In this document: positions 1 to 31,670 of the stretch, piece by piece
How positions within the stretch are numbered: the first letter of the stretch is position 1
How the letters are laid out: each line of letters begins with the position of its first letter
The notes under the pieces: generated by a model
What the model was told of the DNA's origin: nothing
Seen by the model: the letters and a program-made list of their open reading frames with translations, nothing else
The model's database searches: none
Virus record (IMG/VR): IMGVR_UViG_649989948_000010
Coordinates: 1-31,670 of that record
DNA: 31,670 nt
Source of the DNA: a virus
Taxonomy: Duplodnaviria > Heunggongvirae > Uroviricota > Caudoviricetes
Strand: one strand, 5' to 3'
Translations under genes and position numbers: made by a program

Positions 1-104
1 TTATGTCTGCCATGTGATAACAGCATTTCTCATAAATGATTAAATGTCGTAGCTGGAGTACACTACAAGGCGACAATTGCGCAAATTAAAATAAAGGAGA
101 CGGG

Positions 105-1205
105 ATGAGCGAGTCCAAATCGCCGGATGCCCTGAGAGCAATGGTAGCCGGTACGCTGGCTAATTTTCAGCACCCAACCCTGAAACACAACCTGACTACG
201 CTTAAAGCGTTACACCATGTTGCGTTGATGGATGACACACTGCATGTCGAACTAATCATGCCTTTCGTGTGGAATAAGCCTTTTGAAGACCTGAAAGAGC
301 AATGTAGTGGTGATCTGCTCCGTATCACTGGCGCAAAGGCTATTGACTGGAAGCTGTCGTACAACATTGCCACGCTTAAGCGCGTCAAAAACCAACCAGG
401 CATTAATGGCGTTAAGAACATTATCGCCGTCAGCTCAGGCAAGGGCGGCGTGGGTAAATCCTCCACGGCGGTAAATCTGGCACTGGCGTTGGCTGCTGAA
501 GGTGCGAAAGTTGGTATTTTGGATGCCGATATCTACGGGCCATCAATTCCAACCATGCTGGGCGCGGAAAACCAACGTCCAACCTCACCGGACGGTACTC
601 ACATGGCACCTATCATGTCTCATGGCCTGGCAACCAACTCTATTGGTTATCTGGTCACCGACGACAATGCAATGGTGTGGCGTGGACCGATGGCCAGCAA
701 GGCGCTGATGCAGATGTTGCAGGAAACACTGTGGCCTGATCTGGACTATCTTGTTCTCGATATGCCGCCGGGCACTGGTGATATTCAGTTGACGCTGGCG
801 CAGAACATTCCTGTAACTGGTGCTGTTGTGGTAACTACGCCGCAAGACATCGCGCTGATCGATGCGAAGAAAGGCATTGTGATGTTCGAAAAAGTCGAAG
901 TGCCGGTACTGGGTATCGTCGAAAACATGAGTGTGCATATTTGCAGTAACTGCGGTCATCACGAGCCAATTTTTGGCACCGGTGGCGCAGAGAAACTGGC
1001 CGAGAAATACAACACGCAGTTGTTAGGCCAAATGCCACTTCATATCTCTCTTCGTGAAGATCTGGATAACGGAACACCAACCGTTATTAGTCGTCCAGAT
1101 AGCGAATTTACGGCTATTTATCGTGACCTCGCAGATCGCGTTGCTGCCCAAATGTATTGGCAAGGCGAAGTAATACCTGGAGAGATCGCATTCCGCGCAG
1201 TGTGA
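105..1205 (+). CDS. apbC: Fe-S cluster carrier ATPase ApbC/Mrp
   Basis: 366 aa; P-loop GKGGVGKSS, Mrp/NBP35 CxxC motif (CSNCGH); near-identical by recall to E. coli ApbC; AAGGAG RBS 6 nt before ATG. Confidence 0.95.
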   Translation: MSESKSPDALRAMVAGTLANFQHPTLKHNLTTLKALHHVALMDDTLHVELIMPFVWNKPFEDLKEQCSGDLLRITGAKAIDWKLSYNIATLKRVKNQPGINGVKNIIAVSSGKGGVGKSSTAVNLALALAAEGAKVGILDADIYGPSIPTMLGAENQRPTSPDGTHMAPIMSHGLATNSIGYLVTDDNAMVWRGPMASKALMQMLQETLWPDLDYLVLDMPPGTGDIQLTLAQNIPVTGAVVVTTPQDIALIDAKKGIVMFEKVEVPVLGIVENMSVHICSNCGHHEPIFGTGGAEKLAEKYNTQLLGQMPLHISLREDLDNGTPTVISRPDSEFTAIYRDLADRVAAQMYWQGEVIPGEIAFRAV

Positions 1206-1210
1206 TAAAA

Positions 1211-1229
1211 AGGCGGTGCATTGCACCGC
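1211..1229. terminator. Bidirectional intrinsic terminator between convergent apbC and UmuD'-like gene
   Basis: Perfect 9-bp inverted repeat GGCGGTGCA/TGCACCGCC; A-run on one side, giving a U-run on the minus-strand transcript. Confidence 0.5.
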
Positions 1230-1242
1230 CTAATCAGTTCTC

Positions 1243-1632
1243 CTACATCACGGGACAATCATCAAACTCGCCACTTCTTGCGTCGTTGATAATGTGAGTG
1301 ATCACACCAAACACGGCATTGCTGCCCGTGCATCCATCGTCATCCTTTGGCAATGCTTCCTTCTTACCGGTTCTTAAATCCTCCAGATGCTGACGTGGAT
1401 ACTTCCGGTATCTTTTTACGCGATATTCCCCATCCAGAGCGCATACAAGCAGAGAACCATCAACCGGGGTAAGTGAGGAATCGACCACCAGCAATGCACC
1501 CTGTAATATTCCCTCACGATGATGACTATCAGCTGCCCTCATGAAGTAGGTCGCTGAAGGATGTCTAATTATCTGCTGATCAAGAGAAATACGGCTCTCA
1601 GCATAATCCGCCGCAGGAGAAGGGAAGCCCAT
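1243..1632 (-). CDS. UmuD'-like S24 peptidase-family protein, naturally lacking the UmuD N-terminal arm
   Basis: 129 aa starting MGFPSPAADY, i.e. at the position of the UmuD Cys24-Gly25 cleavage site; Ser (ADSH) and Lys (VKRY) of the catalytic dyad retained; in-frame TGA directly upstream rules out a longer form; GAGG RBS. Confidence 0.7.
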   Translation of the reverse strand: MGFPSPAADYAESRISLDQQIIRHPSATYFMRAADSHHREGILQGALLVVDSSLTPVDGSLLVCALDGEYRVKRYRKYPRQHLEDLRTGKKEALPKDDDGCTGSNAVFGVITHIINDARSGEFDDCPVM

Positions 1633-1650
1633 AGCGTTTTCACCTCAGAA

Positions 1651-1670
1651 TACTGTTTATCCATACAGTA
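1651..1670 (-). promoter_or_regulatory. LexA (SOS) box upstream of the UmuD'-like gene
   Basis: Minus-strand TACTGTATGGATAAACAGTA matches CTGT-N8-ACAG; centred about 28 nt upstream of the ATG and overlapping a candidate -10 TATACT. Confidence 0.6.
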
Positions 1671-2334
1671 TACATTAAAGATGCTTGAAGTGTGCAATAG
1701 CGCGATGCTTTGCGCTCGCCTGGTGGCGCGTTATTTTTTGGCTATATCTTCTTTCTGATATACCGGATCGTTTCCTTTTGGCAGCAGGAGGCTTAACTAC
1801 CGGTAGTGCCGTAGCCGTTCCATGAAATAGGTGCGCAGGTTCTCAGGTTGCTCACGGGCTACCTGTTCCGCTATGACGGGTATGTTCAATCGCTCTTTGT
1901 AGGCAACCCCCCCTGGCAGCCAGGTCAACGTTAACTTTATTCCTTTCTTCCTGGCTTTTAGCTGCTATGTTCCAGTTGCTCATGTTTAAGGCTCACATTT
2001 CCAGATGGTATTCTGAACACCCGAACCGGGCGTAAGATGAGGGTTAGCGTTCGCACTATGCTGATATACAGCTTTGGACTTTCCATATTGCTGACAGGCT
2101 TTATCTGCGGTTTTTTGCAGGCTATCCAGCCCATACCAGCCATCAGACTGGATGCTTACCTTTTCACCGTCATTGTATTGCACCATCGCGCCCCCAAACA
2201 TAGCTATCATCGCACCGACAATACCGCTTTTCCAAAAAGCTCTAATTAGGTCATTCGTAGCCTAATGTCCGAACTGCTAAAGCATCCAAGTTGCTGTAGA
2301 ATCACCGCCAATTACATAAGCCTGAAATAAGTGG

Positions 2335-3897
2335 ATGAAAATGACAAGTATTCAACAACGTGCAGAGCTTCATCGTCAAATCTGGCAAATTGCTAACGAT
2401 GTCAGGGGTTCGGTCGATGGATGGGATTTTAAGCAATACGTTCTGGGCGCACTTTTCTACCGTTTTATCAGCGAAAATTTTTCCAGCTATATTGAAGCCG
2501 GTGATGACAGTATCTGTTATGCGAAACTGGATGACAGCGTAATTACTGATGACATTAAAGACGATGCCATCAAAACCAAAGGTTACTTCATCTACCCAAG
2601 TCAGCTTTTCTGCAACGTAGCTGCGAAAGCAAATACCAATGACAGACTGAATGCAGATTTAAACAGCATCTTCGTTGCTATCGAAAGTTCTGCTTACGGT
2701 TACCCTTCAGAAGCTGACATCAAAGGTTTGTTTGCTGATTTCGATACCACCAGTAACCGCCTGGGTAACACCGTTAAGGATAAAAATGCCCGCCTGGCTG
2801 CGGTTCTGAAAGGGGTTGAAGGGTTAAAGCTTGGCGACTTTAACGAACATCAGATTGACCTGTTCGGCGATGCCTATGAGTTCCTGATTTCTAACTATGC
2901 CGCGAATGCTGGTAAGTCAGGCGGCGAGTTCTTTACACCGCAGCACGTCTCTAAGCTGATTGCACAACTGGCTATGCACGGGCAGACCCACGTTAACAAA
3001 ATCTACGACCCGGCCGCAGGTTCCGGTTCGCTGTTGTTGCAGGCGAAAAAGCAGTTTGATGACCATATCATCGAAGAAGGCTTTTTTGGTCAGGAGATCA
3101 ACCATACGACCTATAACCTGGCGCGTATGAACATGTTTTTGCACAACATCAACTACGACAAGTTTGATATCAAGTTGGGCAATACGCTGACTGAGCCGCA
3201 CTTCAGAGATGAAAAACCGTTTGATGCCATCGTTTCTAACCCGCCGTATTCGGTGAAATGGATTGGCAGCGATGACCCGACGCTGATTAACGATGAACGT
3301 TTTGCCCCGGCTGGCGTTCTGGCCCCCAAATCCAAAGCTGACTTTGCGTTTGTATTACATGCGCTGAACTATCTTTCGGCCAAAGGTCGCGCTGCGATTG
3401 TCTGCTTCCCAGGCATTTTTTACCGTGGCGGCGCGGAGCAGAAAATCCGTCAGTATCTGGTCGACAATAACTATGTCGAAACCGTGATTTCACTGGCACC
3501 GAATCTGTTCTTTGGCACCACTATTGCCGTCAATATTCTGGTGCTGTCTAAACATAAAACGGATACCAAAGTTCAGTTTATTGATGCCAGCGAACTGTTC
3601 AAAAAAGAGACTAACAACAACATTCTGACCGATGCTCATATCGAACAGATTATGCAGGTATTTGCCAGCAAGGAAGATGTTGCTCATCTGGCGAAATCTG
3701 TTGCGTTTGAGACTGTTGTCGCGAATGACTATAACCTGTCGGTGAGCAGCTATGTGGAAGCGAAAGATACTCGCGAAATTATCGATATCGCTGAGCTGAA
3801 TGCTGAGCTGAAAACCACGGTCAGCAAAATCGACCAGTTGCGTAAAGATATTGATGCGATTGTTGCTGAGATTGAAGGTAGCGAGGTACAGGCATGA
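2335..3897 (+). CDS. hsdM: Type I restriction-modification methyltransferase subunit HsdM (type IC-like)
   Basis: 520 aa; N6-adenine MTase motifs ([12 protein letters not shown]); N-terminus matches the EcoR124-family HsdM as I recall it; 4-bp ATGA overlap with hsdS. Confidence 0.93.
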
Positions 3898-5141
3898 GCG
3901 AGCTGAGTTATCTGGAAAAACTGCTGGATGGGGCTGAGGTTGAGTGGGTAGCATTAAATAAATTAGCAACTTTTTTAAAAGGGAAGTCTTTACCTAAAGA
4001 AAAAATAACTCCAGATGGCAATAGATATTGTATTCATTACGGTGAGCTTTTCACTCATTATGGTCCCATAATTGACAAAGTATGCTCAAAAACAAACCAA
4101 GCAATCAATGAGTCAATTCTATCTGAAAAAAATGATGTTCTAATGCCAACGTCAGACGTTACACCAAGAGGTTTGGCTACAGCTAGTTGCATTCAAGAAA
4201 GTGGCGTTATTTTAGGCGGCGATATTTTGATTATTAGATGCTCTGGTGTTGATGGTAGATATCTAAGTAATTTCATAATAAATAACAAAAAAAAGATATT
4301 GCAAATGGTTAAAGGTTCTACTGTTTATCATTTGTATGCTAAAGATATAGGTAAATTACTTATCCCCATCCCTTGCCCCAACAACCCGGAAAAGTCGCTG
4401 GCTATCCAGTCTGAAATCGTCAGGATTCTGGATAAATTTACTGCACTTACCGCTGAGCTTACCGCTGAGCTTAGCATGCGTAAAAAACAATACAACTACT
4501 ATCGCGACCAGTTGTTGAGTTTTAAAGAGGGTGAGGTTGAGTGGAAAGCTTTGGGGGAAATTGGTGAAGTTCGTATGTGTAAACGAATCCTAAAATCACA
4601 AACATCTTCTGAGGGAGAGATTCCATTTTATAAAATTGGGACATTTGGTAAGGAACCCGATTCCTATATATCTAGAAAACTATTTAATGAATTTAAAGAA
4701 AAATATAGTTATCCTAAAGTTGGCGAAGTATTGATTTCTGCCAGTGGGACCATCGGCAGGACTGTTATATTTGATGGTAGGGAATCATATTTCCAGGATA
4801 GCAATATTGTCTGGATTGAAAATAATGAAAAAATAGTTTTAAATAAATATTTATTCTATTTCTATAAAATAGCAAAATGGGGAATATCTGAAGGTGGAAC
4901 TATTAAAAGACTTTATAATGATAACTTAAGAAAACTTATGATACCAGTACCATTTCCTGATTCTCCTGAAAGATCGCTAGTTGAACAACAAAAAATAGTG
5001 AAATTACTGGATAAATTTGATGCTTTGACCAATTCCATCACCGAAGGTCTTCCGCGTGAAATCGAGTTGCGCCAGAAACAATACGAGTACTATCGTGATT
5101 TACTGTTCAGTTTTCCCAAACCTGAAACTATCAGTAACTAA
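3894..5141 (+). CDS. hsdS: Type I restriction-modification specificity subunit HsdS
   Basis: 415 aa; conserved central ([16 protein letters not shown]) and C-terminal ([37 protein letters not shown]) regions flanking two AT-rich variable domains. Confidence 0.9.
4448..4471 (+). repeat. Tandem 12-bp repeat (TACCGCTGAGCT x2) encoding TAEL-TAEL in the HsdS central spacer
   Basis: Direct tandem duplication read in the sequence; repeat number in this spacer sets recognition-site spacing in type IC systems. Confidence 0.85.
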
Positions 5142-5262
5142 TTGACCATTGCTACCGACCGGATCACCTTAACATCCGGTCTATATAGAGACTATTTTTT
5201 ACACGCCGGAAGTCGCCCTTAAAGCCCTTCCGGCCCTTGCCAGACGGCACAAAGGATGCGCT

Positions 5263-8200
5263 ATGACTCATCAGACACACACCATTGCTGAATCCAATAA
5301 CTTTATCGTTCTTGATAAGTACATCAAAGCCGAGCAAACAGGCGACAGCTACCAGAGCGAATCGGACCTGGAACGTGAACTGATTCAGGATCTGCGGAAT
5401 CAGGGCTATGAATTTATTTCCGTAAAATCTCAGTCGGCGATGCTGGCCAACGTTCGGGAACAGCTTCAGAACCTCAATGGTGTGGTGTTTAATGACAGCG
5501 AATGGCGGCGTTTCACGGAGCAGTATCTGGATAACCCGAGCGATGGCATCCTGGATAAGACCCGTAAAATCCATATCGACTATATTTGCGACTTTATTTT
5601 TGATGACGAGCGTCTTGAGAACATCTATTTGATAGATAAAAAGAATCTCATGCGCAACAAGGTGCAGATTATCCAGCAGTTTGAACAGACGGGTTCTCAT
5701 GCTAACCGTTATGACGTCACGATCCTGGTTAATGGCTTACCGCTGGTACAAATCGAACTGAAAAAGCGCGGCGTGGCGATTCGTGAGGCCTTTAACCAGA
5801 TACATCGTTACAGCAAAGAGAGTTTTAACAGCGAAAATTCTCTGTTTAAGTATCTGCAACTGTTTGTCATTTCCAACGGCACCGATACCCGTTACTTTGC
5901 CAACACGACAAAGCGCGATAAAAACAGTTTTGACTTCACCATGAATTGGGCGAAATCAGACAACACGCTGATTAAAGACCTCAAAGACTTTACCGCCACC
6001 TTTTTCCAGAAACATACCCTGCTTAATGTCTTAGTGAACTACAGCGTATTCGATGTTAGCCAAACGCTACTGGTGATGCGACCGTACCAGATTGCCGCCA
6101 CTGAGCGCATTCTGTGGAAAATTAAGAGTTCCTTTACAGCGAAGAACTGGTCAAAACCGGAAAGCGGTGGGTATATCTGGCACACTACCGGTTCAGGTAA
6201 AACCCTCACCAGCTTTAAAGCCGCGCGTCTGGCAACAGAGCTGGACTTTATTGATAAAGTCTTCTTCGTGGTCGACAGGAAAGACCTCGATTACCAGACC
6301 ATGAATGAATATAAGCGTTTTTCGCCAGACAGCGTCAACGGCTCGGAAAATACCGCAGGTCTTAAACGCAATCTGGATAAGGACGATAACAAAATTATCG
6401 TCACCACTATTCAGAAACTTAATAACCTGATGAAAGCAGAAAGCGACCTGCCTGTATACAATCAGCAAGTGGTGTTTATATTTGATGAATGTCACCGCAG
6501 CCAGTTTGGAGAAGCGCAGAAAAACCTGAAGAAGAAATTCAAACGCTATTATCAGTTTGGTTTTACCGGCACACCTATTTTCCCGGAAAACGCCTTAGGC
6601 TCAGAAACGACCGCCAGCGTATTTGGTCGTGAATTGCATTCGTATGTAATTACCGATGCGATTCGTGATGAAAAAGTGCTCAAATTCAAGGTGGACTACA
6701 ACGATGTGCGGCCACAGTTTAAATCTTTAGAGACAGAAACCGACGAGAAAAAACTGAGTGCGGCTGAAAATCAGCAGGCATTTCTTCATCCCATGCGTAT
6801 ACAGGAAATTACGCAATATATTCTGAATAACTTCCGCCAGAAGACCCACCGTACTTTCCCAGGTTCCAAAGGCTTTAATGCCATGCTGGCAGTGAGTAGC
6901 GTGGATGCCGCGAAAGCCTATTACGCGACGTTTAAACGGTTACAAGAGGAAGCAGCTAATAAATCGGCTACCTATAAACCGCTGCGTGTTGCAACAATCT
7001 TCTCCTTTGCCGCCAATGAAGAACAAAATGCCATTGGTGAAATTTCCGATGAAACTTTTGATACCAGCGCAATGGACAGCAGTGCTAAAGAGTTTCTTGA
7101 CGCTGCAATTCGTGAGTATAACAGCTATTTTAAAACTAACTTCAGCACCGACAGTAACGGTTTTCAGAACTACTATCGTGATTTAGCCCAACGGGTTAAA
7201 AATCAGGATATCGATCTGTTAATTGTCGTTGGGATGTTTTTAACCGGCTTCGACGCTCCAACATTGAACACGCTATTCGTCGATAAAAACTTGCGTTTTC
7301 ACGGCCTGATGCAGGCATTCTCCCGTACCAACCGCATTTATGACGCTACTAAAACCTTCGGTAACATCGTCACTTTTCGGGATCTGGAACGCTCAACCAT
7401 TGATGCCATAACGCTGTTTGGTGATAAAAATACTAAAAATGTGGTGTTAGAAAAGAGTTATGCTGAGTATATGGAAGGCTTTACAGATGCTGCCACTGGT
7501 GAAGCTAAACGCGGCTTTATGGCAGTAGTTTCAGAACTGGAACAACGGTTCCCTGACCCTGCCAGTATTGAAAGTGAAAAAGAGAAGAAAGACTTCGTAA
7601 AACTGTTTGGTGAATACCTGCGTGCCGAGAACATCCTGCAAAACTATGATGAATTTGCCACGCTGAAAGCCCTGCAACAAATCGATCTTAGCGATCCTGT
7701 TGCGGTAGAAAAATTCAAAGCAGAACATTATGTGGATGATGAAAAGTTCGCTGAATTGCAAACAATTCGTCTCCCTGCTGAACGCAAGATTCAGGATTAT
7801 CGTTCTGCCTATAACGATATTCGCGACTGGCAGCGCCGTGAGAAAGAAGCTGAGAAAAAAGAGAAATCAACCACTGACTGGGATGACGTAGTTTTTGAGG
7901 TCGATTTGCTGAAGTCTCAGGAAATAAACCTGGATTATATCCTTGGACTGATTTTCGAACACAACAGACAAAATAAAGGCAAGGGCGAAATGATCGAAGA
8001 GGTCAAACGCTTAATTCGTTCAAGCCTGGGGAACCGGGCGAAAGAGGGCCTGGTGGTCGATTTTATTCAGCAAACGAACCTGGATGATTTACCAGACAAA
8101 GCCAGTATCATTGAGGCATTCTTTACGTTTGCTCAACGCGAACAGCAACGTGAAGCAGAAGCATTGATAAAAGAAGAAAATCTCAATGAAGAGGCGGCGA

Positions 8201-8379
8201 AACGCTATATTCGCACGTCTTTAAAACGCGAATACGCCACCGAAAATGGCACAGAATTAAACGAGACATTACCAAAACTTAGTCCGTTAAACCCGCAATA
8301 TAAAACGAAAAAACAGACCGTTTTCCAGAAAATCGTCACGTTTATTGAAAAGTTCAAAGGAGTAGGTGGGCAGATATAG
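5263..8379 (+). CDS. hsdR: Type I restriction endonuclease subunit HsdR (type IC-like)
   Basis: 1038 aa; SF2 helicase motifs (TGSGKT, DECHRS), type I HsdR architecture; AGGA RBS. Confidence 0.93.
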
Positions 8380-8437
8380 TGTATTAATCTGAACCAGATC
8401 TGGCAGACATCTGTGCAAATTGCAGATAGCTGTCAGA

Positions 8438-8914
8438 TCAAACCATCGTAGGGATGTTTGTATCCACTTTGAACTCAGGTACACCAACGAACTCTTTAAC
8501 CTTCATCTGGTAGCCGGTTCTGTCAGTTTTGATGACTTCCTGTTTGCCCTCTATAAACTGCTCACGCCACTCGTCGCGACGGGAAGCTGGCATGATCAGC
8601 AAAACGTTAGTCATATCCGTGACCTTCCTCCAGTACTCGGCCCAAATATTCTGTTTCACCCATTCCAGATCGACTTTATCCAGCCAAGCTCGATTCAAAC
8701 GTGAGCGTTCTTCATCTGGTCGATGGTTCAGTTGCAGCAGGCGATTAATCATGTTGTGGCGTTCGTCGCCATAAACGAAGTCGTGAACCTGATACATGAA
8801 GGCGATCTCTTTCTCGCACTCGGCTACGATTTCGTGGATGACGTTCATTTCCTGACGATAATCGATAGCAGTGTTTGAGTTGGTATCGTCGATGATGGAA
8901 AGAGCTGTATTCAT
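8438..8914 (-). CDS. Hypothetical protein (158 aa), first gene after hsdR, convergent with it
   Basis: ORF with ATG start; contains an R-x5-H motif (RLLQLNH) that could be HEPN-like; no family recognised. Confidence 0.45.
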   Translation of the reverse strand: MNTALSIIDDTNSNTAIDYRQEMNVIHEIVAECEKEIAFMYQVHDFVYGDERHNMINRLLQLNHRPDEERSRLNRAWLDKVDLEWVKQNIWAEYWRKVTDMTNVLLIMPASRRDEWREQFIEGKQEVIKTDRTGYQMKVKEFVGVPEFKVDTNIPTMV

Positions 8915-9017
8915 AATTGCACCATTAAGAAAAGATTTGTTTAATAGTGCAATTATTTCAAAAATGAAAAGGTGCTAAATAGAAATTAACAGGCAATCCT
9001 TTAAATAAAGGTATTTG

Positions 9018-9632
9018 CTAATCATACTTTGAGGTATTTATAACCAGGATTTTGTTTGTATAAATCTTCTTAATATCCCATGTGACATTACCGGAATACC
9101 ATTGACCGTTATATACTTGGTTTCCAGTTGCACCGGTCATAGTTACATAGACAGGTCTGTCGTAATCGGTTCGTCTATAGTTATAAACCCCAACCATAGC
9201 AGGCATTACTGCGCACGGATACCCCATATCTATTGTAAATTGTGGGTCAGTAATAGTGATAAGTTTTGCATCAAGGGGCATCATCTCACCGTGATACACC
9301 ATTGCGCCTGCGCTGTTATACATGGCAATGCCATAGCCAGAATGTGGTAACACCATATCAGAAAAAGCATAAACTGTTATTGTTCCGGGGCTACCATTTA
9401 CCTGATGCAATCTGAGAGCATTGTATCCGTTACTATGTTCATGAATAAACATCATGTTCGCCTTATTGCTGCTTTTTATGAAGAAAAAGCATGATTTGTT
9501 TGATGGGATTGATGTTTGAAAAACAGAACCTTTAGATGTAGACATTGTCCCTTTATTAATCAGATTTTGCGGAGTAAATTCAGGACTCATCCACAAACTT
9601 CCATCTGATTGAGTAATTGACATCCCGAACAT
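9018..9632 (-). CDS. Hypothetical N/G/Y/T-rich protein (about 204 aa)
   Basis: AT-rich ORF; likely start MFGMSITQ with GGGGA RBS, 2 nt after the stop of the upstream 93-aa ORF. Confidence 0.4.
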   Translation of the reverse strand: MFGMSITQSDGSLWMSPEFTPQNLINKGTMSTSKGSVFQTSIPSNKSCFFFIKSSNKANMMFIHEHSNGYNALRLHQVNGSPGTITVYAFSDMVLPHSGYGIAMYNSAGAMVYHGEMMPLDAKLITITDPQFTIDMGYPCAVMPAMVGVYNYRRTDYDRPVYVTMTGATGNQVYNGQWYSGNVTWDIKKIYTNKILVINTSKYD

Positions 9633-9634
9633 AA

Positions 9635-9916
9635 TTATCCCCAGTATGTGTATATGTAAGAACCAAGCCCCGTATATAAATTTGACCAACTAACCGTATT
9701 TCCATTAATAGTAACATTTGGAACAGGTAAATTGATGTAGTTGTCGTTGTTAAGAGGCATTAATGACCACACGGCATGTAGTGATTTACCCGGTGGCGGA
9801 TTAGAGTACGTCTTAGAGCCTGATGACGCCGTAAATCGATCAAGAAAAAAAATAGGTGTAAGGAAGCCAGTAACGTTAATTCCTTTATTGTTGTAAATCC
9901 CTGTACCGTATGCCAT
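9635..9916 (-). CDS. Hypothetical N/G/Y-rich protein (93 aa)
   Basis: ATG start with AAGGGTGA RBS; abuts the downstream ORF. Confidence 0.4.
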   Translation of the reverse strand: MAYGTGIYNNKGINVTGFLTPIFFLDRFTASSGSKTYSNPPPGKSLHAVWSLMPLNNDNYINLPVPNVTINGNTVSWSNLYTGLGSYIYTYWG

Positions 9917-9970
9917 TTTTCACCCTTGTTTTTATCAACACAATATGGCCGATCATGCGGCCATATCAGA

Positions 9971-10540
9971 TCAATTAGAGCTTTGAAAGACTTTGTGTGG
10001 TTGTGTTGCGAGGTTATGTCGATGGCTTAACTCACGCATCATGTCTTCAAGGCGACTCTTTGTGTCGTCGAGTTGGTCGGCCATTGCTCCCAAAAGCTGA
10101 CGAACGGCCATCGGATCATCGCTGTTTAGTGATGGCATTTTATAACCCGCCTGAGAAGACATAAGATTGAACGCAGACATCAACATCGTTAGAGAGGATT
10201 TAAGCCCAGCAATTTCACGATCTTTGCTGGCAATAATCGCCTCACTCTTGTTAGTGTCATCAGTTCGTTGAGTCTCGCTCACCATATCCAAAGTCGCCTG
10301 CAACTTATCAGCGCGCTCTTTTTCAGCAAGATAATGAACACCGAAATGATGTGCTAAAGCTACAACCTGAGTTGGCTCTTCAAAGGTGGACTCAAAATTA
10401 AGTGCTGTAACCACTCTCTCAAATATGGAAACGTCTTCTATTCCTCGAAGAATGGCTAACATTTTGACCAGTTCATTAGCATCCATTTCTTCGAATAAGG
10501 CGTTTTGTTCATCAGCTATCGCTTTGCATTTCTTGCACAT
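9971..10540 (-). CDS. Hypothetical protein (189 aa), predicted helical
   Basis: ATG start preceded by the AGGAAAAACAC leader shared with the TerB-like and nrdB genes; palindrome AAACAAGTTGTTT 25 nt upstream. Confidence 0.5.
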   Translation of the reverse strand: MCKKCKAIADEQNALFEEMDANELVKMLAILRGIEDVSIFERVVTALNFESTFEEPTQVVALAHHFGVHYLAEKERADKLQATLDMVSETQRTDDTNKSEAIIASKDREIAGLKSSLTMLMSAFNLMSSQAGYKMPSLNSDDPMAVRQLLGAMADQLDDTKSRLEDMMRELSHRHNLATQPHKVFQSSN

Positions 10541-10558
10541 GTGTTTTTCCTAATGCTT

Positions 10559-10571
10559 AAACAAGTTGTTT
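10559..10571 (-). promoter_or_regulatory. Palindromic motif AAACAA-G-TTGTTT, 25 nt upstream of the 189-aa gene
   Basis: Perfect 6-bp inverted repeat with 1-nt spacer; same motif recurs at 11288-11300 and 22293-22305. Confidence 0.4.
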
Positions 10572-10655
10572 TCTTATTGGCTTTATTGTGATGTGGCATA
10601 AAAGGGGAGCAAGCTAAACGTAAAGGTGCAAACTCTCTATTTCGGTCAACGAAAC

Positions 10656-10677
10656 ACAAGGGCCATTTGGCCCTTGT
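10656..10677 (-). terminator. Stem-loop immediately after the 52-aa ORF
   Basis: 9-bp inverted repeat ACAAGGGCC/GGCCCTTGT with 4-nt loop, followed on the minus strand by GTTTCGTT. Confidence 0.4.
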
Positions 10678-10679
10678 CA

Positions 10680-10838
10680 TTAACACGTTGCTTTACGGAC
10701 TAGCGGATAAGCGAAGTAGATCGCCAGACCAATGAGGACGCCATCAGAAATGACAGACATCATCTTTCCCGTAAAATCCACCAACACCGCTATCACCAGA
10801 AGAGCAATGACGGTCACAAGCCGGAATCTCTCAAGCAT
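10680..10838 (-). CDS. Small hydrophobic protein (52 aa, two predicted TM segments), translationally coupled to the TerB-like gene
   Basis: Hand-translated: MLERFRLVTVIALLVIAVLVDFTGKMMSVISDGVLIGLAIYFAYPLVRKATC; its ATG overlaps the TerB-like TAA (TAATG); absent from the ORF track (under 60 aa). Confidence 0.35.
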   Translation of the reverse strand: MLERFRLVTVIALLVIAVLVDFTGKMMSVISDGVLIGLAIYFAYPLVRKATC

Positions 10839-11263
10839 TAGAGATAAGCATCCAGTGACAACTGAAGCGCCTGGGCGATCTTTTTCAGCGCCTGCTCTTC
10901 TGGTTCATCAATGCCGTCCTGGTCGGCAATATCAAGGCACAGACACAGTACATCTACTGCATCATCAGTCCCGGCCACATCCGCCAGCTCACGTAAAGCC
11001 TGGGCATTAGCACGGCGCGGTGAGGCTTCGTATTGAGCGCGGATATTGGCGCTCATCTGGGCAATCTCACCAGCAAAAGGAGAAAATGCAGGCAGAGCTG
11101 CAATTGTTTTCTCAAGAATGGAAATTTCTTTTGCATCGCATGTACCGTTGGCATAGGAGATCATGTACCCGCCCCACACGGTGGCTTCAACCGCATCACG
11201 GTTCTCCATTTTTTTGACTTCGATAACAGCTTTACGAGTTTTCTTTTTGAAGAAACCTAACAT
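10838..11263 (-). CDS. TerB-like domain protein (141 aa)
   Basis: Pattern resembles tellurite-resistance TerB (N-terminal MxxFF; acidic C-terminal LCLCLDIADQDGIDEPEEQALKKIAQALQLS). Confidence 0.55.
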   Translation of the reverse strand: MLGFFKKKTRKAVIEVKKMENRDAVEATVWGGYMISYANGTCDAKEISILEKTIAALPAFSPFAGEIAQMSANIRAQYEASPRRANAQALRELADVAGTDDAVDVLCLCLDIADQDGIDEPEEQALKKIAQALQLSLDAYL

Positions 11264-11287
11264 GTGTTTTCCTTTTGCTATTTGTCA

Positions 11288-11300
11288 AAACAAATTGTTT
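11288..11300 (-). promoter_or_regulatory. Palindromic motif AAACAA-A-TTGTTT, 31 nt upstream of the TerB-like gene
   Basis: Second copy of the shared palindrome, same position relative to the start codon and GTGTTTTCC leader. Confidence 0.4.
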
Positions 11301-11356
11301 TCTGGTTACATAAATTGCTTACGCAAAGACGGTCAATGCATATGCACTAACAACCG

Positions 11357-11545
11357 TCAGAAATAACCAAGTACCGAACCGACTGGAAAAATAAAAATCC
11401 CAACTACACGAGCCAAGGTCATGCCAGCCTGAAACTGGAGATCACCTGAGCAAACGAGTTTTATAATGTTGGATACCCAACCGGCGGCCATGAGAGCCAG
11501 AATTGCCAGCCAAATTTTCCCAAAGTGATTTGAAAGCCAGTTCAT
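11357..11545 (-). CDS. Small membrane protein (62 aa, two predicted TM helices)
   Basis: Hydrophobic segments IWLAILALMAAGWV and LARVVGIFIFPVGSVLGYF; ATG overlaps the TGA of the upstream 83-aa ORF (ATGA). Confidence 0.45.
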   Translation of the reverse strand: MNWLSNHFGKIWLAILALMAAGWVSNIIKLVCSGDLQFQAGMTLARVVGIFIFPVGSVLGYF

Positions 11546-11793
11546 ACAACCACCTTAGTCACAACATGATCCTGAGTAACTGGATGAACTTGAGGTATCG
11601 CATCCACCGTCATCCCATCCAGAGTGACAGGACGCTCTACTGGAGTGGTGGTAATTGTCGTCGACGGAGGTGTGGTGATGGATGAACCCGGCATCAAAAG
11701 GCTCTGGCCGGCTGGAACGGCTACCGTCGCCAGTGAAACTATAATGAGAACGTAGGCCATTGGTTTCAGCCTCTTTCTTTGAAAATTTTCCAT
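11542..11793 (-). CDS. Small bitopic membrane protein (83 aa) with Pro/Thr-rich C-terminal region
   Basis: AAGGA RBS 7 nt before ATG; basic N-terminus then a hydrophobic anchor (MAYVLIIVSLATVAVPAG); coupled to the 62-aa gene. Confidence 0.4.
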   Translation of the reverse strand: MENFQRKRLKPMAYVLIIVSLATVAVPAGQSLLMPGSSITTPPSTTITTTPVERPVTLDGMTVDAIPQVHPVTQDHVVTKVVV

Positions 11794-12049
11794 TCGAACT
11801 GTCCTTGTTGTTTTTCTCCTTCACTAAAGGCCGTGTACTTTTCGCTTCGCGTGAAGAACCAGAGGCAACAATCGCCCCCACGTTCGCAACAACTGACGCT
11901 TGATTATCTAAACGTTCATTCAGCAACCGAACGGTAGTCTCTAGTTCATCAAGACGTGACATAACACGACCGCTAAACAATTCGGCCAAAATTTGACGTA
12001 AAGAACGAGGACGTTTAGTTGCAGAAGTGAAATAGGTTTGACGTGCCAT
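11555..12049 (-). CDS. Hypothetical protein (164 aa ORF; only the first ~85 aa look protein-like)
   Basis: Good GGAG RBS and ATG at 12049; downstream half overlaps the 83-aa ORF in another frame and is low-complexity S/H/C-rich; true 3' end uncertain. Confidence 0.3.
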   Translation of the reverse strand: MARQTYFTSATKRPRSLRQILAELFSGRVMSRLDELETTVRLLNERLDNQASVVANVGAIVASGSSREAKSTRPLVKEKNNKDSSNGKFSKKEAETNGLRSHYSFTGDGSRSSRPEPFDAGFIHHHTSVDDNYHHSSRASCHSGWDDGGCDTSSSSSYSGSCCD

Positions 12050-12078
12050 GTGGACTCCATCCAGTGTCAGAAAGAGTT

Positions 12079-12100
12079 GCGGCTGGCGATCGCCAGCCGC
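12079..12100. terminator. Perfect 22-bp palindrome GCGGCTGGCGATCGCCAGCCGC between RNase H and the next gene
   Basis: Perfect inverted repeat; flanked by T/C-rich sequence on both strands. Confidence 0.4.
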
Positions 12101-12197
12101 CTTTCTCGTTCCATCCTGGAACTGTGTCTTACCGACACATTGTCATCCTGACGCTGATAAGATACATGATTTAAAATGATAGGTAAACACTTACTTA

Positions 12198-12788
12198 CTA
12201 CTTGTTATAAACAAAACCAATATCTTTCTTGTGAGGCATATCTGCTGCTGAAAAAGCTGCGATCTTCGCGAGTCGATCACATATTTCATTTTCACGATGC
12301 CCGGCGTGACCTTTAACCCACTTCCAGCGAACATTATGTCGACTTGCGGCCTCATCCAGACGCTTCCACAGATCAACATTCTTTACCGGTTTTTTGTCAG
12401 AAGTCATCCATCCATTGCGTTTCCACCATTTCATCCACTGTGTCATGCCGTTTTTCAGATACTGGCTATCAGAGTACAAAATAACGTTGCATGGATATTT
12501 CAAACGCTCCAGCCCGATAAGTGCCCCCATCATCTCCATGCGGTTATTGGTGGTGCTATGAAAACCATCTGAGAACTCGCGTTCCTCACCACCATACTGG
12601 AGAACTATACCGTAACCGCCCGGGCCACCCGGATTTTTAAGGCAAGAGCCATCACTGAAGATTTTCACGGTTTTAAGCTGGGGATTGAACTCTACGACAG
12701 GCGTTGTGGAATTGGTGCGGGGAGAATTTTTGTTTTTGTCATTTTTGCGAGTTTTTGCTTGCGATCGGGCTGGTGTCTTCGTCGTCAT
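12198..12788 (-). CDS. rnhA: Ribonuclease HI
   Basis: Strong match to E. coli RnhA motifs (FTDGSC, TNNRMEL-like, [21 protein letters not shown]); start placed at internal MTTKT with AGGAG RBS rather than the longer ORF-track start at 12875. Confidence 0.85.
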
Positions 12789-13373
12789 ATAAACTCCTGA
12801 ATCAAGCGCCGCGCCGATTTTTTTTCCTCGCGCGTGCGCACACGCGTGCGTGTTAATAATTATTAAAATAAACAAATTACTTCCCAGAACAGGTTTTTAT
12901 AAACCTGAACTGAACGAACGAAGTGAGTGAAGTTCACCTCGAACGAAGTGAGAGGTTGTCTTTTCAGGTAATACTCTCCCAGGGAGGTGAGTACAAAATT
13001 TCCTCACCAACCTGGTCGTTTCATAACCTGAAAAGTTATGACCTAAGTCTACTGCCAGCTTAGGCTTGGGAAGTTATGGATGACAGCACCCCAGAACCGA
13101 GATCTTCCCACACTTTATGAAGGGGAGTACTGGATTCAACCTCTCGAAACACCCCAGACTCGACAATCATAAAGTGACCCTTGTCTCTGCTCACTTTGGT
13201 TCCCCCTTCCCCAACCCCTAAACGGTGCCGGTTCTACGCTGGTAGTGAGCTTTTTTAAACCTGACGCCAGTGACGCTTACCCCCACCCATCAGGTCGAGC
13301 CTCCAATCTACGACTGGAAACTATCAGATCTTAGCACTTACAATTCACTTTATGAATAGTTTGTACTTATCTA

Positions 13374-13628
13374 TCATTTCGATTGATTATTTTTTCGACC
13401 ATGTAGTTGAACATTCAAGGCAAACACCTCGTTGATCAACTCACCTAAAAGCTGTTCAACAAGTTCGCGATGCTCCCCAAGATGCAAGCACTTAATTGCC
13501 CATTCGTACAAGTTGAAAGCCTGCTCACGATCTTTCATCATTTCACGAGCCTGGGCCAGAAAATCGCTCTCTACGAGCGCAACGACATTAGTCGGGTATG
13601 ACATGTTGGTTTCCTTAAAGTGGTTCAT
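13374..13628 (-). CDS. Hypothetical protein (84 aa)
   Basis: ORF in operon context; no family recognised. Confidence 0.4.
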   Translation of the reverse strand: MNHFKETNMSYPTNVVALVESDFLAQAREMMKDREQAFNLYEWAIKCLHLGEHRELVEQLLGELINEVFALNVQLHGRKNNQSK

Positions 13629-13710
13629 AAAATCGATTTTAAAGCGTCTGGGAAGGGGTTCTAGTGGATTCTGTAGTGGTGTTCAGGTCTGGGAGTCTCT
13701 GATATAAAAC

Positions 13711-13769
13711 AGCCTGCTTCCGTATATTAATAATTAATATGTAGTTATTTATATATACAGAAGCAGGCT
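13711..13769 (-). terminator. 10-bp perfect inverted repeat (AGCCTGCTTC/GAAGCAGGCT) enclosing a 39-nt AT-rich loop, downstream of the methylase gene
   Basis: Stem read directly; followed on the minus strand by GTTTTAT; loop contains TATAAATA on the minus strand. Confidence 0.4.
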
Positions 13770-13790
13770 AATTACAGACGCCAGAACAAA

Positions 13791-14384
13791 CTAAGCAGCC
13801 TTCTTTGATGGTCTTTTTTTCCTGATCACATTCGCAGGATCATACCCTCCCAGACTTTTCATGACGTCCAAAGGGATCTTGCTTATAGAGTGCCCAGCGT
13901 CCTGACAGAATCCTCGAAAAACAACGAGCATACTGCCACCTGGGTTGATGTTTACTTCTACCTGACCCAGATTTACGTCAGGCTCGACAAACGCTACGCG
14001 GCCACCAGACAGAATAATCGTCTCATTCGCACACTCTGTTGCACGCTCATACCACTTTGTATCTAGGGATTGAGGAATTAGCATCACTGTTGTAACTCCA
14101 CGAGCCTGCTCACGTATAGCCGCATCAATCCAGGGGGAGATTTTGGAGTAGGGTGGATTGAGGAAGGCAATTGTACCTGGCTGTCCCCATTCAGATTTCA
14201 AAGCATCACGCTCAACGCCTATGAAATTAGGCAGCTTTGCATTGTCCTTGTTGCAGGCAACGTCAACATCAAATGTCACTCCAAGATAACGTTGAATGGC
14301 AGAAAACAGCCAGTCAGGTGTTCTCCAGAGGTCACGAAGAGAGTTGTCGCGCTTTCGCTGTTTGATTTTTTCGGCTGCAATCAT
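13791..14384 (-). CDS. Phage-type DNA N6-adenine methyltransferase (Dam-like, orphan)
   Basis: 197 aa with NPPY motif (LNPPYS); size and layout typical of phage orphan Dam-family methylases. Confidence 0.7.
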   Translation of the reverse strand: MIAAEKIKQRKRDNSLRDLWRTPDWLFSAIQRYLGVTFDVDVACNKDNAKLPNFIGVERDALKSEWGQPGTIAFLNPPYSKISPWIDAAIREQARGVTTVMLIPQSLDTKWYERATECANETIILSGGRVAFVEPDVNLGQVEVNINPGGSMLVVFRGFCQDAGHSISKIPLDVMKSLGGYDPANVIRKKRPSKKAA

Positions 14385-14461
14385 CTTCTTTCTCGATAGG
14401 TAAGTATATACCTATTTTTGCATTTGATTTTATGTCTGGCAATCAAATAAAACGCGCCAGA

Positions 14462-14499
14462 AATGCAAACGAGAAGCTCTCTGGCGCGTTTTTGTGGTG
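14462..14499. terminator. Bidirectional intrinsic terminator
   Basis: 10-bp stem ACGCGCCAGA/TCTGGCGCGT, 18-nt loop, A-run upstream and T-run downstream. Confidence 0.5.
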
Positions 14500-14567
14500 C
14501 TGGGTATGTGATTGGCTTACCCAGTACTATAAAGCTCTCTGTGGGCTTTATTTTAAGTAGGGGAACG

Positions 14568-15377
14568 TCATCCAATAGTGTACTCCGCGACAAACTTCTT
14601 AACGATCGGTGATTCTTCGTTCAATGTTAGATTTCCACCGTCTCTAACGGCAATTCCTGTCGCTGGAAATACAGCCATCATTTGCCCAGCCTGAGTTGAC
14701 GCAGTGTTAAGCGGATACGGTTTTTCTGGATTGCTCATTAAAGCAATCTTAATACTATTACTTGTAGCCTTCTTTTCTGTGAGAAGGTGTCTCATGGAAA
14801 TTACCGTGTAAACACTAATATCTGGACCTCCGCTAAACCAATTAAGAAGGTTTAATATCTTATCCTTTGCTTTGACAGGCGCGTTATCGTAAGCGTCTAA
14901 GAAAATATCTTTTTCTAAGCCCGCTTTATTGAAAAACGAATCATCTTTATCACTTAAAGTAAAACGAGGACCTCTTGCAGTACGCGCTTTTTTATTTGTA
15001 TTGCTATCATTTGACTGTTGAACTTTTAATTCATCATTAACCTCAACACACTCTTCAACCTCAATAAATCCCAATTGTTCTGGCTCGTTTTCGGCAGCTT
15101 CAACACTTTCAGCGTTAATTACGTTTATAGGCTCATGCGCTAACTCCAACTCATTTAAAGCAGAGCTGAAATCACCTGCTTTTTCTTCATTGAACAGTTC
15201 TTCGGCAACATCATCAGAACTCATGGCTACGCCAGCATCTAGGCCGAGCAGCAGATCGTCAATATCATCAGTATTTTCAACCTGTGCAGCTTTTTTTACT
15301 GGTTCATCAAGTGATTGCAACATGGCTGTCAGCTCGTCCAGATCATCATTTGTCATTACATTTTCAACCGAACTCAT
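14568..15377 (-). CDS. Hypothetical protein (269 aa) with strongly acidic N-terminal half
   Basis: GGAGA RBS; N-terminal ~120 aa rich in D/E with repeated DDLDEL-like motifs; C-terminal domain unrecognised. Confidence 0.5.
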   Translation of the reverse strand: MSSVENVMTNDDLDELTAMLQSLDEPVKKAAQVENTDDIDDLLLGLDAGVAMSSDDVAEELFNEEKAGDFSSALNELELAHEPINVINAESVEAAENEPEQLGFIEVEECVEVNDELKVQQSNDSNTNKKARTARGPRFTLSDKDDSFFNKAGLEKDIFLDAYDNAPVKAKDKILNLLNWFSGGPDISVYTVISMRHLLTEKKATSNSIKIALMSNPEKPYPLNTASTQAGQMMAVFPATGIAVRDGGNLTLNEESPIVKKFVAEYTIG

Positions 15378-15500
15378 GTAAGTCTCCTTCTGTTTGGTTA
15401 CATTTGCGTTTCGATGGCTGCATTTTGACTAAACCTATCAGGCGGAAAAGTATTAAATACAGGCAGAAAATGATTGAAAGGCGACTGTTCTTTAAAAAAA

Positions 15501-15527
15501 GCCTACTTTAAACTTTTTAAAGTAGGC
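15501..15527. terminator. Bidirectional intrinsic terminator after the exonuclease gene
   Basis: 12-bp stem GCCTACTTTAAA/TTTAAAGTAGGC, 3-nt loop, flanked by A7 and T-rich runs. Confidence 0.55.
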
Positions 15528-15534
15528 TTTTGTT

Positions 15535-16083
15535 TTACACAATTTCAGAGGGTAATTTAAAAAATCCGTACTTATTACGTGCCTTAAAGAAGCATTGCAT
15601 CATTAAGTTTGTGTCATATAAGGCACTATGTGCTTTGGCATGATCGTATATAAAGCCAAGAGAGAAGGCCAACTCTTCAAGGCGGGGACGTTTACCGTCT
15701 TCTGTGGCCCACAGGGAAAATAGAGTGTCAATCAATGGGATGTCTGGAAGCGAAAAACCGTAACTTTTCAGCTCATGCCTAATAAACGGAATATCGAACG
15801 CTTCGCCGTTGTGGGCTATCCAAATATCGGAAGAAGAGAGATACGAAGCGACAGATGAAGCGTGATCGGCTAGTAACGGCTCGGCGGCTAAATCTTCAAG
15901 ACTGATGCCGTGTACCGCTTGCGCTTTCGGATCGATACTGCGACGCGGGTTGAACCGCATTACAAAACTATCAACCATTGTCTGTGTCTCAATTTCGTAC
16001 TTCACCATTGCGATTTCAATGATTTTATGGCCTGAGAGGAAATCAAGACCTGTTGATTCAATGTCCACCCCTGTAGCAATCAC
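15535..16083 (-). CDS. DnaQ-like 3'-5' exonuclease (DEDDh family)
   Basis: Exo I motif VDIESTG near N-terminus, Exo III motif HSALYD; GTG start overlapping the upstream stop (GTGA). Confidence 0.7.
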   Translation of the reverse strand: MIATGVDIESTGLDFLSGHKIIEIAMVKYEIETQTMVDSFVMRFNPRRSIDPKAQAVHGISLEDLAAEPLLADHASSVASYLSSSDIWIAHNGEAFDIPFIRHELKSYGFSLPDIPLIDTLFSLWATEDGKRPRLEELAFSLGFIYDHAKAHSALYDTNLMMQCFFKARNKYGFFKLPSEIV

Positions 16084-16874
16084 TTTTTATCTCCTTTTAC
16101 TGGTCGTTTGGACGGTGTGAAGATGGCAGCTTCAACATCCCACCCCCTCAAAATTCGCTGCGAGATAATGGTCGCAGTCAAGCCAACCTCTCTAGCCCAT
16201 TCGGTAATTCGCTGAGTTCTGCCGCGACACTCGATCAGACGCTTACTATCTCGGTTGGCATACGTGTCGACGCTGGCGTTAAGCGCGCGATCTAATGGCC
16301 ACCCTTTCTTGATTCGATAGTGAAGAGTTGATGTCTGAATCTCGGCTCTTTTAGCCCATTGTGAGAGAGTCAGCTTTTCCCCCTTATGCTCCAAAATTAA
16401 GTTTGAACGCGTGTTATTGGCCTGTTCTTCAAAAGTCGCCCATCTGCAATTTTCAGGTTCGTAGTCACCATTCACATCTTTGCGATCAAGAGACATCCCC
16501 TCTGGTCGCTCTCCCATGTCAGCATAAAAGTTTTCAAATATTTGCCACCGCTCGCAGACTTTGATACCTCGGCCGCCATACCACTTATAGGCGTGATGGG
16601 TTGGTTTTTCACATCGTTCCCGCATACCCAGCCATATACGATAAATTGGCGTTTTACTCATACCATGAGGATTTACGCTACGGCGATGTGCGTTGTAGAC
16701 ACAGCCACACGATATTGTCGCCCCGTGATTTAGCTTCCCGTAACTAACCAGGCAGGTGTTGCCGCAATCGCAGATGCAATCCCAAAGTCGCCCTTGTTTG
16801 TTTGAAATACCGGAATATTTAAGTGCAACCAACTTTCCAAAACGTTTACCTGTTATGTCTACCGGTTGTCCCAT
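16080..16874 (-). CDS. Putative homing-endonuclease-like DNA-binding protein
   Basis: 264 aa; Cys cluster (CICDCG...CGC), YRIWLGMRERC...YGGRGIKVCERW motif, then two HTH-like repeats; AAGGAG RBS. Confidence 0.4.
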   Translation of the reverse strand: MGQPVDITGKRFGKLVALKYSGISNKQGRLWDCICDCGNTCLVSYGKLNHGATISCGCVYNAHRRSVNPHGMSKTPIYRIWLGMRERCEKPTHHAYKWYGGRGIKVCERWQIFENFYADMGERPEGMSLDRKDVNGDYEPENCRWATFEEQANNTRSNLILEHKGEKLTLSQWAKRAEIQTSTLHYRIKKGWPLDRALNASVDTYANRDSKRLIECRGRTQRITEWAREVGLTATIISQRILRGWDVEAAIFTPSKRPVKGDKK

Positions 16875-16883
16875 TACTACTCC

Positions 16884-17303
16884 TTACAACTTCTTAGCGC
16901 CCTTAAGTAGTGCGCTACGTACAAATTGAGCCGCTTTTTTCAAAGTTTCTTCACTGGTTTCACAGACAACCGGATCTTTCCACTTACCTGACGCCGTGTT
17001 GAGAATGTTGATTTGGTTGCTATCCAGACAAACAGAGACGTAAAGCACCGTGCCACCAGCCAGCATCAAATGCATAGGAAACAGAGGCTTTTTACTGTCT
17101 TCACTGAACTGAGACATGGCGATGTTAATGGCTTCACCCACTTGTGTACCAACAAGCCCCTGCGCAGTTTCGAATATGGCACGAATAGCCAGACGAGCCT
17201 CTCGATCGCTCATAAGCGACCGGGAATGTTCGTCCGCTACACGAATCAAAGCCTCTGTTGTTTTCCGATCCAGTTCATCTTCAAGCAACATTTCACTAAA
17301 CAT
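16884..17303 (-). CDS. Hypothetical protein (139 aa)
   Basis: AAGGA RBS; stop abuts the next start. Confidence 0.45.
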   Translation of the reverse strand: MFSEMLLEDELDRKTTEALIRVADEHSRSLMSDREARLAIRAIFETAQGLVGTQVGEAINIAMSQFSEDSKKPLFPMHLMLAGGTVLYVSVCLDSNQINILNTASGKWKDPVVCETSEETLKKAAQFVRSALLKGAKKL

Positions 17304-17364
17304 TTTTTATCCTTAACCCATTTTGAGAGTTTTATTGTCGCAATGTCGAAGAGGCGAACAATTT

Positions 17365-18009
17365 CTAATGAACGGTCACTCGGCCACAGAACCGGTTTTC
17401 TATCTTTTCTACAGCGTTATCTAGCATTCTCATCACTGATCTGGCTCTTGCTTCAACTGTGCGATACCGGTTGGAAACGACGAAGGTTTGCAGATCTCCC
17501 CTTTGCGGATGCAGGTGAATTTTTGTCAGTTCCCCGCACATCAACGCATCAATACGAGCGACATACAGACGGTCTAATGATGCTCGTTGTGACCGCAAGT
17601 AATCTCGCTCTGAGAGAGCGACCCCCGGGCGTAGGCCAGCAATGGCGTTAAAGTTTGAAATAGCAGTTTTGTGGCAAAACTTTTCGATATCGAGGGCTAA
17701 CTCAATACACCGATCTTCATTTGTATGGCCGACCAAATCCAACGTGTAGGCCATAACATCAGCAGGTGTGCGATCGATAACAAAGCCTTCAGCACCACGC
17801 GTAAGTAGCTCTATATGCTTTGCTATTTCCATTTGAATCTGAAGCCGCTCATATAGAGGCATAGAATCACCTACTCGAACACCGAGGCGGCTCATCAAAC
17901 TTCCGACACCAGCATCCACGTAAGGGATTCCGTAATGTTTGTCGATATATTTAGCCAGGGTTGTTTTCCCACTGCCCTGAGCACCAGTGATCCCAATCCG
18001 GTAATCCAT
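17365..18009 (-). CDS. P-loop kinase, probable deoxynucleoside monophosphate kinase
   Basis: Walker A GAQGSGKTT; sits in the dNTP-synthesis operon with 1-nt overlap to the DHFR stop. Confidence 0.5.
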   Translation of the reverse strand: MDYRIGITGAQGSGKTTLAKYIDKHYGIPYVDAGVGSLMSRLGVRVGDSMPLYERLQIQMEIAKHIELLTRGAEGFVIDRTPADVMAYTLDLVGHTNEDRCIELALDIEKFCHKTAISNFNAIAGLRPGVALSERDYLRSQRASLDRLYVARIDALMCGELTKIHLHPQRGDLQTFVVSNRYRTVEARARSVMRMLDNAVEKIENRFCGRVTVH

Positions 18010-18485
18010 TACGACCTTCTGTATACGATCTGCGAAAAGCCAGGCTCTTCCTCGCTGGCTCGTTGGGTATAAGCTGTTTCAACAGGCACAAAGCCTAAAT
18101 TACGCATCATGCTTGCCGGGAAGAATGCATCGGCGTTTGGCACATCAACGCCGATGTGGGAGAGCCAAATCTCTTCAACATGCGGCATGAATAGCGAGTA
18201 AATTTGTTCCCCGCCAATCACCCACACAGGCTCTGGTAATCGCAACACATCATCCACACCAGCAGGGTAGAATCCATTTGGTACAAAGCCATGAGAGCGC
18301 GTCAAAACGAGGTTATGACGCTCTGGAAGAGGGCGTTTGAGACTTTCCATCGTTTTACGCCCCATAACGACAGTGGCGTTTTTGGTGAGTCTCTTAAATA
18401 GCTTCAGATCGGTAGAACAACGCCAGGGCAGTTCATTCGCTATGCCGATCTCATAGTTACGGCCAACAGCAGCTATCATCTTCAT
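18009..18485 (-). CDS. frd: Dihydrofolate reductase
   Basis: 158 aa; DHFR pattern (MIAAVGRNYEIG...LPW, VVMGRKT.ESL) and typical size. Confidence 0.85.
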   Translation of the reverse strand: MKMIAAVGRNYEIGIANELPWRCSTDLKLFKRLTKNATVVMGRKTMESLKRPLPERHNLVLTRSHGFVPNGFYPAGVDDVLRLPEPVWVIGGEQIYSLFMPHVEEIWLSHIGVDVPNADAFFPASMMRNLGFVPVETAYTQRASEEEPGFSQIVYRRS

Positions 18486-18895
18486 TTGCTCACCTCATAG
18501 ATGACCGGTCTATGATGAGAGTCAGCTAAAGCGGCACGGAGTCGAGGATCGTGCACCAGCGCAGCGATAAGCAGATCGCCTTTATGCTCCGCTAATGTGC
18601 GCTTAATATGCTTCTCATAACTAGTGCTATTCGGTACGAGGTGAAGCCAGTCGTAATCAACACCAAAATCTTTCAGCCATCGTTTAGTGGGCGCTTCAAG
18701 AGTTTCAGAGCGGCTACTGATAAGCACCACTTCAGCCCCTGAGCGAGCAAAACCACGCAACATACGGCTGGTGGGGAAAATGAGTTCATCACCGGCAATG
18801 AATTGGCCTGCATCCGAGTCAGATACAGATTTACGATGGCTGGTATTTGCCAGCACACCTTCAATTTCGCATAAGACATACATACCTCTTGCCAT
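18482..18895 (-). CDS. Hypothetical protein, possibly a HAD-like phosphatase or nucleotidase
   Basis: Start reset to ATG at 18895 (MARGMYVLCEIEGVLA), 2 nt after the thyA stop; motif resembles HAD motif I but with Glu in place of both Asp. Confidence 0.3.
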   Translation of the reverse strand: MARGMYVLCEIEGVLANTSHRKSVSDSDAGQFIAGDELIFPTSRMLRGFARSGAEVVLISSRSETLEAPTKRWLKDFGVDYDWLHLVPNSTSYEKHIKRTLAEHKGDLLIAALVHDPRLRAALADSHHRPVIYEVSK

Positions 18896-18896
18896 A

Positions 18897-20000
18897 TCAC
18901 ACCGCCACTGGAACCTTGATCCACGGTAGAGGGGCATAGCCAAGAATAAGAATCTCGTCCCATTTGAAATCATCCAGCTCAGACCATTCATTAGGGAATA
19001 TAACGACCGGATCTGAATGCTCTGGAGCCTGTCGTTGCATTAGCTCACACACACCTTCCATGTGGTTGTTGTACAAATGCACGTCAAAGCCAAAATGCAC
19101 AAATGCACCGGCCATGTGACCCGTAATCTTCGCGAGAAAATGAGTGAGAATGCCATAGCCAGCAATATTGAATGGCATACCAACAAAAGTGTCTACGCTA
19201 CGCTGTACGAGGCAGGAGTTGAGGATGCGTTTGGGGATTCCAAGTTCATCCAGTTCAGCTTCAGTAACACTGCCGTCTATCTCCAGATCGTATAGCATCT
19301 TGGTGTAGATAGACTCGTAACCGAGGCGACTGTGTTGAAGACCAATGTCAGTTGCCATCGTTAAACGGGTTTCAAAATCCAGCTCACGACTCCACAAAGA
19401 GAAGACAAAGTGGCAAGGTGGCAGTTTCATATCCTCAAGCTCGCCTACGTTCCATGCGTTAAGCATGATGCGACGATCGGTAGGGTTCATGCGCAGTGTA
19501 TCGACAATACGCTGTAGCTGATCGATTTCACGGGACAGCACTACGCGATCTTCACTGATACCCAGGTATCCCTCGACTTTGTACCCGCGTTCACGGAAAG
19601 TAGCGATCTTGCTCAGATATTCACTATGGCTCACGATGCGGGTATCTTCCCATCGACGCCACTGCTTACCGTAAACCGGCCCCAAATCGCCATTCTCATC
19701 GGCCCATGCATCCCAAATCTTAACGCCGTTATCCTTGAGAAATTGGATGTTGCCCGTGCCTTTCAGATACCACTCAAGTTCGACAAGCAGTGGCTTAAGA
19801 TTTACCGCCTTTCCAGAAATAAGCGGCACAGTCCCACCAGTAAGCATGTAGTAAGAGGGAACGTAACAGGTGCTTAAAGTACCAGTGCCTGTGCGATCAT
19901 CAGCCTGCACGCCGCTTTTAAGCACCGTCTCAATAACTTTTGCATACGATGCGTTTGTTACCTGACCGTTCGTATGCTCACGATTCAAAAGGAGTGACAC
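18897..20000 (-). CDS. thyA: Thymidylate synthase (ThyA family, long form with insertions)
   Basis: Motifs DRTGTGT, GDLGPVYGKQWR, active-site PCH, DxHxYxNH; start placed at in-frame GTG with GAGG RBS (ORF-track start at 20027 is also GTG). Confidence 0.85.
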   Translation of the reverse strand: MSLLLNREHTNGQVTNASYAKVIETVLKSGVQADDRTGTGTLSTCYVPSYYMLTGGTVPLISGKAVNLKPLLVELEWYLKGTGNIQFLKDNGVKIWDAWADENGDLGPVYGKQWRRWEDTRIVSHSEYLSKIATFRERGYKVEGYLGISEDRVVLSREIDQLQRIVDTLRMNPTDRRIMLNAWNVGELEDMKLPPCHFVFSLWSRELDFETRLTMATDIGLQHSRLGYESIYTKMLYDLEIDGSVTEAELDELGIPKRILNSCLVQRSVDTFVGMPFNIAGYGILTHFLAKITGHMAGAFVHFGFDVHLYNNHMEGVCELMQRQAPEHSDPVVIFPNEWSELDDFKWDEILILGYAPLPWIKVPVAV

Positions 20001-20171
20001 AAAAACCTCACAAAGATAAGTAACCACTTATTCATTGCGTGAGTTTACATTTATTGAGAGAACAAGACCAGACAGATAAAAAAATGGTGGCCATAGGCCA
20101 CCAAAAACGAATAGTTGTTTCAGAAATTTAACGCGCCAGCGCAATATACACAGATAGATAACTACCTACAA

Positions 20172-21041
20172 TTATTTTTTGATCATTCCGTACATTGCTG
20201 AGGCTTTAGCTTGCTCAACAAAGGAGGATAAATCGACATCACTATAGGTTGGAGACTTCAGAATCTTTCCATCGGAAATTCGAAAACCGATCATCTTATC
20301 GGTGCCATCAGCATGGCGAAATCCCAGGTCAGAAGAGTCGTATTTGCAGTTGGCCACAGCATGGCGACGCTCTTCGGCATCTGCAGGCCATAATTTTGTC
20401 ATGTTGGACCGATGAATTTCGCCAACCAGCTCGACGACATTGATACCGAGAAAATCAGCCAGTCGATAAGTCATCATGCACGCCACATAGATTTTGTTCA
20501 TTACACGGCGCAGTTCCTGAATCAGCTCAGAATCCTTAACAGTCTTCTTCTCAAGTTTATCTGCCAGCTCTTCGAGCATACATGACGCCTCACGAGCTTC
20601 CTGAAATGGCATTGCCATATCATCGAAAACAGTGTTACCAGGCACAAAAATTGTCTGCATAAAGCGATCAATGCTCTGTTCCTGCGTGTAATAAGTCATG
20701 CCGGTAGAAATACCACCTTTGATGGCGACCATCGTACCAACACCAACGTATAAAAAGTCGGCCATTGCATCCAGCAGTTGCTCAATATCCCCATTCATTG
20801 CGGCTGGAATACCTTCCACTACAGCTTCTTCATGAATCAGGCTTGCACGGAGACGAAGCAGCTCTGGTGTCGGCATAACGCGTCTCGGATGCTGGAAGAG
20901 TTCATGAAACTGATCGACCATCTTGTAAATACTTTCAGTGGCTACACCATGGCCTTCATGCAACTCATATGGTTCTGGCTTAAATCCAATGAGTCGATCG
21001 GTGGCAAGTTTCAGGTGGTCAGTCAGTTTGGTAAAGTTCAT
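20172..21041 (-). CDS. Hypothetical protein, possibly a MazG-like nucleotide pyrophosphohydrolase
   Basis: 289 aa; perfect AAGGAG RBS; C-terminal region (LGINVVELVGEIHRSNMTKL...DGK) resembles all-alpha NTP-PPase motifs. Confidence 0.4.
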   Translation of the reverse strand: MNFTKLTDHLKLATDRLIGFKPEPYELHEGHGVATESIYKMVDQFHELFQHPRRVMPTPELLRLRASLIHEEAVVEGIPAAMNGDIEQLLDAMADFLYVGVGTMVAIKGGISTGMTYYTQEQSIDRFMQTIFVPGNTVFDDMAMPFQEAREASCMLEELADKLEKKTVKDSELIQELRRVMNKIYVACMMTYRLADFLGINVVELVGEIHRSNMTKLWPADAEERRHAVANCKYDSSDLGFRHADGTDKMIGFRISDGKILKSPTYSDVDLSSFVEQAKASAMYGMIKK

Positions 21042-21118
21042 GCTAGTTTTGCTCCTTCTTAATTCTTGTGATCCATTGTGGCCCAGCGTTGCCAGGCCAC
21101 ATAATGCTTTGTATCGGT

Positions 21119-22261
21119 TTACAGGTCTGCAAACTGGCTTAGAGAAGCCTTATCCACGGTAGAATCGATCTGACCTACCAGATATGTGCTTTGCTCTGCC
21201 TCTTGTGGTGCAATTTGCAGTGTGTCGGTTAACAACCACTTGTTCATCCAGACCAGCGGATCAGTGGTAACTTCTGGAAATAAAGCCTTCAGGCCAAGAC
21301 GATTCATAGCCAGATTGGTGCGGTATTTTACATAGGTTTTGAGAATATCCGCGTTTAAACCAATCATCGAACCGTCTTTGAAGAGATAGTCTGCCCAGTT
21401 CATTTCTTGTTCGGCGACTGATTTCATGGTGTCGTAAATGACGTTTTCTTCATCAGCAGCAATCTCTTTCCACAATAAACCTTCGCGACCGGTACGCATG
21501 AAGCGGATCATGCGTTCAGTTCCTTCGCAATGCAGAGCTTCATCACGGGCAATAAAGCGCATAATTTTGGTGTTACCCTCAAGCAACTTCCGTTCACCAA
21601 AGGCAAACGTACATGCAAAACTTACGTAGAAACGGATCGCCTCAAGCGCATTAATGGACACCAACGTGCGGAAAAGCTGACGATGCAAAGGGTATGGCTC
21701 CCAGCCATATTCATTTACGTACAGACGCTCAAATTCCTTCTCACCTAACGACTGGCGCTCGCAGGTCATCCCATAAAGCCTGTCATATTCAGCAGAGATA
21801 CTGATCGCTCGGTTGATGATTTCTTCATCCGTAACAATACCGTCAAAAACAATGCTCGGATCGTCCACCATGCCACGAATAATGTGGGTGTAGCTGCGGC
21901 TATGGATAGTCTCAGAGAAAGACCATGTTTCAACCCACGTTTCCAGTTCAGGAATAGAGATAAGCGGCAGCAGCGTTGCATTTGGGCTACGTCCCTGAAC
22001 TGAATCGAGTAACGTTTGATAACGGAGATTGCTCAGAAAAATGTGACGTTCGTGGTCCCGCAGCTTCGTGTTGAAGTCGATACGATCGCTCGAAATATCA
22101 ACTTCTTCCGGCCGCCAGAAGAAAGACAATTGACGTTCAATCAACTTTTCAAAATCACGGTATTTTTGCTGATCGTAACGTGCCACGTTGACAGATTGTC
22201 CGAGGAACATAGGCTCTTTGGTTGCATCATTAGCACCCAAACGGAACGTTGAATATGACAT
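21119..22261 (-). CDS. nrdB: Ribonucleotide reductase class Ia small subunit
   Basis: 380 aa; collinear with E. coli NrdB ([60 protein letters not shown]); divergent, phage-type. Confidence 0.92.
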
Positions 22262-22292
22262 GTGTTTTTCCTTTTTCTTTTTTGGTGCGTTT

Positions 22293-22305
22293 AAACAAGT
22301 TGTTA
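22293..22305 (-). promoter_or_regulatory. Palindrome-like motif AAACAAGTTGTTA upstream of nrdB
   Basis: Third copy (one mismatch) about 38 nt upstream of the nrdB ATG, with extra half-site at 22313-22324 and the same GTGTTTTTCC leader. Confidence 0.35.
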
Positions 22306-22340
22306 TCTTATGTGTTTAAACAAGGCTTACAAATCAAAGA

Positions 22341-22359
22341 GAAGGTGGGGATATCCCCC
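22341..22359 (-). terminator. Stem-loop between nrdA and nrdB (possible attenuator)
   Basis: GGTGGGG/CCCCACC stem with ATATC loop, directly after the nrdA stop and followed on the minus strand by a T-rich tract. Confidence 0.35.
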
Positions 22360-22367
22360 ACCATATG

Positions 22368-24683
22368 TCAGATTTTGCAGGCTCCGTCGCACTCATCTTC
22401 TGGCTCGACGGCTACAGCTTGCGCCAGTGGATTCTGCGGTTCGTCGTCATCACGTTTTCCTGCACCATCTCTGGTGTTGTGGTAGTAAAGCGTTTTAACT
22501 CCCATCTTGTAGGCGAGAAGCAAATCTGACAGTAGCGTCATCATTGGGACTTTATCGCCTTCAAAGCGAGAAGGGTCATAGTTGGTATTGGCTGAAATAG
22601 CCTGGTCAAAGAACTTCTGGATGATCGCCACCTTTGTCAGATAGCCGCGGTTGTCCGGCATATCCCACAGGTATTCATACTGTTCCTTCAGTTTTTCAAA
22701 CTCAGGCACGACCATCTTAACGATGCCGTCCTTAGAAGATTTCACCGACACCGGGCCACGAGGCGGTTCGATGCCGTTGGTGGAATTAGTGATCTGGCTG
22801 GAAGTCTCGCATGGCATTTGTGCCGTCAGTGTGGAGTTGCGAAGGCCGTATTTTGCAATACGTTCACGCAGTTCTTCCCACGGCATCTTTAACTCAAAGT
22901 TGGTTTCGCCACTTTCGTCTAATGAAGAACGGTAATGGTCGATCGGCAACTGACCAATTGCGTACTTGGTCTGCTCAAACCAGTCACACTCACCTTTTGC
23001 TTCAGCAAGTCGGCAGCTGGCATCAAGAAGGTAATACTGGATAGCTTCGAATGTTTCATGCACCAGTTTATTGCCAGCGGTATCAGAATAACGAACGCCA
23101 TTCTTTGCCAGGTAATAAGCAAAGTTGGTTACACCAATTCCCAAGCTACGACGAGCTTTGGCAGGCACTTCGGCTGCCTCCATCGGATAGTCTTGATAAT
23201 CCAGTAACGAATCCAGTGCAGCAACGGCATAGAACGCCACCTCTTTAAGAGACTCCAGTGAACGGATGGCTCCGAGGTTAAAAGCGGATAAAGTGCATAG
23301 CGCGATCTCACCGTTCGGGTCGTCGGTAAATGCCAGTGGACGGGTGGGTAGGGTGATCTCCATACACAGGTTTGACTGGCGGACAGGTGCAAGAGCAGGA
23401 ATGAAAGCGCCATGCTCATTAATATGATCGACGTTCGCAATATAAATTCGGCCCGTGGACGCTCGTTCCTGCATCAGAGATGAGAACAGCTCAATGGCAG
23501 GTACTGACTTCTTGCGAATTGAATCATCGGCTTCGTATTTATGGTACAGCTTTTCAAACAGCTCCTGGTCTGTGAAGAAGGCTTCGTACATATCAGGCAC
23601 ATCATGCGGGCTGAACAGAGTGATGTTCTCGCTTCTGACGAGTCGACGGTACATTAGACGGTTACTCATGACGCCGTAATCAAGATGGCGAACGCGGTTT
23701 TCATCAATACCACGGTTATTTTTCACCACCAGCAGACTTTCAACTTCAAGATGCCAGATCGGGTAAAACGCTGTTGCTGCGCCACCACGAACACCACCTT
23801 GCGAACAAGATTTAACAGCCGTCTGGAAATGCTTCAGGAATGGAATAACTCCGGTATGGGTGGCTTCACCATTGCGGATCTCGCTGCCCAGCGCACGGAT
23901 ACGGCCAAAACCAATACCAATTCCAGCACGACGTGAAACGTAGTCGATAATTGCGGCTGAAGCTGCACTAATCCCTTTCAGGCTATCGCCAGACTCAATC
24001 AGCACACAACTGGAGAACTGACGGGTTGGAGTACGGACGCCGGCCATGATTGGTGTGGGCAGAGACAGTTTGAACGTACTTGTAACGTCATAGAAACCTT
24101 TGACCATCTCCATACGTGTTTTGCCAGCGCAGTCGTCTTCCCAATTCTGGAACAGACACATGCCTACCAGCATATAGATATGTTGCGGCCCCTCATGAAT
24201 CTCACCAGTAACACGGTTTTGAACGAGGTATTTGCTTTGCAACTGCACCGTAGCTGCATAGCCAAAAAGATCGTCACGTTTCGGCTTAATGTAATTGCCG
24301 AGTTCTTCGATCTCTTCAAACGAATAATGTGTCAGCAAATCCTTGTCATAAACGCCCTTGTTAACGTTCTTGACAATGTGTTGGTAGAAGTTCGGATAGT
24401 CGTAACGACCGAAGGCATCTTTGCGGATTTTAAAAATGTTCAGGCGGGCAGCCACCTGTGAGTAATTTGGTGCTTCTGGTGAGATCAAATCAGCGGCAGA
24501 TTTAACCAAAGCCTCATGCAACTGGCTGGTGGTCATCCCATCAAAAATGCTGGCCGCAGCTCCCATTGCTACAGCGGATGCGCTTACACCACGAATGCCT
24601 TCTACGCCATACATTACGACGCGGTTGTATTTTTCTTCGGATAACGGCTCTGTTTGGCCGTTACGTTTTACGATGCTTATCAT
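22368..24683 (-). CDS. nrdA: Ribonucleotide reductase class Ia large subunit
   Basis: 771 aa; ATP-cone-like N-terminus, C-terminal Tyr pair; collinear with E. coli NrdA. Confidence 0.92.
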   Translation of the reverse strand: MISIVKRNGQTEPLSEEKYNRVVMYGVEGIRGVSASAVAMGAAASIFDGMTTSQLHEALVKSAADLISPEAPNYSQVAARLNIFKIRKDAFGRYDYPNFYQHIVKNVNKGVYDKDLLTHYSFEEIEELGNYIKPKRDDLFGYAATVQLQSKYLVQNRVTGEIHEGPQHIYMLVGMCLFQNWEDDCAGKTRMEMVKGFYDVTSTFKLSLPTPIMAGVRTPTRQFSSCVLIESGDSLKGISAASAAIIDYVSRRAGIGIGFGRIRALGSEIRNGEATHTGVIPFLKHFQTAVKSCSQGGVRGGAATAFYPIWHLEVESLLVVKNNRGIDENRVRHLDYGVMSNRLMYRRLVRSENITLFSPHDVPDMYEAFFTDQELFEKLYHKYEADDSIRKKSVPAIELFSSLMQERASTGRIYIANVDHINEHGAFIPALAPVRQSNLCMEITLPTRPLAFTDDPNGEIALCTLSAFNLGAIRSLESLKEVAFYAVAALDSLLDYQDYPMEAAEVPAKARRSLGIGVTNFAYYLAKNGVRYSDTAGNKLVHETFEAIQYYLLDASCRLAEAKGECDWFEQTKYAIGQLPIDHYRSSLDESGETNFELKMPWEELRERIAKYGLRNSTLTAQMPCETSSQITNSTNGIEPPRGPVSVKSSKDGIVKMVVPEFEKLKEQYEYLWDMPDNRGYLTKVAIIQKFFDQAISANTNYDPSRFEGDKVPMMTLLSDLLLAYKMGVKTLYYHNTRDGAGKRDDDEPQNPLAQAVAVEPEDECDGACKI

Positions 24684-24700
24684 GTATCACCAAATAAAGA

Positions 24701-24722
24701 GGGCCACTAAATATAGTGGCCC
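24701..24722 (-). terminator. Stem-loop between the RuvC-like gene and nrdA
   Basis: 9-bp stem GGGCCACTA/TAGTGGCCC with 4-nt loop, followed on the minus strand by TCTTTATTT just before the nrdA RBS. Confidence 0.4.
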
Positions 24723-24756
24723 ATGTTAATAGATAAGCACTTACCTATCAATGAAA

Positions 24757-25326
24757 TCAAATGAGAGACTTAAGAACATCGCGCACCTGGCGGAACTGAT
24801 CTGTTTGCATACCGGTATGGATGGCAGCCACCGCATCAGCCAAATGTTCGTTTTTGTTCACGAGAACATCCTGTCCAGATTGCTTACGACGCAGCCACGG
24901 TGCTTTAGGGTGTTTTTTCGTAGCCCACTGGATAATCTCTTCTTTCGATGTAGTAAGTTTATTGCCGACAAAATGCTTGATTTCGTTTGGAGTAACCTGG
25001 ATCAATGGCTTATCCACACACGCAAGTACACCGATACAAATACCGTAAGACGTCTGCGAACGAGAGTTTTGGCTCCCAACCGGTAGCTCACAAAAAACCA
25101 TATTTGCCTTATCAATGATTGGCTTCGCAACACGCCATATTTCACTGGCTCGGCGCAGATCGTCACTGTTCACACGAACGGTCTTTTTGTTACTCCCCGC
25201 TTTAGTCTCAACAAGAGTAAGGCCGTGAATCTCAAGTTCGTCCGTCTCAAGGTCTAAAGTGCCCACAGCAAGCCCAAAGTTGCTCATTGAGGGATCAACA
25301 CCAACTACGCTGATTTTTTTACTCAT
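24757..25326 (-). CDS. RuvC-like Holliday junction resolvase
   Basis: 189 aa; N-terminal VVGVDPS (compare RuvC GIDPG), acidic residues at positions expected for the RuvC fold; strong AAGGAG RBS. Confidence 0.55.
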   Translation of the reverse strand: MSKKISVVGVDPSMSNFGLAVGTLDLETDELEIHGLTLVETKAGSNKKTVRVNSDDLRRASEIWRVAKPIIDKANMVFCELPVGSQNSRSQTSYGICIGVLACVDKPLIQVTPNEIKHFVGNKLTTSKEEIIQWATKKHPKAPWLRRKQSGQDVLVNKNEHLADAVAAIHTGMQTDQFRQVRDVLKSLI

Positions 25327-25335
25327 ATAGTCTCC

Positions 25336-26079
25336 TTACCATGTTCCCCATATAGGGTTTTCCAATAATCTCGCCTCCAACGAATTGGCTACTATTGCCG
25401 TTTGCAACGTTGGTTGGGGATAGTTTGCAAAGTCTGAATACTCATTTTCCTGCGTGACACGTTTATCTGCGGCATGTTTAACACCACTTGCTATGAAATG
25501 ACGCATGATGCCCAACAGCCTCCGACTGTCTGCACTATCGTTTGCTAAAACATGAGGGAGCTGAAGTTCGATTTCTACCATTTCTCCATACTTCCCAACA
25601 AACTGTAGTTTGTCCGCACTGTACTTTTTATCCCTCCTTTGGATAAGGAAACCAGTAAAAGCATCACCTGGCGATGCCAAACTATCTACCCGCTTATTGG
25701 CAAGTCGAATAAGGTTCGTGAAAGCCATACAGTGATGCGCACCCATTCCCCCAAAGAACCCTTCGCTATTAATGTTAAGATCTTCAGTTTCATGGGATGC
25801 AATAAACCCAGGCCCGACGTTGGGAAGATATCCCCCCTCAACAAAAGGATTAATCAGGATCGGCGCAATACATCCAGGTGGTAGTGATTTCAAACTTTGC
25901 ATCAATGGCGTCTCGGATATTAGACCAAGCAACGCGGCGAATTGTACTCCGTCAATATTGTTGCTGCCCCACAGAATACGTGGAGCCGCACCATTGGAAG
26001 TATGCCCATTGATCAGTTTTATCGACTGCATCACTGCAAATACCTGCAAAAACTGCGAGCGGCTTAATTTAAACGACAT
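25336..26079 (-). CDS. Hypothetical protein (247 aa)
   Basis: AGAGGGG RBS; lies between the truncated SbcC-like gene and the RuvC-like gene; no family recognised. Confidence 0.5.
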   Translation of the reverse strand: MSFKLSRSQFLQVFAVMQSIKLINGHTSNGAAPRILWGSNNIDGVQFAALLGLISETPLMQSLKSLPPGCIAPILINPFVEGGYLPNVGPGFIASHETEDLNINSEGFFGGMGAHHCMAFTNLIRLANKRVDSLASPGDAFTGFLIQRRDKKYSADKLQFVGKYGEMVEIELQLPHVLANDSADSRRLLGIMRHFIASGVKHAADKRVTQENEYSDFANYPQPTLQTAIVANSLEARLLENPIWGTW

Positions 26080-26396
26080 AGCTGCGCCCCTCTTTAACTT
26101 CCAGCGTAATAGTTTCCCGGAACCATGACTTCATCTCTTTATGGGAGATAATCAGCACAGTACCTCGCTCGCGAGCTTTGGACTCCAGAATACCCATGAG
26201 GCGTTCAAGACCGGCTGTATCGAGTGCATCGTCAATTTCGTCGCCGATAAACAAATCGATGTTTTTACTCGCCCGGTTACTAACCAGATCCTGCAATGCC
26301 AAAGAACACGCAATGCGAACCTTCCGCTTCTCACCACCAGAGAGGGTCTGGAACGACTTACTTGAACCTTTCTTCTGCACACTAATGTTGAATTTG
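26069..26396 (-). pseudogene. 3' fragment of an SbcC/Rad50-like (ABC-type) ATPase gene, truncated by IS66 insertion
   Basis: Encodes only the C-terminal signature LSGGEKRK, Walker B/D-loop LFIGDEIDDALD and H-loop ISHK; reading frame runs into the IS66 left end at 26397. Confidence 0.55.
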
Positions 26397-26482
26397 TGTA
26401 AGCGTAAACTGACCGCCGTATGTAGCCATCAGACGAGAATTGGTAACTTAGACGCCCATCTGATATAGACGGACATCTAAGT

Positions 26483-26908
26483 ATGGAATTACAGGACTGG
26501 CGAAAAGAACCTCGTAAAAACTATTCGAATGAATTCAAACTTCGTATGGTGGAACTGGCATCACAACCTGGAGCTTGTGTTGCACAGATTGCACGTGAAA
26601 ATGGCGTCAATGATAATGTTATTTTCAAATGGCTCAGGCTCTGGCAGAACGAAGGGCGTGTTTCACGGCGTCTTCCGGTAACGACCTCTTCTGACACTGG
26701 CGTTGAATTATTACCTGTAGAAATAACGCCGGATGAGCAGAAAGAACCTGTGGCGGCCATTGCGCCGTCTTTATCCACTTCCACTCAGACCAGAGTCAGT
26801 GCCAGTTCCTGCAAGGTGGAATTCCGTCACGGTAACATGACGCTGGAAAATCCATCGCCAGAGCTGCTCACAGTGTTGATCCGTGAACTGACCGGGAGGG
26901 GAAGATGA
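26483..26908 (+). CDS. IS66-family accessory protein (orfA)
   Basis: 141 aa HTH-like protein; 4-bp overlap with orfB. Confidence 0.85.
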   Translation: MELQDWRKEPRKNYSNEFKLRMVELASQPGACVAQIARENGVNDNVIFKWLRLWQNEGRVSRRLPVTTSSDTGVELLPVEITPDEQKEPVAAIAPSLSTSTQTRVSASSCKVEFRHGNMTLENPSPELLTVLIRELTGRGR

Positions 26909-27255
26909 TCTCACTCCCATCAGGTACCCGTATCTGGCTCGTTGCCGGCGTTACCGATATGCGTAAATCCTTCAACGGACTGGGAGAACAGGTACAACAT
27001 GTGCTGAATGATAATCCCTTCTCCGGTCACCTGTTTATCTTCCGTGGCCGACGGGGTGACACCGTCAAAATTCTTTGGGCTGATGCTGATGGTCTGTGCC
27101 TGTTCACCAAACGCCTGGAGGAAGGCCAGTTTATCTGGCCTGCGGTACGTGACGGCAAGGTATCCATTACCCGCTCGCAACTGGCAATGCTCCTCGATAA
27201 GCTGGACTGGCGTCAGCCAAAAACATCCAGCCGTAACTCACTGACAATGTTGTAA
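26905..27255 (+). CDS. IS66-family accessory protein (orfB)
   Basis: 116 aa; conserved IS66 orfB pattern (LWADADGLCLFTKRLEEGQF). Confidence 0.85.
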   Translation: MISLPSGTRIWLVAGVTDMRKSFNGLGEQVQHVLNDNPFSGHLFIFRGRRGDTVKILWADADGLCLFTKRLEEGQFIWPAVRDGKVSITRSQLAMLLDKLDWRQPKTSSRNSLTML

Positions 27256-27285
27256 AAAACTCCTGACCGCATTATAAAAACGGTC

Positions 27286-28899
27286 ATGAGTCAGAAATAC
27301 CTCATTCGCATCGCAGAGCTGGAAAGGTTGCTCTCTGAGCAGGCTGAAGCCCTCCGTCAGAAAGACCAGCAACTGAGTCTGGTTGAAGAGACGGAAGCCT
27401 TCCTGCGCTCTGCACTGACACGTGCCGAAGAAAAGATCGAAGAAGATGAACGGGAAATAGAACATCTGCGGGCTCAGATAGAAAAACTGCGCCGGATGCT
27501 GTTCGGTACCCGTTCTGAAAAACTGCGTCGTGAAGTTGAACTGGCTGAGGCTCTGCTGAAACAACGTGAACAGGACAGCGATCGTTACAGTGGGCGGGAA
27601 GACGATCCTCAGGTTCCCCGCCAGTTGCGACAGTCGCGCCATCGTCGTCCGTTACCGGCACACCTTCCCCGTGAAATACACCGCCTGGAGCCAGAAGAAA
27701 GCTGTTGCCCGGAGTGTGGCGGTAAGCTGGATTATCTGGGGGAAGTCAGCGCTGAACAGCTGGAACTGGTGAGCAGTGCCCTGAAAGTGATCCGCACAGA
27801 ACGGGTAAAAAAAGCCTGTACAAAATGTGACTGTATTGTTGAAGCACCGGCGCCGTCTCGCCCGATAGAGCGTGGTATCGCGGGCCCCGGATTACTTGCC
27901 CGCGTGTTAACGGGAAAATACTGCGAACATCTGCCACTGTATCGTCAGAGTGAAATCTTTGCCCGCCAGGGTGTCGAACTGAGCCGGGCCTTACTCTCCA
28001 ACTGGGTTGACGCGTGCTGCCAGTTAATGACACCGGTGAATGATGCCCTGTACCGTTATGTAATGAACACCCGCAAGATTCACACTGATGACACACCGGT
28101 AAAGGTACTGGCACCGGGTCAGAAAAAGGCGAAAACAGGGCGTATCTGGACGTATGTCCGGGATGATCGCAATGTGGGTTCGTCATCTCCTCCAGCGGTC
28201 TGGTTCGCGTACTCGCCGAACCGGCAGGGGAAACACCCGGAGCAACACCTCCGCCCCTTCCGGGGTATCCTGCAGGCGGATGCGTTCACAGGTTACGACA
28301 GGTTGTTCAGTGCAGAACGTGAAGGTGGTGCACTGACAGAAGTTGCGTGCTGGGCCCATGCCCGGCGAAAAATCCACGATGTATACATCAGCAGCAAAAG
28401 TGCGACGGCAGAAGAAGCACTGAAGCGAATCAGTGAACTGTACGCCATCGAGGATGAAATACGGGGATTACCGGAGTCAGAGCGTCTTGCCGTCAGGCAG
28501 CAGCGAAGCAAAGTGTTACTGACGTCGCTGCATGAATGGATGGTGGAGAAGAATGGTACGCTGTCGAAAAAATCCAGACTGGGCGAAGCGTTCAGCTATG
28601 TACTGAATCAGTGGGATGCCCTCTGTTATTACAGTGATGACGGTCTGGCGGAGGCGGATAATAATGCTGCGGAAAGAGCGCTTCGTGCAGTCTGTCTCGG
28701 AAAGAAAAACTTTATGTTCTTTGGCAGCGATCACGGCGGCGAGCGTGGAGCACTGTTGTACGGGCTGATCGGCACCTGCCGTCTGAACGGTATCGATCCG
28801 GAAGCGTATCTGCGCCATATCCTGAGCGTACTGCCGGAATGGCCTTCCAACCGAGTTGATGAACTCCTGCCATGGAACGTAGTACTCACCAATAAATAA
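27286..28899 (+). CDS. IS66-family transposase (orfC)
   Basis: 537 aa; coiled-coil N-terminus, CxxC zinc-finger-like region, conserved catalytic core. Confidence 0.85.
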   Translation: MSQKYLIRIAELERLLSEQAEALRQKDQQLSLVEETEAFLRSALTRAEEKIEEDEREIEHLRAQIEKLRRMLFGTRSEKLRREVELAEALLKQREQDSDRYSGREDDPQVPRQLRQSRHRRPLPAHLPREIHRLEPEESCCPECGGKLDYLGEVSAEQLELVSSALKVIRTERVKKACTKCDCIVEAPAPSRPIERGIAGPGLLARVLTGKYCEHLPLYRQSEIFARQGVELSRALLSNWVDACCQLMTPVNDALYRYVMNTRKIHTDDTPVKVLAPGQKKAKTGRIWTYVRDDRNVGSSSPPAVWFAYSPNRQGKHPEQHLRPFRGILQADAFTGYDRLFSAEREGGALTEVACWAHARRKIHDVYISSKSATAEEALKRISELYAIEDEIRGLPESERLAVRQQRSKVLLTSLHEWMVEKNGTLSKKSRLGEAFSYVLNQWDALCYYSDDGLAEADNNAAERALRAVCLGKKNFMFFGSDHGGERGALLYGLIGTCRLNGIDPEAYLRHILSVLPEWPSNRVDELLPWNVVLTNK

Positions 28900-28993
28900 G
28901 CGTCAATACGGTGCTCCGTTGACGCTTACTTCAGGTGCATCCGGTCCCCCTTGTTTTTGATACAAAACACGCCTCACAGACGGGTAATTTTGC

Positions 28994-29002
28994 TTATCCA
29001 CA
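28994..29002 (+). promoter_or_regulatory. DnaA box (TTATCCACA), possible remnant of an IncFII-type plasmid origin
   Basis: Exact DnaA-box consensus in a non-coding stretch upstream of the CPBP-pemI-pemK block; origin assignment is inference. Confidence 0.3.
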
Positions 29003-29756
29003 TTAAACTGCAAGGGACTTCCCCATAAGGTTACAATCGTTAATGTCATAAAGCGCCAGCCGTCAGCCCTACAGGGTGCAATGTATCTTTTAAACACCTG
29101 TTTATATCTCCTTTAAACTACTTAATTACATTCATTTAAAAAGAAAACCTATTCACTGCTTGTCCTATGGACAGACAGATATGCACCTCCCACCGTAAAC
29201 GGCGGGCCCCAACCGGAGCCACTTTAGTTACAACACACAAAACCAACCTCCAGAAAAACCCCGAACCAGCGCAGAACTGAAACCACAAAGCCCCTCCCTC
29301 ATAACTGAAAAGCGGCCCCGCCCCGGCCCTTCGGGCCGGAACAGAGTCGCTTTTAATTATGAATGTTGTAACTACATCTTCATCGCTGTCAGTCTTCTCG
29401 CTGGAAGTTCTCAGTACACGCTCGTAAGCGGCCCTCACGGCCCGCTAACGCGGAGATACGCCCCGACTTCGGGTAAACCCTCGTCGGGACCACTCCGACC
29501 GCGCACAGAAGCTCTCTCATGGCTGAAAGCGGGTATGGTCTGGCAGGGCTGGGGATGGGTAAGGTGAAATCTATCAATCAGTACCGGCTTACGCCGGGCT
29601 TCGGCGGTTTTACTCCTGTATCATATGAAACAACAGAGTGCCGCCTTCCATGCCGCTGATGCGGCATATCCTGGTAACGATATCTGAATTGTTATACATG
29701 TGTATATACGTGGTAATGACAAAAATAGGACAAGTTAAAAATTTACAGGCGATGCA

Positions 29757-30410
29757 ATGATTCAAACACGTAATCAATATCTGCAGTTTATGCTGGTTAT
29801 GCTGGCTGCATGGGGCATTAGTTGGGGAGCCAGATTTGTCATGGAGCAGGCCGTTCTGCTTTATGGATCAGGAAAAAACTATTTGTTCTTCAGTCATGGT
29901 ACTGTTCTGATGTACCTGCTGTGTGTTTTCCTGGTATACCGCCGTTGGATAGCTCCGCTACCGGTCGTTGGTCAGCTGCGCAACGTTGGCGTACCGTGGC
30001 TGGTCGGTGCGATGGCCGTGGTGTATGTCGGTGTATTTCTGCTCGGTAAGGCGCTGGCTCTGCCTGCTGAGCCATTTATGACGAAACTTTTTGCCGATAA
30101 GTCCATACCTGACGTGATCCTGACGTTGCTGACCATCTTTATCCTTGCCCCGTTGAATGAGGAAACGCTGTTCCGGGGGATTATGCTGAACGTCTTCCGT
30201 TCACGGTACTGCTGGACGATGTGGCTGGGGGCGCTGATAACGTCGTTGTTGTTCGTCGCCGCGCACAGCCAGTATCAGAACCTGCTGACACTGGCAGAAC
30301 TGTTCCTGGTGGGGTTGATTACATCAGTGGCCAGGATCAGAAGTGGTGGCCTGCTGCTGCCGGTATTGCTGCATATGGAAGCAACCACGCTGGGTTTACT
30401 GTTTGGTTGA
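29757..30410 (+). CDS. CPBP-family intramembrane protease-like protein (CAAX protease family)
   Basis: 217 aa polytopic membrane protein with EETLFRG, FVAAHSQY and LLH motifs. Confidence 0.7.
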   Translation: MIQTRNQYLQFMLVMLAAWGISWGARFVMEQAVLLYGSGKNYLFFSHGTVLMYLLCVFLVYRRWIAPLPVVGQLRNVGVPWLVGAMAVVYVGVFLLGKALALPAEPFMTKLFADKSIPDVILTLLTIFILAPLNEETLFRGIMLNVFRSRYCWTMWLGALITSLLFVAAHSQYQNLLTLAELFLVGLITSVARIRSGGLLLPVLLHMEATTLGLLFG

Positions 30411-30467
30411 AAGTTATATTTTTATTAAACATTGTGCGTTAAAGCCTGGTGTGTTTTTTTAGTGGAT

Positions 30468-30485
30468 GTTATATTTAAATATAAC
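30468..30485 (+). promoter_or_regulatory. 18-bp perfect palindrome GTTATATTTAAATATAAC in the pemIK promoter region
   Basis: Perfect inverted repeat 18 nt upstream of the pemI ATG; consistent with an autoregulatory operator. Confidence 0.5.
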
Positions 30486-30502
30486 TTTTATGGAGGTGAA
30501 GA

Positions 30503-30760
30503 ATGCATACCACCCGACTGAAGAGGGTTGGCGGCTCAGTTATGCTGACCGTCCCACCGGCACTGCTGAATGCGCTGTCTCTGGGCACAGATAATGAAGT
30601 TGGCATGGTCATTGATAATGGCCGGCTGATTGTTGAGCCGTACAGACGCCCGCAATATTCACTGGCTGAGCTACTGGCACAGTGTGATCCGAATGCTGAA
30701 ATATCAGCTGAAGAACGAGAATGGCTGGATGCACCGGCGACTGGTCAGGAGGAAATCTGA
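30503..30760 (+). CDS. pemI: Antitoxin PemI (Kis)
   Basis: 85 aa, matches plasmid PemI as recalled (MHTTRLKRVGGSVMLTVPPALL...); GGAGGTG RBS. Confidence 0.9.
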   Translation: MHTTRLKRVGGSVMLTVPPALLNALSLGTDNEVGMVIDNGRLIVEPYRRPQYSLAELLAQCDPNAEISAEEREWLDAPATGQEEI

Positions 30761-30761
30761 C

Positions 30762-31094
30762 ATGGAAAGAGGGGAAATCTGGCTTGTCTCGCTTGATCCT
30801 ACCGCAGGTCATGAGCAGCAGGGAACGCGGCCGGTGCTGATTGTCACACCGGCGGCCTTTAATCGCGTGACCCGCCTGCCTGTTGTTGTGCCCGTAACCA
30901 GCGGAGGCAATTTTGCCCGCACTGCCGGCTTTGCGGTGTCGTTGGATGGTGTTGGCATACGTACCACAGGTGTTGTACGTTGCGATCAACCCCGGACAAT
31001 TGATATGAAAGCACGGGGCGGAAAACGACTCGAACGGGTTCCGGAGACTATCATGAACGAAGTTCTTGGCCGCCTGTCCACTATTCTGACTTGA
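30762..31094 (+). CDS. pemK: Toxin PemK (Kid), MazF-family endoribonuclease
   Basis: 110 aa starting MERGEIWLVSLDPTAGHEQ; the ORF-track entry 30630-31094 is over-extended upstream. Confidence 0.9.
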   Translation: MERGEIWLVSLDPTAGHEQQGTRPVLIVTPAAFNRVTRLPVVVPVTSGGNFARTAGFAVSLDGVGIRTTGVVRCDQPRTIDMKARGGKRLERVPETIMNEVLGRLSTILT

Positions 31095-31471
31095 ACATGG
31101 GGTTTGAGGGGCAACTGGATGAAAACGTACGATTTAGGGCACTAAAACCGCTGTTGTCCCACCATTCTGGTGATTCCCAAACGTTATTTGGCTAAAAAGT
31201 AGTTTTGATGTGGTTTATTTTCCGAATTCCAAGCGCAGCCCTACTTTCTTGTGCGTATTTGCGTGTTTTGCGCAGTTTTGAAGTTCCTACATCAGATTGA
31301 CTTCGGATACAAATTCAATGAACATTGATGCAAATACTGACCTATCAGTTTCTTAACTAAATACTCGAGATACATCTAATGGCTAATGAAAACTTAGATA
31401 TTGACTCCAAGACAGCAGAAGAATTATACGAGTGGTATCTGGATGATAAATTAATTATAAATCGAAGATAC

Positions 31472-31670
31472 GGTGATGCTGCCAACTTACTGATTTAGTG
31501 TATGATGGTGTTTTTGAGGTGCTCCAGTGGCTTCTGTTTCTATCAGCTGTCCCTCCTGTTCAGCTACTGACGGGGTGGTGCGTAACGGCAAAAGCACCGC
31601 CGGACATCAGCGCTATCTCTGCTCTCACTGCCGTAAAACATGGCAACTGCAGTTCACTTACACCGCTTCT
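31472..31670 (+). mobile_element. IS1 left end (partial; runs off the window)
   Basis: GGTGATGCTGCCAACTTACTGATTTAGTGTATGATGGTG matches the IS1 terminal inverted repeat. Confidence 0.85.
31527..31670 (+). CDS. insA: IS1 InsA (5' partial)
   Basis: GTG start; translation [47 protein letters not shown] matches InsA. Confidence 0.8.

Follow-up and report, generated by a model that had tools for sequence, protein, structure and literature searches.

A nucleotide-metabolism and recombination gene block of Escherichia coli MS 145-7 as the probable native module of an SSU5-supergroup phage-plasmid

Introduction

How does a compact array of phage-type genes for nucleotide metabolism and recombination come to stand between a restriction-modification (R-M) system and plasmid backbone? 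An earlier note on this DNA described the array as a phage-type operon captured in a non-phage context. The window, i.e., the whole 31,670-bp stretch analysed here, is the draft contig ADWS01000048.1 of E. coli MS 145-7. We conclude, with a probability of roughly 0.93, that an SSU5-supergroup phage-plasmid of this strain carries the array at 15535-26397 as its native module for DNA metabolism and recombination. This figure covers the identity of the module and its native context; the join at the right-hand side of the window is graded separately.

Results

Gene content and layout of the array

Genes at 15535-26397 were assigned from Pfam and PHROGs profile searches:

15535-16083, minus: DnaQ-like 3'-5' exonuclease (Pfam RNase_T, E 1e-22; phrog_192)
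16080-16874, minus: free-standing HNH-family homing endonuclease gene (phrog_374, E 7e-79)
16884-17303, minus: conserved phage-plasmid protein, function unassigned (phrog_5373, E 1e-87)
17365-18009, minus: P-loop kinase-like protein (AAA_28, E 3e-10; phrog_2107 thymidylate kinase, E 1e-9)
18009-18485, minus: dihydrofolate reductase, DHFR (Pfam DHFR_1, E 2e-34, full length)
18482-18895, minus: HAD/PNKP-phosphatase-like protein, a weak call (PF25109, E 1.5e-4, under the Pfam cut-off; phrog_5387, phrog_415 polynucleotide kinase)
18897-20000, minus: thymidylate synthase ThyA (Pfam, E 9e-78)
20172-21041, minus: MazG/PRA-PH-like nucleotide pyrophosphohydrolase (PF01503, E 1e-8; phrog_671, E 1e-47)
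21119-22261, minus: NrdB, class Ia ribonucleotide reductase beta subunit (PF00268, E 5e-46; nrdB annotation in related records)
22368-24683, minus: NrdA, class Ia ribonucleotide reductase alpha subunit with ATP-cone (Pfam)
24757-25326, minus: RuvC-like Holliday-junction resolvase (phrog_159, E 3e-57; RuvC resolvase annotation in Cyrano)
25336-26079, minus: conserved protein, function unassigned, with an 11-nt overlap with the sbcC end (phrog_2117, E 2e-127)
26069-26397, minus: sbcC-like 3' remnant of 329 nt, ~109 C-terminal codons of an SbcC-like ATPase (phrog_77, E 1.5e-35)

These profiles bear out the minus-strand array and the gene identities listed in the earlier note. The resolvase has no match in Pfam, and the protein at 16884-17303 has none in Pfam, NCBIfam or PDB. 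Weak or partial profile matches suggest the MazG-like assignment and make the product of 17365-18009 a candidate dNMP kinase, its score against the (d)CMP kinase model (E 3e-6) being far under the model cut-off. ThyA carries two lineage-specific insertions (aa 120-156 and 205-261) and aligns to PDB entries in three blocks, with the PCH catalytic motif retained. NrdA matches E. coli R1 (PDB 2r1r) with 1056 bits and 63.9% identity, and keeps the motifs with C225, N437/C439/E441, C462, Y730/Y731 and the C-terminal Cys pair.

The array was also described as a compact operon. Its tight packing is evident, but successive junctions of -4, +9, +61, -1, -4, +1, +171, +77, +106, +73, +9 and -11 nt divide it into several blocks rather than one seamless operon. 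Three intergenic spacers hold a GC-rich hairpin followed by a T-run; promoter-like and terminator-like sites in the same module scan show no excess over shuffled sequence.

The array lies in phage-plasmid backbone

Alignment assigns all of window 1-26397, type I R-M cassette included, to SSU5-supergroup phage-plasmid backbone, which contradicts a non-phage context. The parts flanking the module are:

1-1672: phage-plasmid backbone, left end (97.8% identity to Cyrano, same genes annotated there)
105-1205, plus: apbC-like gene (NCBIfam ApbC, 760 bits)
1243-1632, minus: HumD-like S24 peptidase (NCBIfam HumD, 220 bits)
1673-8466, plus: type I R-M cassette, variable locus of the phage-plasmid (hsdM/S/R annotated in NZ_CP146657.1)
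2335-3897, plus: hsdM ORF
3894-5141, plus: hsdS
5263-8379, plus: hsdR
8467-15534, minus: phage-plasmid backbone downstream of the module, with TciA/TciB-like genes, RNase HI, Dam and hypotheticals (97.6% identity to Cyrano)
12198-12875, minus: RNase HI (Pfam RNase_H)
13791-14384, minus: Dam methyltransferase (Pfam Dam)

The nearest relative of the module is Escherichia phage Cyrano (pLF82), which aligns over 1-1672, 8467-15713 and 16879-26397 at 97.6-98.8% identity. Window 1-28929 is 99.993% identical to NZ_CP146657.1, a plasmid from the strain's finished genome, and departs from it only in two homopolymer runs. Phage-plasmids, which the earlier note had named as an alternative source, are indeed where the block is found: it matches 13 phage records, SSU5 (76% identity) and Cyrano among them, with four Escherichia phage records at 98-99.5%, and 703 PLSDB plasmid records from Klebsiella, Escherichia, Enterobacter, Salmonella, Citrobacter, Yersinia and other hosts (678 of them predicted to be non-mobilizable). 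The module is already known, and the block is an ordinary part of a common, already described E. coli phage-plasmid family (SSU5/Cyrano type); the MS 145-7 element is probably of the pSLy3 type.

The R-M system, read earlier as foreign surroundings, is an accessory cassette within the phage-plasmid. It is absent from Cyrano, where Ea22-like genes occupy the locus, and occurs with the same flanks in 67 PLSDB records; among the matches listed, the plasmids that bear it are all ~110 kb except for the 198-kb MS 145-7 cointegrate. One of these records, NZ_OW849379.1, matches the module as well.

A separate observation is an HNH patch of 1.17 kb that was acquired from Klebsiella-type phage-plasmids. 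The mosaic identity profile shows 94-99% identity to a Klebsiella phage-plasmid within the patch and 41-84% in its flanks, and the 5' 370 nt of the exonuclease gene belong to it. The whole patch is present in 112 of 309 PLSDB matches, as a single copy and always at the same locus; some phage-plasmids have the HNH endonuclease gene and others, including Cyrano, are without it.

Profile searches of the 31.7-kb window found no structural, lysis or integrase genes, as the earlier note stated. On the replicon, however, a structural module does exist: NZ_CP146657.1 has terminase, portal, major capsid, tape measure and tail fibre genes at 154-180 kb, ~18 kb to the left of the window's left end, and ParB-like genes, DnaB and a RepB-family initiator elsewhere on its phage-plasmid part. 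The block therefore appeared orphaned only because the draft contig ends before the virion genes and joins a piece of another plasmid via a repeated IS.

Given these results, it is very improbable that the operon was excised and captured as cargo of an ordinary plasmid without its virion genes. The absence of structural, lysis and integrase genes from the window and the IncFII DNA adjoining the IS would fit such a capture, but the 26.4 kb preceding the IS is collinear with complete phage-plasmids, the R-M cassette is itself phage-plasmid cargo, in the finished genome the same replicon carries the structural genes contiguously, and the link to IncFII runs through a repeat with unequal flanks. 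That the genes are chromosomal paralogues (nrdAB, thyA, folA) misplaced on the contig has a negligible chance of being right. NrdA shares more identity with E. coli R1 than with its T4-like phage counterparts (~50%), and the apbC of the window has 83% DNA identity to the chromosomal gene; a recent chromosomal copy, however, would far exceed 64% protein identity, the interleaved order with HNH, MazG-like, RuvC-like and SbcC genes matches the phage-plasmid, not the chromosome, and high-identity DNA matches of the block are SSU5-type phages and plasmids only.

ISEc23 and the right-hand junction

To the right of the native module the window continues as follows:

26398-28929, plus: ISEc23 (IS66 family), 2,532 bp, ends GTAAGCG...CGCTTAC (ISEc23 annotation)
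26483-26908, plus: ISEc23 tnpA
26905-27255, plus: ISEc23 tnpB
27286-28899, plus: ISEc23 transposase
28930-31670: IncFII plasmid segment, 100% identical to NZ_CP146658.1 (MS 145-7 plasmid unnamed2) and many IncFII plasmids
29757-30410: CPBP/'tir', within the IncFII segment
30503-30760: pemI, within the IncFII segment
ending at 31094: pemK, within the IncFII segment
right end of the IncFII segment: first 143 nt of IS1

The truncation of sbcC reported earlier is confirmed: ISEc23 cuts the gene, leaving in the window only the 3' remnant, which matches the final 329 nt of Cyrano's 1917-nt sbcC at 100% identity. The 5' part of the gene, 1596 nt, is found at NZ_CP146657.1 20376-21971 and shares with the remnant the 8 bp of the target duplication, ISEc23 having inserted into sbcC and duplicated GAATTTGT.

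The finished MS 145-7 plasmids hold three ISEc23 copies, 100% identical, on co-resident replicons. In the cointegrate the flanks are CTGTAGAA-IS-GAATTTGT and GAATTTGT-IS-CTGTAGAA, and identical IS copies here link a ~110.7-kb phage-plasmid to a ~82.6-kb IncC conjugative plasmid, giving the 198-kb cointegrate. The copy on the IncFII plasmid has TTCAGGTG-IS-TTCAGGTG, a simple insertion with intact duplication. The 8-bp flanks in the window are hybrid, GAATTTGT-IS-TTCAGGTG, and not a duplication. Moreover, the finished genome joins the sbcC flank of the phage-plasmid to the IncC plasmid, whereas the draft contig exits the IS into IncFII DNA. Hybrid flanks together with the IncC join imply that the right-hand backbone is either a repeat-mediated misjoin, which we favour, or an IS-mediated cointegrate variant.

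A misjoin through the ISEc23 repeat is the most likely origin of the phage-plasmid/IncFII join, though we hold this with clearly less confidence than the identity of the module. The alternative, which we regard as possible but rather unlikely, is that the ISEc23 in sbcC underwent homologous recombination with the ISEc23 beside the IncFII repA, fusing both plasmids in the draft culture. Such an event would be helped by three identical 2,532-bp copies on co-resident replicons; the finished genome already contains one product of this kind with reciprocal flanks, recombination between the phage-plasmid and IncFII copies predicts precisely this hybrid flank pair, and phage-plasmid cointegrates are an acknowledged class (PMC12977533). 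Against it, the finished assembly has the simple IncFII insertion with its duplication intact and the phage-plasmid flank joined to IncC, and the window's double junction occurs neither in PLSDB nor in the complete E. coli genomes (best coverage 86-90%). The draft assembler also halted 143 nt into the 768-bp IS1, yet passed a 2.5-kb multi-copy IS, which suggests an arbitrary path across a collapsed repeat. If the junction were real, the draft and finished assemblies would have captured two different IS-mediated fusions of the one phage-plasmid, each to a different conjugative plasmid. The plasmid backbone named earlier as a neighbour is not supported in that role, being reached solely through the multi-copy IS. 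The assembly chimera that the earlier note foresaw is plausible for the last 2.7 kb, since the IS has at least three identical copies and the join is missing from the finished assembly, but not for the module itself.

Discussion

The gene families suggest that the element would supply its own dNTPs in lytic or induced replication. Specifically, NrdAB would reduce NDPs to dNDPs and ThyA would convert dUMP to dTMP, the folate cofactor being recycled by DHFR, while the P-loop kinase-like enzyme, the MazG-like pyrophosphohydrolase and the HAD-type phosphatase may tune or sanitise the nucleotide pool. The DnaQ-like exonuclease could partner the element's own Pol III alpha, and branched or hairpin replication intermediates would be processed by the RuvC-like resolvase and SbcCD. 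The MS 145-7 element may no longer be able to complete a lytic cycle: its sbcC is disrupted, and in the finished genome it sits in a 198-kb cointegrate, well over the 85-134 kb listed for the SSU5-related, mainly E. coli pSLy3 type (PMC12977533).

Comparison with known systems

Cyrano (pLF82 of E. coli LF82; OV696614), an SSU5-like phage-plasmid, has the same order as the window: metG/apbC/HumD, TciAB-like, RNase H, Dam, exonuclease, kinase-like, DHFR, PNKP-like, ThyA, MazG-like, NrdB, NrdA, RuvC-like, conserved hypothetical (window 25336-26079) and SbcC. There metG/apbC/HumD border the module on one side, and sbcC/sbcD/RepA/RecA/Pol III alpha border it on the opposite side. The window differs in having the type I R-M cassette in place of the Ea22-like genes, an additional HNH endonuclease gene together with an exonuclease gene diverged at its 5' end, and an sbcC interrupted by ISEc23. 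Cyrano is ciprofloxacin-inducible, with virions detected by qPCR and ~5.5 copies per cell (PMC9928086); the virion production demonstrated is that of Cyrano.

The nrdA-nrdB-MazG-thyA-DHFR-kinase-exonuclease block of the window is conserved across the SSU5 supergroup, which comprises the SSU5_pHCM2, pKpn, pSLy3 and pMT1 groups (Pfeifer et al. 2021, PMC7969092). Over 79-87% of its length, the region has 76% identity to SSU5 and 77.5% identity to Klebsiella elements, and the window's copy is of the E. coli-type lineage.

As in other IS-mediated plasmid cointegrates, the finished MS 145-7 plasmid has ISEc23 twice, as direct repeats whose 8-bp flanks are reciprocal, where phage-plasmid and IncC plasmid are joined; the difference is that one partner is a phage-plasmid. 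The putative junction of the window differs again in pairing flanks from two different replicons.

T4-type virulent phages carry nrdA/nrdB, td, frd, the gene 1 dNMP kinase and the gp46/47 SbcCD-like nuclease, with free-standing homing endonuclease genes between them. The resemblance to large virulent phages drawn in the earlier note holds for this functional logic (class Ia RNR, ThyA, DHFR, kinase, SbcCD-like nuclease, resolvase and interspersed homing endonuclease genes) but not for sequence, where NrdA is nearer to enterobacterial R1, at 64%, than to its T4-like counterparts, at ~50%. In contrast to T4, the module is without dCMP hydroxymethylase or a DNA-modification pathway, and the element is a temperate siphovirus-type phage-plasmid rather than a virulent myovirus.

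Gene content and organization of the module

Gene assignments from Pfam and PHROGs bear out what had been read from the sequence alone: a minus-strand array of nucleotide-metabolism and recombination genes does occupy positions 15535-26397 of the window, and the genes then listed are identifiable in it. From 15535 onward the order is as follows, where the labels kinase, HAD and MazG reflect weak or partial profile matches.

Genes of the module, 15535 to 26397, all on the minus strand
DnaQ/RNase_T exonuclease
HNH endonuclease (16080-16874)
conserved protein of unknown function
P-loop kinase-like protein
DHFR
HAD/PNKP-phosphatase-like protein
ThyA (18897-20000)
MazG/PRA-PH-like pyrophosphohydrolase
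NrdB
NrdA with ATP-cone
RuvC-like resolvase
second conserved protein of unknown function
SbcC-like ATPase, C-terminal part

The HAD-like, MazG-like, RuvC-like, HNH, phrog_5373 and phrog_2117 proteins received no name from NCBIfam, and PDB sequence searches with the kinase-like and HNH proteins returned nothing useful. ThyA matches PF00303 with an E-value of 9e-78, and its LPPCHFVF aligns to the LAPCHAMF of PDB 6auj, with the catalytic P-C-H kept. The protein is 367 aa long, compared with the canonical 264 aa, and carries two insertions (approximately aa 120-156 and 205-261) that break up this alignment; thyA genes of equal length are found in Escherichia phage Cyrano (pLF82 of E. coli LF82) and in a Klebsiella relative.

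Adjacent genes overlap by up to 11 nt or are separated by up to 171 nt. A consensus scan of 13000-26500 returned 11 promoter-like sites, where 20.5 are expected from shuffled sequence, and 12 terminator-like sites, where 12.3 are expected; since neither kind of site is enriched, the scan lends no statistical support to an operon map. Three spacers contain a GC-rich hairpin followed by a T-run, at 24722-24701 (upstream of nrdA), 22362-22344 (in the nrdA/nrdB spacer) and 20103-20085 (in the MazG-like/thyA spacer) on the minus strand. These could be terminators or attenuators that divide the array into transcription units.

The module in SSU5-type phage-plasmids

In DNA comparisons, identity to the module is 98-99.5% for four Escherichia phage records, about 77% for Klebsiella phage-plasmids and, across 79% of its length, 76% for Salmonella phage SSU5. 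It is present in 703 PLSDB plasmids from Klebsiella, Escherichia, Enterobacter, Salmonella, Citrobacter, Yersinia and Cronobacter, 678 of which are predicted to be non-mobilizable. The SSU5-like phage-plasmid Cyrano is collinear with the window over 18.4 kb (1-1672, 8467-15713 and 16879-26397) at 97.6-98.8% identity, and its gene order is the same, with metG/apbC/HumD-like genes on one side and sbcC-sbcD-RepA-RecA-SSB-Pol III alpha on the other. Because of these matches to SSU5-type phage and plasmid DNA and the shared gene order, the module is a conserved, native part of a known SSU5-supergroup phage-plasmid. The observation in the earlier note is thus confirmed, and its interpretation, a phage-type operon captured in a non-phage context, is supported only in part: the module is already known, and it sits in its native setting.

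Among the sets of related phage-plasmids described, the SSU5 supergroup is the largest (PMC7969092), and Cyrano itself is inducible by ciprofloxacin, with virions detected by qPCR and approximately 5.5 copies per cell (PMC9928086). Phage-plasmids of the SSU5 type are common, and their nucleotide-metabolism block is already annotated in published genomes. A rough prevalence for the lineage is given by its apbC marker, for which a search of 5,426 complete E. coli genomes gave 216 records with DNA at least 90% identical. The apbC gene of the phage-plasmid (window 105-1205) has about 83% DNA identity to the chromosomal gene, and the methionyl-tRNA synthetase gene metG adjoins it just left of the contig. 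The S24 peptidase at 1243-1632 is of the HumD family (UmuD'-like; NCBIfam equivalog, 220 bits) and borders a variable locus with restriction-modification (R-M) genes. Rfam and tRNA scans of the window gave no matches.

By an exact-protein look-up, the window is the complete contig ADWS01000048.1 (31,670 bp) in the draft genome of E. coli MS 145-7, GCA_000179115.1. The finished genome of the same strain (GCF_037094535.1) contains window positions 1-28929 at 99.993% identity in its 198-kb plasmid NZ_CP146657.1. Only two homopolymer lengths differ between draft and finished sequence over these 28.9 kb, at window 12818 and 15494 (T8 versus T9 and A7 versus A8), and both have the look of errors of sequencing chemistry in one or other assembly. 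At these sites Cyrano reads T6 and an interrupted A-run and is therefore no arbiter.

The left side of the contig

The absence of structural genes had been part of the case for a captured operon. Terminase, portal, major capsid, tape measure and tail/tail-fibre genes are present on NZ_CP146657.1 at 154,103-179,617, contiguous with the sequence that matches the window and approximately 18 kb past the left end of the contig, so that the module thought to be missing is simply beyond it. The phage-plasmid part of NZ_CP146657.1 also carries a RepB-family initiator (16745-17959), in the position equivalent to RepA of Cyrano, together with ParB-like genes (149873-151221) and a DnaB-like helicase. Its RecA-like gene, likewise outside the window, is 2,340 nt long (11089-13428; CYRAN_55 in Cyrano) and is annotated by PGAP as a LAGLIDADG homing endonuclease, which suggests a RecA that contains an intein.

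One feature on this side had been taken for a non-phage flank:

1673-8466: type I R-M genes, in place of the Ea22-like genes of Cyrano, a variable locus (from the Cyrano alignment)

The identical cassette with its flanks occurs in 67 PLSDB records, and the listed ones are plasmids of about 110 kb, except for the 198-kb MS 145-7 cointegrate. At least one record, NZ_OW849379.1, is among both the cassette and the module matches. Because the same cassette and flanks recur in such plasmids, including at least one that bears the module, the R-M system is cargo of the phage-plasmid and not foreign context. G+C over hsdS (4001-5000) is 35%, compared with 43-50% in the surroundings. A Pol III theta-like gene is annotated under the R-M stretch in related plasmids; an NCBIfam search did not confirm this identity for the 74-aa ORF at 1986-2210 of the window.

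The HNH gene and a probably imported patch

The HNH protein matches two PHROG HNH profiles (E = 7e-79 and 1e-69), while searches of Pfam for an HNH domain and of PDB for a relative came back empty. In the motif region LDRKDVNGDYEPENCRWATFEEQANN, read from the translation, Arg takes the place of the usual first His. The gene lies within a 1.17-kb patch (15714-16878) that also includes the 5' 370 nt of the exonuclease gene. This patch is 94-99% identical to the Klebsiella phage-plasmid pDD521.1, whereas its flanks are only 41-84% identical to pDD521.1 and 93-100% identical to Cyrano, from which the HNH gene is absent. In PLSDB the patch varies by presence or absence at this single locus; the whole of it is found in 112 of 309 matches, always as a single copy beside the exonuclease gene. 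The patch looks like the trace left by homing, with co-conversion on one side only, between phage-plasmid lineages from different genera.

ISEc23 and the right-hand junction

Homology to the phage-plasmid ends at 26397, where an insertion sequence of the IS66 family interrupts sbcC:

26398-28929: ISEc23, 2,532 bp, ends GTAAGCG...CGCTTAC, with inverted repeats and three ORFs in the tnpA-tnpB-tnpC organization
28930-31670: IncFII segment (tir, pemI, pemK and the start of an IS1)

What the window contains of sbcC is its last 329 nt, spanning the Walker B/D-loop region; a full-length SMC-like ATPase would also have Walker A and a coiled coil. The 5' 1,596 nt are found at 20376-21971 of NZ_CP146657.1 and overlap the 3' 329 nt by an 8-bp duplication, GAATTTGT. 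Metagenome contigs with the 103-aa ORF of the sbcC remnant were considered as independent IS insertions and rejected, since sbcC is intact in them and merely split by scaffold Ns or contig ends.

Window positions 26398-31670 are 100% identical to NZ_CP146658.1, a second finished plasmid of the strain with an IncFII replicon. The finished plasmids hold three identical copies of ISEc23, which differ in their flanks.

Flanks of the ISEc23 copies (left; right)
IncFII plasmid: TTCAGGTG; TTCAGGTG
198-kb plasmid, first copy: CTGTAGAA; GAATTTGT
198-kb plasmid, second copy: GAATTTGT; CTGTAGAA
window: GAATTTGT; TTCAGGTG

The copy in the IncFII plasmid is a simple insertion, with its 8-bp target duplication visible. 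In NZ_CP146657.1 (198,406 bp) the two copies, at 21972-24503 and 107129-109660, are direct and have reciprocal 8-bp flanks. Such reciprocity identifies the plasmid as a cointegrate, in which a complete phage-plasmid (about 110.7 kb) and an IncC conjugative backbone (about 82.6 kb) are fused. The non-matching flanks in the window mark its copy as recombinant or misjoined, the pair being a hybrid of two replicons.

The right-hand join may have been made by the assembler or may exist in the cell. The contig ends 143 nt inside an IS1, so the assembler broke at a short repeat, yet it had crossed a longer multi-copy one. The double junction of the window was found in no PLSDB record and in no complete E. 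coli genome; the best coverage in either was 86-90%. In our judgment the join is more probably a misjoin through the repeat, with a probability of roughly 0.65, than a true second cointegrate. That the phage-plasmid is really joined to the IncFII plasmid we regard as unlikely. Still a little less probable is the specific case in which both assemblies are right, and three identical ISEc23 copies allow one SSU5-type phage-plasmid to recombine reversibly with two conjugative plasmids, IncC and IncFII, within one cell. A complete temperate phage genome could then be conjugally transferable ("conduction"), and a phage replicon would have plasmid DNA linked to it. A chimeric assembly had been allowed for in the earlier note; the misjoin that we favor would make this true of the IncFII join, but the module itself is not chimeric.

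Implications and comparison with known systems

Judging from the gene families, the block would supply the phage-plasmid with its own dNTPs and DNA processing during induced replication. ThyA would cycle with DHFR, while the kinase-like, MazG-like and HAD-like enzymes would adjust or clean the nucleotide pool. The element's own Pol III alpha would be the partner of the DnaQ-like exonuclease, and the RuvC-like and SbcCD functions would have branched or hairpin intermediates as substrates. The phage cycle of the MS 145-7 element may be impaired, since sbcC is disrupted and the element is part of a 198-kb cointegrate.

The case carries a caution: on a draft contig of 31.7 kb, a phage-plasmid module in its native setting can pass for orphaned cargo, and a join that runs through a multi-copy IS element should not be taken as genomic context. 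MS 145-7 is also a clear instance of conjugative plasmids tied to a phage-plasmid by an IS66-family element, which bears on gene exchange between phage-plasmids and plasmids and on whether such cointegrates remain packageable. No paper matched all the terms of a literature search on SSU5-type cointegrates, and where cointegrates are treated, as in PMC12977533, it is only in a general way. For pSLy3, the SSU5-related type found mainly in E. coli, the listed size range is 85-134 kb (PMC12977533). The MS 145-7 element probably belongs to this type; its phage-plasmid part falls inside that range and the cointegrate above it.

Pfam recognizes the ATP-cone, all-alpha and barrel domains of NrdA (PF03477, PF00317 and PF02867), and the neighboring gene, with PF00268, encodes a separate beta subunit. 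Compared with E. coli R1, the motifs SSCVLIE (C225), SNLCxE (N437/C439/E441) and ALCTLS (C462) are kept, as are LYY (Y730/Y731) and the C-terminal Cys pair. With catalytic and radical-transfer residues conserved, and 63.9% identity to E. coli R1, NrdAB is predicted to be a class Ia reductase. The resemblance to the early modules of large virulent phages, drawn in the earlier note, holds for function. It does not extend to the reductase sequence: the NrdA proteins of T4-like and jumbo phages are only about 50% identical to that of the window, compared with 64% for E. coli R1. The reductase is nearer to that of enterobacterial chromosomes, but its divergence is far too great for a chromosomal paralogue of this host.

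What the first reader, a model, noticed from the sequence alone, without database searches (positions are those of the whole stretch)
26069..28929. IS66 insertion without target-site duplication joins the phage module to plasmid backbone
The element truncates the SbcC-like gene, and its two flanks (GAATTTGT versus TTCAGGTG) do not form an 8-bp duplication. That points to IS-mediated deletion or recombination between two IS66 copies rather than simple insertion; the rest of the ATPase gene and the plasmid replication-initiator gene are absent.
Basis: partly seen in the sequence, partly recalled or inferred. Interest (0 to 1): 0.4.

Follow-up and report, generated by a model that had tools for sequence, protein, structure and literature searches.

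The report
Collapsed ISEc23 repeat in draft contig
The insertion sequence lacks matching flanks because this draft contig merged three identical copies into one and joined the neighbours of two different copies; nothing was deleted, so the finding is ordinary and most likely an assembly artefact.

Summary
A complete 2,532-bp ISEc23 (IS66 family) lies at 26398-28929. It cuts an SbcC-like ATPase gene, and its flanks are GAATTTGT and TTCAGGTG.

The deletion reading is wrong. The window is the whole contig ADWS01000048.1 of the 2010 short-read draft of E. coli MS 145-7. The finished genome of that strain has three identical ISEc23 copies.

- The left flank belongs to a copy in an SSU5-like phage-plasmid. 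Its GAATTTGT mate and the other 5/6 of the ATPase gene lie beside another copy.
- The right flank belongs to a copy in an IncFIA/IncFII plasmid, which has a perfect TTCAGGTG duplication and repA on its other side.
- Four other draft contigs hold the remaining four flanks. Each stops 78-232 nt inside the IS, so the IS interior was assembled only once.

The link between the two window flanks is therefore unsupported. It is most likely a collapsed-repeat chimera (about 0.8). A real IncFII::phage-plasmid recombinant in the 2010 DNA remains possible (about 0.15).

In the finished genome the phage-plasmid really is fused to a plasmid through two direct ISEc23 copies with reciprocal duplications. That plasmid is a conjugative IncC plasmid, not the IncFII one. 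Every component is already known, so interest is low.

The parts
26069..26397 (-). 3' fragment (329 of 1,917 nt; C-terminal ~108 aa) of the SMC/SbcC-like ATPase gene of an SSU5-like phage-plasmid.
   Evidence: Pfam gives SMC_N and SbcC_Walker_B hits on the fragment, both below the curated cut-offs. On the intact 638-aa homologue, AAA_23 and SMC_N are above cut-off. Joining this flank to the copy-A flank minus 8 bp restores colinearity with intact pSTEC388_1 over 12,398 bp at 99.67%.
26390..26397 (+). GAATTTGT: one copy of the 8-bp target duplication made when ISEc23 entered the ATPase gene.
   Evidence: The mate GAATTTGT lies directly outside the IRR of ISEc23 on draft contig ADWS01000042.1 and at copy A of NZ_CP146657.1. 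Uninterrupted relatives have it once.
26398..28929 (+). Complete ISEc23 (IS66 family), 2,532 bp. In this contig it is the single assembled representative of three identical copies.
   Evidence: 100% identical to many annotated ISEc23 copies. Three exact copies exist in the finished genome of the same strain. Four other draft contigs end 78-232 nt inside it.
26398..26422 (+). Left terminal inverted repeat (IRL), GTAAGCGTAAACTGACCGCCGTATG.
   Evidence: 20 of 25 positions match the reverse complement of the right end.
26483..26908 (+). tnpA (141 aa, helix-turn-helix accessory protein).
   Evidence: Pfam HTH_Tnp_1, E = 5e-12. RefSeq annotates it as an IS66-like accessory protein TnpA.
26905..27255 (+). 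tnpB (116 aa, IS66 Orf2-like accessory protein).
   Evidence: Pfam TnpB_IS66, E = 1e-36.
27286..28899 (+). tnpC (537 aa, DDE transposase).
   Evidence: Pfam LZ_Tnp_IS66, zf-IS66, DDE_Tnp_IS66 (E = 5e-98) and DDE_Tnp_IS66_C.
28905..28929 (+). Right terminal inverted repeat (IRR), ending ...GTTGACGCTTAC.
28930..28937 (+). TTCAGGTG: one copy of the 8-bp target duplication of a different ISEc23 insertion, the one in the IncFII replicon.
   Evidence: In NZ_CP146658.1 the same IS copy has TTCAGGTG on both sides. Draft contig ADWS01000064.1 ends repA...TTCAGGTG|78 nt of IRL. The empty site, with one TTCAGGTG, is seen in pECAZ161_3.
28930..29756 (+). IncFII origin/repA4 region, with a DnaA-box consensus TTATCCACA at 28994-29002.
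   Evidence: 100% identical to NZ_CP146658.1 downstream of repA. The DnaA box was located. The layout repA1-ori-repA4-tir-pemIK is described for pEC958 (PMC4398462). That this stretch is the origin is an inference.
29757..30410 (+). CPBP/Rce1-like intramembrane protease, the 'tir' of older IncF annotations.
   Evidence: Pfam Rce1-like, E = 3e-17. Annotation.
30503..31094 (+). pemI (30503-30760) and pemK (30762-31094) toxin-antitoxin pair of the IncF backbone.
   Evidence: ORFs, annotation, Pfam families, pemK start.
31472..31670 (+). First 199 nt of an IS1 copy, where the contig stops.
   Evidence: The IS1 inverted repeat GGTGATGCTGCC... starts at 31472. IS1A is annotated at this place in NZ_CP146658.1. 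The contig length of ADWS01000048.1 equals the window length.

Best explanation
The window is a 2010 short-read draft contig of E. coli MS 145-7. The strain carries three sequence-identical ISEc23 copies on its plasmids, and the assembler built the 2.5-kb IS interior only once.

The assembler attached that single IS to one left neighbour and one right neighbour:
- The left neighbour is the 3' end of the SbcC-like ATPase gene of an SSU5-like phage-plasmid.
- The right neighbour is the origin/pemIK side of an IncFIA/IncFII plasmid.
- The other four neighbours were left as contig ends.

Each half-junction in the window is real, but the two belong to different insertion events. Each event has its own 8-bp duplication (GAATTTGT and TTCAGGTG). 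That is why the two flanks do not match.

The remaining 5/6 of the ATPase gene and IncFII repA each lie beside another ISEc23 end carrying the matching 8-mer.

In the long-read genome the ATPase 3' end is linked through ISEc23 to an IncC conjugative plasmid. This forms a 198-kb IncC::phage-plasmid cointegrate bounded by two direct ISEc23 copies with reciprocal duplications.

Shown: the identity of the contig, the three copies and their six flanks, the restored empty sites, and the dangling contig ends. Inferred: that the assembler's pairing of the two flanks was arbitrary.
For: (1) The window is the whole of ADWS01000048.1 (31,670 bp) from GCA_000179115.1.

(2) Window 1-27058 matches NZ_CP146657.1 with 0 mismatches and 2 homopolymer gaps. 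Window 26398-31670 matches NZ_CP146658.1 at 100%. So the two flanks map to two different replicons of the same strain.

(3) The flanks of the three copies in the finished genome are:
- A: CTGTAGAA|IS|GAATTTGT
- B: GAATTTGT|IS|CTGTAGAA
- C: TTCAGGTG|IS|TTCAGGTG
The window has B's left flank and C's right flank.

(4) The draft itself holds the other four half-junctions as contig ends that reach only a short way into the IS:
- ADWS01000042.1: 232 nt
- ADWS01000072.1: 213 nt
- ADWS01000021.1: 194 nt
- ADWS01000064.1: 78 nt
The window contig likewise stops 199 nt into IS1.

(5) Removing the IS and one 8-mer restores colinearity with intact relatives on both sides. This covers 12,398 bp at 99.67% for the phage-plasmid and 2,992 bp at 99.97% for IncFII.

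(6) None of 5,426 complete E. coli genomes has both window junctions on one IS. The best coverage of the 5-kb junction query is 80%. Among 72,556 plasmids, only the MS 145-7 record carries the ATPase|ISEc23 junction.
Against: - No reads were available, so I cannot show that no molecule with this pairing existed in the 2010 DNA.
- The assembler and library types of the draft are not known to me. If long-insert mate pairs guided the path through the IS, the pairing could carry real information.
- The strain demonstrably forms ISEc23-bounded cointegrates (IncC::phage-plasmid). An IncFII::phage-plasmid form is therefore biologically plausible, and its junction would be identical to the window.
- The finished assembly was made about 14 years later and may sample a different plasmid state.
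Confidence: 0.8

Rival explanations
1. The junction is physically real. In the 2010 culture, or a sub-population of it, the phage-plasmid and the IncFII plasmid were joined. This happened either by RecA-dependent recombination between two identical ISEc23 copies or by cointegrate-forming transposition from the IncFII copy. Either route gives a hybrid IS flanked by GAATTTGT and TTCAGGTG.
For: - The window junction has exactly the orientation and flanks expected of such a cointegrate.
- The same strain carries an analogous ISEc23-bounded IncC::phage-plasmid cointegrate in its long-read assembly.
- Mismatched 8-bp IS66 flanks are an accepted signature of recombination between copies (PMC6778807).
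- The IncFII copy is the ancestral one. Its site is shared with JX127248.1, NZ_CP015077.1 and NZ_OZ040209.1, whereas the phage-plasmid and IncC sites are unique to the strain.
Against: - The reciprocal junction (repA..TTCAGGTG|IS|GAATTTGT..ATPase-5') is assembled nowhere. Both of those flanks dangle in the draft.
- The finished genome pairs them differently.
- An assembly that leaves four of six flanks dangling had no information with which to pair any of them.
- No complete E. coli genome shows this pairing.
Confidence: 0.15
2. One reading: ISEc23 caused an adjacent deletion that removed the 5' part of the ATPase gene and the IncFII replication-initiator gene, leaving one IS between the survivors.
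For: Within the window alone, both sequences are missing and the flanks do not match.
Against: - Both 'missing' segments exist in the same draft assembly and in the finished genome.
- Each abuts an ISEc23 end with the matching 8-mer.
- The flanks come from two different replicons, so no single-molecule deletion can relate them.
Confidence: 0.02
3. The IS ends were mis-mapped, and a proper 8-bp duplication appears once the ends are placed correctly.
For: None. The repeat finder did not report the imperfect terminal repeats, so the ends needed independent confirmation.
Against: - The ends are fixed by full-length 100% identity to other ISEc23 copies.
- They are also fixed by three copies with clean 8-bp duplications or reciprocal duplications.
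- Gapless empty-site reconstructions confirm them.
Confidence: 0.01

Closest known systems
ISEc23 (IS66 family; tnpA-tnpB-tnpC, 8-bp target duplication)
   Same: 100% identical over 2,532 bp to annotated ISEc23 copies on E. coli and Klebsiella plasmids. It has the three-ORF layout with the IS66 Pfam domains. It shows 8-bp duplications at each of the three insertion sites in the strain.
   Different: Nothing about the element itself differs. Only the pairing of flanks in this contig is unusual.
Collapsed-repeat (chimeric) contigs in short-read draft assemblies
   Same: A repeat of 2.5 kb with three identical copies is represented once. One left and one right unique flank are attached to it. The other four flanks end 78-232 nt inside the repeat. 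The long-read assembly of the same strain resolves three copies with a different pairing.
   Different: The chosen pairing happens to mimic a biologically plausible IS-mediated cointegrate junction. The sequence alone therefore cannot exclude that it is real.
IS-mediated replicon fusion (cointegrate bounded by two direct IS copies with reciprocal target duplications), and hybrid IS66 copies with mismatched 8-bp flanks after recombination (pAt15955 deletion, PMC6778807)
   Same: In the finished genome, copies A and B are direct repeats at the two IncC/phage-plasmid junctions. They carry CTGTAGAA|IS|GAATTTGT and GAATTTGT|IS|CTGTAGAA. The logic of reading flank 8-mers is the same as in PMC6778807.
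   Different: In the Agrobacterium case recombination deleted DNA between two copies on one replicon. Here two replicons are fused and nothing is lost. For the window's own pairing (phage-plasmid with IncFII), the reciprocal junction has not been observed.
SSU5-supergroup phage-plasmids of E. coli (e.g. pSTEC388_1, Escherichia phages CMS-2020a, Cyrano, PhiR41_1)
   Same: Window 14000-26397 is 98-99.5% identical to these phages and 76% identical to SSU5. It is 99.8% identical to ~110-kb non-mobilizable plasmids typed rep_cluster_488.
   Different: This copy has ISEc23 in its SbcC-like ATPase gene, a site unique to MS 145-7 among 72,556 plasmids. In the finished genome it is fused to an IncC plasmid.

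Membership tests
IS66 family / ISEc23 | Three consecutive ORFs: tnpA (HTH), tnpB (IS66 Orf2-like) and tnpC (DDE transposase with leucine-zipper and zinc-finger N-terminal parts). | tested here: met
   Pfam HTH_Tnp_1; TnpB_IS66 (1e-36); LZ_Tnp_IS66, zf-IS66, DDE_Tnp_IS66 (5e-98) and DDE_Tnp_IS66_C.
IS66 family / ISEc23 | Imperfect terminal inverted repeats beginning 5'-GTAAGCG. | tested here: met
   The two ends match at 20 of 25 positions and both begin GTAAGCGT. That this motif is typical of the family comes from my own knowledge.
IS66 family / ISEc23 | 8-bp target-site duplication. | tested here: met
   Copy C has TTCAGGTG on both sides. Copies A and B carry GAATTTGT and CTGTAGAA reciprocally. 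Each 8-mer occurs once in the corresponding empty site. It is not met on the window's own IS, which is the point of the finding.
IS66 family / ISEc23 | Near-identity to the ISEc23 reference sequence. | tested here: met
   100% identical over the full length to copies that RefSeq names 'IS66-like element ISEc23 family'. The ISfinder reference itself was not available.
IS-mediated cointegrate between the phage-plasmid and the IncFII plasmid (the junction as drawn in the window) | A second, direct IS copy carrying the reciprocal junction (repA..TTCAGGTG|IS|GAATTTGT..ATPase-5') on the same molecule. | tested here: not met
   It is absent from the finished genome and from all 5,426 complete E. coli genomes. 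In the draft both of these flanks are dangling contig ends, so the draft is silent.
IS-mediated cointegrate between the phage-plasmid and the IncC plasmid (finished genome) | Two direct IS copies at the two replicon junctions, with reciprocal target duplications, and both replicons present. | tested here: met
   Copies at 21972-24503 and 107129-109660 lie on the same strand and have reciprocal 8-mers. The record is typed IncC + rep_cluster_488.
IS-mediated adjacent deletion | The DNA next to one IS end is lost from the genome. | tested here: not met
   The ATPase 5' part and IncFII repA are present in both assemblies of the strain.
Collapsed-repeat assembly chimera | More unique flanks than assembled repeat copies, with the surplus flanks ending a read-length or so inside the repeat. 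| tested here: met
   Six flanks were found, and only this one contig was found running through the IS. The four surplus flanks end 78-232 nt inside it. The draft was not searched exhaustively.
Collapsed-repeat assembly chimera | No read or mate pair spans the repeat linking the two joined flanks. | not testable with these tools
Logan contigs of SRR088910 stop 30 nt inside the IS.
SbcC/Rad50-type SMC ATPase (the interrupted gene) | N-terminal Walker A and C-terminal signature/Walker B halves separated by a long coiled coil, with a neighbouring SbcD-type metallophosphoesterase. | tested here: met
   The intact 638-aa homologue hits AAA_23 (63 bits) and SMC_N (52 bits) above the cut-offs. SbcC_Walker_B is below its cut-off at 20.5 bits. 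A metallophosphoesterase gene lies next to it. Activity was not tested.

The most novel reading that the evidence does not exclude
The window captures a real alternative state of a three-plasmid system in E. coli MS 145-7. The plasmids are an SSU5-like phage-plasmid, an IncC plasmid and an IncFIA/IncFII plasmid. In this reading, identical ISEc23 copies let the phage-plasmid swap between fusion with the IncFII plasmid (2010 DNA) and fusion with the IncC plasmid (finished genome). A non-conjugative phage-plasmid would then repeatedly hitch onto different conjugative replicons.
Probability: 0.15. Interest if true: 0.3.

Novelty: already known. Interest (0 to 1): 0.1.

Why it matters
This matters mainly as a caution. 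An IS without a target duplication in a short-read contig should not be read as a deletion or a fusion until the copy number of the IS and the fate of its other flanks in the same assembly are known. Here all of that could be recovered from public data.

The real biology underneath is of modest interest and of a known kind. A phage-plasmid was inactivated in its SbcC-like gene by ISEc23. It is fused to a conjugative IncC plasmid through two IS copies. It would matter only to people tracking how phage-plasmids exchange DNA with conjugative plasmids.

Tried and rejected
- The inverted-repeat finder did not report the IS termini because they are imperfect. The ends were fixed instead by identity and empty-site comparisons.
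- A scan of IMG/VR viral contigs for the ATPase|IRL junction found nothing.
- I looked for a complete genome or plasmid with both window junctions on one IS and found none.
- I tested whether the IncC insertion site was inherited. pNDM-KN and p1605752AC2 carry ISEc23 elsewhere (p1605752AC2 has the duplication TTCTGATT), and pNDM-KN has the MS 145-7 site empty. The IncC site is therefore strain-specific.
- I could not decide whether the IncC::phage-plasmid cointegrate arose by cointegrate-forming transposition or by recombination between two simple insertions. Both give identical products.
- Han et al. 2001 on IS679/IS66 transposition (PMC95320) is not held in the library.
- Three other contigs encoding the same 103-aa ORF (L007-L009) turned out to be uninterrupted ATPase genes on fragmentary contigs, not further copies of the insertion.
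- The deletion reading and the mis-mapped-ends reading were rejected for the reasons given under the rival explanations.
Full report
**What is in the sequence.** Window 26398-28929 is a complete IS66-family element of 2,532 bp.
- It has three ORFs in a row: tnpA at 26483-26908, tnpB at 26905-27255 and tnpC at 27286-28899. All carry the expected Pfam domains.
- Its termini are imperfect inverted repeats that begin GTAAGCGT, matching at 20 of 25 positions.
- It is 100.0% identical over its whole length to many copies that RefSeq annotates as ISEc23 on E. coli and Klebsiella plasmids. In that search, 969 records match at 99% or better.
- To the left, on the minus strand, lie the last 329 nt of a 1,917-nt ATPase gene. 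The intact 638-aa product scores above the Pfam cut-offs for AAA_23 and SMC_N. It scores weakly for SbcC_Walker_B, and it has a metallophosphoesterase gene as a neighbour.

The only correction is that 26069 is the stop codon of the gene fragment, not the end of the IS.

**Where the two sides come from.**
- The left 26.4 kb holds nrdAB, thymidylate synthase, dfrA51, a type I restriction-modification system and apbC. It is 99.5-99.8% identical to ~110-kb non-mobilizable E. coli plasmids typed rep_cluster_488.
- The part of it searched against phages (window 14000-26397) is 98-99.5% identical to Escherichia phages CMS-2020a, Cyrano and PhiR41_1, and 76% identical to Salmonella phage SSU5. This side is an SSU5-supergroup phage-plasmid.
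- The right 2.7 kb is the IncFII region that follows repA: the origin/repA4 region, a CPBP protease ('tir'), pemI, pemK and then IS1. The layout is the one described for pEC958 in PMC4398462.

**The source of the window.** The 103-aa ORF of the truncated ATPase gene was looked up in public assemblies. The window proved to be the whole of contig ADWS01000048.1 (31,670 bp) of GCA_000179115.1, the 2010 draft of E. coli MS 145-7.

A finished genome of the same strain exists (GCF_037094535.1).
- Window 1-27058 matches its plasmid unnamed1 (NZ_CP146657.1, 198,406 bp) with no mismatch and two single-base homopolymer gaps.
- Window 26398-31670 matches its plasmid unnamed2 (NZ_CP146658.1, 80,697 bp) at 100%.
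- The two flanks of the IS in the window therefore map to two different replicons of one strain.

**The three copies and their six flanks.** The finished genome has three exact ISEc23 copies. Written in the orientation of the IS, their flanks are:

| Copy | Position | Left flank | 8-mers | Right flank |
|---|---|---|---|---|
| A | unnamed1 21972-24503 | Ig-like gene | CTGTAGAA, IS, GAATTTGT | 5' part of the ATPase gene |
| B | unnamed1 107129-109660 | 3' part of the ATPase gene | GAATTTGT, IS, CTGTAGAA | DUF4165 gene and tra genes |
| C | unnamed2 72648-75179 | IncFII repA | TTCAGGTG, IS, TTCAGGTG | CPBP, pemIK |

The window has the left flank of copy B and the right flank of copy C.

Copy C is a plain insertion with a perfect 8-bp duplication. 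Removing it and one 8-mer gives a sequence colinear with the IS-free site of pECAZ161_3 over 2,992 bp at 99.97%, where TTCAGGTG occurs once.

Joining the window's left flank to the right flank of copy A, minus one GAATTTGT, gives a sequence colinear with intact pSTEC388_1. The match covers 12,398 bp at 99.67%, runs through the junction, and restores the 638-aa ATPase ORF. Uninterrupted metagenomic and SRA contigs show the same empty site.

Copies A and B are direct repeats with reciprocal duplications. They sit at the two junctions between the phage-plasmid and an IncC conjugative plasmid. The record is typed IncC + rep_cluster_488, MOBH, MPF_F. This is the classical structure of an IS-bounded cointegrate.

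**No deletion.** Neither is.
- In the finished genome, the 5' 1,596 nt of the ATPase gene, its metallophosphoesterase neighbour and the phage-plasmid RepB gene lie next to copy A.
- IncFII repA lies 120 bp from copy C.
- The same holds for the 2010 draft itself. I predicted the hybrid ORFs that cross the other junctions and looked them up by exact sequence. All carry MS 145-7 draft accessions: EFO55988.1, EFO55437.1, EFO57149.1 and EFO55480.1.

**The draft holds the IS interior only once.** The contigs that carry those ORFs were fetched and their ends measured:

| Contig | Length | How it ends |
|---|---|---|
| ADWS01000042.1 | 39,032 bp | Starts with 232 nt of the IS right end, then GAATTTGT and the ATPase 5' part |
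| ADWS01000072.1 | 2,807 bp | Ends ...CTGTAGAA plus 213 nt of the IS left end |
| ADWS01000021.1 | 77,760 bp | Starts with ~194 nt of the IS right end, then CTGTAGAA and the DUF4165/tra genes |
| ADWS01000064.1 | 7,097 bp | Ends repA...TTCAGGTG plus 78 nt of the IS left end |

The window contig itself stops 199 nt inside IS1. All six half-junctions of the finished genome were therefore already present in 2010.

Of the five draft contigs that carry these six half-junctions, only the window contig runs through the IS. The other four break a read-length or so inside it. That is the signature of a collapsed repeat. The assembler had no means of pairing flanks across 2.5 kb of identical sequence. 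The pair it attached to the single IS consensus carries no evidence of physical linkage.

Consistent with this, none of 5,426 complete E. coli genomes has both window junctions on one IS; the best coverage is 80%. Among 72,556 plasmids, the ATPase|ISEc23 junction occurs only in the MS 145-7 record.

**Most likely history (inferred).**
- The IncFII site of copy C is shared with several unrelated records, including JX127248.1, NZ_CP015077.1 and NZ_OZ040209.1.
- The phage-plasmid site and the IncC site are unique to this strain. Other IncC plasmids carry ISEc23 elsewhere, and pNDM-KN has this site empty.
- The IncFII copy is therefore probably the source. ISEc23 then entered the ATPase gene and the IncC Ig-like/DUF4165 gene.
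- The IncC::phage-plasmid fusion arose in one of two ways. One is cointegrate-forming transposition from one element into the other. The other is RecA recombination between two simple insertions. The two routes give identical products and cannot be told apart here.

**What remains open.** A molecule with the window's pairing would be the expected product of recombination between copy B and copy C, or of transposition from the IncFII plasmid into the phage-plasmid.

Mismatched IS66 flank 8-mers are an accepted sign of such recombination (PMC6778807). The strain clearly tolerates such fusions.

Without reads I cannot exclude that the 2010 DNA contained it. I put this at about 0.15, against about 0.8 for an arbitrary assembler join. 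The remainder is shared among refuted or marginal readings.

**Comparison with what is known, and verdict.** Every component is a known entity: ISEc23, an SSU5-like phage-plasmid and the IncFII ori-pemIK backbone. Both candidate explanations are textbook phenomena (a collapsed-repeat chimera, and recombination between IS copies).

Its deletion interpretation is refuted. Its own 'would refute' clause, an assembly artefact, is the best-supported outcome. Interest is low.

Noticed in passing
L001 6973-9504 and L002 9130-11661 (NZ_CP146657.1 21972-24503 and 107129-109660): In the finished genome, the ~110.7-kb SSU5-like phage-plasmid is fused to an ~82.6-kb IncC conjugative plasmid. The fusion runs through two direct ISEc23 copies with reciprocal 8-bp duplications (GAATTTGT and CTGTAGAA) and gives a 198-kb replicon typed IncC + rep_cluster_488. 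This would make a non-conjugative phage-plasmid transferable by conjugation. It is also presumably too large to package.
   Followed up: partly
window 28930-29002; L003 13181-13300: The IncFII copy of ISEc23 sits 120 bp after the repA stop codon and 64 bp before a DnaA-box consensus (TTATCCACA, 28994-29002). It therefore lies between the initiator gene and the presumed oriR and separates them by 2.5 kb. The same insertion is kept in several other plasmids (JX127248.1, NZ_CP015077.1, NZ_OZ040209.1). The MS 145-7 plasmid also has an IncFIA replicon.
   Followed up: partly
window 12826 and 15501: The only differences between the draft contig and the finished plasmid over 27 kb are two homopolymer lengths (T8 vs T9, A7 vs A8). 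The first falls in rnhA, which is an open ORF in the window (12198-12875) but is annotated 'frameshifted' in the finished genome. This suggests a residual indel error in the finished assembly.
   Followed up: partly
window 1-1205; L004 27114-29147: The phage-plasmid carries a copy of the housekeeping gene apbC (105-1205). Just beyond the contig end, in the finished genome, it also carries metG. The draft contig stops 54 nt before the metG start, perhaps because metG is repeated on the chromosome. apbC is shared by related ~110-kb plasmids.
   Followed up: partly
window 2335-8379: A complete type I restriction-modification system (hsdM, hsdS, hsdR) lies in the phage-plasmid. Its specificity subunit falls in a low-GC stretch (about 0.35-0.40). 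About 43 plasmids cover at least 80% of window 1-9000, which contains it.
   Followed up: partly
window 18009-18485: The phage-type dihydrofolate reductase gene here is annotated dfrA51 in RefSeq. It was reported to raise trimethoprim MICs when expressed in E. coli (PMC12217456).
   Followed up: no
L012 714-3053 (ADWS01000042.1): The phage-plasmid encodes a 779-aa RecA-like protein that carries an intein with a LAGLIDADG homing-endonuclease domain (Pfam Intein_splicing, LAGLIDADG_3, RecA_N).
   Followed up: no
L001 9473-11905 (NZ_CP146657.1 24472-26904): The protein annotated 'Ig-like domain-containing protein' WP_000257148.1 (810 aa) starts 32 nt inside the ISEc23 left end. It is a hybrid ORF created by the insertion into a 1,828-aa IncC gene, not a genuine gene product.
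   Followed up: yes

What the first reader, a model, noticed from the sequence alone, without database searches (positions are those of the whole stretch)
28930..29756. Plasmid-origin-like remnant with a cluster of GC-rich CTTCGG-type stem-loops
Downstream of the IS66 end there is a DnaA box and then at least three GC-rich hairpins (for example CCGGCCC-TTCG-GGGCCGG, CCCGA-CTTCGGG, GCCGGGCTTCGGCGG). The gene order that follows (CPBP-like gene, then pemI-pemK) fits what I recall of the region downstream of the origin in IncFII plasmids such as R100. The hairpin cluster may encode a structured RNA or be a replication terminus element.
Basis: partly seen in the sequence, partly recalled or inferred. 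Interest (0 to 1): 0.35.

Follow-up and report, generated by a model that had tools for sequence, protein, structure and literature searches.

The report
IncFII plasmid origin, terminus and priming region
This stretch is the well-known non-coding control region just downstream of the replication gene of IncFII (R1/R100-type) resistance plasmids, holding the origin, two replication stop sites and conserved DNA hairpins that most likely start leading-strand synthesis, so it is real and functional but ordinary.

Summary
A consensus DnaA box (28994-29002) and the three quoted GC-rich hairpins are present, directly after the right end of ISEc23 (26398-28929).

The interval 28930-29756 is the cis-acting part of an IncFII basic replicon. 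At least 5000 plasmid records match at 90-100%; pRSB225 and E. coli MS 145-7 plasmid unnamed2 are identical.

Anatomy:
- oriR, about 28975-29160.
- Two inverted Tus-type Ter sites (29221-29243 minus strand, 29356-29378 plus strand) forming a fork trap.
- A conserved hairpin between them (29308-29354).
- A roughly 260-bp array of conserved hairpins (29412-29667).

In 31 relatives from other genera (RepA 73-95% identical) the Ter cores are kept while their flanks drift. The hairpins show compensatory changes, fold better on the minus strand (the template of the rightward leading strand), and one 93-nt block is more conserved than repA itself.

The annotated repA4 ORF shows no coding signal. No Rfam family or promoter was found.

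The hairpins are best read as primase-type single-strand initiation signals (the "G site"). That assignment rests on literature recalled from memory.

"Remnant" is uncertain. repA is absent from the window, but no finished genome or plasmid record searched has the window's join. Verdict: already known.

The parts
26398..28929 (+). ISEc23 (IS66 family). Inverted ends are GTAAGCG... and ...CGCTTAC. The left flank is GAATTTGT (26390-26397) and the right flank is TTCAGGTG (28930-28937), so there is no target-site duplication in this window.
   Evidence: Searches give the coordinates. annotate it as ISEc23. In pRSB225 TTCAGGTG flanks both ends, read at the left junction and at the right junction from identity to the window. 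In pKF3-140 the site is uninterrupted.
28930..28974 (+). Distal end of the spacer between repA1 and oriR (the 'CIS' region). ISEc23 inserted about 113 bp after the repA stop codon and 57 bp before the DnaA box.
   Evidence: Comparison with the uninterrupted pKF3-140 sequence.
28975..29160 (.). oriR, with approximate limits. It holds the DnaA box TTATCCACA (28994-29002), the invariant AACTGCAAGGGA (29006-29017) and AT-rich TTTAAAC repeats (29089-29095, 29112-29118) followed by an A/T run to about 29150.
   Evidence: The block is conserved in 36 IncFII-like loci. PMC2762410 describes the DnaA box and oriR downstream of repA1. The 188-bp limits of the minimal origin are recalled from memory, not verified here.
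29221..29243 (-). Ter site. The minus strand reads GTTTTGTGTGTTGTAACTAAAGT, and it is oriented to stop forks moving leftward, towards oriR and repA.
   Evidence: Exact core, 0.04 expected by chance. Kept in place and orientation in 33 of 36 relatives. Polarity is set by comparison with TerB upstream of tus.
29308..29354 (-). Hairpin 1. The outer stem is AAAAGCG/CGCTTTT and the inner stem is CCGGCCC-TTC-GGGCCGG. On the minus strand it is continuous through G.T pairs (extended form 29299-29362) and is followed by CTTTTCAG.
   Evidence: z-scores -4.5 and -5.0. Conserved with compensatory changes in nearly all 29 relatives folded; degraded in L017 and outer stem not predicted in L043. The minus strand is the more stable in 30 of 32 sequences.
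29356..29378 (+). Ter site ATTATGAATGTTGTAACTACATC, oriented to stop forks moving rightward, that is, the fork returning through repA and oriR after one round.
29412..29508 (-). Module A, a highly conserved three-helix element. On the minus strand a CGGAG...CTCCG stem carries an inner GTCCCGAC/GTCGGGGC hairpin; next comes the hairpin AGCGGGCC-GTGA-GGGCCGCT; all are closed by GCGC/GCGT and followed by GTACTGA (CAG at 29412-29414 on the plus strand). It is a candidate primase-dependent initiation signal.
   Evidence: Most columns are at least 90% conserved. Mean identity to the window is 86%, against 72% for repA DNA and 64% for the adjacent spacer. In the minus-strand structure 58 cells are G.T and 4 are A.C, and the minus strand is more stable in 31 of 32 sequences. 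One mismatch in 104 nt against ColIb-P9.
29521..29533 (.). Small conserved hairpin, GGCTGAAAGCGGG in the window and CGCTTTTAGCGGG in relatives.
29579..29667 (-). Block v, three conserved hairpins: CCGGC-TTAC-GCCGG (29584-29597), GGCGG...CCGCC (29603-29607 with 29641-29645) and ATGCCGC-TGAT-GCGGCAT (29650-29667). On the minus strand they are followed by TA-CTG (CAG at 29579-29581 on the plus strand). This is the layout of phage G4 oric, making it the second candidate primase start.
   Evidence: Covariation is seen: GCGGC/GCCGC, CCCGC/GCGGG, GGCGCC/GGCGCC, GGTGCC/GGCACC and ATGCGCC/GGCGCAT. The only local match to G4 oric on the minus strand is CGGCG(A/T)AAGCCG, in this hairpin. The G4 layout was read.
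29277..29567 (+). 'repA4' as annotated in pRSB225, with a CTG start. It is not supported as a protein-coding gene.
   Evidence: Annotation. In relatives the stop-free frame is usually only 45-52 codons, and the spacing varies by lengths that are not multiples of 3. Variability by codon position is 0.156, 0.140 and 0.153.
29757..31094 (+). tir (CPBP/Rce1-like, 29757-30410), pemI (30503-30760) and pemK (30762-31094), the usual IncFII neighbours.

Best explanation
The interval is the non-coding, cis-acting half of an IncFII (R1/R100/NR1-type) basic replicon.

Proposed mechanism:
1. RepA, helped by DnaA at the DnaA box, opens the AT-rich end of oriR (about 28975-29160).
2. Unwinding to the right exposes the minus strand.
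3. Conserved hairpins on that strand (module A, 29412-29508, and/or block v, 29579-29667) serve as single-strand initiation signals of the primase-only 'G site' type. They prime a leading strand that runs rightward, away from repA.
4. Two Tus-binding Ter sites lie between oriR and these signals and form a small fork trap. Ter(-) at 29221-29243 stops any fork moving left into oriR and repA. Ter(+) at 29356-29378 stops the fork that comes back through repA and oriR after one round. Replication is therefore unidirectional and ends without rolling-circle over-replication.
5. Hairpin 1 (29308-29354) abuts Ter(+). It also folds on the minus strand. Its role is not established; it may be a leftward transcription terminator or part of the single-stranded architecture.

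What is shown here: homology, anatomy, Ter consensus and polarity, covariation, strand preference, and the lack of coding or RNA-gene signal.

What is inferred from literature: Tus arrest in R1 (read here in reviews) and primase priming at the G site (recalled from memory).

In this window the module is cut off from repA by ISEc23 and, as assembled, joined to a phage-plasmid. Here it may therefore be silent.
For: - Identity. At least 5000 plasmid records match at 90-100%. There are 0 mismatches over 2552 bp to pRSB225 and to MS 145-7 plasmid unnamed2. The annotated context is repA1, repA4, tir, pemI, pemK.
- Origin. The oriR block is conserved in 36 loci found through RepA in other genera.
- Ter sites. 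Both have an exact GTTGTAACTA core (0.04 expected). In 33 of 36 relatives both are kept in position and orientation, with G6, T9 and the core conserved while the flanks vary. Polarity is fixed by TerB upstream of tus.
- Literature on R1. R1 replication is described as one fork arrested almost at once and the other at a ter/Tus complex near the origin, with loss of Tus giving rolling circles and multimers (PMC8347550, PMC7174701).
- Literature on repA4. The repA4 region holds the ter sites, and a transposon screen in pEC958 found it and the FII origin (oriV in the paper) required for stable maintenance (PMC4398462).
- Hairpins. 97.6% of cells are paired, and 15 pairs show double changes against 4.6 +/- 1.4 in shuffles (0 of 500).
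- Strand. The consensus energy is -51.8 kcal/mol on the minus strand and -33.4 on the plus strand. There are 185 G.T cells against 9 A.C cells, and the minus strand is more stable in 30 of 32 and 31 of 32 sequences.
- Constraint. Module A is 86% identical to the window on average, against 72% for repA DNA.
- Portability. The same 425-bp cassette (29296-29720) is 91-92% identical in the IncI1 plasmids ColIb-P9 and R64, where no similarity to oriR was detected.
- Priming layout. GTACTG follows a hairpin on the minus strand at two places in the window, as CTACTG does in phage G4 oric.
Against: - The primary papers that map the G site could not be read. Its position, and the choice between module A and block v, rest on memory and on anatomy.
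- The CTG that E. coli primase is known to prefer is not conserved after either structure in most divergent relatives.
- Similarity to G4 oric is not above chance: local alignment scores 19-20 against a null of 17-18 +/- 2.3, and blastn against the phage records found no G4-like match.
- Ter(+) lies between oriR and the presumed start in the orientation that should block a helicase coming from oriR. This is not explained here.
- The G.T count is biased, because the structure was predicted on the minus strand. The energy comparison is the fairer test.
- No repA is present in the window.
Confidence: 0.8

Rival explanations
1. The conserved hairpins are a non-coding RNA transcribed leftward from the minus strand. 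It would run through block v, module A and Ter(+) and end at hairpin 1, which acts as an intrinsic terminator. It might modulate Tus-Ter or origin activity.
For: The structure is specific to the minus strand, with G.U-type pairs. On that strand hairpin 1 is a continuous stem of about 20 bp followed by CUUUUCAG. Compensatory changes are present.
Against: No sigma-70-like promoter was found on either strand of 28900-29900. No Rfam match was found even at E-value 10, apart from an irrelevant snoRNA. The tail has only 4 U and was not called by the terminator scan. Sequence to the right of the cassette is unrelated between replicons, so a promoter would have to lie inside the conserved block, where none is seen by eye. 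G.T pairs are equally consistent with single-stranded DNA.
Confidence: 0.08
2. The region encodes the RepA4 protein (29277-29567, plus strand), and the conservation is due to coding constraint.
For: It is annotated as repA4 in pRSB225 and in one RefSeq record. The window has a stop-free frame of 122 codons. The repA4 region was required for maintenance in a transposon screen (PMC4398462).
Against: There is no ATG, GTG or TTG start; the annotation uses CTG. In 31 relatives the equivalent frame is usually open for only 45-52 codons. The distance from Ter(+) to module A varies from 58 to 63 nt. Variability shows no third-position excess (0.156, 0.140, 0.153), and inside module A the third position is the least variable. 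Most RefSeq records annotate nothing here.
Confidence: 0.03
3. In this replicon the origin is a dead remnant. ISEc23-mediated recombination has moved oriR, Ter and the hairpins away from the cis-acting repA and fused them to an SSU5-like phage-plasmid. The elements are then carried passively, apart from the fact that Tus would still bind.
For: No RepA coding sequence occurs anywhere in the window. The flanks of ISEc23 differ (GAATTTGT against TTCAGGTG), so the element joins two unrelated backbones. The left side is a phage-plasmid backbone of replicon type rep_cluster_488 carrying nrdAB, thymidylate synthase and a truncated SbcC-like ATPase gene.
Against: No complete E. coli genome (0 of 5426) and no PLSDB record carries this join. 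Both halves exist separately, at 100% identity, in strain MS 145-7, with repA-ISEc23-oriR on its 80.7-kb plasmid. The window ends inside IS1, which suggests a draft contig, so a chimeric join across a 2.5-kb repeat is possible. This rival concerns the state of this copy, not what the element is.
Confidence: 0.35
4. Some of the hairpins are PriA-dependent (phiX174-type) primosome assembly sites rather than primase-only G sites.
For: AAGCGG, recalled from memory as a motif shared by factor Y/PriA sites, occurs three times on the plus strand within 223 nt (29310, 29426, 29527). Two initiation signals were reported for an R1-derived plasmid (from memory).
Against: Structure and wobble evidence favour the minus strand, whereas the motif is on the plus strand. 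The window-wide count of AAGCGG is not significant (19 found, 14.6 expected). PriA sites have no reliable consensus to test against.
Confidence: 0.1

Closest known systems
oriR / repA4 region of the IncFII plasmids R1, R100 (NR1) and their clinical relatives such as pEC958 and pRSB225
   Same: The sequence is 90-100% identical. It has the same order: DnaA box, AT-rich origin, inverted ter repeats, priming region, tir, pemIK.
   Different: ISEc23 sits in the spacer between repA and oriR. As assembled here, the repA side is replaced by a phage-plasmid backbone.
Tus-Ter replication fork trap of the E. coli chromosome (TerB) and the ter/Tus system of plasmid R1
   Same: Both sites match the consensus at G6, T9 and the GTTGTAACTA core. 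Position 8 is A in the plus-strand site but G in the minus-strand site. They face each other, so forks can enter but not leave. R1 function is described in PMC8347550 and PMC7174701.
   Different: The trap is only about 112 bp wide and lies right beside the origin. It encloses a conserved hairpin. The IncI1 version of the cassette has only the plus-strand site.
Primase-dependent single-strand initiation signals: phage G4 oric, and the plasmid 'G sites' of R1/R100 and ColIb-P9 (assignments recalled from memory)
   Same: Hairpins lie on the leading-strand template and are followed by TACTG in the window. The layout is three hairpins and then CTG. The cassette is 91-92% identical to the region downstream of the ColIb-P9 and R64 origin.
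   Different: No significant primary similarity to G4 oric. CTG is not conserved in divergent relatives. There are two candidate modules rather than one.
Intrinsic (bidirectional) transcription terminators
   Same: Hairpin 1 is a GC-rich stem flanked by an A-run and a T-run.
   Different: The T-runs are short and partly inside the stem. It was not called by the terminator scan, and no transcript is known to end there.

Membership tests
IncFII (R1/R100) basic replicon, origin-distal part | Nucleotide homology to IncFII plasmids across the interval | tested here: met
   At least 5000 records match at 90-100%, and 4944 of them cover at least 80% of the query. Identical to pRSB225 and to MS 145-7 plasmid unnamed2.
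IncFII (R1/R100) basic replicon, origin-distal part | Lies directly downstream of copB-copA-tap-repA1 | tested here: not met
   No RepA is encoded in the window. ISEc23 and a phage-plasmid backbone lie to the left. The feature is met in the identical copies L001, L002 and L005.
IncFII (R1/R100) basic replicon, origin-distal part | DnaA box, conserved core and AT-rich repeats of oriR | tested here: met
   PMC2762410.
IncFII (R1/R100) basic replicon, origin-distal part | RepA-dependent initiation at this origin | not testable with these tools
   Needs replication assays.
Tus-binding Ter site | 23-bp consensus with G at position 6 and a conserved core at positions 8-18 | tested here: met
   ATTATGAATGTTGTAACTACATC and GTTTTGTGTGTTGTAACTAAAGT compared with TerB AATAAGTATGTTGTAACTAAAGT. 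The minus-strand site has G instead of A at position 8.
Tus-binding Ter site | Selective conservation of contact positions in relatives | tested here: met
   In 33 of 36 loci both sites are kept, with variable flanks.
Tus-binding Ter site | Tus binding and polar fork arrest | not testable with these tools
   Reported for R1 in reviews read here.
G4-type primase-dependent initiation signal (G site) | Stable hairpins on the strand that templates the leading strand | tested here: met
   Minus-strand consensus energy -51.8 against -33.4 kcal/mol for the plus strand. The minus strand is more stable in 30-31 of 32 sequences.
G4-type primase-dependent initiation signal (G site) | 5'-CTG-3' start a few bases 3' of the last hairpin | tested here: inconclusive
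   Present twice in the window (GTACTG) and in the IncI1 copies. Absent at both places in most divergent relatives.
G4-type primase-dependent initiation signal (G site) | Sequence similarity to phage G4 oric | tested here: not met
   Scores are at the level of shuffled controls. No blastn match to G4-like phages in the phage records. From memory, the literature also reports little resemblance between phage and plasmid G sites.
G4-type primase-dependent initiation signal (G site) | Primase- and SSB-only priming on single-stranded DNA | not testable with these tools
   Needs an assay in M13 lacking its complementary-strand origin, or in vitro priming.
Protein-coding gene repA4 | Conserved open frame and codon-position pattern | tested here: not met
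Described structured RNA family (Rfam) | Match to a covariance model | tested here: not met
   No hit at gathering scores over the whole window. Nothing relevant at E-value 10 or below in 28900-29800.

The most novel reading that the evidence does not exclude
Module A and hairpin 1 may be more than a simple primase landing site. They could form a portable, minus-strand-specific element, either a single-stranded DNA structure or a leftward RNA ending between the Ter sites. Such an element could govern how the initiating helicase gets past, or Tus is cleared from, the blocking Ter(+) site that lies between oriR and the leading-strand start. The same 425-bp cassette travels between replicons with unrelated origins (IncFII and IncI1) and is also found as orphan copies.
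Probability: 0.1. Interest if true: 0.5.

Novelty: already known. Interest (0 to 1): 0.15.

Why it matters
The finding adds no new biology. It places the window's right end in one of the best-studied plasmid replicons.

It has practical uses:
- The window can be typed as carrying IncFII origin-distal sequence without repA.
- The ISEc23 junction is flagged as a recombination point or an assembly chimera.
- The 'repA4' and 46-aa ORF annotations in this stretch are probably spurious. The conserved features are DNA elements: the Ter sites and hairpins that fold on the minus strand.

The comparative result may help anyone revisiting how these plasmids start and stop replication. Ter sites and hairpins are conserved across Enterobacterales replicons, a 93-nt block is more conserved than repA, and the cassette is shared with IncI1 plasmids.

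Tried and rejected
- Sensitive blastn of 29160-29760 against 50,697 phage records found only chance hits and no G4-like microvirus.
- Local alignment with G4 oric scored no better than shuffled controls on either strand.
- Rfam found nothing, at gathering scores or at E-value 10.
- The promoter scan found none. The terminator scan called only 29592-29606 on the plus strand and a weak minus-strand site inside oriR.
- CTTCGG is not enriched as a motif. AAGCGG is not enriched window-wide.
- repA4 as a coding gene was rejected. The 46-aa ORF at 29519-29659, annotated in some records, has a start codon that is not conserved in relatives.
- The primary papers could not be read: Masai 1983, Jiang 1993, Bernander 1992, Neylon 2005, Tanaka 1994, and the del Solar and Lilly-Camps reviews are not held. 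Full-text searches for 'G site' and 'single-strand initiation' in R1/R100 found nothing usable.
Relatives were reached through RepA instead.
Full report
**Observation**

The finding's interval begins one base after the right end of an IS66-family element. That element is ISEc23, at 26398-28929, with ends GTAAGCG... and ...CGCTTAC (annotation).

A consensus DnaA box, TTATCCACA, lies at 28994-29002. The three quoted hairpins are at 29323-29339, 29462-29473 and 29593-29607.

Folding as single-stranded DNA gives these z-scores against dinucleotide shuffles:
- 29295-29365: -4.5 on the plus strand, -5.0 on the minus strand.
- 29400-29520: -1.1 on the plus strand, -3.0 on the minus strand.
- 29560-29680: -3.3 on the plus strand, -2.8 on the minus strand.

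The shared CTTCGG loop is incidental. The motif is not enriched in the window (12 found, 12.6 expected), and relatives keep the stems but not the loops.

There are two exact GTTGTAACTA cores in inverted orientation, at 29225-29234 (minus strand) and 29365-29374 (plus strand), where 0.04 are expected by chance.

**What it is**

They are mostly Escherichia, Klebsiella, Shigella and Salmonella plasmids predicted to be conjugative.

In pRSB225 the annotated order is finO, srnB, repA2, repA6, repA1, ISEc23, repA4, tir, pemI, pemK. In pKF3-140 the same region is uninterrupted, and the match starts 112 bp after the repA stop codon.

The window's 28929-31480 has no mismatch to pRSB225 or to plasmid unnamed2 of E. 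coli MS 145-7, and 9 mismatches to pKF3-140.

The interval is therefore the origin-distal, non-coding part of an IncFII (R1/R100/NR1-type) basic replicon, followed by tir (a Rce1-like/CPBP protein) and pemIK. Papers read here describe the same layout:
- The origin lies between repA1 and repA4. The repA4 region holds the ter sites and is important for stability. A transposon screen in pEC958 found repA4 and the FII origin (oriV in the paper) required for maintenance (PMC4398462).
- A TTATCCACA DnaA box and oriR lie downstream of repA1 (PMC2762410).

**Comparative anatomy**

To get beyond near-identical plasmids, I searched one genome per species for relatives of IncFII RepA. This gave 46 loci with RepA 60-97% identical, from Klebsiella, Yersinia, Pantoea, Erwinia, Serratia, Citrobacter, Hafnia and others. 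I compared the 900 nt downstream of repA in 36 of them.

1. The oriR block is conserved. It includes a DnaA-box-like TTAyCCACA, the invariant AACTGCAAGGGA (29006-29017 in the window) and AT-rich TTTTAAA repeats.

2. Both Ter sites are kept in the same place and orientation in 33 of 36 loci. The pattern is TG.ATGTTGTAACTA, while the outer positions vary freely. That is what selection for Tus contacts predicts.

3. A hairpin just to the left of the plus-strand Ter site is present, with compensatory changes, in nearly all of the 29 relatives folded; in L017 it is degraded and in L043 the outer stem was not predicted. The inner stem varies as CCGGCCC/GGGCCGG, CCGGGCC/GGCCCGG or CCCCGGCC/GGCCGGGG. 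The outer stem is AAAAGCG/CGCTTTT, or AAAGCCGC/GTGGCTTT in the Yersinia and Serratia loci.

4. A block at 29416-29508 (module A) is at least 90% conserved in most columns. Its mean identity to the window is 86%. The figures are 72% for repA DNA, 72% for the oriR core and 64% for the adjacent spacer.

5. Three further hairpins at 29584-29667 (block v) are conserved with covariation.

A formal count was made on the 32-sequence minus-strand alignment covering hairpin 1 and module A:

| Measure | Observed | Control |
|---|---|---|
| Cells forming a standard pair | 97.6% | 39-53% when partners are slid |
| Pairs with a change on both sides | 15 of 49 | 4.6 +/- 1.4 in shuffles (0 of 500 reach it); 2-7 when slid |

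**Which strand folds**

The RNAalifold consensus is -51.8 kcal/mol with 49 pairs on the minus strand, against -33.4 kcal/mol with 34 pairs on the plus strand.

The extra minus-strand pairs are G.T or G.U. Some positions alternate among U.G, U.A and C.G across sequences, which would be A.C mismatches on the plus strand. In total there are 185 G.T cells and 9 A.C cells.

That count is biased, because the structure was predicted on the minus strand. A fairer test is per-sequence folding with DNA parameters. There the minus strand is the more stable in 30 of 32 sequences for hairpin 1 and in 31 of 32 for module A. Block v shows no strand asymmetry.

**Not a protein, no sign of an RNA gene**

The annotated repA4 (29277-29567) starts at CTG.
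- In relatives the equivalent frame is usually open for only 45-52 codons.
- The spacing between Ter(+) and module A varies from 58 to 63 nt.
- Variability by codon position is flat: 0.156, 0.140 and 0.153. Inside module A the third position is the least variable.

Rfam has no match. A consensus scan finds no sigma-70-type promoter on either strand of 28900-29900.

**Polarity of the Ter sites**

In MG1655, TerB reads AATAAGTATGTTGTAACTAAAGT on the plus strand just upstream of tus. It is established knowledge that TerB arrests the clockwise fork, the one moving towards higher coordinates.

It follows that the window's plus-strand site (29356-29378) blocks rightward forks and the minus-strand site (29221-29243) blocks leftward forks. 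Forks can enter the 112-bp interval between them but cannot leave it.

This fits the published description of R1. One fork is arrested almost at once, and the other copies nearly the whole plasmid and stops at a ter/Tus complex near the origin. Loss of the system gives rolling circles, multimers and instability (PMC8347550 and PMC7174701, citing Nordström 2006 and Krabbe et al. 1997).

**The hairpins as priming signals**

- Leading-strand synthesis of R1 starts about 400 bp downstream of oriR at a 'G site' that primase alone recognises on single-stranded DNA (Masai & Arai 1989; Bernander et al. 1992).
- An R1-derived plasmid carries two such signals (Bahk et al. 1988).
- Plasmid G sites share conserved blocks with each other but show little resemblance to phage G4 oric, apart from the bases near the primer start (Tanaka et al. 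1994).
- ColIb-P9 has a homologous signal near its origin (Tanaka et al. 1991).

What I could test agrees with this picture.
- The structures fold on the minus strand, which is the template of a rightward leading strand.
- In the window GTACTG follows a hairpin on that strand at two places (CAG at 29412-29414 and at 29579-29581 on the plus strand). In G4, CTACTG follows stem-loop I.
- Block v has the G4 layout of three hairpins and then CTG. It also holds the only local match to G4 on the minus strand, CGGCG(A/T)AAGCCG.
- ColIb-P9 and R64 (IncI1) carry window 29296-29720 at 91-92% identity, and module A differs by 1 base in 104. No similarity to oriR was detected in them, and no minus-strand Ter core is present in ColIb-P9.

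What does not fit neatly:
- CTG is not conserved after either structure in most divergent relatives.
- Similarity to G4 is not above chance.
- I cannot say which module is the mapped G site. Position 29580 is about 420 bp from the right edge of oriR, and 29413 is about 420 bp from the DnaA box.
- The plus-strand Ter site lies between oriR and both candidate starts, in the orientation that should block a helicase moving out of oriR. I have no explanation for this.

**Hairpin 1**

Hairpin 1 abuts the blocking face of the plus-strand Ter site. On the minus strand it forms a continuous stem of about 20 bp followed by CTTTTCAG.

It could terminate leftward transcription before it reaches the other Ter site and oriR. 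It could also be part of the single-stranded architecture. No evidence found here decides between these.

**State of this copy**

ISEc23 inserted in the spacer between repA and oriR, about 113 bp after the repA stop codon and 57 bp before the DnaA box. oriR is therefore intact.
- In pRSB225 the 8-bp TTCAGGTG flanks both ends of the element and repA1 lies to its left. MS 145-7 plasmid unnamed2 has the same order, and its right flank is identical to the window.
- In the window the left flank is GAATTTGT, inside a truncated SbcC-like ATPase gene of an SSU5-like phage-plasmid backbone. That backbone is of replicon type rep_cluster_488 and carries nrdAB, thymidylate synthase and dihydrofolate reductase.
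- No RepA is encoded anywhere in the window.
- No PLSDB record and none of 5426 complete E. coli genomes carries this join.
- Both halves occur separately, at 100% identity, on two plasmids of strain MS 145-7. On its 198-kb plasmid the same element again joins two backbones without a duplication, with CTGTAGAA on the right.
- The window also ends inside IS1 (from 31472), as draft contigs often do.

The join is therefore either a genuine ISEc23-mediated recombinant or cointegrate, or a chimeric assembly across a 2.5-kb repeat. Calling the origin a 'remnant' is justified only in the first case.

**Verdict**

The terminus idea is right in substance but attached to the wrong feature. The RNA idea is not supported.

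Everything here belongs to a long-known system. The comparative evidence for minus-strand-specific, deeply conserved hairpins, and against repA4 as a gene, is a useful refinement and not a discovery.

Noticed in passing
window 26390-26397 versus 28930-28937 (flanks of ISEc23, 26398-28929): The two flanks differ (GAATTTGT against TTCAGGTG). The element therefore joins a phage-plasmid backbone to IncFII origin sequence. The join is absent from all 5426 complete E. coli genomes and from PLSDB. Both halves exist separately in strain MS 145-7. It is either a recombinant or cointegrate, or an assembly chimera.
   Followed up: yes
window 26069-26380 (minus strand): This is the C-terminal 103 aa of an SbcC/SMC-like AAA ATPase. 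The gene is 1.9 kb long in intact phage-plasmids such as pSTEC388_1 and is truncated here by ISEc23.
   Followed up: partly
window 17000-26400: An SSU5-like phage-plasmid backbone of replicon type rep_cluster_488, carrying nrdA, nrdB, thymidylate synthase and dihydrofolate reductase. It is 99.7-100% identical to E. coli plasmids of about 110 kb.
   Followed up: partly
window 2335-8379: A complete type I restriction-modification operon: HsdM (2335-3897), HsdS (3894-5141) and HsdR (5263-8379). A ParA/Mrp-like P-loop ATPase is encoded at 105-1205.
   Followed up: partly
window 31472-31670: The left end of IS1 runs off the end of the window. This is consistent with a draft contig that breaks in a repeat.
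   Followed up: no
window 29296-29720; L054 1959-2384 (ColIb-P9); L053 1958-2381 (R64): The cassette of hairpin 1, Ter(+), module A and block v is 91-92% identical in IncI1 plasmids. No similarity to oriR was detected in them, and ColIb-P9 has no minus-strand Ter core. The cassette appears to move between replicon families as a unit.
   Followed up: yes
L056 about 6755-7130; L057 and L059 likewise; L062 about 1600-1700: IMG/VR contigs carry the cassette with no IncFII RepA or IncI1 RepZ found in the DNA fetched around it. In three of them the Ter core is degenerate (GTTGTAAGTA). In L056 the cassette lies next to cytochrome bd-type oxidase genes and an autotransporter. L062 keeps only the core of module A.
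   Followed up: partly
window 29356-29378 relative to oriR (28975-29160) and to 29412 / 29579: The Ter site that blocks rightward movement lies between the origin and both candidate leading-strand starts. How the initiating helicase passes a Tus-bound site there is not explained by anything found here.
   Followed up: no
window 29310, 29426, 29527 (plus strand): AAGCGG occurs three times on one strand within 223 nt, each time at or near the 5' arm of a conserved hairpin. From memory, this hexamer was noted in PriA (factor Y) sites. The window-wide count is not significant.
   Followed up: partly
window 29384-29388 and 29399-29403: Two CGCTG motifs 15 nt apart lie in the otherwise variable spacer between Ter(+) and module A. 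They are conserved as TCGCTG in most relatives. Their function is unknown.
   Followed up: no
L007-L044, about 216-221 nt after the repA stop; window 29030-29037: Many divergent relatives have GTTACAAC, the Ter core 8-mer in reverse, inside oriR. The window has GTTACAAT there. This could be coincidence or a third, weak Ter-like site.
   Followed up: no
window 29519-29659 (plus strand): A 46-aa ORF annotated as a hypothetical protein in several RefSeq records overlaps the conserved hairpins. Its ATG is not conserved in relatives, so it is probably not a gene.
   Followed up: partly
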